From a virus (Duplodnaviria; Caudoviricetes), in IMG/VR virus record IMGVR_UViG_3300025411_000647, positions 1 through 52,534 of that record: 52,534 nt of DNA, one strand, 5' to 3'. The notes under the pieces were generated by a model that saw only the letters and a program-made list of their open reading frames with translations, was not told the origin of the DNA and ran no database searches. How positions within the stretch are numbered: position 1 is the stretch's first letter; every line of letters begins with the position of its first letter. Positions 1 to 52,534 of the stretch are shown here, piece after piece. The position numbers and the translations under genes are program-made.

Positions 1-145
1 ACTGTACAGCCTGTAGGCTCAGTTCTTCTTGCTTACGGCGCTCGATCTGAGTTGAGCTTTCTGTTTGTGGACCACACCCAACCATTACCGCTGACATTGC
101 GGCAATGGCAACAAACGGAGCGGCTGTTTTCAAAAAGTTTTTCAT
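1..145 (-). CDS. putative lipoprotein (runs off window start)
   Basis: Manual translation MKNFLKTAAPFVAIAAMSAVMVGCGPQ...; signal peptide with lipobox-like MVGC. Confidence 0.6.
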   Translation of the reverse strand, partial: MKNFLKTAAPFVAIAAMSAVMVGCGPQTESSTQIERRKQEELSLQAVQ

Positions 146-146
146 T

Positions 147-464
147 TTATTTTCCTGCTTTCAAATCGTTATAAAAGTTACGAAGGTTGGGAGGCAACTT
201 GTCCTCTGGATACACCGAGAAACGATGTAACACTATAGCACGGACGGCATCTTTATGATCCTTGTCCGCATTGATATAATCCATTTGGAGATTTTCCAAA
301 TCACGAATCATACCATCATTGTACTGTTCACTTTGTTTGAACACTTCATTGTCAACAGCACGATATTTGGGAGCAAAATAGCTGTAGGCAAAATAGCTAC
401 CAAACATACATACTACAACGAACGCAATCCAACCTACTACGATTGCTGAGATTTCTTTAAACAT
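147..464 (-). CDS. hypothetical membrane-anchored protein
   Basis: N-terminal hydrophobic helix; tightly packed with neighbours. Confidence 0.7.
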   Translation of the reverse strand: MFKEISAIVVGWIAFVVVCMFGSYFAYSYFAPKYRAVDNEVFKQSEQYNDGMIRDLENLQMDYINADKDHKDAVRAIVLHRFSVYPEDKLPPNLRNFYNDLKAGK

Positions 465-465
465 A

Positions 466-1020
466 TTAATTGTCCAATTCTTTAAATGCTTGTTCTTGGC
501 GGCCAGCCGCGAACTGACGTTGTTTTGCTTCTTCTTTAGCCTTACGCAAAATGTTAGCGTCGCCTGTAGGCAATGCTACCAAAACGTATACACGATAACG
601 ACTACCTTCGGCAATACGCTTGATCTCTTTAACTTCTACACCAGTTAAATCAACTTTGGCACAACTTGTACGCAACGCCATTTCACTAAATTCTGAACTA
701 GATTTGTCTCCATCTGATCTGTAGATTTTAGTATTCTGACTAGCTGTGCCTCCAGCCGCCATACAAATCTTGCCATATGCGTCTGCTTTGGCTTTGATAT
801 CGGCCATACTAAAATCGCCACTGACGGCTGTTCCAGCTTCGTAGACAGCACTATTACTTAATGGAGGTTCAAACATCCATTTAGGTGCTTTATCAATACT
901 ACGCTCAACATAACGTTCTTGACGTTCACGTTCATTATCTGCACGTTTTTGATATACATCAGTCGTGCCACAAGCTGCCAAAATAGCAACAACAGGAACT
1001 AGCAATAAAAACTTTTTCAT
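466..1020 (-). CDS. lipoprotein (LPP20-like)
   Basis: Start MKKFLLLVPVVAILAAC lipobox; P-x-W motif and A-x-x-K-A helix typical of LPP20-like proteins. Confidence 0.6.
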   Translation of the reverse strand: MKKFLLLVPVVAILAACGTTDVYQKRADNERERQERYVERSIDKAPKWMFEPPLSNSAVYEAGTAVSGDFSMADIKAKADAYGKICMAAGGTASQNTKIYRSDGDKSSSEFSEMALRTSCAKVDLTGVEVKEIKRIAEGSRYRVYVLVALPTGDANILRKAKEEAKQRQFAAGRQEQAFKELDN

Positions 1021-1142
1021 TTTGAACCACCCATCTTCTCTTTTGTCCATTCTGCGGACGATTGAATATCCTTACCTACACCTGCTACAGTTGAGCAAGC
1101 GGCAAGGGCTGAAATCAAAATAAGTAATGCAACCGCTCTCAT
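1017..1142 (-). CDS. entericidin EcnA/B-family lipoprotein (41 aa)
   Basis: MRAVALLILISALAACSTVAGVGKDIQSSAEW: lipobox followed by the C-x-T-x-x-G-x-G-K-D-I entericidin pattern; ATGA overlaps with both neighbours. Confidence 0.75.
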   Translation of the reverse strand: MRAVALLILISALAACSTVAGVGKDIQSSAEWTKEKMGGSK

Positions 1143-1267
1143 TTTGCTAACTCCGTACTTTGTGTTTTAACTGTATCTACACCTTTGTCTAACATACGTG
1201 CAATGCCGGAAAAACCAACAGTAGCTAGTATTAGTCCAAAGATAGTGCCTGCTATAAATGCCTTCAT
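1139..1267 (-). CDS. small membrane protein (42 aa)
   Basis: MKAFIAGTIFGLILATVGFSGIAR...; GAGG SD; downstream of a sigma70 promoter. Confidence 0.6.
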   Translation of the reverse strand: MKAFIAGTIFGLILATVGFSGIARMLDKGVDTVKTQSTELAK

Positions 1268-1297
1268 AAATGCCTCTCTGTGTGTTAATGTATATGT

Positions 1298-1326
1298 ATT
1301 ATAACTGATCTGTATTCAAATGTCAA
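1298..1326 (-). promoter_or_regulatory. sigma70 promoter
   Basis: TTGACA-17-TATAAT, perfect consensus. Confidence 0.85.
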
Positions 1327-1342
1327 CAATCAAGTTTGCCAA

Positions 1343-1741
1343 TTATGACTCGTGACGTCTGCATTGAATATCAGCTTCACTTCGAAATGTGCCACCGATA
1401 CTCAAAAGTAACTCTTTCCTAGCACGTTGTTGGGCATAGTAGCAGAGACTTTCTTGTTGCTCTAACCCAATTTCAAATTCGTGCAAGTGGTGTGTCTGCC
1501 CATCTACTTCTAAATCAAAATCTACTGTACACAAATTCCTTGTACCGTATTTGTCTTTTTCTTTGACTAAATTTTTGATTGAGCTGACTACATGTTCTGT
1601 AACCAAATGACTAGATGTGTTAATGTCACACCCATTTGGCTTGGCGGGAACTTCCACTTCTTTAACTTGGATAATTGTCTGTGGAGGTGGCTGATCACAG
1701 GCTGTAAGCAATAATGCCGATAACAGTAATACATACTTCAT
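1343..1741 (-). CDS. putative lipoprotein
   Basis: MKYVLLLSALLLTAC lipobox. Confidence 0.65.
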   Translation of the reverse strand: MKYVLLLSALLLTACDQPPPQTIIQVKEVEVPAKPNGCDINTSSHLVTEHVVSSIKNLVKEKDKYGTRNLCTVDFDLEVDGQTHHLHEFEIGLEQQESLCYYAQQRARKELLLSIGGTFRSEADIQCRRHES

Positions 1742-1784
1742 ATTGAACTTTCTGTGTAGTTACGATATAAGTATTATACAGTCT

Positions 1785-2225
1785 TTATCGATACTTGTCA
1801 TCCAATTCGACACTCGAAAGTCCTGCAATGGTTTGAAACTTATCCCATGCTTTTTTGGCTGTGGGATTCTTCTCCAATTCACTATTTGGCAAGACTGCTT
1901 CTAACCAAATTTCTGGACGGCGAGTAGGGTGTGCGCCAAACTTACGAGGCTGGTGTAGTTTACCAGTTTCCCAAAGTTCGATACTCACACTACGGAATTG
2001 GTCCTCGTCGTGGTACCCAGCCCACTCTGGATTACTTTGGCTAAAGAATCCACGGCTGTAGGCATTATCTGTACCACCGCCATATCCTAACCAAATGCTC
2101 GACCACTGGTTGTCATCATGCGGATCAAAGTCCGTACGAGTAATCAAGATAAGGACATCGTCGATGTTTACTTTGCCATCGACAATGTCTCGTACGCAAC
2201 GACTATAACTAAGTCCAATTTTCAT
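1785..2225 (-). CDS. hypothetical phage protein
   Basis: 146-aa ORF in a co-oriented packed run. Confidence 0.7.
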   Translation of the reverse strand: MKIGLSYSRCVRDIVDGKVNIDDVLILITRTDFDPHDDNQWSSIWLGYGGGTDNAYSRGFFSQSNPEWAGYHDEDQFRSVSIELWETGKLHQPRKFGAHPTRRPEIWLEAVLPNSELEKNPTAKKAWDKFQTIAGLSSVELDDKYR

Positions 2226-2226
2226 T

Positions 2227-2460
2227 TTATCTTCCAGTCTGTGTTTTACTTACTTGAGGGCCATCGCTGGTAAAATCCATACCAGCACTACGACCTTCGT
2301 AGCATTTGCCGTTCCAACTCATTAGAATTTTAACTGTTTTGTTTACTACTACAATGAGATTACGACCTTCGTTAAAAGCCATAATCTCTCCTTTTACCTC
2401 TCGGCCACTGGATGTTTGCCGAACCATGCAATCATCACTGTGTCTGGTTATCGTTGCCAT
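2227..2460 (-). CDS. hypothetical phage protein
   Basis: 77-aa ORF in a packed run. Confidence 0.6.
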   Translation of the reverse strand: MATITRHSDDCMVRQTSSGREVKGEIMAFNEGRNLIVVVNKTVKILMSWNGKCYEGRSAGMDFTSDGPQVSKTQTGR

Positions 2461-2620
2461 TTTCTGCCTCTAACTCTTCTACACGTGTCCGAAGTTGTGC
2501 AACAGCAGCTTCTAGTTTTTCAATATGTTCTGCAACTTGTTGCATAAAACCTAAACTATTTTCTGCTGTTATACGAATCATTTCGCTAACTGAGGTCAGT
2601 TGTTGTACATTTTCTGTCAT
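2435..2620 (-). CDS. small coiled-coil protein
   Basis: Heptad pattern IEKLEAAVAQLRTRVEELE. Confidence 0.55.
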   Translation of the reverse strand: MTENVQQLTSVSEMIRITAENSLGFMQQVAEHIEKLEAAVAQLRTRVEELEAENGNDNQTQ

Positions 2621-3481
2621 TTAAATCTCCAATAAAATATTTGGGTTCCAGCCACTGTCTTCGCTGTAGCCATCGCTTTCATAACCACGTGGGTTACATA
2701 CAATTCTAGTCTCACCAATCTTGTAATCAAATGGATGATGTGTATGCCCATGTGTCCATAATACAATCTGTGGGTGATCCAAAATGAACTCCTCTAAATT
2801 ACTGCTATAGCCACCATTCATTAATGTTTGGTCTTTGTAAATTTCATGAACACTTTGGAAGCTAGGACTGTGATGTCCGACTACAACACACTTTTTGTCT
2901 TTATGTTCCTGAACGATCAGTTTAATATAGGCAAGGGTCTTGTCGTGACGAACGGCAACATCCAAGGCACTCATAGGAGCATAGCTTCTAAAGTCATTGC
3001 GGATGATACGAAAGTCGTTCATCATACCTTCAATGGCATGCATGGTCAGTGGATCACGCTTGTTCATGTCGGTCCACAATGTTCCACCAACAAATACAAC
3101 ATCATCGATGATCTTAGTGTCCTGTTCCAACATATAGATGTTGGGAAACTTGGCAACTTCGTCACGCATATAATCGATGCCAGCATAGAACTTACCGTTG
3201 TAGAATTCGTGATTGCCCATGATGTAGATCACATGGGGAAACTGAAAACTACAACGCTTCAAAAAGTCACGGAACCTTTGAGCACGTTCTTGCCTACGAC
3301 CCAAGCCGGTGCCTGAGGCAATAGCCCGTTGATCAGCTGTATTGCTCACTTCAGGATGGTCGTGGAGATCCTGGGCGATCATAATGTCGCCACCAAGGAT
3401 CAAAACATCGTAATTCTGATCATTTTGAATGTTGATGTCACTGAACTCTAAGTGGAGATCACTGACTAGTTTGATTCTCAT
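2621..3481 (-). CDS. calcineurin-like metallophosphoesterase
   Basis: SDLH, GD, GNHE, HH and HGHTH motifs; start reassigned to MRIKLVSDLH. Confidence 0.9.
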   Translation of the reverse strand: MRIKLVSDLHLEFSDINIQNDQNYDVLILGGDIMIAQDLHDHPEVSNTADQRAIASGTGLGRRQERAQRFRDFLKRCSFQFPHVIYIMGNHEFYNGKFYAGIDYMRDEVAKFPNIYMLEQDTKIIDDVVFVGGTLWTDMNKRDPLTMHAIEGMMNDFRIIRNDFRSYAPMSALDVAVRHDKTLAYIKLIVQEHKDKKCVVVGHHSPSFQSVHEIYKDQTLMNGGYSSNLEEFILDHPQIVLWTHGHTHHPFDYKIGETRIVCNPRGYESDGYSEDSGWNPNILLEI

Positions 3482-4070
3482 CTTCTTCTTTCTCAAAAGG
3501 AAACTTCGGTAAATTTTGTTCTTTCCATTTCTGGATATCTTCTTTATTATACTTGCCTTCGTTAACTTTGTCAACAAATTCACGTAATACTTTATTCATC
3601 CAATCATTGAACGTCATGTCTTCTTCATGTGCTTGTTTAAAGGCAAACAACAACAAATCATCGGGCAAGTTTAAAGGAACGCTTACATCTGTGCTGTATT
3701 CTTCTCCTGCCTTGATAGCTAGACATTTTTGAATGAAATCATCATCGACTTCTAAATCTACATACTCAACATCATCCCAAGCTTCATTTAAGTTAATTAA
3801 ATGACGTTTAGCTTCTTTGGCATGCTTTTCACGCTTGTTCTCTGCGATTATGCGATAAGCACGATCATTGGTGTAATCACATACTGTTACTTCGTAAACC
3901 TTCTGTGTCTTGGTGCTGAATACAATATTAAAACTCCAGCCACCTTTGTCGTGGAGTCCGTTCCAGCTACTTAATTGATAGGAATTAGGACCATAACAAG
4001 CCCAACCGTAATCGCCACCTTCAGTGATTTTATAGTCGATTAATTCCATCCATTCTTTCATTGTAATCAT
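3459..4070 (-). CDS. hypothetical phage protein
   Basis: 203-aa ORF; C-terminal part may be ribbon-helix-helix-like. Confidence 0.7.
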   Translation of the reverse strand: MITMKEWMELIDYKITEGGDYGWACYGPNSYQLSSWNGLHDKGGWSFNIVFSTKTQKVYEVTVCDYTNDRAYRIIAENKREKHAKEAKRHLINLNEAWDDVEYVDLEVDDDFIQKCLAIKAGEEYSTDVSVPLNLPDDLLLFAFKQAHEEDMTFNDWMNKVLREFVDKVNEGKYNKEDIQKWKEQNLPKFPFEKEEDENQTSQ

Positions 4071-4639
4071 TATTCAAATCCTTGTTTAAGTAATCTCTTT
4101 TCTTCACATGAGTTGCAAATGGATCTCATCCATCCGCCGTCATTTTGCACTTCACTAGGATTACCGCATGACTCGCAAGTAACACCGCTTAGGCTTTCTG
4201 CTAGGCTAACCATCCCACTGATATAGTCATCGCCACCTGTATAGTAAAAACGTAGTGTGCCAAACTTTTCTTTAACTTGATCCAAAGTTACTTGCTGAAT
4301 AGGTTCAGGAATAACTATAGGGTACCGATCAATAAGCTCTTGTCTACGCTTTTCTTTAAACTCTCCATTAATTGTATTCTTGTACTCTTCATCAAACAGT
4401 GTAGAGTCTCCAGCCTTAAGCTGTTCGGACATCCGGTTAAATTTAATAGCAACTTCACGCTGACGTTCACGCCAATCAATGTGATTTTGAATATTGCCCA
4501 TAAGCTGATTCAAAATATTAAACCAACCATCGCCACAATCAAAGCCCCAGCACATTGCGGTCTCAGTCATGGGCTTGTCACGGTTTACCATCATCTTTGG
4601 GTAAACCTTACATAGGTATTCATCTAGTTCTTGTCTCAT
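4070..4639 (-). CDS. hypothetical phage protein with C-terminal Zn finger
   Basis: QVKEKFGTLRFY motif; CESC...CNSC. Confidence 0.75.
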   Translation of the reverse strand: MRQELDEYLCKVYPKMMVNRDKPMTETAMCWGFDCGDGWFNILNQLMGNIQNHIDWRERQREVAIKFNRMSEQLKAGDSTLFDEEYKNTINGEFKEKRRQELIDRYPIVIPEPIQQVTLDQVKEKFGTLRFYYTGGDDYISGMVSLAESLSGVTCESCGNPSEVQNDGGWMRSICNSCEEKRLLKQGFE

Positions 4640-4863
4640 ATAATTTTACCTAGTCCGTTGTAAATCAGTTGATCTAATTCTGCTTGGTAATCTTGACCTT
4701 GCCTACGCTTGAGCCAAATAGCTGTGAGCAATTCTCGGCCATCGCCAGTAGCTCCAACTGCTAGCCCACGAAATTCCATTTCTTCCAAAATGTCATCATC
4801 ATCGAAATCATCCAAATCAACATCGATTTCAACTTCTTTATAAACTGTAGTATATCTACTCAT
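4636..4863 (-). CDS. small acidic hypothetical protein
   Basis: 75-aa ORF with 4-nt overlap. Confidence 0.65.
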   Translation of the reverse strand: MSRYTTVYKEVEIDVDLDDFDDDDILEEMEFRGLAVGATGDGRELLTAIWLKRRQGQDYQAELDQLIYNGLGKII

Positions 4864-4864
4864 T

Positions 4865-5038
4865 TTAATAAGTTTCCTTTACAATTTCAAATTCTTCTTT
4901 TGGCCATTTGACTTTAAACTCGTCTGTGTTTACATAGTCATTATATTCTTTAGCACTAAAAAATACTTTGGTAAATTCTGTTTTGTAACTACCTCGTTTG
5001 GTAATTGTTAAGTAAACCGATTTAGCTGTTCCTGCCAT
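4865..5038 (-). CDS. hypothetical protein (57 aa)
   Basis: Manual translation MAGTAKSVYLTITKRG...KETY; fills the gap exactly with TAATG coupling. Confidence 0.65.
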   Translation of the reverse strand: MAGTAKSVYLTITKRGSYKTEFTKVFFSAKEYNDYVNTDEFKVKWPKEEFEIVKETY

Positions 5039-5712
5039 TATTGTGCCGCTTTCACATAGTTAAGTCTAGTCTCATCATTTTGATGTTTCCAGTGTTTGCT
5101 GTTATCTTTTACCTTGGCTTTCACTACAACACAAGGACCTCTTTTAAGTTCCACTTGACTCATCCAGGAGGCCATCTTATTGTTTATTATAGCACAGATG
5201 TTCCAACCTTCAAAGTTTTTTGACTTGATAACTTCAAGTATTTCACAATCTAAATCTGCCAAACGATCTCCTGGCTTGCCCAAAAAACCTTCTTCAACTG
5301 TTCGTGCGGCCTTCTTAACTTGGTTATGAACAGCGTCCCTAGCCTGTACACTAGGCAAACATGCTACATAACCAAATTGGTTTTCTTTTACAGACTCGCT
5401 ATTCAAAATTGTATTGATAGTGGTAAGGAATTCGTTCTCACCGTCAATAGCGGCAAACATCAAACGCTTGTAATAAGTTTTGATTTCTTCGGCACGGGCT
5501 ACATCTTCGGGTTCAATCTTAAGTGCTTTGGTATCAGGTATGACCATCCGGTCATCTAATGTAAGTATCATTAGAATTTTATTTGGTTGCTTGGCGTACA
5601 TAAAGACGCCGTCATCGGCATAGACTGATTCTTGCTCTTTGAGATAAGCACCATTAGTTCGCTGTGCCGCACATGCCAATTCCAGTACTTGCTGTGTAGG
5701 AAACTCTTTCAT
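5038..5712 (-). CDS. hypothetical phage protein (C-terminal OB-fold-like)
   Basis: 224-aa ORF with beta-rich C-terminus. Confidence 0.7.
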   Translation of the reverse strand: MKEFPTQQVLELACAAQRTNGAYLKEQESVYADDGVFMYAKQPNKILMILTLDDRMVIPDTKALKIEPEDVARAEEIKTYYKRLMFAAIDGENEFLTTINTILNSESVKENQFGYVACLPSVQARDAVHNQVKKAARTVEEGFLGKPGDRLADLDCEILEVIKSKNFEGWNICAIINNKMASWMSQVELKRGPCVVVKAKVKDNSKHWKHQNDETRLNYVKAAQ

Positions 5713-5745
5713 TTCACGCTCTGTGTGAGTTAATATACAAGTATT

Positions 5746-6408
5746 TTACATGAAAACATATCTTTTGTCAATCATTTCTAAATGCTGGTATATCTTTTTG
5801 GATAACTTTTTGGTAAGAGGATTTAGTCCAAAGTGGCTTATATATGCCCTAAGTTGTGGGCTAGAAAATTGACTACCTGTCCTCATCTTGCTCAAAACGC
5901 TGATCCTGCCCATACGTTTTTTAGCACGGTCGGCATCCATCGTGCGCAGTAGTTCAATAGCTATGCTAAACGCATAAGCATCCATTTCATCATCGTCGGC
6001 AAGATAACGCTCGTAAGGTGTGTCAAAATGTTCGCCGTATTGATTATGATCCCTGCGCATACTTTGATACTGATGTCTAAACTCATGTACAGTAGCATCG
6101 AAAATTTCTGTAAGGAAACTAGTCACTTGATGCGGACCAAACGGCTCGTCTCCTTTTAGATTGTGATAAACTATGACTTCTATAGCAGTATCCATATTAT
6201 AGTCATTCTCACTGTCGTAGTAAGCCATGACATACCATTTGTCTACGTCTAAGTCTCGATCTTTTTTACTTTTGATAGCAATATCAAAATCGTATAATTT
6301 GAATGTATTGCGTGTTCGACCAATAAGGTTTTTGAAAGTTGTCTGCTCAGGACAGTCTTCTCGAACTTTTTTACATACATTATATACACGTTCGAGAATG
6401 ATGTTCAT
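5746..6408 (-). CDS. putative HExxH metalloprotein
   Basis: HEFRH...E.DAYA zincin-like motif. Confidence 0.6.
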   Translation of the reverse strand: MNIILERVYNVCKKVREDCPEQTTFKNLIGRTRNTFKLYDFDIAIKSKKDRDLDVDKWYVMAYYDSENDYNMDTAIEVIVYHNLKGDEPFGPHQVTSFLTEIFDATVHEFRHQYQSMRRDHNQYGEHFDTPYERYLADDDEMDAYAFSIAIELLRTMDADRAKKRMGRISVLSKMRTGSQFSSPQLRAYISHFGLNPLTKKLSKKIYQHLEMIDKRYVFM

Positions 6409-6410
6409 AA

Positions 6411-6629
6411 TTACAACCTATAAGTTACTCTACCTTTTGTTAGATCATATGGGCTGACTTCTAATCGAACACTGTCGCCTAAAATGATTCTAATCTTATT
6501 CTGCTTTAATTTGCCACCCATATAACATAGTAGTGTGTTTGGCATATTTTCTACTTTTACCCTGAACATGTTGCCGGGTAGTACTTCTTCAACAGAGCCT
6601 GTTAATTCTATAATATCGTCTTTAGCCAT
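6411..6629 (-). CDS. infA: translation initiation factor IF-1
   Basis: MAKDDIIELTG.V.E.LP...F.V ... GK...N.IRII.GD.V..E.SPYDLTKGRVTYR is the IF-1 signature. Confidence 0.95.
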   Translation of the reverse strand: MAKDDIIELTGSVEEVLPGNMFRVKVENMPNTLLCYMGGKLKQNKIRIILGDSVRLEVSPYDLTKGRVTYRL

Positions 6630-6793
6630 CAGTTTACTTTTTGAATAGTCCAACTACCATCGTTATTGTCGGTCCACTCTAATGTGTCTCCTTCTTTCCA
6701 CCCTTGTGTTTCTAAAAAGTCATCTGGAAACGGCAATAGTAAATCACCAGTTTCTGGATCTTCTTCTACGGTTATAATCCAATTTGTTTTCAT
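6629..6793 (-). CDS. AbrB/MazE-like small DNA-binding protein (54 aa)
   Basis: Manual translation ...GDLLLPFPDDFLETQGWKEGDTLEW... matches the AbrB/SpoVT pattern. Confidence 0.65.
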   Translation of the reverse strand: MKTNWIITVEEDPETGDLLLPFPDDFLETQGWKEGDTLEWTDNNDGSWTIQKVN

Positions 6794-6807
6794 ATTAGTA
6801 TTTAACC

Positions 6808-7341
6808 TTAAACTTCGTCATCCTCATAAGGAACTGGTCTCCACCCCAAACGGTTCAAGTCCAATTCAATTTCTTCAGTGACTACACCTTCTGGTACATA
6901 GCCTTTAGTACCCTCTTCGTCCCCATTACCAAGGCCTCCGCCGATACCGCTACAATACCAATCGATGTAATCACCTTCTTCACGCATATCGGCAATTATA
7001 CCGCCAGAGTGACGCCAAGAGCAAGACCAAGTTTCACCTTTCATTTCCTGCCAAAACTCTCTGCTTTGCCAAGTCATGTTACACATGGCCGCATATAAGT
7101 TTTGAGCATAGCTATCGCTGGCTTTGACTTTATCGCACATTTCTTTTGAGCTACGGAGATCGTATTCCATGTTGTTCTTTTGCCACCTAGGGTCCTTTAG
7201 ATTTTTTTCGTCTTGTTCACGGAAAGTCTTGTACATATTAACATAATCAGGATTAGGCTCTTTACCTTTTTCCTCACAGCGTTTGATGTACCCTTCTTTT
7301 TGAAAGGTATGTCGTTTTGGACTACTTGCTACTTTTTTCAC
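6808..7341 (-). CDS. hypothetical phage protein
   Basis: 177-aa ORF. Confidence 0.7.
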   Translation of the reverse strand: MKKVASSPKRHTFQKEGYIKRCEEKGKEPNPDYVNMYKTFREQDEKNLKDPRWQKNNMEYDLRSSKEMCDKVKASDSYAQNLYAAMCNMTWQSREFWQEMKGETWSCSWRHSGGIIADMREEGDYIDWYCSGIGGGLGNGDEEGTKGYVPEGVVTEEIELDLNRLGWRPVPYEDDEV

Positions 7342-7661
7342 TTATGAAAATTACCTTGTAAACAATGTCGAACTTCGTGTCCGATTGTATGAAAATTTGC
7401 TGTATTAGCAGTGACAATAGTACACTCGCTCATATTGTAATTCCAAAAACTACAAGCTTCAATGCTGTAACCAAAAGCGGGCTTGCCTCTTTTAATTGCT
7501 TCTGAACTACATGTACCTTGTACATTATTAGTTTGAATAAAAGAAATTTTAACTTGATTTGTTTCGTTATGAGTCATATCAAATTGTTGATGCGGATCTT
7601 CGTAATATGCAAACACGTTAGAGGTTACTAACATTAATACAGTTGCTATTGCCTTTTTCAT
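7338..7661 (-). CDS. secreted HExxH protein
   Basis: Signal peptide; GHEVRHC motif. Confidence 0.6.
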   Translation of the reverse strand: MKKAIATVLMLVTSNVFAYYEDPHQQFDMTHNETNQVKISFIQTNNVQGTCSSEAIKRGKPAFGYSIEACSFWNYNMSECTIVTANTANFHTIGHEVRHCLQGNFHK

Positions 7662-7689
7662 TTTGCCTCTTTCTTTGCCTAATTAAAAA

Positions 7690-7800
7690 TGGTACAGACG
7701 GTAGGATTCGAACCTACAAAGCTGCCATATTGGCTAAGCCCATTCCCTCCGTTCGCCGAAGCTACTAGGAGGAGGTTTACCATGTTACACTCACGTCTGC
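7690..7800 (-). ncRNA. tRNA-like RNA (111 nt) with no anticodon loop and a sarcin-ricin-loop-like arm
   Basis: Acceptor GCAGACG/CGTCTGT+A+CCA; T arm GTAGG-TTCGAAT-CCTAC; central arm CCTCC-TAGTAGCTTCGGCGAAC-GGAGG; long variable arm. Confidence 0.8.
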
Positions 7801-7806
7801 AATGCT

Positions 7807-7835
7807 AGTTTAACATAGTTTGTAAATACTGTCAA
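7807..7835 (-). promoter_or_regulatory. sigma70 promoter for the tRNA-like RNA
   Basis: TTGACA-17-TAAACT; predicted +1 falls at about 7800, the first acceptor nucleotide. Confidence 0.7.
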
Positions 7836-8797
7836 TGCAATTTTCAAACATACCTTTCGAAAAAATTACTCATTTTGGACAACAAACTATGTTGGATCGT
7901 CCATTATTTAACATAAGTTGGATATTAGGAAGATTTTGTAATTACAAATGTAGCTATTGTTGGCCTTATGCTAGGACTGACAAGCCTGATCACCAACCGC
8001 TTGAAGTATATAAATCTACTGTAGACGAGATTAAGCGTCAAGCACGAGCCAATGGGTTTGACCAGTTCCATTGGTCGTTCAGCGGTGGTGAACCAACTGC
8101 TTACAAGTACTTACTTGATTTGATTAAACATTTGGACGATGGTATCCAAACTCCTTATCAGACTGTACACATGACTACTAATTTGAGTCCTAGTTTAAAT
8201 TGGTGGCGTAGTTGGCATCATACAACAGAACTTTTACAAAGGAGAAGCATCACAGCCAGCTATCATGCAGAGTTTGCCAAAGAACAAGAATTTGGAGATA
8301 AGTGTTTACAATTAATGTACGATCTAGTACATGTTACTATTAACCAAGTGATGGTTCCGGAAAAGTTCTATGAAACACTAGAACGATGCGAACGATTCAG
8401 AGAACGAGGAATCAATGTAACTCTCAAACCACAAAGCAATGACACGGCTACTGCTGTAGTAAATGGGTACACACAAGATATGATTGATATCATGCAAAAT
8501 GATTTTGAACAGCAGGAAGGATATCAAATACGTTTAACAGACGGCACCCAAGATTATTACATAGATCAAGCAGAAAGATTTAATGCCCTAGGATTTAATC
8601 AGTTTGCCGGATGGACTTGCAATAGCGGCTATCAGAGTGTTATAATAAGAGGTAATGAAGTAAAACGAGCATATAGTTGTAAAGAAACAAGTTTAGGTAC
8701 GATAGAAAAATTTACTTTGTTTTCTGCACCTAAACTTTGCACAACAGATAGATGTGTTAGTAGTGCCGATAGCAAAATACCAAAATGTATAAATTAG
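7835..8797 (+). CDS. radical SAM protein (C-terminal Cys cluster)
   Basis: CNYKCSYC, SGGEP, TTN; C-terminal twitch/SPASM-like Cys. Confidence 0.9.
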   Translation: MQFSNIPFEKITHFGQQTMLDRPLFNISWILGRFCNYKCSYCWPYARTDKPDHQPLEVYKSTVDEIKRQARANGFDQFHWSFSGGEPTAYKYLLDLIKHLDDGIQTPYQTVHMTTNLSPSLNWWRSWHHTTELLQRRSITASYHAEFAKEQEFGDKCLQLMYDLVHVTINQVMVPEKFYETLERCERFRERGINVTLKPQSNDTATAVVNGYTQDMIDIMQNDFEQQEGYQIRLTDGTQDYYIDQAERFNALGFNQFAGWTCNSGYQSVIIRGNEVKRAYSCKETSLGTIEKFTLFSAPKLCTTDRCVSSADSKIPKCIN

Positions 8798-9792
8798 AAG
8801 ATATACGGGATGTCCATTTAGAAGTAACAACTAAGTGCCAAGCAAGGTGCCCTATGTGCCCACGACGTATCAATGGAGGAGTTTTGAATCCATTAATGTC
8901 ACTAGTTGAAATAGATTTAGAGACATTTAAACAATGGTTTAGTGAAGAGTTTATTCAACAACTTGATAGTTTGTTTATGTGCGGTAATTTAGGAGATCCT
9001 ATTATTGCACAGGATTCTTTGGAAATTATACGTTACCTGAAAACAGTTAATCCTAACATACGATTAAGTATGCACACTAATGGCAGTGCTAGGAGCACTC
9101 AATGGTGGGAAGCATTAGCCGTTACGGGTACTAGAGTTGTATTTGGTATTGATGGATTAGCAGATACACATTCATTATACAGAATCAATACAGACTGGAA
9201 TAAGATCATAGAAAATGCTGAGGCATTTATTAATGCCGGAGGATATGCAGAGTGGCACATGTTGGTGTTTAAACATAATGAACACCAAATTGAAGAATGT
9301 CGTAGCATGTCAGAACAATTAAAATTTAAAACATTTCAAATTAAACATACAACAAGATTTACCGACGTTAAATTTCCTGTGTTAGACGACACTGGTAAAA
9401 CTATCTATAACTTGTACCCGTCTACTAAGACAGAAGAAATGTTACCGCAAATATTAACTTATGCTAGAGATTTGCCAATGTCACAGATTGATGCCAATTG
9501 TACAATTAACTGTAAAGCAGTTAAATGGAAGCAAATTTATGTTGCGGCTTCGGGTAATGTAGGGCCTTGCTGTTGGATGGACTTTAAAGAAAAATTACAT
9601 AAACAAAATACACGTATTGACTATATGGATAAAATAGGAATGTTTCCTAATCTGTACGAACAATCTTTGGCAGACATTTTTAATTCTGGGTATTTTGATA
9701 AAATTTCAAATACTTGGGATAACGAACCTGTATTTGAATGTGCTAAACAATGTGGTAAGTTTGACAAGTCGGGATCGCAATATGAATGTTGA
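8785..9792 (+). CDS. radical SAM/SPASM-twitch protein
   Basis: CQARCPMC, GNLGDP, HTNG, GIDG, PCC. Confidence 0.9.
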   Translation: MYKLEDIRDVHLEVTTKCQARCPMCPRRINGGVLNPLMSLVEIDLETFKQWFSEEFIQQLDSLFMCGNLGDPIIAQDSLEIIRYLKTVNPNIRLSMHTNGSARSTQWWEALAVTGTRVVFGIDGLADTHSLYRINTDWNKIIENAEAFINAGGYAEWHMLVFKHNEHQIEECRSMSEQLKFKTFQIKHTTRFTDVKFPVLDDTGKTIYNLYPSTKTEEMLPQILTYARDLPMSQIDANCTINCKAVKWKQIYVAASGNVGPCCWMDFKEKLHKQNTRIDYMDKIGMFPNLYEQSLADIFNSGYFDKISNTWDNEPVFECAKQCGKFDKSGSQYEC

Positions 9793-10378
9793 TACAGAAC
9801 ACTTACACTATTGGATGCAGGCCATACGTCAAAGTCCAGATCCTATGCGGACTATGGACGCCTTTTGGTCTGGTCAACTTAAAAGCAAAGAGTGGCTAAT
9901 CGATTGTTTAGACGAACATGTGCATTTTGCTTCTAGTATCGATATACATGGCGGATGGGTAGGTGTGTTAGCCAGTATGTTATTTCAAAGTAATATACCT
10001 ATCACTACTATTCGTAGCATTGACATTGATCCGTCCTGCGAACCTATCTCCACTATGATGAATAAGGGAGAAGAAATAAAAGGACGCTTTAAAGCGGTCA
10101 CTTCCGATATGTGTGTTATCCGTAGTGATGCAGATATTGTTATTAACACTAGCTGTGAGCATATTACACAAGACCAATACGACTTATGGTTGAGTGGTAT
10201 GCCTTACGATACATTATTTGTTTTACAAAGTAATAACTATAATATTCCCGAGCATGTCCGTATCGCTAATAGCTTAGAAGAATTTAAAGAACAATGCGAT
10301 GTTAATGTATTATGGGCAGGCGAATTAGAATTGCCATTATATACTCGTTATATGATTATAGGAAAACAAAATGTTTAA
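9782..10378 (+). CDS. class I SAM-dependent methyltransferase-like protein
   Basis: GGWVG glycine loop, SIDID, INTSCEH; start reassigned to MNVDTEH. Confidence 0.7.
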   Translation: MNVDTEHLHYWMQAIRQSPDPMRTMDAFWSGQLKSKEWLIDCLDEHVHFASSIDIHGGWVGVLASMLFQSNIPITTIRSIDIDPSCEPISTMMNKGEEIKGRFKAVTSDMCVIRSDADIVINTSCEHITQDQYDLWLSGMPYDTLFVLQSNNYNIPEHVRIANSLEEFKEQCDVNVLWAGELELPLYTRYMIIGKQNV

Positions 10379-11456
10379 GTTTAATGAACTTAAGAGTGTT
10401 CATATAGAAATCAGCAACAGATGCCAAGCATCGTGTCCTATGTGTCCACGTAACATACACGGTGGAATCGAAAATCCATTATTACCTATTAATGAATGGT
10501 CCTTTGATGATTTTGTTAAAATATTTCCTAAAGATGTTTTATCGCAACTTAGGACAATTAATTTTTGTGGAAACTTTGGCGATCCATTAATGAATAATGA
10601 TCTTATCTACATGTGCAAGTATGTTAAAGATAATGCACCTGATATTGAAATACTACTAAACACTAACGGTAGTTTGCGTTCTACTGCTTGGTGGAAAAAA
10701 TTAGCTAGTGTATTACCTGAAAATCATAGAGTAGTATTTGCATTAGATGGACTAGAAGATACTCATAGCATTTATAGGGTAGGAACTAATTTTAATTTAA
10801 TTTTAAAAAATGCTAGAACATTTATCAATGCAGGTGGCATTGCTGAATGGGTGTTTATTAGGTTCAAACATAACGAGCATCAAGTTAATGATGCAGAAGT
10901 ATTATCTAATGAGTTAGGGTTTAAACGATTCAGTGTTAAGAATAGTAGAAGACACGCTCGCCCATTTCCAGTAGTTGATAATCAAGGTAAATTTTTATAC
11001 AACCTTGAACAACCATCGGATAGTGAAGTTAAATTTGTAAGCAAATCTTCTATTCAAGGACATCGGAATTGGCCTAATGCTGATAAAATAAATTGTATGG
11101 CTATTAATGACAAAGAGTTGTATATCGATGCACACTACCAATTAAGCCCTTGTTGCATGATTGGCGCATTTCTTTACACAAACTATGATGTCGAACTGTT
11201 AAAATCCTACAATTTGTTCCAGGAAGATTCGGTTGTTGAAGAAGGCGAATTAGTACGACAGCAAATATTAGGATTTCCAAGATTAAATGTTTTAGAAATG
11301 GGGTTAAAAACAATTATAGAAACGGATGCTTGGCAAACAATGTGGCAACAAAAATGGAAGGACAAGTCTAGTTCAACTTGCATAATAATGTGTGGACCGC
11401 ATAGTCCTTTTATAAAAATAGATGAACAAAAATTTAAGATAGCAGATAATGAATAA
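10371..11456 (+). CDS. radical SAM/SPASM-twitch protein (paralog of 8785..9792)
   Basis: CQASCPMC, GNFGDP, TNG, ALDG, PCC. Confidence 0.9.
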   Translation: MFKFNELKSVHIEISNRCQASCPMCPRNIHGGIENPLLPINEWSFDDFVKIFPKDVLSQLRTINFCGNFGDPLMNNDLIYMCKYVKDNAPDIEILLNTNGSLRSTAWWKKLASVLPENHRVVFALDGLEDTHSIYRVGTNFNLILKNARTFINAGGIAEWVFIRFKHNEHQVNDAEVLSNELGFKRFSVKNSRRHARPFPVVDNQGKFLYNLEQPSDSEVKFVSKSSIQGHRNWPNADKINCMAINDKELYIDAHYQLSPCCMIGAFLYTNYDVELLKSYNLFQEDSVVEEGELVRQQILGFPRLNVLEMGLKTIIETDAWQTMWQQKWKDKSSSTCIIMCGPHSPFIKIDEQKFKIADNE

Positions 11457-12867
11457 AGTATTTTGGTTACAACCGGAAGAAACACAATTAGGTAATTGGC
11501 AACAACAAATTACTGAAGTGTCGGGTAGTCCTAGTTTTTGTGTCTTACCATGGATACATTTAGCAACGCGACCAAATGGCGACATGCGTATATGTTGTGT
11601 TGCTAATGCATCAGGAGCTGATACCGGTGATTATACTGTTGGGTTAGTTAAAATGGAAGACGGCAAGCCTGCTAACTTTTCACATGACTTGCCCACCGAA
11701 GCATTCAACAATGACTATATGAAGTCAGTTCGTAAAACTATGTTAGCAGGTGAAGTGCCTGCTAGTTGTGTTAAATGTTATGAAGAAGAAGCAGAAGGCA
11801 TTGCTAGCAAGCGTATTTGGGAAACTGGTACATGGTACTTAAATGAAAAAATTGACATTAAAGAGTTAATTGCTGAAACAGAATTAGATGGATCTGTTCC
11901 TTATAAATTACAGTACTTAGATCTGCGTTTAGGACACACTTGTAATTTAAAGTGTATTATGTGTAGTCCACACGATAGTAGTATGTGGGTACCAGAACAT
12001 AAAAAAGTATTCCCTATTTTTACCAGTCCATTAATTAAAAAACAAATGAGTTGGGAATCGAGCGAATTTAATAATAACTGGCATGAAAATCCTGCATTCT
12101 GGGAAGAAGTATATGATCAAATTCCTAATATTAAACAATTGTACTTTGCTGGTGGAGAACCTTTATTAATTAAAGAACACAAGGTATTTTTATTAGAAAT
12201 TATTAAACGTGGTTATGCTAAACAAATTAGTTTACGTTACAATACTAACGGCATCTTAGTTAACGATGAAATTATTGATATATGGAGTCAGTTCCGCAAA
12301 GTCAAGGTAGGTGTTAGTTTAGATGGAATCGGCCCGCAAGGCGAGTATATACGTTATCCGTTAGACTGGCGAACTGTGGAAGACAACTTAATTAAGTTAG
12401 ATAACGCACCTGATAATATACAGACTAATATTGCCATGGCCGTACAAATTTTAAACATTATGCACGTTCCTGATTTTATAAAATGGAAAGTGGGTATGAA
12501 CTTTAAGAAGATTAATTTTGATAAAAATGCCGCAGGTCATGTTATGGGTGGTGGGTTAGTCGGCGTACATCTACTTTGGATCCCTACATGGCTGAGTCTT
12601 CGTGTATTACCTAAAAAAGACAAACTAGAAGTTAGAAGATTGTTTGGCGATTTACAGGAATGGTTATGGAAACACTATACTCAGGACAAAGAGTTCTGGG
12701 AAACTAACCCGTATGGCTGGAAACGTTGGGAAGGTATACTAGATTGGATGGACAAAGAAGATCATACAAACTTGCTACCAGATTTTAAAGATTACATTAT
12801 TACAATGGACAAACAGCGTAAGACTAATTTTTCTACTACTTTTCCTGAGCTGGCACATTTAATATGA
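11449..12867 (+). CDS. twitch-domain radical SAM protein
   Basis: N-terminal C.LPW...ICC...CVKC; CNLKCIMC; AGGEP. Confidence 0.9.
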   Translation: MNKVFWLQPEETQLGNWQQQITEVSGSPSFCVLPWIHLATRPNGDMRICCVANASGADTGDYTVGLVKMEDGKPANFSHDLPTEAFNNDYMKSVRKTMLAGEVPASCVKCYEEEAEGIASKRIWETGTWYLNEKIDIKELIAETELDGSVPYKLQYLDLRLGHTCNLKCIMCSPHDSSMWVPEHKKVFPIFTSPLIKKQMSWESSEFNNNWHENPAFWEEVYDQIPNIKQLYFAGGEPLLIKEHKVFLLEIIKRGYAKQISLRYNTNGILVNDEIIDIWSQFRKVKVGVSLDGIGPQGEYIRYPLDWRTVEDNLIKLDNAPDNIQTNIAMAVQILNIMHVPDFIKWKVGMNFKKINFDKNAAGHVMGGGLVGVHLLWIPTWLSLRVLPKKDKLEVRRLFGDLQEWLWKHYTQDKEFWETNPYGWKRWEGILDWMDKEDHTNLLPDFKDYIITMDKQRKTNFSTTFPELAHLI

Positions 12868-13940
12868 AACAAATAGTTTCAATTGTATCTACGCAACCTA
12901 AAGACCATCTTAACATAGGCTGGGCAACTAGCAACATTTGTAATTTTAAATGTAGGTATTGTTTTCCAGGATCAAACGAAGGAGATGCACCTAATCCTAA
13001 AAATGTCGATTTAATAGTTAACAACATCACACACTTGATCAATCATTACAGAACAACACTAGATAAGAAATTTTTTCACTTAACTGTACTAGGTGGAGAG
13101 CCTACAGTATGGAAGGACTTTGGTAACTTTTTAGAAAAAATTAAATTAGTAGATGGCGTGTATGTATCAATACTATCTAATGGTAGCAGAACCTTGCGTT
13201 GGTGGAGAGAATATGGTGGGTTGATTGACAACTTAACTTTGAGCCTGCACGTTAGTCAAGCAGATCTTGACCACTCTATTCAAGTTGCAGATATTGTCTA
13301 CGGTCTTGGTAAGAAAGTTACAGTACAAGTATTAATGGATACAGACTGTTGGGATCAGTGTGTAGAGGCTGTTGACTACTTGAAAAAAAATAGTCGGTAT
13401 CCTTGGATGATTGAAACTAAACCGGTTGTACATTCAACTGTTGAATATACACCTATACAAACAGAGTACCTAAAATCTAGTTTAAAGAGGTATCCAACTT
13501 TTACATGGTTGCTTAAAAATATCCGTTATTTGTTTAATGGGCATATAAGACTTTATAGAAGTATTGCCAAGTTTAACGACGGTACAAAATTAAAAGCTAA
13601 ACCCTCTACTTACATATTATCAGGCAATACAAAATTTAAAGGATGGAGTTGTGATATTGGTATAGAAAGTATTTTAATCGATCAATACGGTAATATAAAT
13701 GGATCTTGCGGACAAACATTATTCAATACTAACATATTGGATAATAATTTTATATCAAAATTTAACCCTCATTTAGGTGCTACTATATGTAATATGGATG
13801 CTTGTATTTGTTTACCCGCAACACATGCATCAAAGTTTGATTTTGGTCAAGGGAATATCAGCCGCACAAGTGCAGAAGTTCCTATCACATTCGATAGGAT
13901 TAGAAGGAACCAAAAAACTTCCGGTATAGATATTTCCTAA
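12864..13940 (+). CDS. radical SAM protein
   Basis: CNFKCRYC, GGEP, SNG; C-terminal Cys cluster. Confidence 0.9.
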   Translation: MKQIVSIVSTQPKDHLNIGWATSNICNFKCRYCFPGSNEGDAPNPKNVDLIVNNITHLINHYRTTLDKKFFHLTVLGGEPTVWKDFGNFLEKIKLVDGVYVSILSNGSRTLRWWREYGGLIDNLTLSLHVSQADLDHSIQVADIVYGLGKKVTVQVLMDTDCWDQCVEAVDYLKKNSRYPWMIETKPVVHSTVEYTPIQTEYLKSSLKRYPTFTWLLKNIRYLFNGHIRLYRSIAKFNDGTKLKAKPSTYILSGNTKFKGWSCDIGIESILIDQYGNINGSCGQTLFNTNILDNNFISKFNPHLGATICNMDACICLPATHASKFDFGQGNISRTSAEVPITFDRIRRNQKTSGIDIS

Positions 13941-14729
13941 ACTACCTCCTACCCGGCAAGTAGCACGATGCACATCGCCGTCCCAATTGATCATTAGGCT
14001 TTCTATACCAGAATTACAACTCCATCCTTTAAATTGATTTTGATGGTTCTTGATCATATCATTAGCATGGTACATCACGGTGTCTACTTTATCTAACCAA
14101 ACTACTGTATTTGCTCCTACTGTAGATTCCATAGCTTTAATAAATTCTAAGTCTGTAGTATTATAACGCATGTCATCGAATAAATCATGATCGCCTTTAG
14201 TCCAGCGTATACGACGGACAGTATTAGGAATATTTCCTAATTGGCATTTAGCTCGTAGTTGCATAGCGGCAGGCATATAATCGTGATGGGCCATAATTTG
14301 TGCTATAACTTTAACCGTCTCTAGTTTATGGATGCTTTCGACGGTATTGAATACACGTTTCCAATCATACTCTAAATGTATACTAAACACATATTGGTCT
14401 ACAGGAAGACCAATATAAAATTCATATGGGCGAGTCCCATTAGTTGTTACACTAATCCAACTTATACCAACATGCTTACAATATTTTACTAACTCGTCAA
14501 ATTTAGGATGTACGCAAGGCTCACCTCCTGTAAAACTTAAACGCACAGGTTTGCCTAATAGCACTAATTGATCAACACAAGATTTTAAAATTTCTATATC
14601 TGTATGTGTGCTAGTATTGTCATGTATTTCACTAGGGCAATAACTACAGTCATAGTTACAACGCTTGCCAAGATTCCATTCAATCTTGATTGTATTCTGA
14701 TGGGGGTATCGACTGGTTACTTTAATCAT
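13830..14729 (-). CDS. radical SAM protein
   Basis: CNYDCSYC, TGGEP, TTNG; C-terminal C..CTC. Confidence 0.9.
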   Translation of the reverse strand: MIKVTSRYPHQNTIKIEWNLGKRCNYDCSYCPSEIHDNTSTHTDIEILKSCVDQLVLLGKPVRLSFTGGEPCVHPKFDELVKYCKHVGISWISVTTNGTRPYEFYIGLPVDQYVFSIHLEYDWKRVFNTVESIHKLETVKVIAQIMAHHDYMPAAMQLRAKCQLGNIPNTVRRIRWTKGDHDLFDDMRYNTTDLEFIKAMESTVGANTVVWLDKVDTVMYHANDMIKNHQNQFKGWSCNSGIESLMINWDGDVHRATCRVGGSLGNIYTGSFLVPSNPIECDRNFCTCAADIPLTKIKL

Positions 14730-15553
14730 AATCTGTTCGGCGGTTGTCGATAAGGCTTTTCAAAGTCTCCAAATATTTTCAGTTGCCATTGTTTTGTTAA
14801 TTCTCTAGCACTATCACTCAACGTGTTATTAGGCCATACCCAATCTAAAAATTTTAATGCTTCCTCGGGGGTAGGGTGTAAGTCGTTATCAGGTACCACT
14901 CTTGATTCAATACGACCATCATTAAACCATTTATAAGTAGCATCTACATTAGTAAATACATCTTGATATAATTCGATCACATCGCGATCATCGAAAAATT
15001 CAGCAATAGCACCGCCTTGATAAACTTCTTGGCTTGTTTTCTTCCACAGTTGTAGTAGAGATTCTTTATCTTCAGATTTCTTAAAAGGTTCTCTTAACTC
15101 TTCGCTATTAAAAAACTCATACCAAGTAAAGTTTGCCCAATCGCATTTTTTGTTTTTTAGTATAGTTTGAATGGCTTTCATGTACGCTAAATCTCTTATT
15201 AAGAAGCCTCTAGTATCTGTACCATATTTTTTTACCCAATCTTTACCGTATATGCGTTCTTGTCCAGAAGATGAAGCAATTAACCATTCGTTGTTAGAAT
15301 ATCTATCTTCTCGTTCCTTTGGACTCCAAAATATAATAACTAAATCATTTTTGTCAAAGTTATATCTAGTATCGGCTTCTATAACACTATTAAAAATATA
15401 ATGGTTGCCTGCACCTGGCTGACCCCAGTTCTCGTAATACTCGATGTCATGGCCGATGATATCTGCCCATGTCAGCCATTTGTAATTAGTAAAACTACAT
15501 CCAAAGGCAAAGAAGCGTTTATATTTTGCAGGATCAAGATTTTTTAGTTTCAT
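14726..15553 (-). CDS. SGNH/GDSL-hydrolase-like protein
   Basis: FGCSFT, N.G.PGAGN and C-terminal D.HP blocks. Confidence 0.65.
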   Translation of the reverse strand: MKLKNLDPAKYKRFFAFGCSFTNYKWLTWADIIGHDIEYYENWGQPGAGNHYIFNSVIEADTRYNFDKNDLVIIFWSPKEREDRYSNNEWLIASSSGQERIYGKDWVKKYGTDTRGFLIRDLAYMKAIQTILKNKKCDWANFTWYEFFNSEELREPFKKSEDKESLLQLWKKTSQEVYQGGAIAEFFDDRDVIELYQDVFTNVDATYKWFNDGRIESRVVPDNDLHPTPEEALKFLDWVWPNNTLSDSARELTKQWQLKIFGDFEKPYRQPPNRL

Positions 15554-16818
15554 ACATAATTCCTAAACTCTGGAGTTACATCTGTAAAACTTTGTTTGCG
15601 GGTGACATCCAACCTACGATTAAATTCTACACAATCTTGCCACTTATCGCTTTGATCTCTAGCTTCTAAGTAATTGATATTGTCTTGTATCTGCCCAAGT
15701 GTATATTCTAATAGTTGAGGGTATTGCTTAACCATAGCAAAGTCTTTAACTCGTAAGCTAACTGATTGTAATCTCTTAATTGCCAAGGCACGCAGTTCAA
15801 ATGGTAACACTTGTGCAGATAATACTTTAGGGTATTCAACACGATGAGTATGGAATACAATTCCAAGGTCATTTAAAAAGTATTCAATTATCTTGTCTAA
15901 AATTAAGACATTACTAACCTGTACAGTAACGGCACCTACAATACGACTAATGTTTGAGATAGTCTGTATCTGTTTGACATTGTTAATCAACTCTGCCCAG
16001 CTAGCATTACCACGGATATATTCGTAACTAGCACCCATACCATCTATACTTACATTAACAGCAACACTTTTAAATTTAGGCCAATACTCCCAAACTGTTC
16101 TATTGCTCTTGCCCAGCATACTTAGATTAGTAGCATACTTGATTTCAATCTGATGCCCATATGGTGCAAGCATATCTAAAATGCGATAGTGCTGAGGATC
16201 CATTAATGGTTCACCGCCTGCAAATTCTACACGTCGGAAATAAGGTAAGTTTTTTTCTAAACTAGCCCACCATTCTGGATTATCCTGGAATTTGTCAAGG
16301 AATGGTTTATTTTCTAAATTATGATCTTCTACAATAGCATACATGATGTTATTTTCTTTCTTGTAGAAATCTTTAATTTCTCCCCAATCATTCCAACTGG
16401 TACTATCCATAGGATGGCACATGCGACATTTAAGGTTACATAAATTATTAAGTTTGAGTTCCATGGTAGGAATTTCAAAAGGCATTGTAAAATCGCTATT
16501 CATAGATTCTACAGCACGTGGATACAGTTTAATTCTAGCCTCGGGTATTTTCCCAGCAACATGACGTTGTCTAAGGCTTTCTACTCCTTGATCTTCTAGA
16601 CTAAAACAAGGTTCACACTCAGGTGGCTTGTAGCCATTTAGTACTTGGTAACGAATACGTTTCATATTGTCACTGTTCCAGATTTCTTCAAGTGTGTTAT
16701 TTTCTATGTTTCCAATAGGATGACTTCGACAGCATACACAAATAGCACCGTCTTCTCTTGTAGCCAATCCTGTAAAAGGATGCATACAGAATGTAGGAGG
16801 ATTAACGTTCAGAGACAT
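15550..16818 (-). CDS. twitch-domain radical SAM protein
   Basis: N-terminal CMHPF...VCC...CEPC; CNLKCRMC; AGGEP. Confidence 0.9.
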   Translation of the reverse strand: MSLNVNPPTFCMHPFTGLATREDGAICVCCRSHPIGNIENNTLEEIWNSDNMKRIRYQVLNGYKPPECEPCFSLEDQGVESLRQRHVAGKIPEARIKLYPRAVESMNSDFTMPFEIPTMELKLNNLCNLKCRMCHPMDSTSWNDWGEIKDFYKKENNIMYAIVEDHNLENKPFLDKFQDNPEWWASLEKNLPYFRRVEFAGGEPLMDPQHYRILDMLAPYGHQIEIKYATNLSMLGKSNRTVWEYWPKFKSVAVNVSIDGMGASYEYIRGNASWAELINNVKQIQTISNISRIVGAVTVQVSNVLILDKIIEYFLNDLGIVFHTHRVEYPKVLSAQVLPFELRALAIKRLQSVSLRVKDFAMVKQYPQLLEYTLGQIQDNINYLEARDQSDKWQDCVEFNRRLDVTRKQSFTDVTPEFRNYV

Positions 16819-17653
16819 ATCTTATTAATGGACTTAGTCCTACAGGTTGGTTGTTTTGTAATGCAAGATATATACTTTTAGTTGGAGTTAGGTCAAAGTC
16901 TTTGCATATTTTATAATAGGTATCACTATAAGTATTCCACAAATAGTCCGGAGGTAAATTTCGTATAAAATATAGTCCTATCATAGCCGGTGCTCGTAAG
17001 TTCATATTAAAATCATTCATAATAGTAATAGCATCGGCGTTTGTATTCTTAGTCCATCGTAGTCCTATACGGTTCCACCCTAGCCCTAGACCTTTACTTA
17101 AACTTATAGCGACAGACTCAATTGATGGATGAGATACATCAAAGTCAATTCCGCAACAGCAAGTAAGCCAAGCGCCGTCCACATGTACACTAATACCTTT
17201 GTCTCTCGCTTCATCTAATATCTCCTTCATACTTACATGCACATCCCCCGTGCTAGGAAATGGCATGGCAATAATTAATGGTAAATCTTTACGTAGGTAT
17301 CCAGGTACACTAAAAACAATGTTCGGGTTTAATCTATTATGGTATCTATAGTCACCCTTTAGTGTTTGCACAGGTCCTTTCATGTAGATAGTATCTATAT
17401 ACTGTGTACAACCATTAGTTATATCTACGCGACTAAAATTATCAAATCCAGTTAATTTATTAAGTTTGCTTTGAAATAACCAATTGGTCATTTCTTTCTT
17501 GAAATTAGTATAAACACTATCCGTAATATCCTTATCTATTTTGCCACTCATTACATCTTGTATCATAGATTCAATTTGATTATCTACTAATGGCTGAGGA
17601 CGCTCTACTTCTAGATATTTTGGATCATAGTTCGGTGCTATTTTAATCTTCAT
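16802..17653 (-). CDS. PLP-dependent aminotransferase-fold protein
   Basis: VDGAW (D-x-A) and SLSKG...RIG PLP-lysine motif. Confidence 0.7.
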   Translation of the reverse strand: MKIKIAPNYDPKYLEVERPQPLVDNQIESMIQDVMSGKIDKDITDSVYTNFKKEMTNWLFQSKLNKLTGFDNFSRVDITNGCTQYIDTIYMKGPVQTLKGDYRYHNRLNPNIVFSVPGYLRKDLPLIIAMPFPSTGDVHVSMKEILDEARDKGISVHVDGAWLTCCCGIDFDVSHPSIESVAISLSKGLGLGWNRIGLRWTKNTNADAITIMNDFNMNLRAPAMIGLYFIRNLPPDYLWNTYSDTYYKICKDFDLTPTKSIYLALQNNQPVGLSPLIRYVSER

Positions 17654-17691
17654 CTTTTATTTACGCAATAATAGTAGCACATAAATATTTC

Positions 17692-18357
17692 ATGCTAACT
17701 CCTACCAATTATACAATAGATCCAAAATTATTACAAGAGGCTTGTCAATCATTGCCCAAAGGTGGCATGAAAACGACTATTAATCAGCCAACTGGCGATT
17801 TCTTTTACGACTCTTGGTTTTTGAAAGATGAATACAAAGGAACTGTTTGGGAAACTTTATATAACAGTTTGCCTGTTACTAAAGGCGAAGCAAGGATAAT
17901 CATTTTGGATCCAGGACAAGCATATCAATGTCACGCTGATATTGACGACAGATACCATTTGAATCTTCTCAGTGATGAAAGTTTCTTAATTGATCTAATG
18001 CGCGAACAAATGTACAAGCTAAATCAAGATGGTATATGGTATGACATGGATGCAGGTTTCTTACATACTGCCGCAAATTTTGGTAAACGTGCTAGAGTAC
18101 AGTTAGTTGTTAGAAAATTACTAAAGAAGAACAAGTTAACTAATCCAATTAGTATAGCGTTAACTACAACTATGACAAATGTAGATCACGCTAGATATTT
18201 GTTTGACAACACAGTTAGTATCTGGCTTAACGAAGCAAATAAGTTAGGCTACATTGATAATTTTGCCTATTCCTCTCCTTTTGTGAAACTTGATATAGAA
18301 CAGGATAAGTTAGATTCGTTGAAACATATTTTGCCGGACGAGTTTAAGATCCTATGA
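17692..18357 (+). CDS. Asp/Asn beta-hydroxylase-like 2OG/cupin protein
   Basis: HAD...HTA.N...R facial-triad pattern. Confidence 0.7.
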   Translation: MLTPTNYTIDPKLLQEACQSLPKGGMKTTINQPTGDFFYDSWFLKDEYKGTVWETLYNSLPVTKGEARIIILDPGQAYQCHADIDDRYHLNLLSDESFLIDLMREQMYKLNQDGIWYDMDAGFLHTAANFGKRARVQLVVRKLLKKNKLTNPISIALTTTMTNVDHARYLFDNTVSIWLNEANKLGYIDNFAYSSPFVKLDIEQDKLDSLKHILPDEFKIL

Positions 18358-19898
18358 ATCACGCATTGTTTTTTAGCCTAACAGGTAAACGATGGGAACG
18401 AATACTATGGGTACATCGTGTGGCTACATTTTTACGTATGAATGATTGGGATGCCGAAGTGGTAGACTTTACAGCCTTTTGGCAATTAGAAGAACTACAA
18501 GAGTTTGTACGTTCACGCACAACCAACAAGACAGTTTTGTTTTGTTTTGGTACAGCATTTTTAAATCCCTGGAGTCCGTACTTAAACGAATTTATTGATT
18601 GGCTAAAAGAAGAATATCCAAACATACCAGTTGTAGTCGGAGGTAACAACGCATTAACTACACCTGCTAATAGTGTGGACTATTGGGTTGATAGCTATGG
18701 TGAAAACGCTGTGTTAGCATTGTGCCAACATCTTATTGGAACACTAGGCGCACCACTTATGACTGACCCTGCTTTCTTTGGCAGTAAGAAAGTTATTAGA
18801 GGCCTGCATCATTATCCGAGTGCTCCATTAGACAATTACCTAGTAGACTACGAAGCACGTGACTTTATGATGCCTTGGGAATGTCCGCAAATTGAAACAG
18901 CACGTGGTTGTATGTTTAGTTGCAGTTATTGTAACTTTCCAATCATTGGACAAGCTAAGGATGTTAGCGTAAGCAAAGAAGAATTTAAGAAGCAACTACA
19001 TTTAGGTTATGAAAAGTGGGGCATTAAGAATTGGCGTGTGATGGACGAAACATTTAATGACCGTCCTGAGAAATTACAAAAATATGCTGACGCAGTTGAC
19101 GAGCTAGGATACAACCCTTGGATATGCGGATTTGCTCGCGGTGACTTAGTTGTTAAACATCGAGAACATTGGGACACTTATATTAGGCTAGGTTTCCTTG
19201 GTCATAGCATGGGCATTGAAACATTTAATAAAGAAGCAGGCCGACTAGTACGAAAAGGTATGGATCCAGATAAGCTACAGCAAGGATTGTTAGACTTTCA
19301 AGCATATACCGATATTCATGCTCCTAAGCGTTATAGAGCTAACATACAAATGATATGTGGCATACCGGGCGAAACTGTAAAATCCTGGCACCAGTCATTA
19401 GAATGGTTAAACACCTATTGGACTAGACAAAGTGCCAGCGCACACATTTTAGAAGTACCAGACTATGATGAATCACTTACAAATCAAAGTCGCTTTACTA
19501 AAGAACTAGTGAGCAATGGACTAATTAAATTGGAAGCAAGGCAAAATCCAGGATATGAAGTATCCAAAGATAGTAATGGTAATGTTGTGTTTAAATCTAC
19601 TACACCTCGAGGCGGCGGCGTAGGTAGTACTAGAAATGATATTGTTATTTGGAAACATACCGATATGGATTGGCATCAGGCTGAAACATTGGTTAAGGAG
19701 TTTTATTCAGATAACGGGTTCAAAGGGCTAAGAGGATGTAACCCATTTTTAACTGATAGATTATTTGCATACTATAACACAAATTCATATGAAGAAGTAT
19801 ACGATTATAAATTAACTGACATAGATACATATGATCAAAAATTTAAAGATAATGTACAAACATATATTGATAAAAAATTAGATTGGAATAAAAAATGA
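18354..19898 (+). CDS. cobalamin-dependent (class B) radical SAM protein
   Basis: B12-binding-like N-terminus (VVGG, GE); ETARGCMFSCSYC; DETF; GIET; GIPGET. Confidence 0.85.
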   Translation: MNHALFFSLTGKRWERILWVHRVATFLRMNDWDAEVVDFTAFWQLEELQEFVRSRTTNKTVLFCFGTAFLNPWSPYLNEFIDWLKEEYPNIPVVVGGNNALTTPANSVDYWVDSYGENAVLALCQHLIGTLGAPLMTDPAFFGSKKVIRGLHHYPSAPLDNYLVDYEARDFMMPWECPQIETARGCMFSCSYCNFPIIGQAKDVSVSKEEFKKQLHLGYEKWGIKNWRVMDETFNDRPEKLQKYADAVDELGYNPWICGFARGDLVVKHREHWDTYIRLGFLGHSMGIETFNKEAGRLVRKGMDPDKLQQGLLDFQAYTDIHAPKRYRANIQMICGIPGETVKSWHQSLEWLNTYWTRQSASAHILEVPDYDESLTNQSRFTKELVSNGLIKLEARQNPGYEVSKDSNGNVVFKSTTPRGGGVGSTRNDIVIWKHTDMDWHQAETLVKEFYSDNGFKGLRGCNPFLTDRLFAYYNTNSYEEVYDYKLTDIDTYDQKFKDNVQTYIDKKLDWNKK

Positions 19899-20590
19899 TA
19901 GACATAAGCAATTGGGGTTATTACCATAAGATGAATCCTACAGGAACTCTGTGGCCTTCAAATTTATTATACACTCCTCGGATTAATCCAGAGCAAACAG
20001 TAATGTGTGCGCATTATTGTATTGATCTAGAATATAGACCAAACGAAACTAATAAAGTGTCTGAAGAATTAGTAGACTGGTTTTTTCATAGAGATGCTAA
20101 ATTTTTAAATCAACTATCTCATCTTAAAACAACACCAACACTTTATGATATAGATACAGTTAATAGAAAAATTTTTATAGAATGGAATAAAGAAACATTT
20201 TCACAAATTTTATTTACACCAGGCCGCAACTTAGATGAAGAAGTGCCTGATTGGAAAGAACAGATGAAAGCATTTTTTATTTCAACAAAGGAAAACAATT
20301 TTTGGAAACTATCTTTATATCCAAATTGTTTTTTTGTTACCAAAGATGGCCAGCTTAAAACTATAGACAACTATGCGGTAGTACCTTATGAAGAACGCTT
20401 TATAAAAAGAGATTTAATCGAGGGTGTTATAGGAAAAGATGGTGCATACCGTTTTAATTATTCAACCGACGAAAATGGAATTATTGATTTTAAGAAGTTT
20501 TTTGAAATCACGGTGACTAAACATCTGCAGGAAAAATCATGGGGCAATACCGTGTTTGCTGATATTTTTAAAGAAATTTATAATGATTGA
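19895..20590 (+). CDS. hypothetical, possibly kinase-like fold (paralog of 25862..26542)
   Basis: Shared NL.YT, P.L/I..., PDW..QM and DG.LK.I motifs. Confidence 0.55.
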   Translation: MIDISNWGYYHKMNPTGTLWPSNLLYTPRINPEQTVMCAHYCIDLEYRPNETNKVSEELVDWFFHRDAKFLNQLSHLKTTPTLYDIDTVNRKIFIEWNKETFSQILFTPGRNLDEEVPDWKEQMKAFFISTKENNFWKLSLYPNCFFVTKDGQLKTIDNYAVVPYEERFIKRDLIEGVIGKDGAYRFNYSTDENGIIDFKKFFEITVTKHLQEKSWGNTVFADIFKEIYND

Positions 20591-21074
20591 TTGGAACATA
20601 GTCATTGCCAATCTTAAAGATGGTAAAGTAATTACTGTTGACCCAACGCGATGGAATATGAATAATCCAGAATACGCAGAAATATTAAAACTATGGAATG
20701 ACAGCAACTTTAATACCAACAGCGTTAAATGGACAAACTATTACGATACCAAAGAAATTGAATCAGAACTAGCTAATCAGTTTTATGTAAAACCGTTACG
20801 TAGTTGGATTAGTTGTGTAGAACCCGGATACATGACAGGGCATCATTATGACATAGATGACCATGAACAAGAGTATTTGCAGTTAGGTAAAATAAAAAGA
20901 TTCTCTGTGTTTATGAGCAAGCCCAGTATAGGTCAATTATTTATAATGGGCGATAATTATTATTATAACATGGAGCAAGGCAGTGTATTAGTTTGGAATA
21001 ATTATAGAGCGTGGCACAATGGTATTAACGGCAGTCTTATTAACAAGTATATGTTCCATTTGCTAGGTTACTAA
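20583..21074 (+). CDS. 2OG-Fe(II)/cupin hydroxylase-like protein
   Basis: PG...HYD...WH.G.N motif. Confidence 0.65.
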   Translation: MIDWNIVIANLKDGKVITVDPTRWNMNNPEYAEILKLWNDSNFNTNSVKWTNYYDTKEIESELANQFYVKPLRSWISCVEPGYMTGHHYDIDDHEQEYLQLGKIKRFSVFMSKPSIGQLFIMGDNYYYNMEQGSVLVWNNYRAWHNGINGSLINKYMFHLLGY

Positions 21075-21870
21075 TTATATTATTAGCAAACTGTTGATGA
21101 GATAATTCTCCAGGGTGGCCGTCTCTTGCTTTATCTAAAATATTAAATTTGATTATATCTAAATCAAATGCTATTTTAACTATTTCAATCATATCAGGAT
21201 CCCAACTAGACAATATTAGCTTAATATTGTTAGCTTTAGCAATGTCTAGAATCCATCGTATAGCGTCGATAGTTTGCGACAATAAAAATTGATCGCTAAA
21301 ATGCTGTACAATATCTTTACGCACAAATTCTAATTCTTTGACTTGTATTGGATGTGCTGGTAAAATTGAGTGTAGATGATTAGTACTATCGCAGTAATGA
21401 AATCGCGTAAAGGACGGAAGGTTTATTAAGGTTGTTTCTATATCCCACACATTTACGGCAGCAGCAAAAGTTAAAGCTATCCTGTGACAGTTTGATCCTG
21501 GAATTCCTAAGTTTAAATATTTTTTATTGCAATGTTGGGCAATTAAATTAGTGTATATTTTATCTTCAGATAACCCTTGGCCAAATGCAATGCTGCAACC
21601 GAATGATGCTAATAATTTTTTATCTTCTATACTAGGATAACTGCCTCTGAATCCTATATCATTTATATAATAACCAAAATGGTCTGACGGTGTTGTTGTA
21701 GAATTATTCTCTTCTTCTGCTGAAAAATATTTTACCCAACCAAACTTACTATATTTGTCAGAATATTCTTTATAGAATTGTAAACATCCAAATTCTAGCA
21801 TATCAGCTGGCATCTTAGTTAGTGCCGAGCTTTTGTTTTTGATAAAATTAAATAGTTGCTGATCTAGCAT
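21040..21870 (-). CDS. SGNH-hydrolase-like protein
   Basis: FGCS.AFG, NLGIPGS, DGHPG. Confidence 0.65.
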   Translation of the reverse strand: MLDQQLFNFIKNKSSALTKMPADMLEFGCLQFYKEYSDKYSKFGWVKYFSAEEENNSTTTPSDHFGYYINDIGFRGSYPSIEDKKLLASFGCSIAFGQGLSEDKIYTNLIAQHCNKKYLNLGIPGSNCHRIALTFAAAVNVWDIETTLINLPSFTRFHYCDSTNHLHSILPAHPIQVKELEFVRKDIVQHFSDQFLLSQTIDAIRWILDIAKANNIKLILSSWDPDMIEIVKIAFDLDIIKFNILDKARDGHPGELSHQQFANNIISNLANGTYTC

Positions 21871-21871
21871 T

Positions 21872-22396
21872 TTAGTTGTATAACGTTATTTGAAGAGTAT
21901 ATCTTGGATTATATCCTATATTAGCAGGACCATGCACAGTCATAGGATCACTCCACTCGTACATATCTCCTGCTTTGTAATTAGCAATATATTTGTCATC
22001 CCAAACAAATATGTGTCCAGGTTCCCAATCCTGTAAGAACATAGTATAGCGTACAAAATCTGTAACTTCTGTTAACTGCGGATCTATATGCATGGCTTGA
22101 AACTCGCCAGGGTACAGCATCACAAACCACCAATTAACTTTGGATCTTTTTTCAGGAACGTCTGGTAATGCAAATTTAAAATCTTGCATTTCGATAGATT
22201 TAGGGTTCACCTGATGAAAGAAATATTTGTTATTGCTATATCCTGATCGGGCCATTTCGGTAAATTTTTCTAATATAGGATTACCTTTCCATCTATCAGG
22301 TTGCCATACAGGTGTACAGTCTCCTTGACATTGAGTAAGGTGTTCCATAATACCCTGTTCTTTGATCCAAGATGCATAGTTGCCTATATATTTCAT
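21872..22396 (-). CDS. 2OG-Fe(II)/cupin hydroxylase-like protein
   Basis: PGE...HID...HGPAN...R. Confidence 0.7.
   Translation of the reverse strand: MKYIGNYASWIKEQGIMEHLTQCQGDCTPVWQPDRWKGNPILEKFTEMARSGYSNNKYFFHQVNPKSIEMQDFKFALPDVPEKRSKVNWWFVMLYPGEFQAMHIDPQLTEVTDFVRYTMFLQDWEPGHIFVWDDKYIANYKAGDMYEWSDPMTVHGPANIGYNPRYTLQITLYN
21885..22030. repeat. ~145-bp imperfect direct repeat, copy 1 (copy 2 at about 23217-23362)
   Basis: Near-identical DNA encoding the C-termini of two paralogous hydroxylases. Confidence 0.85.
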
Positions 22397-23199
22397 CAGT
22401 AAGTATCCAAATGATTAATGCCAAGTTTAATACGGAAATCTTCTGTGAACTTGCCGTCTATGCGCAGTCCGTAACTTTGTTCCATAATACGTTCTCCACC
22501 ATGCCAATCTACATCATTCCACCATGCAGCGCGAGTGTTAAGATATGTTTTGTCCTTAGTCTCTGGATCCCACAAGTAAAACGCTTTCTTTGTGTTAGGA
22601 CGAATGTGTATGAACTCATTGCGGTGTGGCTTGACTATATTAACACCATTCTTAGCATCTAGGTCTCTGTGTTCAAAAGGAATACCATCTGCCTCGCAAT
22701 GAAAAAATATAACACGGCCAATGTCTGCAAACACAGTACCTACTAGGCTTTCGACCCACTTAACCACATTAGGAAAGTATTCTGCTTCGGGTGTAAGTTT
22801 ACGTGGAGCGGTGCGATCATCCCATGACCCTTCTTCCCATAGATAATAATAAATGTAAGGATCATATGCACCCATAGCCATTTTCAGGAAGCGTGTAAAG
22901 ATATTGCGTTGTTGGAAGTTTTTAAAATCTTTAGGCATTAGTTTCATACCTGCTTGCTTAATGGGATCGGTGTCAGGTAAAGCCATAAATTCTTGCATAG
23001 CTTCGTATATAGGTTTCCAACTTACCCTATAACTCATATCATCAAATGTAAAGCCTGGAGCCATCCATGTGCCTTCTTTGGCATGCTCGCGTGCCAAGGC
23101 AAATCCTGATAATATTTCAGGTTGTAGACTGTCAAATTTCTCCATATCTAAAAATGGAGTCATATCAAAATAAGATTGCTTGTTTATTCCGTTAAGCAT
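22396..23199 (-). CDS. cupin/2OG-like oxygenase (paralog of 32742..33482)
   Basis: EHRD...EFIHI...DWHGG...LRIDGKF. Confidence 0.6.
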   Translation of the reverse strand: MLNGINKQSYFDMTPFLDMEKFDSLQPEILSGFALAREHAKEGTWMAPGFTFDDMSYRVSWKPIYEAMQEFMALPDTDPIKQAGMKLMPKDFKNFQQRNIFTRFLKMAMGAYDPYIYYYLWEEGSWDDRTAPRKLTPEAEYFPNVVKWVESLVGTVFADIGRVIFFHCEADGIPFEHRDLDAKNGVNIVKPHRNEFIHIRPNTKKAFYLWDPETKDKTYLNTRAAWWNDVDWHGGERIMEQSYGLRIDGKFTEDFRIKLGINHLDTY

Positions 23200-23203
23200 A
23201 TTT

Positions 23204-23749
23204 TTAATCGTTCATAGTTATTTGAAGAGTATATCTTGGATTATATCCTATATTAGCAGGACCGTGCATCGACATAGGGTCACTCCACTCGTACATATCT
23301 CCTGCTTTATAATTAGCAATATATTTGTCATCCCACACAAATATATGTCCAGGTTCCCAATCTTGTAAAAATATAGTATACCTTACAAGATTATCAACAT
23401 CTAAAGTATGCGGATCTATATGCATGGCTTGAAACTCTCCGGGATTTAATTTTATAAACCACCAATTCAGTTGTCTACGTGTTTCGGGCAAGATTGGTAA
23501 ATCAAATTTAAATTTTTTCATTTCAGTAGAATGTGGCCCTAACATATGAAAAGCTGATTGGCTATCACCGTACCACGGCTCTGATATTTTTCTGATTTGA
23601 TCTAGTACTGGATGACCAACTTGTATATCTTTTGCAGATGCTAATAGACTTTTATCCCACCGGCAAGCAGACAAATGCTCCATTATTTTTTGTTCTGCAA
23701 TCCAAGACGAATAATTTCCTATAAATTTCATTTTAGGTATCTCTTGCAT
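23204..23749 (-). CDS. 2OG-Fe(II)/cupin hydroxylase-like protein (paralog of 21872..22396)
   Basis: Near-identical C-terminal half; start uncertain (23749 or 23731). Confidence 0.7.
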   Translation of the reverse strand: MQEIPKMKFIGNYSSWIAEQKIMEHLSACRWDKSLLASAKDIQVGHPVLDQIRKISEPWYGDSQSAFHMLGPHSTEMKKFKFDLPILPETRRQLNWWFIKLNPGEFQAMHIDPHTLDVDNLVRYTIFLQDWEPGHIFVWDDKYIANYKAGDMYEWSDPMSMHGPANIGYNPRYTLQITMND

Positions 23750-24800
23750 CGTATTTTCTTTGATACTTTTCAGGCACTGTATCATATAATGGCAAGTTTT
23801 TATTTACAGCACCATCCCTTAATATAACTTGATGCACTAATGGACTTACAGGTTTACCTGGCAACATATCGGCCCACGACTCGGTTTGATCTTCTTCTAA
23901 GTCAATAGTTCTTACATCGGGCCATTGAATTATTTTAACTAGTATGCCATTAATACGCAAAGGATAATGGACTCTGATACCATAAGATGGTTCATATTTA
24001 TATACCCATCTTTTACGTTCACATATAGCTATTACCATATCTACAAGTTCGGATAGATATATTTTCTCTTCTCCCGGATGACGACCTATGTCTGTGCCTA
24101 CTCGTACTCTATAGTTGTGAGGACTAAGAGTTTTTCCAAACTCTTGTATTTCATCTAGACAGTATTCCAATTGATCTATTGTTTCAAGTGTATAGCTGAC
24201 ATTTTTAATAGTCATGCCTAACTTCATACAGTTATCAATACCCTCCATCTGTTTTTTTCTAACAGTATGTCCTTGGTAGTCTGGGTGATTCAACCCAATG
24301 GTCCAAAACAAATTAGTTATATTTGTAAATTGATTAGCATAATCATAATCAGATAGATAAACACCGTTTGTTAAAATCATTATAGCACGTGGTTTACCTG
24401 GTAATGCTTGTATAGCACGACATAATTCAGGCAAGTCTTTTCTAGTTGTCGGCTCTGCTCCCATTAAAGCAACAGCATAACCATCGTCTTCCCATGCTCG
24501 AATAGTATCTAATATAGTATCTATACTAGGATCCTTGCTCATATTATCGGGTATTTGATAACAATGCGGGCAATTTAAGTTACAACGATTGGTAATATCT
24601 AGACAATATGTTTTATTTGTTGGTCTTGGATATTTGTAGTTGATATAAAAATCAGCATTGGGTTCTACTAAATGTTCAGACTCACCGTGCCATTTACATT
24701 TTTTACTCAACCATATAGAGCCATTTTTTTCAAAAAGAACAGCTGGTACATGCCTGTAACAATGTTCGCATACGGATGTAGTATCATGTATTTTATTCAT
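23733..24800 (-). CDS. radical SAM protein with N-terminal CxxC...C..HG domain
   Basis: CEHC...KCKWHG; CNLNCPHC; GAEPT; TNG. Confidence 0.85.
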   Translation of the reverse strand: MNKIHDTTSVCEHCYRHVPAVLFEKNGSIWLSKKCKWHGESEHLVEPNADFYINYKYPRPTNKTYCLDITNRCNLNCPHCYQIPDNMSKDPSIDTILDTIRAWEDDGYAVALMGAEPTTRKDLPELCRAIQALPGKPRAIMILTNGVYLSDYDYANQFTNITNLFWTIGLNHPDYQGHTVRKKQMEGIDNCMKLGMTIKNVSYTLETIDQLEYCLDEIQEFGKTLSPHNYRVRVGTDIGRHPGEEKIYLSELVDMVIAICERKRWVYKYEPSYGIRVHYPLRINGILVKIIQWPDVRTIDLEEDQTESWADMLPGKPVSPLVHQVILRDGAVNKNLPLYDTVPEKYQRKYDARDT

Positions 24801-25830
24801 GTCTGTATTTTTCAGGTACTGTATCAAACAACATCTGTCCTTTATTTACTGCTTGGTCTCGTAATATGACTTGATGTAATAATGGACTCATAGGCTTACC
24901 AGGTACTATACTTGCCCAAGATTCACTTTGAACTTCTTCCAAGTCTATTGTACGAACATCGCACCATTTAATAAACTTGTGTTCAATGCCGTTTATTCTA
25001 ACAGAGTAGTGTGTACGATTACCATTTATATAATCGGGTTCCCACGACCATTGGTTATCTTGACAAAATTGTTCTGCTACTGAAACGAGCTCAGACAAAT
25101 ACAATTCTTTAAAGTCGCCTTCCGGAACGCGACCAATTTCAACACCTAATTGTATTCTAGCATTAATCCCAAACTTTTGTACTTCGTGCATTACATCGGT
25201 TAACTGTTCTAAATTAGCTAGTGTGTAAGTTAATGTTTTAACGTCTAACCCTAGTTTAATACAGTTCTCTAAACCTTCCATTTGTTTAATACGTATTTGT
25301 CCACCATTGTAATCAGGATGGTTAAGACCGAAAGTCCATTTAAGATTGGGTATATCTTTGAAACGACTAACATAGTCCCATTTGGCTAGATACACACCGT
25401 TAGTAACTATTATAACATTTCTACGTTTAATGGGCAATGCATGTATTGCCAAAACTAAATCAGCAAGGTCTTTTCTCACGGTAGGTTCTGCCCCAACTAG
25501 GCTAACAGGGAGCCCATTGTCCGGCCAACTCATAACTTCTGTTAGTAAATAATCTATGCTAGGATCTGTACTTTTATTATCGGGCATTTGATAACAATGT
25601 GGGCAATCTAAGTTACAACGATTAGTAATATCTAACCAATAACTACTAGGCCTACGTCTTTGATATTGTTGACTTTTGTAAAATTCTGTGTTAATATCTA
25701 ATATTGCTTCTTGATATCCGTGTTTAGGACAAGTTTTACCTAGCATCATTTTGCCGTCTCGTTCGAAACGTTCAGCTGGTACGTGACGATAGCAATGTTC
25801 GCATAGGGAGATAGTTTCTAAAGTATTCAT
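24793..25830 (-). CDS. radical SAM protein (tandem paralog of 23733..24800)
   Basis: CEHC...CPKHG; CNLDCPHC; GAEPT. Confidence 0.85.
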   Translation of the reverse strand: MNTLETISLCEHCYRHVPAERFERDGKMMLGKTCPKHGYQEAILDINTEFYKSQQYQRRRPSSYWLDITNRCNLDCPHCYQMPDNKSTDPSIDYLLTEVMSWPDNGLPVSLVGAEPTVRKDLADLVLAIHALPIKRRNVIIVTNGVYLAKWDYVSRFKDIPNLKWTFGLNHPDYNGGQIRIKQMEGLENCIKLGLDVKTLTYTLANLEQLTDVMHEVQKFGINARIQLGVEIGRVPEGDFKELYLSELVSVAEQFCQDNQWSWEPDYINGNRTHYSVRINGIEHKFIKWCDVRTIDLEEVQSESWASIVPGKPMSPLLHQVILRDQAVNKGQMLFDTVPEKYRHE

Positions 25831-25861
25831 GTGGCAAATATTTATTGATAATTATTATACT

Positions 25862-26542
25862 ATGAAATATTATTACAACAATGTACCAGGCGAAGGGCCT
25901 TGCCGAAATAATTTGATTTATACTAGTCTTATATCCGAAGATAAGAAAGTATTTTGCCAGTGGTATCATAATGATACTGAGTATCATGCTGGGAAAAATC
26001 AAGTAGTTGATCCTAAATTGATGAAAGAAAAATTCCAAAGAGAACTACATTATCTTAGCAATATGGCTTGGCATAATCCCGATATGGTTCCGACAATTGT
26101 AGAAGTTAATGTTCCTGAACGCAAAATTTATCTTAAAATAGATGGACCTGATTTTTGGGAACAAGCAGGATGTAATCAAGCAAACTATGATAGTGTGTTG
26201 CCTGATTGGCAAGATCAAATGATTGCAATAATTCAAGAGCATAAAAAACTCAAATGGCACAAATACAGTATGCATCCTAGCAGTTATTTTGTAGTAGATG
26301 GTAAACTAAAAAGCATTAATTATTTTTTTACCTATCACGCAGATGAACCAAATATTAGTATTCAAAATGTAGAAAGCCACATTTATACTAGCCGACAAGA
26401 TGAAATGCGTAAACATCTTGATACACTTGGAATAAAATGGGATGAACCACAACCGTGGACAGTAATGGATCAACTATGCTGGAATAGTTTTAGTACAAAT
26501 TATCCGGCTGAATTTATCGAACGAGTAAAATGTATACTATAA
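25862..26542 (+). CDS. hypothetical, possibly kinase-like fold
   Basis: Paralog of 19895..20590; start reassigned to MKYYYNN. Confidence 0.55.
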   Translation: MKYYYNNVPGEGPCRNNLIYTSLISEDKKVFCQWYHNDTEYHAGKNQVVDPKLMKEKFQRELHYLSNMAWHNPDMVPTIVEVNVPERKIYLKIDGPDFWEQAGCNQANYDSVLPDWQDQMIAIIQEHKKLKWHKYSMHPSSYFVVDGKLKSINYFFTYHADEPNISIQNVESHIYTSRQDEMRKHLDTLGIKWDEPQPWTVMDQLCWNSFSTNYPAEFIERVKCIL

Positions 26543-27078
26543 TACCTTGGACAGAAGATTTAGATCTTACAGATTTTTATGCAGAAGCCGGAAAACGTGG
26601 TTTTGTAAATAATGCTAGTAAGTCTGCAATGATCGATTGTTTCAAAAATGAAACAAACTGGCGGGTTTGGATACTATACTATAATGATCGTGCGGTAGGT
26701 AGCGTTGCAGCACATAGTATAGAAGAAGGTTATAGAATTTGTGCCAGGACTTGTATTCTAACACACTTGTTGCCTACAAATACACTACGTACACGTAATC
26801 AAATTATCAATCATCAGCATCTTACAGCACAATATTTGATGCCCGCATGTATTGAATGGGCACCTCCCTGGGAAGATTTATACATAACAAGCCATCCTAG
26901 TGAAATAGGAACACAGCGTCTAGTACACACTGTATGGGGACCTAGTTTAGAAAAAACAGGAGTTCTTACTAGAGCCTTTGAAAAAGAGTATAGAGGGCAT
27001 GTTCAGACTTTTTGGAGACTGAACACTAATGAATTTCTTAAACAATTACGAAACGTACCCGAATACCATTCTATGTAA
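26530..27078 (+). CDS. GNAT-like protein
   Basis: beta-strand pattern WILYY..RAVG...YRI; weak. Confidence 0.4.
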   Translation: MYTIIPWTEDLDLTDFYAEAGKRGFVNNASKSAMIDCFKNETNWRVWILYYNDRAVGSVAAHSIEEGYRICARTCILTHLLPTNTLRTRNQIINHQHLTAQYLMPACIEWAPPWEDLYITSHPSEIGTQRLVHTVWGPSLEKTGVLTRAFEKEYRGHVQTFWRLNTNEFLKQLRNVPEYHSM

Positions 27079-27903
27079 CAAACGTTCCTGGATTTTTTCA
27101 AAAGGCCAACGTTTGTGTATGCCAAACCACTGATCGGCAATAACTACATCGCCGTCCTTCCAATCGTGATGGTAACAATATTTGTCCTGTATTATATGTT
27201 CGTGTAACGATTTTAATATAGGTAAACTTTCTTCTCTAGTCATTCCTTCGTATCGTTCTAATTGATAAAATGAATGATACATACCAAATTCACCCGTTGA
27301 GTGCTGTATAACTACTGGTTGACTAGGAGCATTTTCATCTATGGCAATGCCACCTGCAATTGGTCCTCTAAAATCTGCACTTCTATAATAAATGCCTTTA
27401 AGGTCTTTAATTTGATCTTTAGTAGCCTGATCAAGATCTTTATAAGCTAACACACTATTAGTGTAACTTGTTCTAGAACCCTCTGTTCCTGTTACTCCAT
27501 ACAGCCATACTAATGGACCACGTTGTTTACCGTGATTGCTATTTAAAAGATGCGGTTGATTATTATGCCATTCCATAGCATCTACATATCCAGCTGTTCC
27601 TGGTTTTCCATGTTCGTTAAGAGCTCCAGTTACACGAGTAATATGCCCGTTAGGGTCATTTGTTAAATCTGCTGTTTCGTGTTCAAACTCAGCTTGGCCA
27701 GGAGCATATTCAGTAGTAACATTACCAAACATGTATCCTACTTTTAATTCATCTTGTATAGTTAATGATTGATTTCTAAATACTATCAGGGTGCTAGTTT
27801 TCATCAAGTCAGATGCTTGTTTGATATCTGCAGGTGTTGCTGTTCGAAGATCAAAATCATCGACTATAACAGCCCATCCGTTGTTGTCTAAGTGATATTT
27901 CAT
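27046..27903 (-). CDS. TauD/TfdA-family dioxygenase
   Basis: IVFRNQ.L, WH, H.WKDGD.V..D...H.R...R.LHR. Confidence 0.85.
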   Translation of the reverse strand: MKYHLDNNGWAVIVDDFDLRTATPADIKQASDLMKTSTLIVFRNQSLTIQDELKVGYMFGNVTTEYAPGQAEFEHETADLTNDPNGHITRVTGALNEHGKPGTAGYVDAMEWHNNQPHLLNSNHGKQRGPLVWLYGVTGTEGSRTSYTNSVLAYKDLDQATKDQIKDLKGIYYRSADFRGPIAGGIAIDENAPSQPVVIQHSTGEFGMYHSFYQLERYEGMTREESLPILKSLHEHIIQDKYCYHHDWKDGDVVIADQWFGIHKRWPFEKIQERLLHRMVFGYVS

Positions 27904-27907
27904 TAGG

Positions 27908-29365
27908 TTATCCTTTTTTATTAATAGATTCTATTCCGTTTGTAGCCACTAGTCTTACCATTGCTGGGCTAAATTTCCATCCGTCGATTGTAAATTTTTC
28001 TCTTGGTCCTACAACTTGTGTACGTATACTATAGTAAGGAGGATCGATATGTGGAATCATTTTTTTGTTCAATTCAGCAAGATCGAGTTCTTGGTTTGTA
28101 CGGATATACCAACATTCAAAATCGCTATCAAACACAACATCGAAATCTTTTTCACGTATTAAATCAGTAACTTCTTCAATAACTGAATTTAAAAAATAAG
28201 AGTAAACAGTTTTACCATTGCAACGATATAAATCTTGACGACCTAGAAATGTAAAAACATTGTCTTTAACCTCAAATCTGTCGCCTGTATGAATTACATT
28301 ATTGTTGTAGTCAATCACTTGTAATAAATTATCTTCGACTACTGTAACTTCGTTAAAGAAAGGTGTCGGGCTTCCATAGGTTCTAACATTCCAATCTTTA
28401 TAATTAGATTGATCTATTTCGCAATAGAGAATAGGACCACCTGTTTCTTGACTTCCAAATTGCGGTAATAGCACGTATTTGAATTCTCCTACTAGTCTGT
28501 TAATATATTCTTCTTTAACACTTCCTACATAATGTATTCTCATTTGATCATGCTGTTTTTTATTGATATCTAATGCTTGGTAGAACCAATCCATTTGATT
28601 AAAGAAAATTGCAATACGATTAATTTTTTCAGATTGTATTTTGTCAATAACATATTCGCGAAATGCTAATTCTCTATCGCCACCGCCCCACCCTACCGGA
28701 GCATGAAAATGAGACTTGCATCTATTAACCATAGGTAAAAAGTATACACCAAGAATCACTCCATGCTGTAAATTTTTATCATGCCATACTTTTTCGTCTT
28801 CTTTTAAATTATACAAATTAGCATTAACATTCATATTTTTAAAAAAGAATTCGTGTGTATGTTCTATAATTTTAGGTGTTCCAGTTGTACCAGAACTTGT
28901 TGTTACTATTATATTGTCAGTGGGTTCACACCAAACAGGGGATACAATTTTATCAGGAGCATAGGTTTCTAAAAAATTAACATTTATTTTTTTATTTTCA
29001 AATTGAGGTTGATCGAATCCTATAGGATAAATCATGTCCCATAAAATAATATCAGATGTGTAATAAATGGGCATTTGCTCCATTGCTAATATTGTTTTTG
29101 GAAAATCAGAAATAATAAAGTTTAGCCCAAGCTCTGCACATGCAAAAAGCCATATTGGATAGTTAGGCCAGTATGTCATTGACATTACTACTCGTTGACC
29201 TTTCTTCACATTAAATTCTGTTATTAGATATGTTTTGGCAAGATCAATTTTTTCACTAAGCTGTTCTCTATTCATGTAGATAGGAAAAATATTATCACTG
29301 GAGTCCATATTAATTCCAGTTAGTTCAAATTTGGGATGTAGTATGTCCCTAGTGATTATATCCAT
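27908..29365 (-). CDS. AMP-binding (ANL adenylate-forming) enzyme
   Basis: TSSGTTGTPK, FGSQETGG, TGD, GR.D. Confidence 0.85.
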   Translation of the reverse strand: MDIITRDILHPKFELTGINMDSSDNIFPIYMNREQLSEKIDLAKTYLITEFNVKKGQRVVMSMTYWPNYPIWLFACAELGLNFIISDFPKTILAMEQMPIYYTSDIILWDMIYPIGFDQPQFENKKINVNFLETYAPDKIVSPVWCEPTDNIIVTTSSGTTGTPKIIEHTHEFFFKNMNVNANLYNLKEDEKVWHDKNLQHGVILGVYFLPMVNRCKSHFHAPVGWGGGDRELAFREYVIDKIQSEKINRIAIFFNQMDWFYQALDINKKQHDQMRIHYVGSVKEEYINRLVGEFKYVLLPQFGSQETGGPILYCEIDQSNYKDWNVRTYGSPTPFFNEVTVVEDNLLQVIDYNNNVIHTGDRFEVKDNVFTFLGRQDLYRCNGKTVYSYFLNSVIEEVTDLIREKDFDVVFDSDFECWYIRTNQELDLAELNKKMIPHIDPPYYSIRTQVVGPREKFTIDGWKFSPAMVRLVATNGIESINKKG

Positions 29366-29447
29366 TAAATTACCTTTGATTTATTTTTTGACTCTTTTTA
29401 ATAACGATATATACATGAAGTCAAGAATATTTATATAAGGTATAAAG

Positions 29448-30881
29448 ATGGTAGTGAAATTCCGAACTGAAAAACAACAGTCGATAGTTATCTGTATACT
29501 AGATATAATTGATAATTGTAAAAGCGGATATGCTAGAGAAATATGCGTTAATTTAACTGATTTTTTAATTCACCGTTTTGACATGCACGGGTATGATATC
29601 TTTATCAGTAAAGACGAGGATAGTCTATTACAAGCCTCTGTAGAAAATGGATACAGTCATGCTGTTGTAATTTCAGCTGGCACTAGTTTAAAACTTTCGG
29701 ATAATTTATTTGGAGCTATCAAGAGTGCTTGTCAGGAAGATTTTTTTATAGCAGGTCATATTCTTGATAGAAAAGATCATTCTTATTATAAAAATGCCTG
29801 CTTTGAATTGCATCAGCAATTTTATATAGTTAATTTAGAACAATATAAAGAATTAGGATCACCTACTATAGGACAAGAAGAATGGGTAGAGTATCAACAA
29901 CTTGCTCCTATACGCAGTAAAGAATGTTTGTACGATGATCCAGAAATTCCAGTATGGATGAAAAAAGGCACTGAGATTCACACTTATTCTGTTAAACTTC
30001 ACGGATGGAACATATTAAATGTTGCCTTGGAAAATGATAAAGTGTTATTAACATTGAATCAAAAAATACGAGATAGTAAAAAATATCTGTATTATGAATA
30101 TGATCATGTATTTTTAAAAACATTAGCCGACATAAAATATTATCAATTTTTTGCTACTAATTTTTTTGCTGGGTGGAACAGCGATCAATTAAGAGAAGAA
30201 TTACCATTTGAAGGACCAATTGAACAATACGCTACTGTCGGGATTGGATTTAATTGGATTAAGAATTTAGAACTTGTCGGTTTCACTGACAAGACTAAAA
30301 TTATCTTTACAGACATTAATTATAACTGTTTAATGTTTATGAAGAAAATGGTCGAAGACTGGGATGGAAATAACTATGCAGATTTTTATTGGGAACATAA
30401 ACCAATGTTACCTAACAATCCTCCTCATATTTCTGACGAGTATCGACAGCAGATAGCTAATCAATGGGAAAAGTTTTTAACAACAATCGATAACTGGCCA
30501 GCACTATGGCATCAAGTTAAACAGTTAGAGTATGATTATATTCTTATAGATTATACAGCATCGTTTAACTTTGACTGGTTAGCAACAGGTTGTAAAACAA
30601 TATTAAATCTTAGCAATTTATATAATCATTCCCCGTTTGTTGCTATGAATAGTTTAAAATATCGCGTTAGATGCGAAAACAACTTAATCCGTCAATTAAA
30701 AGATAAAGATCCCAATATTACACTATTGATAACATCCAGGGCAGCAGATGGGTTTTGGAAAATTAAAAATAATCAATATTTAGATAAGATTAGTAATTTT
30801 ACATACACTGACATAAGTAAATTAAAAATTCCTAAATGGCATGAAACAGATTGGACTTACGATGGATTTAACTTATATTAA
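29448..30881 (+). CDS. hypothetical protein
   Basis: 477-aa ORF; no motif recognised. Confidence 0.7.
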   Translation: MVVKFRTEKQQSIVICILDIIDNCKSGYAREICVNLTDFLIHRFDMHGYDIFISKDEDSLLQASVENGYSHAVVISAGTSLKLSDNLFGAIKSACQEDFFIAGHILDRKDHSYYKNACFELHQQFYIVNLEQYKELGSPTIGQEEWVEYQQLAPIRSKECLYDDPEIPVWMKKGTEIHTYSVKLHGWNILNVALENDKVLLTLNQKIRDSKKYLYYEYDHVFLKTLADIKYYQFFATNFFAGWNSDQLREELPFEGPIEQYATVGIGFNWIKNLELVGFTDKTKIIFTDINYNCLMFMKKMVEDWDGNNYADFYWEHKPMLPNNPPHISDEYRQQIANQWEKFLTTIDNWPALWHQVKQLEYDYILIDYTASFNFDWLATGCKTILNLSNLYNHSPFVAMNSLKYRVRCENNLIRQLKDKDPNITLLITSRAADGFWKIKNNQYLDKISNFTYTDISKLKIPKWHETDWTYDGFNLY

Positions 30882-31542
30882 CATAAACGGAATACCTATA
30901 GGTATATACAAAGATGGACCGATTGGTGTAGGAATAAGCGGAGGAGCAGATAGTGCTATTTTACTTTATATTTTAATGTGTAATACCAATCAACCTGTAC
31001 ACATTTATAATATGTGGTCGAGCAGTAGAAAATATTCATTTGCTAAAAGTGTAAAATCTGTTATTGAAACATGTTCTAAGCTAACAGGCAACACTAATTA
31101 TGTAGAACATTTGTTTCAAGTCGAGCCTAGGGAAACTATCGAATTGTATTGCAACCAACTTAACTCTGCTCTTAATAAGAAAGAAATTGATATGTTTTAC
31201 ATGGGGTTGACCGCGTTTCCTCCTAAAGAAGTCTATATGAAGTTTGATGAACAACAGCAAGATTGGCATAATAAGTTTCGAGATCCGGACGTAGAACATC
31301 CTTTGTTTGGATTGACTATAGAAGAAAGTACAGATATGATTTCTAATATAGATAAAGTATACAGTCCATTTCGTAATTACAATAAAAAAGATATTGCTAA
31401 ACTTTACAAAGCACTCGACCTTGAAACAACATTATTTCCAATTACACGAAGTTGCGAAAATGATAATCATATTGAATCTCATTGCGGTAAATGCTGGTGG
31501 TGCCAAGAAAGATTGTGGGCTTTTGGTAAACTTGGAGACTAA
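30841..31542 (+). CDS. QueC-like PP-loop ATPase
   Basis: SGGADS; TRSC...HCGKCWWC..R; start may be 30862. Confidence 0.75.
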   Translation: MKQIGLTMDLTYININGIPIGIYKDGPIGVGISGGADSAILLYILMCNTNQPVHIYNMWSSSRKYSFAKSVKSVIETCSKLTGNTNYVEHLFQVEPRETIELYCNQLNSALNKKEIDMFYMGLTAFPPKEVYMKFDEQQQDWHNKFRDPDVEHPLFGLTIEESTDMISNIDKVYSPFRNYNKKDIAKLYKALDLETTLFPITRSCENDNHIESHCGKCWWCQERLWAFGKLGD

Positions 31543-32184
31543 ATGAAAGAATATTTTCAGTCGGACGTTCGTTGTTTAAAATTAGATATAGAATTACCGT
31601 ATGATGACATGTGTAAAGAAGCATTTGCTTTACTCGATAGATTTACACCACATAGAGGTGATGATCATGCTGGATGGGAAAGTTTAACTATACATGGATT
31701 AGGTTGGAATAAACACGAAAGCTATAGCACTTACGGTTATGCTAAAGGTAAAGATGCTAGTAAAGATATGCACTGGACAGAAATAGCAGACTTATGTCCT
31801 ATAACATCTAAATGGCTTAAAGAAATATTTCCTTGCAATAGGTACGGCAGAGTTAGATTTATGTTGTTAAGATCTGGCGGGCATATTTCTAAACATAATG
31901 ATTCAAGCATGAAACTAGTTGAAAATATAAATGTAGCTCTTAATAACCCTGTAGGCTGTAAATGGATATGGGGAGATGGCGAAGAATTAATTATGGAACC
32001 TGGCGGTGTTTATGCCATGAATCTTTATTATGATCATATGTTAGTTAATGATAGCAACGAGGATCGCATGCACATGATTATTGCTAGGCACGATGCACTC
32101 GATAGTTGGAAAACATTGATAGAGGATGCTGCTAATAAACAAGGTGTTACGGGCGACTATATTATAATAGACGAATTACCTTGA
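31543..32184 (+). CDS. Asp/Asn beta-hydroxylase-like oxygenase
   Basis: GW.SL, HND, H...N.S..DR.H. Confidence 0.75.
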   Translation: MKEYFQSDVRCLKLDIELPYDDMCKEAFALLDRFTPHRGDDHAGWESLTIHGLGWNKHESYSTYGYAKGKDASKDMHWTEIADLCPITSKWLKEIFPCNRYGRVRFMLLRSGGHISKHNDSSMKLVENINVALNNPVGCKWIWGDGEELIMEPGGVYAMNLYYDHMLVNDSNEDRMHMIIARHDALDSWKTLIEDAANKQGVTGDYIIIDELP

Positions 32185-32745
32185 AAAGACAATACTAAAT
32201 GCCAAACTAATTCTATCAGTTTCTTCGGTATTTGTTTTTACACCGTGTGCTAGCCATCCAGGAAACAATAATAATTTACCTACTACAGGAGTATGCTCGT
32301 GTCTTTTTACATATTTCTGATAACAGAGAGACGAGATTGCTGCACCAACAGGTGAATCAAAGAATATTTCTCCGTCAGTTTGAGTAGTTTGAAAATAATA
32401 TACACCAGCAATATCATGAGTATGATGTGTGTGAACATGAGTATGCCCGCCTTGAGAATTTTTTACAATCCAGGATGTTCTTTTATATGGTCTTGGTTCA
32501 AACCCAATTTCTTTACAATATTCTTTTAAATGATAATCAATAGATTGATCAAGAGCTATCATTTGTTTTTCTACAATTATATCTTTGCTAACATTTGTAG
32601 TTTCAAAAGTTTTCCCCCATTTATAATAGTTAACTGAATCATCATATTGAATAGTTACTAACGCATTAGATATTTCTGTTTGAATATCTTTTTGATTTTC
32701 TAAAAAACAACTGTATATGGGTGTTGAAAATAAGTTTTCAATCAT
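32176..32745 (-). CDS. 2OG-Fe(II) oxygenase (TIGR02466-like)
   Basis: HTH, GVYY, LFPGWL.HGV, RIS.AF. Confidence 0.85.
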   Translation of the reverse strand: MIENLFSTPIYSCFLENQKDIQTEISNALVTIQYDDSVNYYKWGKTFETTNVSKDIIVEKQMIALDQSIDYHLKEYCKEIGFEPRPYKRTSWIVKNSQGGHTHVHTHHTHDIAGVYYFQTTQTDGEIFFDSPVGAAISSLCYQKYVKRHEHTPVVGKLLLFPGWLAHGVKTNTEETDRISLAFSIVFSR

Positions 32746-33482
32746 ACCGGTATTCCAATTTTTTCTTTAAACTCGTCTGAAAATCTTCCGTTAATTCTTA
32801 ACGTATAAGTAGGACGTTGAATAGGCAAACCGCCATGCCAGTCTCGTTCGTTCCAGTATGCAACTCTAGTATTCATGAAGGTACGTTCTTGTGTTTCAGG
32901 ATTTAAAATATAAAATGGTCTGTCAGTGTCTGTTTTAATATGAATAAACTCTGGAACAAAGGGCCTGCCTTTTTCATCGGGAGTTTCCCCGTCCTCTTTA
33001 GGATCAAGATGCTCCCATGGGATTCCACCAGCATCTATAGATATTAGATTTGAACCGTATAAACTTTTTAATGTTCCGTTAGTTACAAAACTTTGAATCC
33101 ATTTTAGTAAACCTGGAAAGTGTTCAGACACTTCTCCAATGACATTATTTGCTCCGATTACCGGGTACAGCCGATAAAAACAATATGCACCAAACGCATT
33201 TTTTAAATAATCAGTAAGTTGATTATAAGTTAATCCCTTGCCAGCTATTTTCATCGGATCATCTTCTGGTAATGCGTTCCACATACTAACTACTTCGTAT
33301 AATGGATTAACTTTTATACCTTGTGCATTTGGATGAATAGTGCCTTCAGGAATTCTTTGTATACCGTTAACACTTAAATGAAAGGCAGTAGCTATTCCTC
33401 TACAAATCTCAGGACGTAAGGCATCAAACTCTGTTAAGTCTACATGTTTTGCTAAATCTATATAAATGCGATCGTATATCAT
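32742..33482 (-). CDS. cupin/2OG-like oxygenase
   Basis: EHLD...EFIHI...DWHGG...LRINGRF. Confidence 0.6.
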   Translation of the reverse strand: MIYDRIYIDLAKHVDLTEFDALRPEICRGIATAFHLSVNGIQRIPEGTIHPNAQGIKVNPLYEVVSMWNALPEDDPMKIAGKGLTYNQLTDYLKNAFGAYCFYRLYPVIGANNVIGEVSEHFPGLLKWIQSFVTNGTLKSLYGSNLISIDAGGIPWEHLDPKEDGETPDEKGRPFVPEFIHIKTDTDRPFYILNPETQERTFMNTRVAYWNERDWHGGLPIQRPTYTLRINGRFSDEFKEKIGIPV

Positions 33483-33787
33483 ATTTCTTCCACAATTTTG
33501 TTAGTTGTAATGTTGTGCCAATTGTTGTATCGAAATTGTATAACTTTTTCTTGATACTGTAAGATTTTGTCGTTCAAAAATTCTGTATAAGCATCATGAG
33601 ATTTAAAAATTAATGTTTTAGTTTGTGTCGAGTAATCTTTACTAATACTAGTAGACATGCTAATTAATTTATTAGTATCTTGAAAATGCTGTTTAATATA
33701 TTCTTCAATACCATGATCACTATGATGAAATTGATCAATTGGGGTTCGGTCCAGTCTTCTTACACTAATTAATTCTAATTTTATCAT
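33479..33787 (-). CDS. hypothetical protein
   Basis: 102-aa ORF with 4-nt overlaps. Confidence 0.6.
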   Translation of the reverse strand: MIKLELISVRRLDRTPIDQFHHSDHGIEEYIKQHFQDTNKLISMSTSISKDYSTQTKTLIFKSHDAYTEFLNDKILQYQEKVIQFRYNNWHNITTNKIVEEI

Positions 33788-34383
33788 GTGTAGTCCTTGA
33801 TAAAATCAACTTCAAGTTTTGGGCAAGATACAAACAAGCTAGCTCTTGTCCAATCCCAGTTATGTGGACTATCGGGTATTAACTTACGACCTATACAGAT
33901 AAATGTTCTTACTGGAAAATCATCATCTGTTTTAGATGCTACAAACTCTTCATAGTCTAAATGTAAATATTCTTGAAGTTCGGCAACTCGAGGATCATGA
34001 TAGTCTAAGCTGTTTTGAAATGCTAACGCATAACCTCTTTTCAAAACTTCCATTCCTATTTTAGAATAAAGCCTTCCTAAATCAATTAAAGATTTTCCGT
34101 TGTCTCGATCAATAGGAGGAAGAACAATTAACAAAGGTGCCCACAATGAAGGAAGTTTAAATTCACTATTAAACTCTCCACTTCTATTCCAATGTCCTAT
34201 ATAATATAATTTTTTGATAATTTCTTTGTCTTGTATAACACTTTTTTTAGCTATTGGATTTTCATTTAAAAAATCATCTATCATACTGCTTAGATACTGC
34301 ACAGTTTCGTTATCAACGGGAGTGTCGATATCAAATGATCGATTAGCATGAGATAATGTATGATTTAAAGTAATGTTATACAT
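33784..34383 (-). CDS. hypothetical protein (weak nitroreductase-like pattern)
   Basis: N-terminal R-S-F and C-terminal ICIG; weak. Confidence 0.45.
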   Translation of the reverse strand: MYNITLNHTLSHANRSFDIDTPVDNETVQYLSSMIDDFLNENPIAKKSVIQDKEIIKKLYYIGHWNRSGEFNSEFKLPSLWAPLLIVLPPIDRDNGKSLIDLGRLYSKIGMEVLKRGYALAFQNSLDYHDPRVAELQEYLHLDYEEFVASKTDDDFPVRTFICIGRKLIPDSPHNWDWTRASLFVSCPKLEVDFIKDYT

Positions 34384-34702
34384 TAATTAGTACCTCAAAG
34401 TTTTTAGGTGAATTTGAATCATCTATACTATAAGGTATATTATTGTTTTGTAAAAAACATTCTAATGAACCTATAGCCAATCCAGTATGGTGATGACTTT
34501 CGTAAAAAGTAAAGGAATCTGCCATTTTAGCTTCGTCATCGATTCTTTCATCAATTTCGAAATACCCAGTAGTAGGTATAAAATTTATCTTAAGGGTATT
34601 ATTTTGTTTTGTTATAATGCATTCAAAATAAACTCTCCCGCATCTTGCAGGAGAATTTTTTATTACATTTTTAATTGATTCTAACAGATGCGGATATTTC
34701 AT
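34376..34702 (-). CDS. hypothetical protein
   Basis: 108-aa ORF with TAAATA motif 5 nt upstream of the ATG. Confidence 0.6.
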   Translation of the reverse strand: MKYPHLLESIKNVIKNSPARCGRVYFECIITKQNNTLKINFIPTTGYFEIDERIDDEAKMADSFTFYESHHHTGLAIGSLECFLQNNNIPYSIDDSNSPKNFEVLINV

Positions 34703-34750
34703 GGAAATATTTACCTAAACGTAACACTCCACGAAACAAATATGAAATTT

Positions 34751-35764
34751 TTAATTATCTAATTGTTTCCAAGCTGTGCCATTGTATCCATAAAAATGGC
34801 TGTTGCTACTATCAAAAATCATCATTCCGGCATAAGCAGGAGAAGGGTAATTAGACGAACCATTATACCCACCATTGCCAGTGCCAGAGTAACCAGGACC
34901 TGCAAGCATTACAGCAGGTGCAAGAAATACACCCGAACTATTAAGTCCTGCATAGTTAGCATTACTGCCACCACCACCGCTACTAAGAACAATAGTAGAT
35001 TTTGGTTGAGCATCTGAAAGGTTAGCGCCTGAATCGAAATATGAAATTATAACGCCCGCTTGTGCATAACTTGTACCGTTATATCCCTTTAAAGCAAAAG
35101 TCATTCCATTCCCAGGTCCTGTTCCGATAGATGTTGGGCTTAAACTAGACCCTGCATAAAAATTAGCTGAAACACCGGCTCCGATAATAGAATCAATGTG
35201 TAAACCGAGGCCGCCATCTGGTACATTAATAAAAGCTGTATTAAGGGCTGTTAATGTTGCTTGTGAAGCTGAGATATTTCCATTATTATTGATATTTCCA
35301 GTAATTGCAATATTTCCTGTGCCTGTGATACTATATCCATTTAGTGGTAAATTTGCGCCAAGCCCTGTAGTTGCAGAAATAGTTGCACCCGTTATTGCCC
35401 CAAACGCTGAAATACCACCGCCAGTAGAAGAAATAGCACCACTGGCTGTAATTGTACCAGTGTTGTTAATATTGCCTGTTCCTGTAATGTTGTGATTATT
35501 TAACGATAGACTGCCACCTAATTGAGGAGCTGTATCTCCAACAACCGCTGATAACCCTCCACTATTTGTTGCTTGCAAAGTTTGCGAAATTGAGTTCCAT
35601 ATTAGCCCAGTTCCAGCTAATGATGCTCCAACAGCATTTCCGCCTGTAGTTGTGCCGTCTCCGACATATAATTTTTGGGTATCGGTTGTATATACTAATT
35701 CCCCTTGATCAAACAATACTGTTTGTCTTTGGGCGTCTGTTCCGCGTCTAATACGTAGCGACAT
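34751..35764 (-). CDS. tail fibre-like virion protein
   Basis: N-terminal IRRGT...GELVYTTDTQKLYVGDG motif, Gly/Thr/Asn-rich repeats, C-terminal FYGYNGTAW. Confidence 0.8.
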   Translation of the reverse strand: MSLRIRRGTDAQRQTVLFDQGELVYTTDTQKLYVGDGTTTGGNAVGASLAGTGLIWNSISQTLQATNSGGLSAVVGDTAPQLGGSLSLNNHNITGTGNINNTGTITASGAISSTGGGISAFGAITGATISATTGLGANLPLNGYSITGTGNIAITGNINNNGNISASQATLTALNTAFINVPDGGLGLHIDSIIGAGVSANFYAGSSLSPTSIGTGPGNGMTFALKGYNGTSYAQAGVIISYFDSGANLSDAQPKSTIVLSSGGGGSNANYAGLNSSGVFLAPAVMLAGPGYSGTGNGGYNGSSNYPSPAYAGMMIFDSSNSHFYGYNGTAWKQLDN

Positions 35765-35820
35765 GGGCTATCTCCGTTATTCTATAGTGTATTTATTAAA
35801 TACCAGGAGAAGTTTTAGCC

Positions 35821-35847
35821 AAAAAAATAGGGCCCTAAGGCCCTATT
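35821..35847 (-). terminator. intrinsic terminator
   Basis: AATAGGGCC/GGCCCTATT stem followed by a T run. Confidence 0.8.
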
Positions 35848-35866
35848 AAAGTAAAGTACTACTATA

Positions 35867-36472
35867 TTACATAGTAGGACCATTTCCGTTCTTAAATCCT
35901 ACGCTTCCGCCCTCCGCTTCGATGTTCTTGATGACATCTTCAAACAAGATAGGCGCAAAGTCTGGAGTTTGTTCTACACAAACACAATGATAACGAACAT
36001 CGTTTTCATCACTGTATAAAACTTCACCAGTTCTAGCATCAACACCACGGGCTTTTTTAACACGATTTGCGTGTAAGTGTCCGTGAATGTTAACACCAAA
36101 ACGTCCAAGACTTTCTGCGTGAACAGGAATATGGCTAAGGATCATACCGTTCATAACGTGATAAGCTCTAAGTTCTCTAAAGTAAGCACGATAGTCCTCA
36201 TCCTTAAAGATATCGTGATTACCACGAATTAAAACCTTGTCGCCGTTAAGTCTGTGCATAATTGCTAACGCTTTACGATTGATGACAACATCGCCCAAGT
36301 GATAGACCTTGTCAGTGGGCTTTACCCGTTCGTTCCACGCCTTAACCATTGCTTCGTCCATTTCATCTGGATCAGTCCATGGACGGAGTTTTGTAACACC
36401 ATCGTTACGAGTAAAGCGACATACACCGGCATGGCCGAAGTGTGTATCGCTAACTAAAAATACGCTTGGCAT
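35867..36472 (-). CDS. calcineurin-like phosphoesterase
   Basis: SDTHFGH, LGD, GNHD, HGHLH; AAGGAGG SD before MPSVFLV. Confidence 0.9.
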   Translation of the reverse strand: MPSVFLVSDTHFGHAGVCRFTRNDGVTKLRPWTDPDEMDEAMVKAWNERVKPTDKVYHLGDVVINRKALAIMHRLNGDKVLIRGNHDIFKDEDYRAYFRELRAYHVMNGMILSHIPVHAESLGRFGVNIHGHLHANRVKKARGVDARTGEVLYSDENDVRYHCVCVEQTPDFAPILFEDVIKNIEAEGGSVGFKNGNGPTM

Positions 36473-36485
36473 AATTGCCTCCTTT

Positions 36486-36653
36486 TTAATGAACGGAGGC
36501 TTTTTCATTAACCTCACATTCAATCACCCAATTATCAAACTGGGTAAATTTGTTTACTTCTACACCTAACCCAACCGCTTCATTTACAAAGTGTTGTAAC
36601 AGCGCATTGTACAATTCATCGGGCATTGTGTCTCGATCAAACTTAATTTTCAT
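36486..36653 (-). CDS. hypothetical protein (55 aa)
   Basis: Manual translation MKIKFDRDTMPDELYN...; ATGA coupling. Confidence 0.55.
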   Translation of the reverse strand: MKIKFDRDTMPDELYNALLQHFVNEAVGLGVEVNKFTQFDNWVIECEVNEKASVH

Positions 36654-36964
36654 GCTACTACCCAATCCATTTCTTCTTTGATTTCAATACTTTCGCTTCC
36701 ATCGTATTCATGAATACGAAAAGCTGTTCCTACAGGAATCCATTTAACAACTAAATCAGCCACTCCACCTGCATAGGCTTCTGGAAAACGCATGGCAATA
36801 TAACTTTCTGCTTCTGCTATTTTGCCTTCGTCTACATAGTCAGCCAACACAGGATCAAACATCAACTCGTGTCCGTATTCTGAATAATTCCAAGTATACC
36901 AACCTGCGCCAAACCCTGGGCTATAAATTACTGCTACTTTTCCATCACGCACTAATTTTTCCAT
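36650..36964 (-). CDS. hypothetical phage protein
   Basis: SPGFGAGW..W...EYDGSE motif. Confidence 0.7.
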   Translation of the reverse strand: MEKLVRDGKVAVIYSPGFGAGWYTWNYSEYGHELMFDPVLADYVDEGKIAEAESYIAMRFPEAYAGGVADLVVKWIPVGTAFRIHEYDGSESIEIKEEMDWVVA

Positions 36965-37164
36965 TATAGTCTCCGTTTCTTCCAACTGTAATCAACACCA
37001 TCTGGACACTTACCGTCTTTAACGCTATCTGCTCCAAACTTACCTACAAGTTCCATACCATTAATTCGAATAGTAACAAACTCACCCAATACCTTAGCCC
37101 ACGCCATTGCTTGAGTCAAGTCTTCAAATTCTTTCGACATGTTGTCGTAAACTACTTCTATCAC
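36964..37164 (-). CDS. hypothetical protein
   Basis: 66-aa ORF, translationally coupled. Confidence 0.6.
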   Translation of the reverse strand: MIEVVYDNMSKEFEDLTQAMAWAKVLGEFVTIRINGMELVGKFGADSVKDGKCPDGVDYSWKKRRL

Positions 37165-37352
37165 ATCAAACCTACTATTCTAAAATATTCATCATGCGGC
37201 ACATAGAAATCTGTCTTTGGATCCCAGTACTTGCCTTCTTTTGGATCGTAATATAATATACGTCCGTTAACTAAAAATGGCCCTTCAAGTTTAGGCAAAG
37301 GACCATAGCCTTGATACAAGTCCGCTGTTTTACCTAAAATCTTAAATGCCAT
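37161..37352 (-). CDS. hypothetical protein
   Basis: 63-aa ORF, AGGAG SD, YYDPKEGKYWDP motif. Confidence 0.65.
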   Translation of the reverse strand: MAFKILGKTADLYQGYGPLPKLEGPFLVNGRILYYDPKEGKYWDPKTDFYVPHDEYFRIVGLM

Positions 37353-37382
37353 TTTCTGCTCCTGTTTTGTTAGTATTTGTAT

Positions 37383-37411
37383 ATTATAGCATCAAAAAGA
37401 AACCCAGTCAA
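37383..37411 (-). promoter_or_regulatory. sigma70 promoter overlapping the tRNA-operon terminator
   Basis: TTGACT-17-TATAAT. Confidence 0.8.
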
Positions 37412-37420
37412 CTGGGTTTC
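37394..37420 (-). terminator. intrinsic terminator ending the tRNA operon
   Basis: GAAACCCAG/CTGGGTTTC stem followed by TTTTT, just after tRNA-Cys. Confidence 0.75.
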
Positions 37421-37442
37421 AAAGTGTTGTTTAAATACAACA

Positions 37443-37520
37443 TGGAGCTACGGGAGGGATTTGAACCCCCGGTTTTACGGATTTGCAATCCGCTGCATTG
37501 GGCCACTCTGCCACCGTAGC
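37443..37520 (-). tRNA. tRNA-Cys(GCA)
   Basis: Cloverleaf, loop TT-GCA-AA, U73, encoded CCA. Confidence 0.9.
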
Positions 37521-37529
37521 ATATCTATT

Positions 37530-38063
37530 TCAATAAGCCCACGATACAAAAGAATATCGTGTACCTTTGGTAACTTCTTCGACTCTATGACGATATAAGA
37601 AAGTTGAAGGAAATACTAACACATCACCTTGATTTAAATTTATAACTCGATCGTTCATTATAAATTCTCCGCCTTCGTAGTCATCATTCAATGATCCTAC
37701 AATACTTAGCACCGGAATACCATCATCTTGATGTCGCCTAATTAAATCAGTATGTTCGCTCATCACTGTTCCTGTTTTATATCTATTAAATCGAGGTTGA
37801 CTAAATTGAGTAATTAACCCATCTAAACCAGTTTCCGCATAGTAATTTGTAATGCAATCTATTAAAATAGGTTGTAACGCAATTGATTCATTATTATAAA
37901 GTACATCGAGTTCGCGTGTCGGACGACTCTTTGCACTGTCGTCAAACGGAGTATACCATTTATGCATTTCCCAATTAGTATTACTTTCACACACAGTGAT
38001 TAACTTATTGCATACATCCTGCGGAATTAAATTTTTAACTTTTATATAAGAATCGACGGACAT
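37530..38063 (-). CDS. 2OG-Fe(II) oxygenase (prolyl-hydroxylase-like)
   Basis: HTD, DYEGGE, FPS...H.V..V..G.RYS. Confidence 0.9.
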   Translation of the reverse strand: MSVDSYIKVKNLIPQDVCNKLITVCESNTNWEMHKWYTPFDDSAKSRPTRELDVLYNNESIALQPILIDCITNYYAETGLDGLITQFSQPRFNRYKTGTVMSEHTDLIRRHQDDGIPVLSIVGSLNDDYEGGEFIMNDRVINLNQGDVLVFPSTFLYRHRVEEVTKGTRYSFVSWAY

Positions 38064-38064
38064 T

Positions 38065-38652
38065 TTATTCGTCTGCTTCTACTAAAATTGTATTAAATGC
38101 AATACTGATTCGATCTTCTTTACTCAAATTAGGTTGTGTATAGTGCATCAACCAAGAAGGAAACATTATCAATAATCCAGGCGATGGCGGTAATGTACAC
38201 AGTTGTGAATTAAATGATCCGGGCTTACCAATTGCATCTGTTGGAATTGTATGATAAAAAGAAGTTACAGGATTCAACATTTCTATGCATCCTGAACGTT
38301 CTTCTGCTTTTACATAATATACACCCGAAAGGCACGAATGTGGATGCATATGAGCTTTATTATAATTCAATGGTTTGTTTATGTTAATCCACACATTGGA
38401 AATAATTTGTTTAAATTTATCGTTAAGCCCGATTTCTTTATGAAGCGTATTTGCCTGCTCTTCGATAGTAGTTACGAACAATTTCATTTCATCTGCTAAA
38501 CTAACATCATTGCTTTGCCAACCACCCTCATTGCTAATAAAAACTCCAGGATCTGTACCCATTACTGTGTAGGCGTACTTTGTTAGTTCGTCGTTATTAA
38601 AATTTAAGTTATCTGTTGAAACAAAGTTTGAAAAAATTGGTATAATATTCAT
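38065..38652 (-). CDS. 2OG-Fe(II) oxygenase (TIGR02466-like)
   Basis: SN.GGWQS, HMH, SGVYY, FPSWL.H, RISIAFN. Confidence 0.9.
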   Translation of the reverse strand: MNIIPIFSNFVSTDNLNFNNDELTKYAYTVMGTDPGVFISNEGGWQSNDVSLADEMKLFVTTIEEQANTLHKEIGLNDKFKQIISNVWININKPLNYNKAHMHPHSCLSGVYYVKAEERSGCIEMLNPVTSFYHTIPTDAIGKPGSFNSQLCTLPPSPGLLIMFPSWLMHYTQPNLSKEDRISIAFNTILVEADE

Positions 38653-38664
38653 ATTTTTATATTT

Positions 38665-38739
38665 TGGTAGGACGTGACAGGTTCGAACTGCCGACCTCTT
38701 CCGTGTAAAGGAAGCCTTCTACCGCTGAATTAACGTCCC
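38665..38739 (-). tRNA. tRNA-Val(TAC)
   Basis: Cloverleaf, CTTCC-TT TAC AC-GGAAG, CCA. Confidence 0.9.
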
Positions 38740-39011
38740 AAATATTTTCCACTACGATCAATAGCACGATCGCGAGGAGTGTTAAATTTAATCTTCTTCA
38801 TGTATTCTGGACCAATCTCTCCATTTTGAAATTCAAGTAAGGCTGTTACATTAGTATGAACATCTTCAAACTTTTGGCTACTAGCATTTTGACGTCGTAG
38901 TTCACGACTACGTGCTGCTGCCATAATAACAAGATTAAACCTATTGCCGCCGGCTTGTTTTACACAAGCATCGTTATTGAGTTGAGTTCCGCGACTGATA
39001 TATTGTGGCAT
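38730..39011 (-). CDS. rpoZ: RNA polymerase omega subunit homolog
   Basis: C......NRFNLVIMAAARSREL...VTALLEF..G.I omega pattern; start reassigned to MPQYIS. Confidence 0.8.
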   Translation of the reverse strand: MPQYISRGTQLNNDACVKQAGGNRFNLVIMAAARSRELRRQNASSQKFEDVHTNVTALLEFQNGEIGPEYMKKIKFNTPRDRAIDRSGKYLGR

Positions 39012-39033
39012 ATGATATCCTTTGTAAAAACTT

Positions 39034-39062
39034 ATTATATAATCTTTATTGACTAATGTCAA
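39034..39062 (-). promoter_or_regulatory. sigma70 promoter for rpoZ-tRNA-Val
   Basis: TTGACA-17-TATAAT. Confidence 0.85.
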
Positions 39063-39064
39063 CA

Positions 39065-39649
39065 CTATTCTCGATATTTCACGTCTGCAGCCAAAATAAA
39101 TCTATAATTGTTACTTTGCACAATACCTGGACGATGCCATATTTTACTTGGGTAAATTAACCAAGTATATTCGCTTGGGCGTACAAATAATTTGCCGTCA
39201 CCAGTAGGCCCGTTTGGAGCCATTTCTGTACCGCAAGTATCTCTATCAGTAACATCTTCAGGAATATGCAAATACATAATTCCACTCATTTTTTTTACAA
39301 TGCTACCTTCTTTTACATCCTGTGCATGATGATGCCACAGATTGTCTCGATCTTGCTGCCCTGCCAAATTAGTCATGAAACTCCATGCCATCATATCACT
39401 AACTTGAACTTCTCGACCAAGATACATAAACACACTCATTAAAAAACTCATGCGGTATTTTAACCAAACTGGATCTTGTATTTTAAATAAATTTTCCTCT
39501 GTTTGAAACAGCGGACTATTTTTAAAATACTTACCACTATTGATGATTTGTTGTATAGTGTTTATAGCATACTTTGTATCATCAGATGTGATTACACTGC
39601 TGAAATCGAATTTTTTAAATATGCTATCTTGGTCGATTACGGGTATCAT
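39065..39649 (-). CDS. 2OG-Fe(II) oxygenase-like protein
   Basis: WHHH, SGIMYL, YPS..WH, R. Confidence 0.7.
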   Translation of the reverse strand: MIPVIDQDSIFKKFDFSSVITSDDTKYAINTIQQIINSGKYFKNSPLFQTEENLFKIQDPVWLKYRMSFLMSVFMYLGREVQVSDMMAWSFMTNLAGQQDRDNLWHHHAQDVKEGSIVKKMSGIMYLHIPEDVTDRDTCGTEMAPNGPTGDGKLFVRPSEYTWLIYPSKIWHRPGIVQSNNYRFILAADVKYRE

Positions 39650-39909
39650 GCTGTACGTTTAATAATGTGATAACCAAACTGTGTTTGTACAGGCTCACTG
39701 ACACTGCCTACGGCTGTTGCAACTGTAGCATCTTCAAATGGTTTAACCATTGCACCTGGTCCGAATTCTCCTAGATCTCCGCCGTTGCGACCGCTCGGAC
39801 ACTTGCTGTGTTGTGCGGCTAGTTGCGCAAAATCGGCACCTTCACTTATTTGATTTTTTAGGTTTACTGCTTCGATCAGTGTTGGTACTAGTATGTGGCT
39901 TGCTCTCAT
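39646..39909 (-). CDS. ppiC: parvulin peptidyl-prolyl isomerase
   Basis: ASHILV, F..LA..HS.CPS...GGDLG.F..G.MV..FE, TQFGYHII. Confidence 0.9.
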   Translation of the reverse strand: MRASHILVPTLIEAVNLKNQISEGADFAQLAAQHSKCPSGRNGGDLGEFGPGAMVKPFEDATVATAVGSVSEPVQTQFGYHIIKRTA

Positions 39910-40012
39910 TTTCTTTTTCCTTTTTAAAAATTTTATCCCAGTTGTTACTAAACGTATTTTGATCCACACTATACGGACGTGGACGACTTCCTTTTCCTGC
40001 TTCACCTGCCAT
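39842..40012 (-). CDS. small basic phage protein
   Basis: GKGSRPRP...NWDKIF motif; GGAG SD. Confidence 0.55.
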   Translation of the reverse strand: MAGEAGKGSRPRPYSVDQNTFSNNWDKIFKKEKENESKPHTSTNTDRSSKPKKSNK

Positions 40013-40601
40013 TATGTTCTCCAATTTCATCTAAGTAGCAATTAAATGCAATGCTAATCCTATCAGCACCGCTACGATTGGGCTGAACGCTGTGCATCAT
40101 CCAAGGTGAAAATATCAAACATGATCCCACTTCAGGATGTTCCCAATGCGTTCCGCTATTGTAATTATTATGTTGTACTACTGTTGAATTTGATATAGTA
40201 TAGTTATGCTCTCTTACTGGATGCAAGAATTCAATTGCACCAGATGCTGGTTCAGCTTTAACATAATATACACCTGTAAAAAAAGAATTAGGATGAGTAT
40301 GAGTTTTATTATAATCGCCTGGGCGATTTAAATTTATCCATGCTTGTCCTACTACAGGTTTAAACTTGTTAGAGAATCCCAAACTACTATATAATTCAAC
40401 AAGTTTAGTATCAACTTGATCTATCAATGGTTGCAATTCAATCCTATCTTGTATTAATTTACTTTGCCAACCACCTTCATTGCTTGAAAACACACCAGAG
40501 TCCGATTGACTCAAATCATAAGTGAGTTTTTCTAAAATGCTATTGTCGACATCTAAATTAGATTTAGAAAGCAAACTGATAAAAAGAATCTTTGTTTCCA
40601 T
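40002..40601 (-). CDS. 2OG-Fe(II) oxygenase (TIGR02466-like)
   Basis: SNEGGWQS, HTH, GVYY, H.V, RISIAFN. Confidence 0.9.
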   Translation of the reverse strand: METKILFISLLSKSNLDVDNSILEKLTYDLSQSDSGVFSSNEGGWQSKLIQDRIELQPLIDQVDTKLVELYSSLGFSNKFKPVVGQAWINLNRPGDYNKTHTHPNSFFTGVYYVKAEPASGAIEFLHPVREHNYTISNSTVVQHNNYNSGTHWEHPEVGSCLIFSPWMMHSVQPNRSGADRISIAFNCYLDEIGEHNGR

Positions 40602-40616
40602 TAAACACTCTACAAT

Positions 40617-40693
40617 TGGTCGGAGTACAAGGATTCGAACCTTGGACCTCCTGGTCCCAAACCAGGCGCACTACCAGGCTGTGCTACACTCCG
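40617..40693 (-). tRNA. tRNA-Pro(TGG)
   Basis: Cloverleaf, C1-G72, loop TT TGG GA, CCA. Confidence 0.92.
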
Positions 40694-40699
40694 ATATTC

Positions 40700-41308
40700 T
40701 TAGACAAAGTTTGGTCCGCATATCCATCCTACTAAACTACGTCTAACACCTTTAGTAACAGGTGCTACACTGTGAGGAATGAATGATGGGAATAAAACCA
40801 TGTCGCCTTTATTTAATTCTACTACAGCAGGATCTTTTAAATAATGAAATTTTAATTCGCCGCCTTCGTACTCACTTGGATCATTTAATAAAATACTAAA
40901 TGAAATTTTTCTATTAAATCCTGTAGGATCTCTTAATGTACTATCACAATGTACATCATAATTTCCTAAATCTTCGCTTCGATATACGCTATATTGTAAT
41001 GGTTCTAAGTAACTAACACTATATTTAAAATTTTGAAAATTAACAGTTAATGCTACATCAATAATCCTATCATATAATTCTTTAAATAATTGCATGTCGT
41101 CTAACCACATTATGTCAGTTATTCGAGATGTAATGTCAAGGTTGCGTTTTTCACCTTGTTCTCTGTTATTTTGAACAGCAGCTGATTGTAATTTTTCAGG
41201 ATTCAAATTGGCATAATTTTCTACACTAGAAATTAAATTATTGTCAATTGCCTTTACTACAGTATAAGTCCATGCTTGTGGACGATTAGGCGCTTCAAAC
41301 CAAAGCAT
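40700..41308 (-). CDS. 2OG-Fe(II) oxygenase (PKHD/prolyl-hydroxylase-like)
   Basis: HCD, RKIS, EYEGGEL, FPSF..H.V.PVT.G.R.SLV.W. Confidence 0.9.
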   Translation of the reverse strand: MLWFEAPNRPQAWTYTVVKAIDNNLISSVENYANLNPEKLQSAAVQNNREQGEKRNLDITSRITDIMWLDDMQLFKELYDRIIDVALTVNFQNFKYSVSYLEPLQYSVYRSEDLGNYDVHCDSTLRDPTGFNRKISFSILLNDPSEYEGGELKFHYLKDPAVVELNKGDMVLFPSFIPHSVAPVTKGVRRSLVGWICGPNFV

Positions 41309-41324
41309 ATAAACCTTTTATTAT

Positions 41325-41398
41325 TGGAGCGGAGTGAGAGAATCGAACTCTCGACCGAAGATTGGAAATCTGCTGTTTTACCATTAAACTAACCCCGC
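41325..41398 (-). tRNA. tRNA-Gly(TCC)
   Basis: GCG start, loop TT TCC AA, U73, CCA. Confidence 0.9.
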
Positions 41399-41403
41399 AT
41401 ATC

Positions 41404-41967
41404 TTACCATTCAGATGTGTCATAAACAAACCATCCTGTAATTATGTATTTTACTTCATTGTCACATGGCATGCCTTGATGCATGTGAGTCCAGTCGGCT
41501 GGCCAAATCAAAGTTAAACCTTTTTCAGGTTTTACTTGTAAATTTTGATACAAAAATTCAGTGCCGCCACCTTCTTCTATATCATTCAAATAAGTCATGT
41601 AAACTAAATGACGATTGATAATATGTTTAAAACCATTTTGTTCGCAATGCCATCCTTTATAGTATTTTCCAGCGTCATATCTTTGAACTTTAACATCTGG
41701 AAACAACATCCATTTTGCTAAATGCATATCTAATGTAGGAGCAAATTCTGTTTTATATTTGTTCAAAGCTGTTGCCAATTCACTAATATATCTAGATTTT
41801 ATATCAGACGAAAACTCTGCTAGTTCTGAATTCTTATATGTTTTTATGCCTGACTTGAATCTCTCTAAATTATTTTCAGATTCCGTATATATATCATCAC
41901 ATAGTTTAGTATCTATGTAATATCCTCTGATAAATGGATTTTGTGAATTTAATGTATGTTCGCGCAT
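41404..41967 (-). CDS. 2OG-Fe(II) oxygenase
   Basis: WHCE, YLND.EEGG.TEF, WPA.WTH.H.G, KYIITGW. Confidence 0.9.
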   Translation of the reverse strand: MREHTLNSQNPFIRGYYIDTKLCDDIYTESENNLERFKSGIKTYKNSELAEFSSDIKSRYISELATALNKYKTEFAPTLDMHLAKWMLFPDVKVQRYDAGKYYKGWHCEQNGFKHIINRHLVYMTYLNDIEEGGGTEFLYQNLQVKPEKGLTLIWPADWTHMHQGMPCDNEVKYIITGWFVYDTSEW

Positions 41968-41980
41968 AATTTAAAAATTA

Positions 41981-42182
41981 GTGTCTAGCTACTCCCACCA
42001 CAGGAGCCCTAGACCGAGCTGTTACTCTGTCCATATCATTTCTTCTTCTGGCTAGGTTGATAGTCCTAACCCACGATAGTTTTAAGTCATCCATATAGCG
42101 GATCTCTAAGGCCATTTCCGTGAGTGCCCGGAGGATATGGTAACCTCCTACCCACTTTATTCTCGGAAAAGTGTAACCGGGA
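41981..42182 (-). ncRNA. candidate structured ncRNA (~200 nt)
   Basis: Non-coding and GC-richer than its flanks; at least 5 hairpins plus long-range complementarities; directly 3' of tRNA-Thr. Confidence 0.55.
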
Positions 42183-42185
42183 TTT

Positions 42186-42261
42186 TGGTGCCCCTTGTCC
42201 GACTCGAACAGACCACCTACTGATTACAAATCAGTTGCTCTACCAGATGAGCTAAAGGGGC
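42186..42261 (-). tRNA. tRNA-Thr(TGT)
   Basis: Cloverleaf, loop TT TGT AA, CCA. Confidence 0.92.
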
Positions 42262-42266
42262 AAATT

Positions 42267-42488
42267 TTATTCTACGTTTACTGCACTAGTTTCACTAACT
42301 TGATAGTTACTGGTTCCACGAGGTGCTCGATCTTTCTTCTCAGGCTTAATAACGACTTCGCTACATAATTGAGCATCGATCATCATACGTTTAAATTGAT
42401 TACGCTGTTCTGCTGTAGATCCTTTCATTAATGCAAGCATACGTTTGTATGATTTTGCAAACTTAAATGTCTTACTTGGTTTTAACAT
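42267..42488 (-). CDS. small basic hypothetical protein
   Basis: 73 aa, AAGGA SD, fills an inter-tRNA gap. Confidence 0.65.
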   Translation of the reverse strand: MLKPSKTFKFAKSYKRMLALMKGSTAEQRNQFKRMMIDAQLCSEVVIKPEKKDRAPRGTSNYQVSETSAVNVE

Positions 42489-42508
42489 AACTTTCCTTTT
42501 ATATAACT

Positions 42509-42598
42509 TGGCGGAGCGACTGGGAGTCGAACCCAGTCAACGCTATTACACGTTGTACGGATTAGCAATCCGCTGCCTTACCGTTCGGCCACCGCTCC
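42509..42598 (-). tRNA. tRNA-Ser(GCT)
   Basis: Long variable arm, loop TT GCT AA, G73. Confidence 0.92.
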
Positions 42599-42626
42599 GT
42601 GCGGTATTTTACTTATACTAACTAAC

Positions 42627-42713
42627 TGGTGCGAATGGCCGGAATCGAACCGGCATGGACTTGCGCCCGACAGATTTTAAGTCTGTTGTGTCTACCTATT
42701 TCACCACACTCGC
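42627..42713 (-). tRNA. tRNA-Leu(TAA)
   Basis: Long variable arm, loop CT TAA AA, A73. Confidence 0.92.
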
Positions 42714-42723
42714 AATTTAATCT

Positions 42724-42797
42724 TGGCATCCCCCCAGGGATTTGAACCCCGACCAACAGTTTTGGAGACTGGTATGCTGCCATTACACTAGGGAGAC
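42724..42797 (-). tRNA. tRNA-Trp(CCA)
   Basis: Loop CT CCA AA, G73, CCA. Confidence 0.88.
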
Positions 42798-42803
42798 ATT
42801 GAT

Positions 42804-42917
42804 TGGTACTTGCTGTGGCGCTTGAATCCACGATAGCCCTTCTCTTCCTGGCCGGTCCTTGTACATGGTCGACATTGACAAGTATTTCGGTGTTCCAGTG
42901 TAGCTACTCAGCAAGTA
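42804..42917 (-). ncRNA. tRNA-like RNA: acceptor and T arm with a long irregular stem instead of D/anticodon arms
   Basis: TACTTGCT/AGCAAGTA-CCA; GTGG-ATTCAAGCG-CCAC; nested pairings TAGCT/GGCTA, CTGG/CCAG, CCG/CGG, CTTGT/ACAAG. Confidence 0.65.
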
Positions 42918-42922
42918 TAACT

Positions 42923-43012
42923 TGGCGGAAACGGTGAGATTTGAACTCACGGACGGTTGCCCGTCGACAGTTTTCAAGACTGTTGCAATAAACCGGACTC
43001 TGCCACATTTCC
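42923..43012 (-). tRNA. tRNA-Ser(TGA)
   Basis: Long variable arm, loop CT TGA AA, G73. Confidence 0.92.
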
Positions 43013-43088
43013 ATATAGAAACACACTAAGGGCAATGCCATCTTACGATCCCAGTATGTCGGGTGTTGCTTAATGTGTTTTTATATGG
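43011..43088 (-). repeat. long-stem spacer hairpin, copy 1
   Basis: CCATATAAAAACACATT...AGTGTGTTTCTATATGG; same arms at 46639-46717. Confidence 0.8.
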
Positions 43089-43168
43089 TGCCCCAAGCGA
43101 GACTCGAACTCGCACACCGAAGTACTGGCTTCTAAGACCAGCGTGTCTACCAATTCCACCATCGGGGC
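43086..43168 (-). tRNA. tRNA-Leu(TAG)
   Basis: Loop CT TAG AA, short UUCG-capped variable arm, A73. Confidence 0.9.
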
Positions 43169-43182
43169 ATTTGCTTTTGATT

Positions 43183-43247
43183 TTTTAAAGAACGTTACTA
43201 ATTACTTAGTATGTGACTATTATACTGTCTTTATACATTAGAGTCAA
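43183..43247 (-). promoter_or_regulatory. internal sigma70 promoter followed by a boxA-like element
   Basis: TTGACT-17-TATAAT (43247-43219), then CGTTCTTTAAAA (43194-43183) resembling rrn boxA. Confidence 0.7.
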
Positions 43248-43253
43248 CAACTT

Positions 43254-43883
43254 TTAAAATATTTTATTGCCTAAAGGATTATTTTCAAACCCAACTAAAC
43301 CTTTCCAAAATGTATTAAACGATATACTTCGTCTTGGTTTAGCATCATCCGGTAATTCACCTACAGAGTGACCTACGTTCGATAAAAACAGTACTAGATG
43401 ATATACCAAGTTTCCATGATCTGTACCAATCATATCTTCTAAACTTATTTTAGGTGTTAGACTTGGCAAATAGTAAGGTACATCTTGACAATATGATTGT
43501 AATGTAAATTTTAAATTAGCAGGATTATCGTCTAAAAATAGTACTCCACTCACTACACTGAACGGGTGTACATGCTCGTGATGTGATTCCGATGCTGTAG
43601 TTATATTAGACCATGAATTAGTAATTTCTAAACCTTCAAAATTCTTACCTACAAAAATTTTATGTGTATTTTGCAAGTAGTTTATGCATTCAGAAATTAA
43701 AAATTGTTTTGTATTTGTAAATTCTTCAGTATCAAGCAAATTTAAATTTTCACTAATACTATTATTAACATTGCGTATGTATGTTTGTTCGGATACATGC
43801 TTAGTAAGCGACTCAAAGTCGATAAAAGCTGAAATATCTTTAATTAATACAAAATTTTGAGCTGTATTTAAAATACTATTCAT
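43254..43883 (-). CDS. 2OG-Fe(II) oxygenase (TIGR02466-like)
   Basis: SW.N, HVHPFS.VSGV, HSV, R.SISFNT. Confidence 0.8.
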   Translation of the reverse strand: MNSILNTAQNFVLIKDISAFIDFESLTKHVSEQTYIRNVNNSISENLNLLDTEEFTNTKQFLISECINYLQNTHKIFVGKNFEGLEITNSWSNITTASESHHEHVHPFSVVSGVLFLDDNPANLKFTLQSYCQDVPYYLPSLTPKISLEDMIGTDHGNLVYHLVLFLSNVGHSVGELPDDAKPRRSISFNTFWKGLVGFENNPLGNKIF

Positions 43884-43921
43884 TAAGTTTCCTCTATTGA
43901 CTAGTACTTATTAAAATATAT

Positions 43922-43996
43922 TGGCCGGCCTTGCAGGAATCGAACCCACACCCTCTGTTTCGAAGACAGAGATGATATCCATTTCACCAAAGGCCG
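43922..43996 (-). tRNA. tRNA-Arg(TCG)
   Basis: Loop CT TCG AA, A20-type D loop (TGGATA), CCA. Confidence 0.88.
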
Positions 43997-44001
43997 ATAT
44001 A

Positions 44002-44076
44002 TGGTCCGGCTGCCAGGAATCGAACCTGGATCAATAGCTTAGAAGGCTACTGCACTATCCATTGTGCTACAGCCAG
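44002..44076 (-). tRNA. tRNA-Arg(TCT)
   Basis: Loop CT TCT AA, CCA. Confidence 0.9.
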
Positions 44077-44101
44077 TTAATGCTATTATACACTAAAAAC
44101 T

Positions 44102-44179
44102 TGGTACCCCCACTCTGATTCGAACAGAGAGAACTTCTCCTTTTGAGAGAGATGACTTTACCAATTTGTCCATGGGGGC
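44102..44179 (-). tRNA. tRNA-Leu(CAA) with short variable loop
   Basis: Loop CT CAA AA; only about 6 nt of variable region; A73. Confidence 0.8.
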
Positions 44180-44187
44180 GAAAAGAG

Positions 44188-44263
44188 TGGAGCGGGTGAT
44201 CGGAATCGAACCGACGACAATCACGTTGGCAACGTGGCGCTCTACCAGCTGAGCTACACCCGC
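44188..44263 (-). tRNA. tRNA-Gly(GCC)
   Basis: Canonical, loop TT GCC AA, U73. Confidence 0.93.
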
Positions 44264-44264
44264 G

Positions 44265-44876
44265 TTAAAAATCTGGTTTTTGAAAGTTAATATTAAAACT
44301 AATACTTATTCTTTCATGATCGGTGTAATTAGTACTTACATCATGATCTAGCCAACCGGGAAATAAAATAATTTTTCCTTCGTGTGGCTTATGCACAATA
44401 TCTACTTTTAGATGTTCTAAAAAGTAACTCATCCAAAATTGAGTGGTAGGATTTCTAAATCCGATTGAACCATCTACTCCGTTTGTTTTAAAATAATATA
44501 CTCCAGAAATATCACATCGACCATGATTGTGTAAATGAGCATATTCATTTTTACCTGTTTTAGTCATCCAACATTGCATAACTCTGTATGCTTGAAATCG
44601 TTCTGCTGGGGCATCGATACTTTGTAAGTATGCTGTTACATGATTGGATAATTCTTTTTCAAAAGTTTTTAAATTGTAATCTAACAACAAATTTTTAGTA
44701 AATGTAGTATCTGATATCTGATGTGTGCCAGGATGCCAATATTCTTTGTAAGCGAACAATTTTTTTGAATTCAAATCTTCTTCTACTATAGTAAATTCTT
44801 TTTGAATTTTATCAAAAATATTACCCTCTATCATGTCATGATATATTGGAACAGAAAAAAATCCTTGTGTTGGCAT
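44265..44876 (-). CDS. 2OG-Fe(II) oxygenase (TIGR02466-like)
   Basis: HNH, ISGVYY, LFPGWL.H.V, RISISFN. Confidence 0.9.
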   Translation of the reverse strand: MPTQGFFSVPIYHDMIEGNIFDKIQKEFTIVEEDLNSKKLFAYKEYWHPGTHQISDTTFTKNLLLDYNLKTFEKELSNHVTAYLQSIDAPAERFQAYRVMQCWMTKTGKNEYAHLHNHGRCDISGVYYFKTNGVDGSIGFRNPTTQFWMSYFLEHLKVDIVHKPHEGKIILFPGWLDHDVSTNYTDHERISISFNINFQKPDF

Positions 44877-44891
44877 GTTTATTTTAAAAAG

Positions 44892-45139
44892 TATTAGTAG
44901 AAAGCACTAAGAGTTTTGGTCCCGATTAAGGAAACTATGGCTACCCAGGATCTACAGTCCTGCTCTATTGGTCTAGCAAACATGGAGCAAATTTTAGTAC
45001 ATTAGGTATCTTATGCTGTAAACACTCAACCTCTCAGACTATCACATATAGTTTATAACTATGTTTTTCTCCGCAACTTTCCAGGTTGCAAATACTTGTT
45101 CTTACGAAATGTTTATATGCCTCGTGCTCTCTACTAATA
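44892..45139 (-). ncRNA. candidate structured ncRNA (~250 nt) closed by a 16-bp stem
   Basis: TATTAGTAGAGAGCAC...GTGCTTTCTACTAATA terminal pairing; internal hairpins; no ORF. Confidence 0.5.
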
Positions 45140-45219
45140 ACTTTACTTATAAAGTGCCAGATTGTTCACCGCACAATCTTGGCAAAAGCGGGGGTCTGTC
45201 TTGAAAAACTATATTTGAT

Positions 45220-45927
45220 TTACATCAGATCCTGATGTCTAAACATTTCTTCCAAAGATCCATATTTTTGGTATCCAAATTTTATAGTAAACGCTAACCT
45301 ATTTTTACTACCTTGATTAGAAACATTATGTATAGTGTCTGTCTTAATAAAAGTGATACGATCTATGTTGGTACTTGCAATATGTTTTAATTGTACATGC
45401 GGTCTTATATAAGATGCAAAAAAACTATAAGGATATATTTCTCTAGTGTAATTACGTATCTCCTCTTCGTCATCGCCTACATCATTATTGTTGTACCAAT
45501 AGTTAACTGTGGTTTCATAATTTAGAATAGGAACCATCATGGCAAACTGTATTGCGCTTGGCAATCTATCTAGGTCTTTTTGATCAATACTAAGACTTGC
45601 AAAATCGGGATGATTAATTATAGTTTGTTTAACTCTATTCATGTACTCATCATTTTTGTCTTCTCTCAATCCGTCTATATGCTTGAGAGTTTCTGTTTTG
45701 GGCGGTACACATATTAGTCCTATTTCTTCAATGCAACTCGTTACCCTTGAATCCAAAAAAGATTTCAATATGGGAAAATTTTCAATAGACACAATGAAGT
45801 ATCCGTCAGTAAGTATATCGTCTCTCAATAATTCGGGATATTTCAGCTTGACATAGTCAATAGCTTCATTTTGAATCTCTCTAAAATTTTCTACATTCAA
45901 TTTTTGATACAACATTTTATTGTCCAT
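45220..45927 (-). CDS. cupin/2OG hydroxylase-like protein
   Basis: HID...HNV.N...R; TATAAATA 5 nt upstream of the ATG. Confidence 0.65.
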   Translation of the reverse strand: MDNKMLYQKLNVENFREIQNEAIDYVKLKYPELLRDDILTDGYFIVSIENFPILKSFLDSRVTSCIEEIGLICVPPKTETLKHIDGLREDKNDEYMNRVKQTIINHPDFASLSIDQKDLDRLPSAIQFAMMVPILNYETTVNYWYNNNDVGDDEEEIRNYTREIYPYSFFASYIRPHVQLKHIASTNIDRITFIKTDTIHNVSNQGSKNRLAFTIKFGYQKYGSLEEMFRHQDLM

Positions 45928-45949
45928 AAATTTATTTATAAACAAAAAA

Positions 45950-46025
45950 TGGTGCAACCTCCAGGAATCGAACCTGGTTCAATGGTTCTTCAGACCACCG
46001 CTATGACCACATCAGCTAAAGTTGC
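45950..46025 (-). tRNA. tRNA-Phe(GAA)
   Basis: Loop CT GAA GA, CCA. Confidence 0.88.
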
Positions 46026-46026
46026 A

Positions 46027-46118
46027 TGGTACCAGCGGAGGGGATCGAACCCTCTCAAGAACGCTAATCTGGCGCTAAAAGTCTTATAAGGACTCTCTGA
46101 CTTCCAAGTCTCGCTGGC
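46027..46118 (-). tRNA. atypical tRNA with TAT anticodon (Ile-AUA reader?)
   Basis: Acceptor GCCAGCG/CGCTGGT, 1-nt connector, mini D arm GACT-TGGA-AGTC, loop CT TAT AA, long variable arm, canonical T arm. Confidence 0.75.
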
Positions 46119-46125
46119 ATTAAAT

Positions 46126-46201
46126 TGGGGTGTCTTACCGGTATCGATCCGGTACTACCGCTTTCACAGAGCAGGGTGCAGGCCACTACACTAAAGACAC
46201 C
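46126..46201 (-). tRNA. tRNA-His(GTG)
   Basis: G-1:C73, loop CT GTG AA; T loop is ATCGATA. Confidence 0.88.
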
Positions 46202-46212
46202 ATAAATACTTT

Positions 46213-46419
46213 ATGGACTACAATGACAAATATACTGAATTCTTAAATTTATACAAACTCAGCGAGCAACCATTTAGTCCCCGAAAATCTTATTCTGCTT
46301 GTAAAGAGTTTAAAAACTCATTCGAACGTATTGAAAAAGAATTTATTCCTACCGAACTTAAACAATGGCAGGCCCACTTGGGATCGAACCAAGAACGACG
46401 GAATCAAAATCCGTTGTGA
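46213..46419 (+). CDS. possible small protein antisense to the tRNA operon
   Basis: Fills the His-Gln gap; TAAATA 4 nt before the ATG; 3' end overlaps tRNA-Gln antisense. Confidence 0.4.
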   Translation: MDYNDKYTEFLNLYKLSEQPFSPRKSYSACKEFKNSFERIEKEFIPTELKQWQAHLGSNQERRNQNPL

Positions 46420-46439
46420 TACCATTTCACCATGAGCCA
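46366..46439 (-). tRNA. tRNA-Gln(TTG)
   Basis: Loop TT TTG AT, weak 1-72 pair, G73. Confidence 0.9.
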
Positions 46440-46445
46440 ACAATT

Positions 46446-46521
46446 TGGTGGTAATAGCTGGACTCGAACCAGCGATAGACTGCGTATGAAGCAGTTGCAT
46501 TAGCCACTATGCTATATTACC
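46446..46521 (-). tRNA. tRNA-CAT (elongator Met; Ile2 not excluded)
   Basis: G1-C72 paired, loop TT CAT AC. Confidence 0.8.
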
Positions 46522-46638
46522 AAATTCTAGCCGGTTACGTGTTTTTATCATCCGGCATATTAGGAACAGCCCAACCCTAATATCGTCTACAGAATAAATC
46601 ATGAGCCATAGCTGTCTATTCCAGCGTCAATGGTAATA
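46515..46638 (-). ncRNA. candidate four-way-junction RNA upstream of tRNA-CAT
   Basis: Three hairpins closed by TATTACCA/TGGTAATA. Confidence 0.45.
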
Positions 46639-46717
46639 CCATATAGAAACACACTTGATATAGTAAATTACTTTATCACGGATGAACCCGAATTTAGTCA
46701 AATGTGTTTTTATATGG
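46639..46717 (-). repeat. long-stem spacer hairpin, copy 2
   Basis: CCATATAAAAACACATT...AGTGTGTTTCTATATGG. Confidence 0.8.
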
Positions 46718-46790
46718 TAGGACGTATTGGATTCGAACCAATGACCAATAGATTAAAAGTCTACTGCTCTACCAACTGAGCTAACGTCCC
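46715..46790 (-). tRNA. tRNA-Lys(TTT)
   Basis: Canonical, loop CT TTT AA. Confidence 0.93.
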
Positions 46791-46819
46791 ATCATCTTGC
46801 CACTCTTGTCACTATTCAT
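46781..46819 (-). CDS. 12-aa mini-ORF MNSDKSGKMMGR ending inside tRNA-Lys
   Basis: AAGGAG SD 7 nt upstream; peptide resembles the rpoZ C-terminus DRSGKYLGR. Confidence 0.5.
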   Translation of the reverse strand: MNSDKSGKMMGR

Positions 46820-46842
46820 GACAGATCTCCTTTTTAAAAAAT

Positions 46843-46919
46843 TGGTAGCCTTACTCTGACTCGAACAGAGGACCTATGCGTTATCAACACATTGCTCTAA
46901 CCAACTGAGCTATAAGGCT
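46843..46919 (-). tRNA. tRNA-Ile(GAT)
   Basis: Loop TT GAT AA. Confidence 0.93.
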
Positions 46920-46921
46920 AA

Positions 46922-46997
46922 TGGTGGAGGTTACAGGGATCGAACCTGCGACATTTTGCTTGCAAAGCAAACGCTCTCCCAACTGAGCTAAACCCCC
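46922..46997 (-). tRNA. tRNA-Ala(TGC)
   Basis: G3:U70, loop TT TGC AA. Confidence 0.93.
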
Positions 46998-47002
46998 AAA
47001 AA

Positions 47003-47076
47003 TGGTTGCGGGTGATGGAATCGCACCACCAACTGGAGCTTATGAGACTCCCGAGATACTATTTCTCTAACCCGCC
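47003..47076 (-). tRNA. tRNA-fMet-like (CAT)
   Basis: Unpaired 1-72 (G/A), 3' CCCGCAACCA, loop CT CAT AA; T loop TGCGATT. Confidence 0.78.
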
Positions 47077-47081
47077 AAACT

Positions 47082-47157
47082 TGGCTCCACAGGGTGGGCT
47101 CGAACCACCGACCAAATGATTAACAGTCATCTACTCTACCGACTGAGCTACTGCGGA
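47082..47157 (-). tRNA. tRNA-Asn(GTT)
   Basis: Loop CT GTT AA, G73. Confidence 0.93.
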
Positions 47158-47163
47158 ATAACT

Positions 47164-47238
47164 TGGTACACGGTACGGGAATCGAACCCGTCTTACTGAC
47201 GTGAAAGGCCAGTGTCCTAACCGATAGACGAACCGTGC
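47164..47238 (-). tRNA. tRNA-Glu(TTC)
   Basis: Loop CT TTC AC. Confidence 0.92.
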
Positions 47239-47247
47239 ATACTAACT

Positions 47248-47322
47248 TGGCGGCTCCAAGGAGAATCGAACTCCTATTAATGGCGTGACAAGCCACCGTA
47301 CTAACCATTATACTATGAAGCC
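47248..47322 (-). tRNA. tRNA-Asp(GTC)
   Basis: Loop TT GTC AC, G73. Confidence 0.92.
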
Positions 47323-47328
47323 AAAATT

Positions 47329-47414
47329 TGGTGGAGGAAGTAAGATTCGAACCTACTCATCCATTGGAAACAGATTTACAGTCTGCCGCGCCTCTCCAAC
47401 TGCGCCGTTCCTCC
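47329..47414 (-). tRNA. tRNA-Tyr(GTA)
   Basis: Loop CT GTA AA, extended variable arm. Confidence 0.92.
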
Positions 47415-47664
47415 ATGTCTTAATTATAACACTCTCCCGCTATGCTGTCAACCGTTATGCATACGGTAGAGGAGAGTGTGTATTAAAAGCCACTAACGAC
47501 ACATGCTATGCACAACAGTTTTCATGACTGCTTGTGGCAATGGCTTTTAATACGCTGTAATTTTTCACACTAGAAGAAGTGGTTCATCCTACAGGCCGCC
47601 CATTCGCCCATGTTTTAAGTGCGGGCTAGGATCTCGTTTCCTATACACACTTTTTCGAAAGTCT

Positions 47665-47702
47665 AAAAACAAAAAACCCCAGGGTTGTTAATCCTAGGGT
47701 CC
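47665..47702 (-). terminator. intrinsic terminator (attenuator) upstream of the tRNA array
   Basis: GACCCTAGG-9nt-CCTGGGGTT followed by TTTTGTTTTT. Confidence 0.85.
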
Positions 47703-47751
47703 TTGGAGTTTAAATGTAAACTTAGTTTACAAAATGTCCTCCCGGACCCTA
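47695..47751 (-). promoter_or_regulatory. antiterminator hairpin, mutually exclusive with the terminator
   Basis: TAGGGTCC-G-GGAG (47751-47739) pairs with CTCC-AA-GGACCCTA (47708-47695); inner TGTAAAC/GTTTACA stem. Confidence 0.75.
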
Positions 47752-47876
47752 CTATTAATCTCTGGTGTGCGATCATATGATAAACTTCCGCCATTAATCG
47801 CTGACCAAGAACAGGCTATTACACCTGCCAGTTTGGGCATCGTATTAAATTGCTGATGTTTAAAACTCGATTGCAT
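47727..47876 (-). CDS. 49-aa leader peptide containing all 20 amino acids
   Basis: MQSSFKHQQFNTMPKLAGVIACSWSAINGGSLSYDRTPEINSRVREDIL*; between the promoters and the terminator; weak GAG SD. Confidence 0.7.
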   Translation of the reverse strand: MQSSFKHQQFNTMPKLAGVIACSWSAINGGSLSYDRTPEINSRVREDIL

Positions 47877-47933
47877 TTTTGTTCTCGTTTATCTCTTCTG
47901 AAAATTAGCTAGCATTATTGCTAACTAGTCTCT

Positions 47934-47962
47934 ATTGTAGCACCTTGCTACAACTGCGTCAA
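47934..47962 (-). promoter_or_regulatory. sigma70 promoter P2 of the tRNA operon
   Basis: TTGACG-17-TACAAT. Confidence 0.8.
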
Positions 47963-48017
47963 CCACTTTTGGCTAACTTGTTAAAGTTATTTATGCCTTA
48001 GTGGTTAACTAGTCTCT

Positions 48018-48046
48018 ATTGTATTATATATAGTCTCTTATGTCAA
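48018..48046 (-). promoter_or_regulatory. sigma70 promoter P1 of the tRNA operon
   Basis: TTGACA-17-TACAAT; shares TACAATAGAGACTAGTTA with P2. Confidence 0.85.
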
Positions 48047-48070
48047 GACCTATATGATAATGTGGCTTTT

Positions 48071-48199
48071 TTACAACGATTCGTATTCATCCTTGCCTAC
48101 ACCACACTCGGGGCAGGTAAAGTCTGCTGGCAAATCTTCCCATACACCTTCTGTTTCCTCATCGTGGACATGACCACATACTACGCATACGTGTTCCAT
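48071..48199 (-). CDS. rubredoxin (42 aa)
   Basis: CVVCGH...WEDLPADFTCPECGVGK; GGAGG SD. Confidence 0.9.
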   Translation of the reverse strand: MEHVCVVCGHVHDEETEGVWEDLPADFTCPECGVGKDEYESL

Positions 48200-48648
48200 T
48201 ATAGTGCCTCCAAAACTTTCTTGTAAGCAAGAGCGTGACGCTCTTCAACTTTCTTCAAAGCCGCAAAACGTTTTTCTGCTTTTTTAAGCATTTGAACAAA
48301 CTCACTAGCGTGTTCTCTGCTTTCGGCAATTTGAGTTTTGGCTTCTTTAGCTGCCGCATAGTCCCCTTCTTCCATTGCCTTGTCTAAAAATTCAGGATAC
48401 ATTACTGTGAACTCATATGTTTCACCTTCGATGGCTTTTTGTAGGCACTCCTGAGTTGTTGGCTTGCCAATTAGCAATTCTAAATGCCCCCATGCGTGTA
48501 GTAACTCTTGATCAGCAGTGTGTTCAAAATGTTTAGCTACATCCTCAAAGCCTTCTGCTCTTGCCAATTTGGCAAAATAGCGATACTTGATGTGAGCTTG
48601 TGACTCACCGGCAAACGCCGATTCTAAGTTTTTAATTGTGATAGACAT
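48199..48648 (-). CDS. rubrerythrin (ferritin-like domain only)
   Basis: NL..AFAGESQA..KY..FA..AR.EG, E..H, EGE.YE, E.EH; start MSITIKNL with AGGAG SD. Confidence 0.9.
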   Translation of the reverse strand: MSITIKNLESAFAGESQAHIKYRYFAKLARAEGFEDVAKHFEHTADQELLHAWGHLELLIGKPTTQECLQKAIEGETYEFTVMYPEFLDKAMEEGDYAAAKEAKTQIAESREHASEFVQMLKKAEKRFAALKKVEERHALAYKKVLEAL

Positions 48649-48783
48649 TTTTTTTCTCCTTTGTGTGTGTTGTCTTACTAGTTTTATTGTAATAGTATTT
48701 AACAATAAGATCGAGCATTTTAATTGATTTTTTAATAATTATTTTAATAACGATAATAGAAAAAATCAATAACAATTAGTGGT

Positions 48784-48809
48784 AAAAAAAGGCTCCGAAG
48801 AGCCTTTTT
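48784..48809. terminator. bidirectional intrinsic terminator
   Basis: A7-GGCTC-CGAA-GAGCC-T5. Confidence 0.85.
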
Positions 48810-48823
48810 ATTCTAATCTTGGA

Positions 48824-49288
48824 TTAGAATGCGTACTTAACACCGATCAATGCTTGATTGCCAGTTTGGCTGCTAATACGATCTTGTGCCTTAGCATAAC
48901 GATAATCAGCTGTTGCTGAAATCTTTGCTGTAACTGGAATAGTTACACCAGCACCAATAAGACCTTCGTATCCGTTTGGTTGACCATTACGAGAATCAAC
49001 ATAACCGACACCAGCTTTTAGTCCAATGCTTGTAGCACCCAATTTAGCTACTTCGTATGAACCAATTAAGTTGAAGTTATTAGCTTCAACTGAGTTTTTC
49101 TTTTTGAAGTTGTGATCAATTTCAGCTGTTACACCAAATTTACCAAACGATTCACCAACAGTAATACCTGCTGGATTGCTTGTGTGGCTATTTGATTGGA
49201 AAGTTTCCCCGCCGATAATACCAACTTCTACTGCGCTTGCTGAAATAGCTGCTAGAGCTAAGATTGATGCAATTGCGATTTTTTTCAT
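48824..49288 (-). CDS. small outer-membrane beta-barrel protein (OmpA/Ail-like)
   Basis: Signal peptide, alternating beta strands, C-terminal GVKYAF. Confidence 0.85.
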   Translation of the reverse strand: MKKIAIASILALAAISASAVEVGIIGGETFQSNSHTSNPAGITVGESFGKFGVTAEIDHNFKKKNSVEANNFNLIGSYEVAKLGATSIGLKAGVGYVDSRNGQPNGYEGLIGAGVTIPVTAKISATADYRYAKAQDRISSQTGNQALIGVKYAF

Positions 49289-49337
49289 AGTTTACTTCCT
49301 TTTAATATTAAAAAACAATGACTATTGTCATTTGACT

Positions 49338-49366
49338 ATTATATATGTCTGATAACGGATAGTCAA
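49338..49366 (-). promoter_or_regulatory. sigma70 promoter for the OMP gene
   Basis: TTGACT-17-TATAAT, flanked by a TTGACTAT/ATAGTCAA inverted repeat. Confidence 0.75.
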
Positions 49367-49386
49367 GAAATATTTAACTCAAATTT

Positions 49387-50553
49387 TTAATTACTTAAAT
49401 TAGCTGTTTTCTTAAAAATATAAACACCCTCGCTTTTATACGCATTCTGGGTTTTACCGTTTCCTACTCCTGGCCGTACATTTAACATCATATCAATAGT
49501 TTCTATGTATTTAAAACCCATTTTTTGACTTAATTCTAACCAAGTATCTACAATTTTTGTTTGATCTTTACCGACTTTATAATCTGCTATATTCACAGCA
49601 TAAATGCCATCTTCAGATAACCCTTTATGTATCATACGAAGTGTGGGTTCGACATATTGCTCAAACCATGTTTCTCTATTAGAATAACGGTTCATACATT
49701 GTGTAGGTTCATCGCTATAGATTTCTAAATTAAAATAAGGTGGGCTACTAAATGCGGCATCAAAAAATTCTGGTATAACATTAAAATCTTCACTGCCACA
49801 ATGATGCATTTCGAATTCAGTGCCAACTACATCATTAATCAATTCGCCTAACGCTACTAGCCCGTTATATGTTTTTGTATTAGGATCTATACCAGTATAA
49901 TGATAACGCATACCGCTAGTCATTGCACCCAACATTCGGCCACCGTACCCACTACTAAAATCAAGTACACGGCCGAACATTGTGGGACAAATATATTCCC
50001 AAACGGCTGTGGCATTTAAAGGTTTAAAATTTTGTATTGTGCCACCGCTGACTAATTCTAATGCTCGTCGAATATTAATAGGTAATACAGTTTTATCGCC
50101 TTCGTCCCTATGTTTATAACATAAGTTTATTGCACGACGCAATTTTTTATCGTTATGAAATCTGCTGTCAAGACTTACTGTTTTACTTCCTGCTGTAGTT
50201 GCTTCCTGCATATTTGGAAACCAAAATCTGCTAAGTCCTAAACCAGCTGTATTACCGGTAGGAATTTTTTTATCCTTGATAACTGGACTACGACCTCTAA
50301 GGTTGAGTATCTGTTCTCGGCAACCATCCAGACTATAATATGTAATTGGCAATATATCAATGCCGCGATACAAATCAAAAACATCTTGTTCTATTGCCAA
50401 TTTACCTGCGTCATTTTCCTTAACCCATCGATCCTTGGTGAGTTTCATAAGATCGGGATAAACAGATTCATAACCCGTAGATGAAGGATCAGAAGAAACA
50501 TAGTTCCATTCTAATCCAACATAGTCGAAGTAATCAGTTATCGTCTTGTCCAT
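49387..50553 (-). CDS. amino (N4-C/N6-A) DNA methyltransferase
   Basis: LDFSSGYGGR (motif I), GIDPN, FSSPPYF (motif IV). Confidence 0.85.
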   Translation of the reverse strand: MDKTITDYFDYVGLEWNYVSSDPSSTGYESVYPDLMKLTKDRWVKENDAGKLAIEQDVFDLYRGIDILPITYYSLDGCREQILNLRGRSPVIKDKKIPTGNTAGLGLSRFWFPNMQEATTAGSKTVSLDSRFHNDKKLRRAINLCYKHRDEGDKTVLPINIRRALELVSGGTIQNFKPLNATAVWEYICPTMFGRVLDFSSGYGGRMLGAMTSGMRYHYTGIDPNTKTYNGLVALGELINDVVGTEFEMHHCGSEDFNVIPEFFDAAFSSPPYFNLEIYSDEPTQCMNRYSNRETWFEQYVEPTLRMIHKGLSEDGIYAVNIADYKVGKDQTKIVDTWLELSQKMGFKYIETIDMMLNVRPGVGNGKTQNAYKSEGVYIFKKTANLSN

Positions 50554-51010
50554 TAGTACCTTTGCGCCAATCTTCGCTTATAATAGTCTTATCAGAATTA
50601 CAATTCAAGCATAACGATCTGATGTTTTCTTCTGAGTCGTTACCGCCATCTGCTTGCCTAATTTGATGGTCTCCGATAATACGATTACGACAAAGCCTAT
50701 TAAACAAAACAGGGTTATCTGATTCCATTGTAGGATACTTTTGCCTTACTTGTTCTGAAACATCTACACCACAGTCATCACATATCCATTTTCTATGCAA
50801 TGTATGTAGTCGATCAATTTTTCCAGGACCGCCATATTCGACAAGTTTAAGACTGTGATCTCTACATAAGATATCACTACCCGGGCCCTCAAACATGGAC
50901 AGAGGATTTTTACATCCGTCCATGCAACAGATTCGATTTAGTCGAATCTGTTCCTTGAGAACACTTTGACTTTTTAATTTGTCCTTGCTAGGATCTCGTA
51001 ACTTAGTCAT
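50534..51010 (-). CDS. HNH endonuclease with zinc fingers
   Basis: CDDC...DH.I...DGG.....N...LCLNCN..KT. Confidence 0.8.
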   Translation of the reverse strand: MTKLRDPSKDKLKSQSVLKEQIRLNRICCMDGCKNPLSMFEGPGSDILCRDHSLKLVEYGGPGKIDRLHTLHRKWICDDCGVDVSEQVRQKYPTMESDNPVLFNRLCRNRIIGDHQIRQADGGNDSEENIRSLCLNCNSDKTIISEDWRKGTNGQDDN

Positions 51011-51011
51011 A

Positions 51012-52202
51012 TTACCACAAGTCTGCTTTATTAACTACAGTAAAACCATTGTTAGGAACAAACTTAGGAACTTTAAGTTTGGTACTCTTTTTCAGTTGTG
51101 CAATCAAGAATGGAATTCCTGTACGCATTTCTGTTGTAAATCCTCTTACAATGATATCGCCGTTAGCATCAACATCAGTACTACCGTTATTAGCCGACCT
51201 GTACCAATTTTTATAGGCATTTTGTACCTTGTCCCAGAAAGGACTATTAGGACTAAAGTCAGCGGCAAAATTTTGTTTGGTAAAGGCAACAAACTCTAAC
51301 AAGTATGCATCATCTACTTCGATACCTTGCTCGTAGCAAAGATTAAAATATTCATACAACTGTCTAGCTTCCTTAGGTTCTACAGGACGGTCTTCGTTTA
51401 AGAAACTCCAGTACTGTGCAAACATACGAGTAACTTCTGGATGCTTGCGTGTTTTCAAACTTTTACTCATTAGTGTATCAGCAAGCAAGGTAAATGCACC
51501 TGGCTGATCTTCATCACCAAATTTATTGTGTGTTGCAAATAATCCGGCTGCTGAAAGATAGTCATTTTTCAATGCTGTATCTTTCCACTCGTCATCGTCG
51601 GCACCGTCTACCTTGGCACCAAACACCATCTGAATGTACTTGTCGATAAAATCTAATTCTTCTTTAGCATCGCCGTTCAACAAAATAAAGTTACGACGGA
51701 TTTCTAATTTATGTTTAACATTATAAACTACAACTGGCACAAGTGCGTTGGCTGTTTGTTCGCCAAATACTTTTGTAAGTATAATGTAAAGTGAGATTGC
51801 AGTGTGCTGCCCATCCCATGCTATATAGTAGCCAGGTTTACTTTCATCTTCATATACTTGAATAGCCATTGCCATCGTGCTTTTGAAGAATTGCAAAATT
51901 TTCAATACATGACGTAGATTCAAACTACGTTGCATTGTAGTGTCAATTAGGATCTTATCCATAGGGATCATAATTGCTTTACACAATTCAAGATCCGTGA
52001 ATTTCTTCCAATCTGCGTGTCTACGTTTAAATTCATCTACTACCGCTGTTAGCATCGGAGTAAACACAGGTGCAAATTTTAGAGCATCATTTAATCGTTG
52101 TTGTAACGTGATAAAATGACTTTGGTTAGTCAAGTATCGTGAATTAATTTTTTGAGCGTGAGATAATTGAGTCATACTTCTTTTTTCCTTTGTTGCGGGC
52201 AT
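51012..52202 (-). CDS. ParB/Srx-fold (DGQH-motif) protein
   Basis: QR...WDGQHT motif. Confidence 0.65.
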   Translation of the reverse strand: MPATKEKRSMTQLSHAQKINSRYLTNQSHFITLQQRLNDALKFAPVFTPMLTAVVDEFKRRHADWKKFTDLELCKAIMIPMDKILIDTTMQRSLNLRHVLKILQFFKSTMAMAIQVYEDESKPGYYIAWDGQHTAISLYIILTKVFGEQTANALVPVVVYNVKHKLEIRRNFILLNGDAKEELDFIDKYIQMVFGAKVDGADDDEWKDTALKNDYLSAAGLFATHNKFGDEDQPGAFTLLADTLMSKSLKTRKHPEVTRMFAQYWSFLNEDRPVEPKEARQLYEYFNLCYEQGIEVDDAYLLEFVAFTKQNFAADFSPNSPFWDKVQNAYKNWYRSANNGSTDVDANGDIIVRGFTTEMRTGIPFLIAQLKKSTKLKVPKFVPNNGFTVVNKADLW

Positions 52203-52264
52203 ACTTGCCCTAATTTGCGGTCATACTCGACCATATACACAGCAGAATTACTGTGTACAATGTA

Positions 52265-52293
52265 ATTATAATATCTTTGAGTACTCGAGTCAA
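52265..52293 (-). promoter_or_regulatory. sigma70 promoter for the ParB-like/HNH/MTase cassette
   Basis: TTGACT-17-TATAAT. Confidence 0.8.
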
Positions 52294-52294
52294 T

Positions 52295-52321
52295 AAAAAA
52301 GGCACTCGAAAGTGCCTTTTT
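52295..52321. terminator. bidirectional terminator after tmRNA
   Basis: A6-GGCACT-CGAA-AGTGCC-T5. Confidence 0.85.
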
Positions 52322-52534
52322 GGTTAAGTTTGGTGACAAGGATCAACCAATCCTCGCGAGGGCAGTTTCTTAGGCTGCGATTGCAAATTCTGCATCATTA
52401 GCAGAAGCTAATGTTACTGGAACTTGGAAAAACTCGAATGTATTTGCTTTTGCATTTACGTTATTTGCTTGATTTACAGTCATCGCCTACTGTGTTGCCG
52501 TCTCTACTATCTACCCCTGTCGAAACCATGGCAG
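52322..52534 (-). ncRNA. ssrA: tmRNA, coding piece (5' end beyond the window; probably two-piece/permuted)
   Basis: 5' ...CTGCCATGGTTTCGACAGGG; TAAAT-GCA resume site; tag AKANTFEFFQVPVTLASANDAEFAIAA* (52453-52370); terminal pseudoknot. Confidence 0.85.

Follow-up and report, generated by a model that had tools for sequence, protein, structure and literature searches.

The tRNA genes carried by phages are usually seen either as codon-usage helpers or as substitutes for tRNAs that have been cut by defence systems. Elsewhere, the tRNA-like structures of plant RNA viruses are aminoacylatable, recruit host tRNA enzymes, form the 3' ends of the genomes and contain pseudoknots, and in YrlA the two ends of the molecule form the stem to which Ro binds. 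In 23S rRNA the GAGA loop of the sarcin-ricin loop (SRL, helix 95) is the part contacted by elongation factors and by most SRL toxins. The sarcin-ricin motif itself is described in the available part of PMC8450098 as recurrent, modular and autonomous, with eight conserved sites in rRNA, of which five belong to the large subunit and three to the small one. The available part of PMC7824862 states that the protein with which YrlA partners is encoded by some jumbo phages.

The window, which is the whole 52,534-nt stretch of viral DNA that was analysed and is rated 14% complete, holds on its minus strand, running from 7800 to 7690, a 111-nt tRNA-shaped RNA. The parts of this locus, beginning upstream of the RNA and ending with the first protein gene behind it, are as follows.

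7830..7835, minus strand: -35 hexamer TTGACA, found by promoter scan, with a 17-nt spacer to the -10 hexamer
7807..7812, minus strand: -10 hexamer TAAACT, its last base 6 nt upstream of RNA position 1
7690..7800, minus strand: the whole tRNA-like RNA, 111 nt, scoring 122 bits with the family model R1
7794..7800, minus strand: 5' strand of the acceptor stem, RNA positions 1-7, pairing with 7694-7700
7774..7791, minus strand: D arm, RNA positions 10-27, with the invariant A14/A15, G18 G19 and U20 A
7745..7773, minus strand: arm in the anticodon position, RNA positions 28-56, with a CCUCC/GGAGG stem, an internal loop and a cap
7763..7767, minus strand: 5' strand UAGUA of the sarcin-ricin-type loop, RNA positions 34-38, equal to E. 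coli 23S 2653-2657
7755..7762, minus strand: cap GC-UUCG-GC, RNA positions 39-46, one of 10 cap types among relatives
7751..7754, minus strand: 3' strand GAAC of the loop, RNA positions 47-50, where E. coli 23S has GACC
7720..7740, minus strand: long variable arm hairpin, RNA positions 61-81, a class II tRNA feature (helix 4)
7701..7717, minus strand: T arm, RNA positions 84-100, 5 bp with a UUCGAAU loop (helix 5)
7690..7700, minus strand: 3' strand of the acceptor stem (7694-7700), A73 (7693) and the encoded CCA (7690-7692)
7662..7689, minus strand: spacer of 28 nt, U/A-rich, with a Shine-Dalgarno-like GAGG; mostly 21-31 nt in relatives
7338..7661, minus strand: gene for a 107-aa protein, the first of the operon, with a signal-peptide-like N-terminus and four invariant Cys

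An earlier note had read the locus as a tRNA frame in which a sarcin-ricin-type internal loop and a stable cap take the place of the anticodon loop, and this structural reading is borne out, as are the acceptor stem, A73-CCA and T arm that it described in a 111-nt RNA and the distance of some 30 kb that it gave from the tRNA operon (a cluster of 27 ARAGORN calls at 37443-47414, about 29.6 kb away). The acceptor stem has 7 bp (RNA positions 1-7 with 101-107), amongst them G1.U72 and A3-U70, U8 is present, and the internal loop of the arm in the anticodon position is 5x4, with UAGUA facing GAAC. At the RNA locus neither ARAGORN nor Rfam at gathering score makes a call; in E-value mode the Rfam tRNA model RF00005 reaches 18.2 bits on the window copy against a cut-off of 29, aligning its 3' half alone, and the folding energy of the sequence by itself does not stand out (z = -0.91). 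The locus is taken to be a real RNA because covariation in its relatives supports it. At the far end of the window, at 52370-52534, there is a separate Rfam match to permuted tmRNA.

A pattern for the 5' half of the RNA, free of the sarcin-ricin motif, matched at least 119 viral contigs. An arm-based pattern matched at least 119 viral stretches and, taking as true relatives those with T arm, acceptor stem and CCA, 30 of the matches listed were true relatives and 89 were due to chance. Alignment A2 comprises 82 distinct RNAs, in which pairs were counted against the cloverleaf specified from that same alignment: 98.1% of cells pair, as against 86.8% in shuffles, compensatory (two-sided) changes occur in 15 of 26 pairs and are spread over four helices, and the covariation score of 0.348 compares with 0.124 for shuffled alignments (none of 500 reaching the observed value) and with at most 0.074 for slid partners. 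In the acceptor stem pairs 1-3 covary and pairs 4, 6 and 7 are invariant; the CCUCC/GGAGG stem (helix 3), whose arm has no 7-nt loop, is 94.6% paired; both sides change in six of the seven pairs of the variable arm; and in the T arm three of the five pairs covary with 100% of cells paired. The nucleotides U8, A14/A15, G18 G19, U20-A, U48, U54 U55 C56, A58 and A73 are invariant across the 82 sequences, as are both C residues of the CCA, the terminal A of which is kept in 80, the other two reading CCG. The family thus shares with canonical tRNAs the cloverleaf, its acceptor, D and T arms included, as well as the conserved tertiary nucleotides, and the cloverleaf is under selection. A decaying tRNA pseudogene without function would explain why the window copy goes uncalled by ARAGORN and Rfam and why the anticodon is missing, but such a pseudogene is highly improbable in the face of compensatory changes in four helices, invariant tertiary nucleotides, a promoter geometry fixed across at least 119 contigs and the absence of decayed intermediates among 95 distinct RNAs.

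The family is absent from Rfam 15. Full-text searches of the literature gave no description of it, although it may be listed in the supplements of a 2023 catalogue (PMC10690425, of which part of the text was available) that draws 8,495 candidates for structured RNAs from IMG/VR. Searches of 50,697 phage records by blastn with the region and by tblastn with the downstream protein revealed no cultured relatives. Copies of the RNA in bacteria or archaea, and an origin as an attP-type copy of a host tRNA, were considered and set aside, two exact patterns (the 5' half, and the T arm with the 3' acceptor strand) having given no matches in the genomes of 185,579 bacterial and archaeal species, at one genome per species. 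The phages that carry the RNA are jumbo phages; a 345-kb relative rated 94% complete has a single copy of it, 23-31 kb from its tRNA matches.

The likely parentage of the RNA can be approached through the canonical tRNAs of the window, with which the family covariance model R1 was compared once built: tRNA-Leu(taa) scored 35.3 bits, tRNA-Leu(tag) 29.5 bits and the best other tRNA 23.9 bits. The D arm was closest to tRNA-Leu(tag) in three of four family members tested; that of the window copy was most like tRNA-Gly(tcc), the two tRNA-Leu coming next. According to the available part of PMC9976931, leucine identity in E. coli is determined by A73, A15-U48, G18G19, A20a and contacts of the D loop with the T loop, whilst the anticodon and the variable arm are not determinants and variants without both are still charged. 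All 82 sequences have the discriminator A73 of E. coli tRNA-Leu, and the columns corresponding to A15-U48, G18G19, A20a and the D and T loops are likewise invariant, the mapping of tRNA positions to columns being our own. These identity rules are those of the E. coli LeuRS, from which the enzyme of the phage's own host may differ. The pair G3.U70, an alanine determinant, occurs in 5 of the 82 sequences, which is a poor fit with strict leucine identity.

A 7-nt anticodon loop is absent from every member of the family that was found, its place being taken by a closed helix whose tip varies, from a 4-nt loop to longer helices with a cap. In the minimal members the arm consists of a helix of 6-7 bp closed by UUCG, UUUG, UUAG or CUUG; ARAGORN called all ten of those tested as tRNAs at the exact coordinates of the family but under six different anticodon labels, so that members of the family may be annotated as false tRNAs, and the Rfam tRNA model gave 28.4 bits on the one minimal member scored, below the cut-off of 29. 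Standard tools are therefore unreliable on this family, Rfam falling below its cut-off for both copies and ARAGORN missing that of the window. The earlier note had allowed that the arm might be an intron which splices out to give an ordinary tRNA. This is rejected, since the 4-nt loops of the minimal members hold no spare letters from which an anticodon could be restored, and a search with Rfam in E-value mode for intron families, group I included, found none at the window locus. What is encoded here is very probably a real and conserved RNA without an anticodon, derived from tRNA-Leu, a class II tRNA and its most likely parent.

For comparison with the sarcin-ricin loop, rrlH of E. coli K-12 was fetched as the 23S reference, in which positions 2649-2671 read CTCCTAGTA-CGAGAG-GACCGGAG. 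The correspondence that the earlier note had drawn, 9 of 9 letters in one arm and 7 of 8 in the other, is reproduced on this sequence: 16 of the 17 letters of the two strands are those of 23S 2649-2657 and 2664-2671, with A replacing C2666, the AGUA/GAA bulged-G core is kept, and the GAGA tetraloop is replaced, as had been stated, by the cap GC-UUCG-GC. In a two-strand search of the E. coli 16S, 23S and 5S rRNAs the best match lay at 23S 2649, with one mismatch in 17, and of 300 arms with shuffled strands not one came as close. Random choice of the four flanking pairs around an unchanged UAGUA/GAAC core gave as good a match in 3 of 300 draws, so that the identity of the stem, given a loop of the sarcin-ricin type, is about a one-in-a-hundred event. 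Both figures favour what the earlier note had proposed from the letters of the arm, namely that the tRNA frame would stabilise a non-cleavable copy of helix 95, which might serve as a decoy for ribotoxin-type effectors or as a ligand of translation factors, GTPases among them. However, CCUCC/GGAGG supplies 8 of the 17 matching letters and is the constant stem of the family, found also in members without the motif. The motif recurs in rRNA (PMC8450098, in the part available), so that its core does not by itself indicate helix 95; the bare 9-mer match to rRNA falls within the range of shuffles; a pattern search for the native cap (CGAGAG) in the context of the family gave no matches, the GAGA loop being absent from all members; and the other tips match no hairpin of E. 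coli 16S, 23S or 5S rRNA beyond shuffles, their longest exact matches being 7-11 nt.

An important consideration in judging such a decoy is how the tip of the arm behaves across the family. Amongst the 95 distinct RNAs from all scans there are 43 S-type sequences, and in every one of these the seven letters AGUA/GAA are invariant, the preceding base being U in 38 and A in 5, beneath 10 forms of cap that include UUCG, GCAA and GAAA tetraloops and loops of 6-7 nt on covarying stems. None of the 95 has a decayed motif with one to three changes, and comparable arms without the motif differ from AGUA/GAA at 4-7 of the seven positions. A motif that is invariant under many caps and has no near-misses argues for selection on it in the RNAs that carry it, and this is as a decoy would require. 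A frequency free of bias from the sequence of the RNA was obtained from loci gathered via the downstream protein gene. In the best 80 such loci the RNA is present in 60 (56 by pattern, together with L256 and L278-L280, which were confirmed by eye and by model), and in the other 20 the gene stands behind a plain promoter. The motif is the commonest tip, occurring in 35 of the 60, which again suits a decoy, but in 25 the arm ends instead in a plain helix with a tetraloop cap or in some unrelated tip, and the nearest relative of the window, in which the neighbouring protein is 92% identical, is one of those with a plain tip. In the 5'-pattern scan the motif was found in 44 of 90 distinct strings among the matches listed. 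Homologues that do not keep AGUA/GAA had been named in the earlier note as counting against its reading; the letters are constant amongst carriers, but only part of the family carries them, and the decoy reading is weakened accordingly.

A FastTree phylogeny was built for the radical SAM protein encoded next to the RNA in 79 loci, rows derived from the motif pattern included. On it the motif is gained or lost at least 14 times, and well-supported branches force seven or more of these changes. Frequent switching of this kind could mean an arms race, but it tells, as do the motif-less loci, against a decoy as the function of the RNA. No gene within 7 kb convincingly tracks the type of tip, the best uncorrected p being 0.0013 amongst those of the 80 largest gene clusters that were covered by 20 or more loci. 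The sarcin-ricin module is an exchangeable tip, optional for the family and conserved where present. That the RNA is a helix-95 decoy or GTPase ligand is improbable, and such a role is now restricted to the S-type subfamily, at low odds. The same scaffold occurs with and without the module in near-identical genomes, which makes binding of the free motif directly testable.

The promoter that the earlier note had assigned to the RNA was recovered by the scan, TTGACA-17-TAAACT matching 10 of 12 consensus letters, so being of sigma-70 type and near to consensus, and being the best site in 7300-8000. Amongst 86 distinct upstream sequences from relatives there are 85 in which a TAnnnT box stops precisely 6 nt short of position 1, and a TTGACA-like box (0-1 mismatch) lies 17 nt from the -10 box in 85 of 86. 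This conserved register suggests that transcription starts at about G1, and a start there by the host RNA polymerase would leave no 5' leader to be removed. No terminator was found in the 28-nt spacer between the RNA of the window and the start codon at 7661. Being at the 5' end of the operon, mostly 21-31 nt before the start codon, fits a role in cis as well as one in trans, and the main rival to a mimic acting in trans is a leader acting in cis, in which the tRNA-like 5' module would protect the end of the transcript or mark a processing site, the free RNA being a by-product. Such a leader would define the 5' end of the mRNA as tRNA punctuation does. It would account for an RNA that is always proximal to the promoter, with its short spacer and no terminator, and that keeps its place at the 5' end of the operon even where another gene comes first (for example L099, L126, L173). 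In two distant relatives, L286 and L254, there is no RNA and the protein gene lies within a true tRNA array, which makes a tRNA-linked origin plausible and is also in keeping with a leader. On the other hand, the gene does without the RNA at the 20 of 80 loci that have the promoter only, a processing signal would need no invariant A73, CCA, Leu-type D loop or variable arm, and a start at position 1 would leave RNase P nothing to cut. This reading is rather unlikely, albeit less so than any other rival.

The DNA of the window is found in freshwater metagenomes, 19 DNA runs of which contain at least half of the words sampled from it (three of these runs may be its source), and members of the family are plentiful amongst freshwater viral sequences. 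In the four runs examined that are of RNA, or possibly so, there were contigs of relatives only, at 85-95% likeness, and such libraries can contain DNA. One 180-nt contig from an RNA library, which may itself be DNA, covers 7683-7773 with 12 differences and extends beyond the 3' end of the RNA; assembled contigs show no transcript ends.

In 99 of 113 loci the gene behind the RNA encodes a homologue of the 107-aa protein. This protein has an invariant HExxHC, after which come a G that hardly varies and an H that never does, and belongs to no Pfam or PHROG family. Later in the operon there are families whose proteins have about 180, 72, 220 and 230 aa, HExxH being present in the one of 220 aa as well. 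The operon families have no match in Pfam or the PDB, and profiles of the 220-, 224- and 177-aa proteins found no solved relative. The 224-aa protein has a predicted fold (pLDDT 90) with a C-terminal beta-barrel and weak OB-fold matches (E 0.02 or worse), and a fold search with the 177-aa protein matched nothing. On the other side of the RNA seven divergent radical SAM genes fill 7835-16818, the first of them being conserved beside the RNA in 81 loci. This neighbourhood, along with the leucine-type identity elements and the missing anticodon, would suit an amino-acid carrier, a leucine-charged RNA feeding phage enzymes, possibly those of the radical SAM cluster, for chemistry off the ribosome without the risk of misincorporation. 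The link to the radical SAM genes is one of adjacency alone, however, and none of their products scores above the cut-off of a specific NCBIfam model. Enzymes that might use such a carrier (Leu/Phe-transferase, CDPS and FemAB) were found neither in the window, 14% complete, nor in two relatives, the 94%-complete one included, and a carrier, both as a donor to phage enzymes and as a means of avoiding misincorporation, is very unlikely. The window and the two relatives were also without a class Ia synthetase, a CCA-adding enzyme or a TROVE protein.

The reading preferred here, tentatively and with slightly less than even confidence, is that the RNA may be a tRNA mimic that does not decode and that descends from a class II tRNA, tRNA-Leu being the likeliest; that it acts in trans via its tRNA body is put forward with the same or slightly greater caution. 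Such a mimic would fold into the L-shape of tRNA, and its 3' end would be freed by cleavage in the U/A-rich spacer and trimmed to CCA, in the way of other tRNA genes that encode their CCA. The host LeuRS would be expected to bind the RNA, and probably to charge it, because A73 and the set of D- and T-loop elements sufficient for the E. coli LeuRS are kept. Without an anticodon the RNA could not decode and so would act off the ribosome through its tRNA body, perhaps by being made early and in abundance and serving as a decoy or sink for a host factor which reads tRNA shape, the acceptor end or CCA. A strongly selected tRNA body from which the decoding part has gone, in a phage with 27 ordinary tRNAs, points to a role for tRNA outside the ribosome. 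The sarcin-ricin loop would then be an optional docking module at the tip, which the core job of the family would not need. A different weighting of the same elements, also improbable, would make the RNA a display scaffold, an early and plentiful leucine-type tRNA without anticodon that presents exchangeable modules at its tip. The commonest module would be an uncleavable copy of helix 95, the modules might put defence effectors of the host, or translation factors, out of action by binding them, and the exchange of tips between near-identical phages would be the record of an arms race.

Whilst tRNA mimics as a kind are already known, a new family of such mimics is proposed here, and the known system to which it comes closest is the class II tRNA-Leu of bacteria and phages. 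With this it shares the 7-bp acceptor stem, A73-CCA, the Leu-type D loop, the long variable arm and the canonical T arm. It differs in being without the 7-nt anticodon loop, in a D stem with only two constant Watson-Crick pairs, in scoring under the Rfam tRNA cut-off in both copies tested and in apparently being transcribed from position 1, and in leading a protein operon that lies some 30 kb away from the tRNA cluster. To helix 95 of 23S rRNA the RNA of the window is similar, as read from its sequence, in the UAGUA/GAAC loop, the CUCC/GGAG stem and the U.C apposition, but in the family the GAGA tetraloop and the C-G pair that closes it are replaced by variable caps.

The tRNA-like domain of tmRNA is likewise a chargeable tRNA mimic without an anticodon, charging of the phage RNA being probable from its identity elements. 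Unlike tmRNA, the phage RNA lacks a tag reading frame or mRNA-like part, pseudoknots and a constant G3.U70. Its D arm is complete, an arm is retained in the anticodon position, and it is not called as a tmRNA by ARAGORN or by Rfam. With YrlA, the Y RNA that partners Ro60/Rsr, it has in common a non-decoding character and the D/T elbow features of a tRNA, but its ends form an acceptor stem with CCA. Finally, in contrast to the tRNA-like structures of plant viruses, it is the product of a gene in a DNA phage, it has a true cloverleaf, and it stands at the 5' end of its transcript.

Around the anticodon-less tRNA-like RNA that heads the operon lie the following protein-coding features of the window:

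7835-16818, both strands: block of seven radical SAM genes, recognised by radical SAM domain matches
7338-7661, minus strand: conserved operon protein of 107 aa, putatively secreted, with an invariant HExxH
5746-6408, minus strand: conserved operon protein of 220 aa, with an invariant HExxH

Three of the seven radical SAM genes additionally have SPASM or twitch-like matches, and none of the seven scored high enough against any specific NCBIfam model to pass its cut-off. A radical SAM cluster of such density is unusual for a phage. Homologues of the first radical SAM gene (cluster 0) have been kept beside the RNA at 81 loci, as have members of another cluster, of radical SAM size (cluster 2), at 59. 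As neither HExxH protein can be placed in a known family, the two are possibly small zinc peptidases of a new kind.

Relatives whose anticodon-position arm lacks the sarcin-ricin motif and is closed by a tetraloop (plain-tip members) were called as tRNAs by ARAGORN at ten loci (L132, L148, L166, L175, L208, L140, L155, L188, L181 and L211), the labels being tRNA-Pro, Arg, Ser, Gly, Gln or Leu, so that spurious tRNA genes will appear wherever these phages are annotated automatically. Two further RNA features lie elsewhere in the window:

46027-46118, minus strand: tRNA-Ile, anticodon UAU, 92 nt, called by ARAGORN
52370-52534, minus strand: hit to RF04321, the permuted (two-piece) tmRNA family, at 55.4 bits (cut-off 47), incomplete as the window end interrupts it

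The tRNA-Ile, which is absent from the matches of the Rfam tRNA model, has a fold (z = -2.98) in which the anticodon stem is 7 bp, the extra arm is long and the D arm is odd, and is a second non-standard tRNA of this phage.

ACCUCC is invariant in the alignment of 82 distinct family sequences. The letters of the constant stem CCUCC/GGAGG (7745-7775, minus strand) are identical to those of a Shine-Dalgarno/anti-Shine-Dalgarno duplex, a likeness that is probably coincidental.

What the first reader, a model, noticed from the sequence alone, without database searches (positions are those of the whole stretch)
47665..47876. Candidate universal tRNA-shortage attenuator: a 20-amino-acid leader peptide gating a complete phage tRNA operon
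Seen: two consensus sigma70 promoters precede an unannotated 49-codon ORF (47876-47727). It contains every one of the 20 amino acids, all by codon 39, and uses 37 different codons, sampling several synonymous classes (Ser TCG/AGT/TCT/TCA, Ala GCA/GCC/GCG, Gly GGT/GGC/GGA, Ile ATA/ATT, Leu CTG/TTA/TTG, Arg CGC/AGG/CGG). Codons 42-46 (TAGGGTCCGGGAG) are complementary to CTCCAAGGACCCTA, which includes the 5' arm of an intrinsic terminator about 25 nt past the stop codon. A 27-tRNA array covering all 20 amino acids lies downstream. Known: trp/his/pheST-type ribosome-mediated attenuators use this geometry but sense one or a few amino acids through codon runs. Inference: a ribosome reaching the stop masks the antiterminator strand and transcription terminates. 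A stall at any earlier codon, from starvation or host anticodon-nuclease defence, frees that strand and switches on the phage's replacement tRNA set. I know of no described pan-codon attenuator controlling a viral tRNA array.
Basis: partly seen in the sequence, partly recalled or inferred. Interest (0 to 1): 0.93.

Follow-up and report, generated by a model that had tools for sequence, protein, structure and literature searches.

The report
Twenty-amino-acid leader before phage tRNAs
A short, conserved reading frame that spells out all twenty amino acids sits in a switch-like RNA in front of the tRNA gene arrays of a group of uncultured giant lake phages, and probably lets the phage make more tRNA whenever translation falters.

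Summary
In detail: a 49-codon ORF (47876-47727, minus strand) with all 20 amino acids by codon 39, behind two near-consensus promoters. Its 3' end pairs with the 5' arm of an intrinsic terminator, upstream of 27 tRNA genes.

Alone this is not beyond chance: about 5% of 49-residue windows of these phages' proteins hold all 20. The comparative evidence is strong:
- **Conservation:** the element lies at the head of same-strand tRNA arrays in over 100 viral contigs.
- **Composition:** 49/52 and 28/34 distinct leaders and 57/80 distant cluster representatives keep all 20 amino acids. An ordinary protein family retains this in 0.6-45% of homologs; column shuffles give 18/80.
- **Coding:** indels inside the ORF are all multiples of three.
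- **Two structures:** antiterminator and terminator are both conserved and mutually exclusive. The antiterminator strand is kept in two reading frames, and stop-codon spacing is fixed.
- **Promoters:** every relative has one to four strong promoters upstream, two or three in most. Only 25/84 have one between terminator and first tRNA.

In this window, however, a perfect promoter lies 8 nt before the first tRNA, so the leader cannot be the only gate. Best reading: a ribosome-mediated attenuator with a one-of-each leader peptide. This is inferred, not shown.

The parts
48018..48046 (-). Distal sigma70-type promoter (TTGACA-17-TACAAT, 11/12)
   Evidence: A tandem upstream promoter of this kind is present in relatives.
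47934..47962 (-). Proximal sigma70-type promoter (TTGACG-17-TACAAT, 10/12, TG extension). Its -10 ends 57 nt before the ATG.
   Evidence: In 52/52 and 32/32 distinct relatives at least one promoter of 10/12 or better lies within 320 nt upstream of the leader ATG, and 45/52 and 27/32 have two or more.
47727..47876 (-). Leader ORF: 49 codons plus TAA, all 20 amino acids by codon 39
   Evidence: The ATG is invariant and the frame is open in all 52 complete relatives. Indels are multiples of 3 in 6/6 events inside the prefix against 1/16 after the stop. All-20 is retained in 49/52, 28/34 and 57/80.
47794..47848 (-). Conserved three-tier hairpin inside the ORF (codons 10-28); possible RNA polymerase pause or synchronising hairpin
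   Evidence: RNAalifold consensus pairs at columns 54-58:104-108, 66-68:95-97 and 76-79:86-89, with some changes on both sides. The pause role is inferred.
47739..47751 (-). Antiterminator 5' strand (codons 42-46), containing GGGTCC
   Evidence: GGGTCC is present in 81/83 distinct relatives and is read in two different frames, 37 against 15.
47715..47731 (-). Apical hairpin of the antiterminator; holds the stop codon
   Evidence: Its sequence varies but the hairpin is kept in relatives.
47695..47708 (-). Antiterminator 3' strand (CTCC..GGACCCTA); overlaps the terminator 5' arm
   Evidence: GGACCC is present in 83/83. The closing pair is A-U in 39, G-C in 39, G-U in 4 and mismatched in 1.
47665..47704 (-). 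Intrinsic terminator: stem 47699-47693 with 47683-47677, 9-nt loop, T6GT5 tract
   Evidence: It is the fold when the 5' strand is masked: -15.8 kcal/mol here, mean -17.8 over the 52 sequences.
47546..47653 (-). Element B: conserved multi-helix RNA between terminator and tRNAs, function unknown
   Evidence: blastn conservation, covarying helices, no Rfam match.
47423..47451 (-). Internal perfect promoter (TTGACA-17-TATAAT, TG extension), 8 nt before tRNA-Tyr; bypasses the attenuator in this window
   Evidence: A comparable promoter is found in only 11/52 and 14/32 relatives.
37443..47414 (-). 27 tRNA genes for all 20 amino acids, interspersed with ORFs and further promoters

Best explanation
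This is a ribosome-mediated transcription attenuator at the head of the tRNA gene arrays of a clade of uncultured freshwater jumbo phages.

Proposed mechanism:
1. One to four strong host-type promoters, two or three in most relatives, transcribe a leader of about 230 nt.
2. The leader contains a short ORF of about 47 codons, whose first 37-41 codons include every one of the 20 amino acids.
3. The last codons of the ORF carry one strand (GGGUCC plus GGAG) of a long hairpin. The other strand of that hairpin is also the 5' arm of a strong intrinsic terminator.
4. On naked or slowly translated RNA the long hairpin (the antiterminator) forms first. It is about 13 kcal/mol more stable than the terminator, so RNA polymerase reads on. 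Downstream lie a small ORF (ORF2, absent in this window), a structured element B and the tRNA genes.
5. If a ribosome translates the leader without delay and sits on the stop codon, 14-17 nt past GGGUCC, it holds the hairpin open. The terminator then forms and transcription stops.
6. A shortage of any one aminoacyl-tRNA, or a general slowing of translation, would therefore raise tRNA synthesis. This is a homeostatic loop.

Shown here:
- the parts and their conservation;
- the coding signature of the ORF;
- selection on the all-20 composition;
- the two exclusive structures and their geometry;
- the constant position before tRNA arrays.

Inferred: translation itself, stalling, termination efficiency, the direction of control and what is sensed.

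In this window the loop can only add to transcription from a perfect promoter placed 8 nt before the first tRNA.
For: **Family and position**
- 68 IMG/VR loci match the peptide and 47 more come from a distant subclade.
- 52 protein clusters match at 90% identity and 86 at 50% identity.
- In 68 of 71 loci carrying the terminator motif, a same-strand tRNA array starts 206-966 nt downstream. The other 3 loci end within 463 nt.
- All 34 distinct loci of the second set also have same-strand tRNAs downstream.

**Translated frame**
- The ATG is invariant and the frame is open in 52/52.
- 6/6 distinct indel events inside the ORF prefix are multiples of 3, against 1/16 after the stop.

**Composition under selection**
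- All 20 amino acids occur in 49/52, 43/52, 28/34 and 57/80 distant representatives with median pairwise identity 42%.
- In 45/52 the full set is complete within the first 37-41 codons, upstream of the antiterminator strand.
- Baseline in these phages' proteins: 5% of 48-49-aa windows and 1.0-1.5% of 38-40-aa windows hold all 20.
- A 388-aa protein family of the same phages keeps the property in 0.6%, 14%, 30%, 33% and 45% of homologs at 40-89% identity. The leader keeps it in 5/5, 4/4, 15/16, 19/20 and 3/3. For the prefix the figures are 42/48 against 4-19%.
- Column shuffles give a mean of 18.4, a maximum of 31, and 0 of 2000 reach 57.
- Cys occurs in 29 alignment columns, usually once per peptide. 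It is absent in 11 sequences against 26 expected.
- A neighbouring small ORF family of similar size has 14-18 residue types as a rule.

**RNA switch**
- GGGTCC is present in 81/83 and GGACCC in 83/83 distinct 3' segments. The closing pair covaries: A-U 39, G-C 39, G-U 4, mismatch 1.
- The inner helix forms in the minimum-energy fold in 83/83. The inner region has mean z -3.7.
- GGGTCC is read in frame 1 in 37 sequences and in frame 0 in 15.
- The gap from GGGTCC to the stop is 14-17 nt in 51/52, and from the stop to GGACCC 23-32 nt. Antiterminator energy averages -31.2 kcal/mol against -17.8 for the terminator alone.
- Third codon positions are nearly as conserved as first and second positions: 0.834 against 0.875 and 0.891.

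**Need for read-through**
- Promoters of 10/12 or better lie upstream in 52/52 and 32/32 relatives, two or more in 45/52 and 27/32. Between terminator and first tRNA they occur in only 11/52 and 14/32.
- In 39/52 and 20/32 relatives a 48-65-aa ORF2 with its own ribosome-binding site starts within 35 nt after the T tract, 8-16 nt after it in the first set. That leaves no room for a promoter.

**RNA libraries**
- Contigs from 4 of 4 lake metatranscriptome runs laid cover the leader, terminator and element B, and some bridge the terminator.
Against: - This window has a 12/12 promoter 8 nt before tRNA-Tyr. It also has strong promoters at 43247, 39062, 38387 and 37411. Here the leader is at most one input.
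- 25/84 relatives also have a strong internal promoter. Phage-specific promoters would not be seen by my scan.
- No strong Shine-Dalgarno sequence precedes the ATG: GAGA at about -10, AGGA at about -15. In one subgroup the mRNA would be nearly leaderless.
- The composition is not perfect. Cys is missing in 9/52 clusters and 11/80 representatives, and Val, Leu, Phe or Lys occasionally.
- Asp and Glu are usually supplied only at codons 35-39, so a stall there would leave the ribosome's front edge at the antiterminator strand.
- The DRTPE motif is conserved by position, which a pure sampler does not require. It hints at a peptide-level or RNA-level role that I cannot name.
- A ribosome on the stop codon covers only the last 1-3 nt of GGGUCC by footprint arithmetic (my inference). 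Blocking would rest on covering the inner helix and on steric hindrance.
- The column-shuffle expectation for His is inflated by alignment jitter in the variable N-terminal part.
- Many sequences come from related lake samples and are not independent.
- Contigs from RNA libraries cannot prove transcription, 3' ends or read-through.
Confidence: 0.6

Rival explanations
1. A highly expressed small-protein gene (or dual-function mRNA) with its own, somewhat leaky, terminator. The ~47-aa peptide acts in trans, for example on the translation or tRNA machinery. The long 3' hairpin stabilises the mRNA, and the position before the tRNAs is conserved gene order.
For: - The core AKQxGxMPxxW...DRTPE is conserved by position even among clusters of 42% median identity.
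- Gene callers predict it as a hypothetical protein in many samples.
- Strong promoters and a strong terminator frame it as a unit.
- This window's tRNAs have their own promoter.
Against: - Nothing in this view explains why all 20 residues are kept while Cys, Tyr and others move between positions.
- The C-terminal 8-10 residues are read in two frames while the nucleotide motif stays.
- Synonymous sites are nearly as conserved as the other codon positions.
- ORF2 starts within 35 nt of the T tract, 8-16 nt in the first set, so read-through is needed in most relatives.
- There is no Pfam, PHROG or Atlas relative.
Confidence: 0.15
2. The same attenuator architecture, but it senses global translation status rather than the supply of each amino acid or tRNA. 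Global status here means ribosome availability, host shut-off, toxins or antibiotics that slow all ribosomes, or loss of transcription-translation coupling. The full amino-acid set merely avoids bias.
For: - Known attenuators that answer to general ribosome perturbation use leader peptides without codon runs (recalled: bmrB-bmrCD, vmlR, PA5471.1; papers PMC4191407 and PMC9226507 seen as listing and abstract only).
- Isoacceptor coverage is incomplete: full in 6/65 relatives, and Lys-CUU and Leu-CAA are often unsampled.
Against: A general sensor has no need for one of every residue. Yet the composition is retained far above the null, with apparent compensation, and is packed upstream of the antiterminator strand.
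Confidence: 0.12
3. A non-coding structured small RNA that ends at the terminator. The ORF is a by-product of a conserved sequence.
For: - The region folds unusually well (z -6.0).
- Third codon positions are highly conserved.
- There is no strong ribosome-binding site.
Against: - Indels are multiples of 3 in 6/6 events inside the frame against 1/16 outside it.
- Paired frameshifts around GGGTCC restore the same stop.
- The ATG is invariant and there is no in-frame stop in 52/52.
- The all-20 retention is meaningful only if the frame is read.
Confidence: 0.03

Closest known systems
Leader-peptide transcription attenuators of amino-acid operons (trp, his, thr, ilvGMEDA, pheA; pheST for a synthetase)
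   Same: A short translated leader ORF, an intrinsic terminator, and an alternative hairpin that shares a strand with the terminator and lies within reach of the translating ribosome. A ribosome that reaches the stop favours termination, and a stalled ribosome favours read-through. The family features are recalled; the geometry is tested.
   Different: There is no run of regulatory codons. Instead there is about one of each of the 20 amino acids in about 40 codons. No segment-1 anti-antiterminator was identified, so the untranslated state is predicted ON. The controlled genes are tRNA genes of a phage, not biosynthetic or synthetase genes. The ORF is longer (46-51 codons).
Multivalent attenuation (ilvGMEDA and thr leaders, recalled)
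   Same: One leader senses more than one amino acid.
   Different: Those sense two or three related amino acids through clustered codons. This one would sense all twenty through single codons.
Ribosome-perturbation attenuators of resistance genes (bmrB-bmrCD, vmlR, ermC-type, PA5471.1-mexXY; recalled, abstracts seen)
   Same: A leader peptide without amino-acid-specific codon runs. Any slowing of the ribosome in the leader relieves termination.
   Different: Those answer to drugs and control efflux or ribosome-protection genes. No selected all-20 composition is reported for them, as far as I recall.
T-box riboswitches
   Same: They regulate translation-supply genes through a terminator/antiterminator choice that depends on tRNA charging.
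   Different: T-boxes bind uncharged tRNA directly and need no translation. There is no T-box match here (Rfam). A T-box is specific for one tRNA.

Membership tests
Ribosome-mediated (leader-peptide) transcription attenuator | Short translated ORF in the 5' leader | tested here: met
   This is evolutionary evidence only. The ATG is invariant and the frame is open in 52/52. Indels are multiples of 3 in 6/6 events inside against 1/16 outside. Translation itself is not shown.
Ribosome-mediated (leader-peptide) transcription attenuator | Intrinsic terminator between the leader ORF and the controlled genes | tested here: met
   A GC-rich 7-bp stem (12 bp with its A/U extension) plus a T6GT5 tract, nearly invariant in 52 sequences and present in the second set.
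Ribosome-mediated (leader-peptide) transcription attenuator | Antiterminator mutually exclusive with the terminator, one strand covered by a ribosome finishing the ORF | tested here: met
   GGGUCC:GGACCC shares CCC(Y) with the terminator arm. The closing pair is A-U in 39, G-C in 39 and G-U in 4 of 83. The inner helix forms in 83/83. The stop lies 14-17 nt after GGGUCC in 51/52.
Ribosome-mediated (leader-peptide) transcription attenuator | Run of regulatory codons for the cognate amino acid | tested here: not met
   There are no codon runs. There are 20 residue types, most present once to three times.
Ribosome-mediated (leader-peptide) transcription attenuator | Pause or anti-antiterminator (1:2) hairpin that synchronises ribosome and polymerase | tested here: inconclusive
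   A conserved hairpin spans codons 10-28. No pairing partner for the antiterminator 5' strand was found upstream, and pausing cannot be tested here.
Ribosome-mediated (leader-peptide) transcription attenuator | Read-through responds to aminoacyl-tRNA supply | not testable with these tools
   This needs in vitro or in vivo assays.
T-box riboswitch | Specifier loop and T-box antiterminator bulge (Rfam model) | tested here: not met
   No T-box match at E up to 1 over 16.5 kb or E up to 10 over 656 nt.
Any Rfam 15 family, Pfam or PHROG family | Significant match of the RNA or of the peptide | tested here: not met
   Only 6 chance-level RNA hits of 19.4 bits or less. No Pfam or PHROG hit for the peptide.

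The most novel reading that the evidence does not exclude
The leader is a universal shortage sensor. Selection keeps one codon for every amino acid upstream of the antiterminator strand. Depletion of any single charged tRNA, by starvation or by a host anticodon nuclease, then stalls the ribosome, keeps the antiterminator folded and switches on the phage's own full replacement set of tRNAs. This would be a one-input-per-amino-acid homeostat for viral translation capacity.
Probability: 0.45. Interest if true: 0.95.

Novelty: new variant of a known kind. Interest (0 to 1): 0.86.

Why it matters
Phage tRNA arrays are common, but how they are regulated is essentially unknown. This element would be the first described control device for one.

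It would also be the first attenuator whose leader peptide is selected for completeness (one of each amino acid) rather than for a run of one codon. It links viral tRNA supply to the real-time state of translation. That makes the idea that phage tRNAs replace depleted or cleaved host tRNAs directly testable with a short synthetic leader.

The compositional selection is unusual as a mode of protein-sequence evolution: rare residues move between positions but are kept. It offers a search criterion for similar sensors elsewhere.

As a compact part that reports shortage of any aminoacyl-tRNA, it could also serve as a biosensor in cell-free and synthetic-biology work.

Tried and rejected
- **Initial view revised.** I first judged the leader an independent unit, because of the perfect promoter at 47451-47423. 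I kept this as a limit for the window but dropped it as a general reading, since only 25/84 relatives have such a promoter.
- **Promoter inside the terminator.** The 9/12 site 47720-47691, TTTACA-18-TAGGAT, could have explained ORF2 expression. I rejected it. The -35 part is the variable arm of the apical hairpin, and the -10 part reads CAGGAT in about half of the relatives.
- **Isoacceptor-level design.** The window's leader covers 26/26 phage anticodons (control mean 19.4, maximum 24 of 2000). Relatives cover 91% against 76% for controls, and only 6/65 cover all. I rejected it as a family property.
- **Known RNA or protein family.** Rfam, Pfam and PHROGs and the ESM Atlas gave nothing.
- **Cultured relatives.** blastn and tblastn against 50,697 phage records found only tRNA-Tyr similarity and chance hits. 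A neighbouring 388-aa protein has only 35% identity to Bacteroides phage proteins.
- **PHROG annotation of ten large window proteins.** This gave only radical-SAM hits and did not help.
- **Metatranscriptome contigs.** Depth is higher over the terminator and leader than over element B. Contig depth cannot rank parts, and the invariant terminator attracts relatives, so I draw nothing from depth or from uncovered parts. Contigs cannot show 3' ends.
- **RNAalifold on the whole leader.** It returns the terminator conformer only, so the antiterminator had to be tested separately. In one search, MAFFT shifted the GGGGTCCC group by one column, which produced 15 spurious 'not paired' cells.
- **Literature.** Four full-text searches (listings and abstract starts only, no paper read) found no description of an attenuator before phage tRNA genes or of an all-amino-acid leader peptide. 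Supplements were not consulted.
Full report
**What is there**

On the minus strand the window reads as follows.
- Two near-consensus sigma70-type promoters lie at 48046-48018 (11/12) and 47962-47934 (10/12 with a TG extension).
- A 49-codon ORF at 47876-47727 uses 37 different codons and contains all 20 amino acids by codon 39.
- An intrinsic terminator follows: arms at 47699-47693 and 47683-47677, a 9-nt loop, and a T6GT5 tract to 47665.
- Downstream are a conserved 108-nt element B (47653-47546), a long hairpin, and a perfect promoter at 47451-47423.
- Eight nucleotides later comes tRNA-Tyr, the first of 27 same-strand tRNA genes for all 20 amino acids.

Codons 42-46 pair with 47708-47695, which contains the first four bases of the terminator's 5' arm. 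This pairing is in the minimum-energy fold of the leader (z -6.0, 0 of 200 shuffles).

**Is the 20-amino-acid content more than chance?**

In isolation it is not.
- 5.5% of 49-residue windows of long ORFs from these phages have all 20.
- 3.1% (21/669) of other ATG-ORFs of 46-51 codons do.
- In the window itself it is 1 of 246 ORFs of 30-49 aa.

**Relatives**

The contig is the whole assembly held. No cultured phage has the element. It is widespread in uncultured viral contigs of up to 383 kb.
- 68 loci were found with the peptide.
- 47 more came from a distant subclade.
- 52 protein clusters match at 90% identity.
- 86 clusters match at 50% identity with a profile.

Position:
- In 68 of 71 loci with the terminator motif, a same-strand array of up to 31 tRNAs begins 206-966 nt downstream. 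The other three loci end within 463 nt.
- The same holds for all 34 distinct loci of the second set.
- The first tRNA differs between relatives (Tyr, Asp, Ile, Val, Pro, Ala, Arg, Glu and others), so the constant partner is the array, not one tRNA.

**The ORF is a reading frame**

- The ATG is invariant and the frame is open in all 52 complete distinct sequences.
- All 6 distinct indel events in the first 40 codons are multiples of three, against 1 of 16 between stop codon and terminator.
- Around the antiterminator strand, one group of relatives carries a +2 and a +1 shift. These put GGGTCC in a different frame (37 against 15 sequences) yet restore the same stop.
- Third codon positions are almost as conserved as first and second: majority frequency 0.834 against 0.875 and 0.891.

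The sequence is therefore constrained both as RNA and as a frame.

**The composition is under selection**

All 20 residues are present in:
- 49/52 distinct leaders of the first set;
- 43/52 protein clusters, where 7 lack only Cys and 2 lack Cys and Leu;
- 28/34 of the second set;
- 57/80 representatives whose median pairwise identity is 42%.

In 45/52 the set is already complete within the first 37-41 codons, before the antiterminator strand. Only 1.0-1.5% of windows of that length in real proteins have all 20.

As an empirical null I used a 388-aa protein family from the same phages.

| Window identity to reference | 388-aa family retains all 20 | Leader family retains all 20 |
|---|---|---|
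| 40-49% | 0.6% | 5/5 |
| 50-59% | 14% | 4/4 |
| 60-69% | 30% | 15/16 |
| 70-79% | 33% | 19/20 |
| 80-89% | 45% | 3/3 |

For the 40-codon prefix the leader keeps the property in 42/48, against 4-19% in the null.

Shuffling residues within alignment columns of the 80 representatives gives 18.4 sequences with all 20 on average and 31 at most. None of 2000 shuffles reaches 57.

Rare residues wander but persist.
- Cys occupies 29 columns and usually occurs once. It is absent in 11 sequences against 26 expected.
- Tyr is absent in 1 against 13.5 expected.
- When the usual Tyr is lost, another appears elsewhere.

Caveats: the His figure is inflated by alignment jitter, and many sequences come from related lake samples. 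A neighbouring small ORF of similar length (ORF2) usually has 14-18 residue types.

**The RNA switch**

Among 83 distinct 3' segments:
- GGGTCC is present in 81 and GGACCC in all.
- The pair that closes their helix is A-U in 39, G-C in 39, G-U in 4 and mismatched in 1.
- In all 83 the region between them folds so that a second short helix extends the first. An apical hairpin of very variable sequence sits on top (mean z -3.7).

This antiterminator averages -31.2 kcal/mol. The terminator forms when the 5' strand is masked and averages -17.8. The two share the CCC(Y) bases and cannot coexist.

The stop codon lies 14-17 nt after GGGTCC in 51/52 and 23-32 nt before GGACCC. A terminating ribosome would therefore sit on the inner helix and the hairpin and leave the terminator arm free.

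A further conserved hairpin spans codons 10-28. It could be a pause or synchronising hairpin, but that is a guess.

**Is read-through needed?**

- Every relative examined has one to four promoters of 10-12/12 within 320 nt upstream of the ATG, 52/52 and 32/32, and 45/52 and 27/32 have two or more.
- Only 11/52 and 14/32 have one of that strength between terminator and first tRNA.
- In 39/52 and 20/32 a 48-65-aa ORF2 with a good ribosome-binding site starts within 35 nt after the T tract, 8-16 nt after it in the first set. That leaves no room for a promoter.
- Contigs from four of four lake-water metatranscriptome runs laid cover the leader, terminator and element B, and some bridge the terminator. 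Contigs prove neither transcription nor ends.

**Limits for this window**

ORF2 is absent here and a perfect promoter stands 8 nt before tRNA-Tyr. Four more strong promoters lie within the tRNA region, and all 13 promoters of 11/12 or better in the window are on this strand. 'Gating a complete operon' is therefore wrong here. The leader can only modulate a read-through component.

Sampling is by amino acid, not by isoacceptor. The window's 26/26 anticodon coverage is exceptional. The family average is 91% against 76% in controls, and coverage is complete in 6/65.

**Mechanism and comparison**

The best reading is a leader-peptide attenuator. Prompt translation to the stop gives termination. 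A stall anywhere in the first ~39 codons, or no translation, gives antitermination and more ORF2, element B and tRNA transcript.

It shares the defining architecture of the trp/his-type attenuators. It fails their codon-run criterion, has no identified anti-antiterminator, and controls tRNA genes. In logic it also resembles the drug-sensing attenuators that respond to any ribosome slowing.

I found no description of such an element in four full-text searches (listings only). I rate it a new variant of a known kind.
- Confidence in the attenuator reading: 0.6.
- Confidence in the stronger 'any single tRNA shortage' reading: 0.45.
- Rivals: a trans-acting small protein (0.15), a purely global translation sensor (0.12), and a non-coding RNA (0.03).

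Noticed in passing
window 47546-47653 (-), and between ORF2 and the tRNAs in relatives: Element B is a conserved ~110-nt RNA with several covarying helices. One hairpin has a GNAACGNG-type loop and changing stems. An invariant ACGGGCGG follows, then a helix CUGUA:UACAG that becomes CUACC:GGUAG in relatives. There is no Rfam match. It could be a processing signal or an anti-termination (anti-Rho) element for the untranslated array.
   Followed up: partly
relatives, within 35 nt after the terminator T tract, 8-16 nt in the first set (e.g. L149:4216-4374, L167:4209-4370); absent in the window: A 48-65-aa charged, probably helical ORF2 with a good ribosome-binding site. It is present in 39/52 and 20/32 relatives and has no Pfam or PHROG function. 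Its expression should depend on terminator read-through.
   Followed up: partly
window 52294-52534 (-), cut by the contig end: The 3' part of a tmRNA gene. It matches the betaproteobacterial tmRNA model at 59.5 bits and the permuted tmRNA model at 55.4 bits. The phage therefore carries a tmRNA as well as a full tRNA set. This may hint at a betaproteobacterial host.
   Followed up: no
L189:about 4060-4125: One relative appears to have lost the segment from the antiterminator strand to the terminator 3' arm. Its leader frame runs on into the ORF2 region. It looks like a natural terminator-deletion variant.
   Followed up: no
L149-L163 group, about 40 nt before the leader ATG: In this subgroup the nearest promoter's -10 ends only 10 nt before the ATG, so the leader ORF would be translated from a nearly leaderless mRNA.
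   Followed up: no
window 48071-48705 (-): A rubredoxin (42 aa) and a rubrerythrin/ferritin-like protein (168 aa) lie just upstream of the leader promoters. Two 2OG-Fe(II) oxygenase genes (44265-44876, 43254-43883) sit among the tRNAs, and several radical-SAM proteins lie at 10-17 kb.
   Followed up: no
window 47423-47480 (-): An inverted repeat (ACACTCTCC / GGGAGAGTGT) brackets the -35 region of the internal promoter just before tRNA-Tyr. In read-through RNA it would form a hairpin next to the tRNA 5' end.
   Followed up: no
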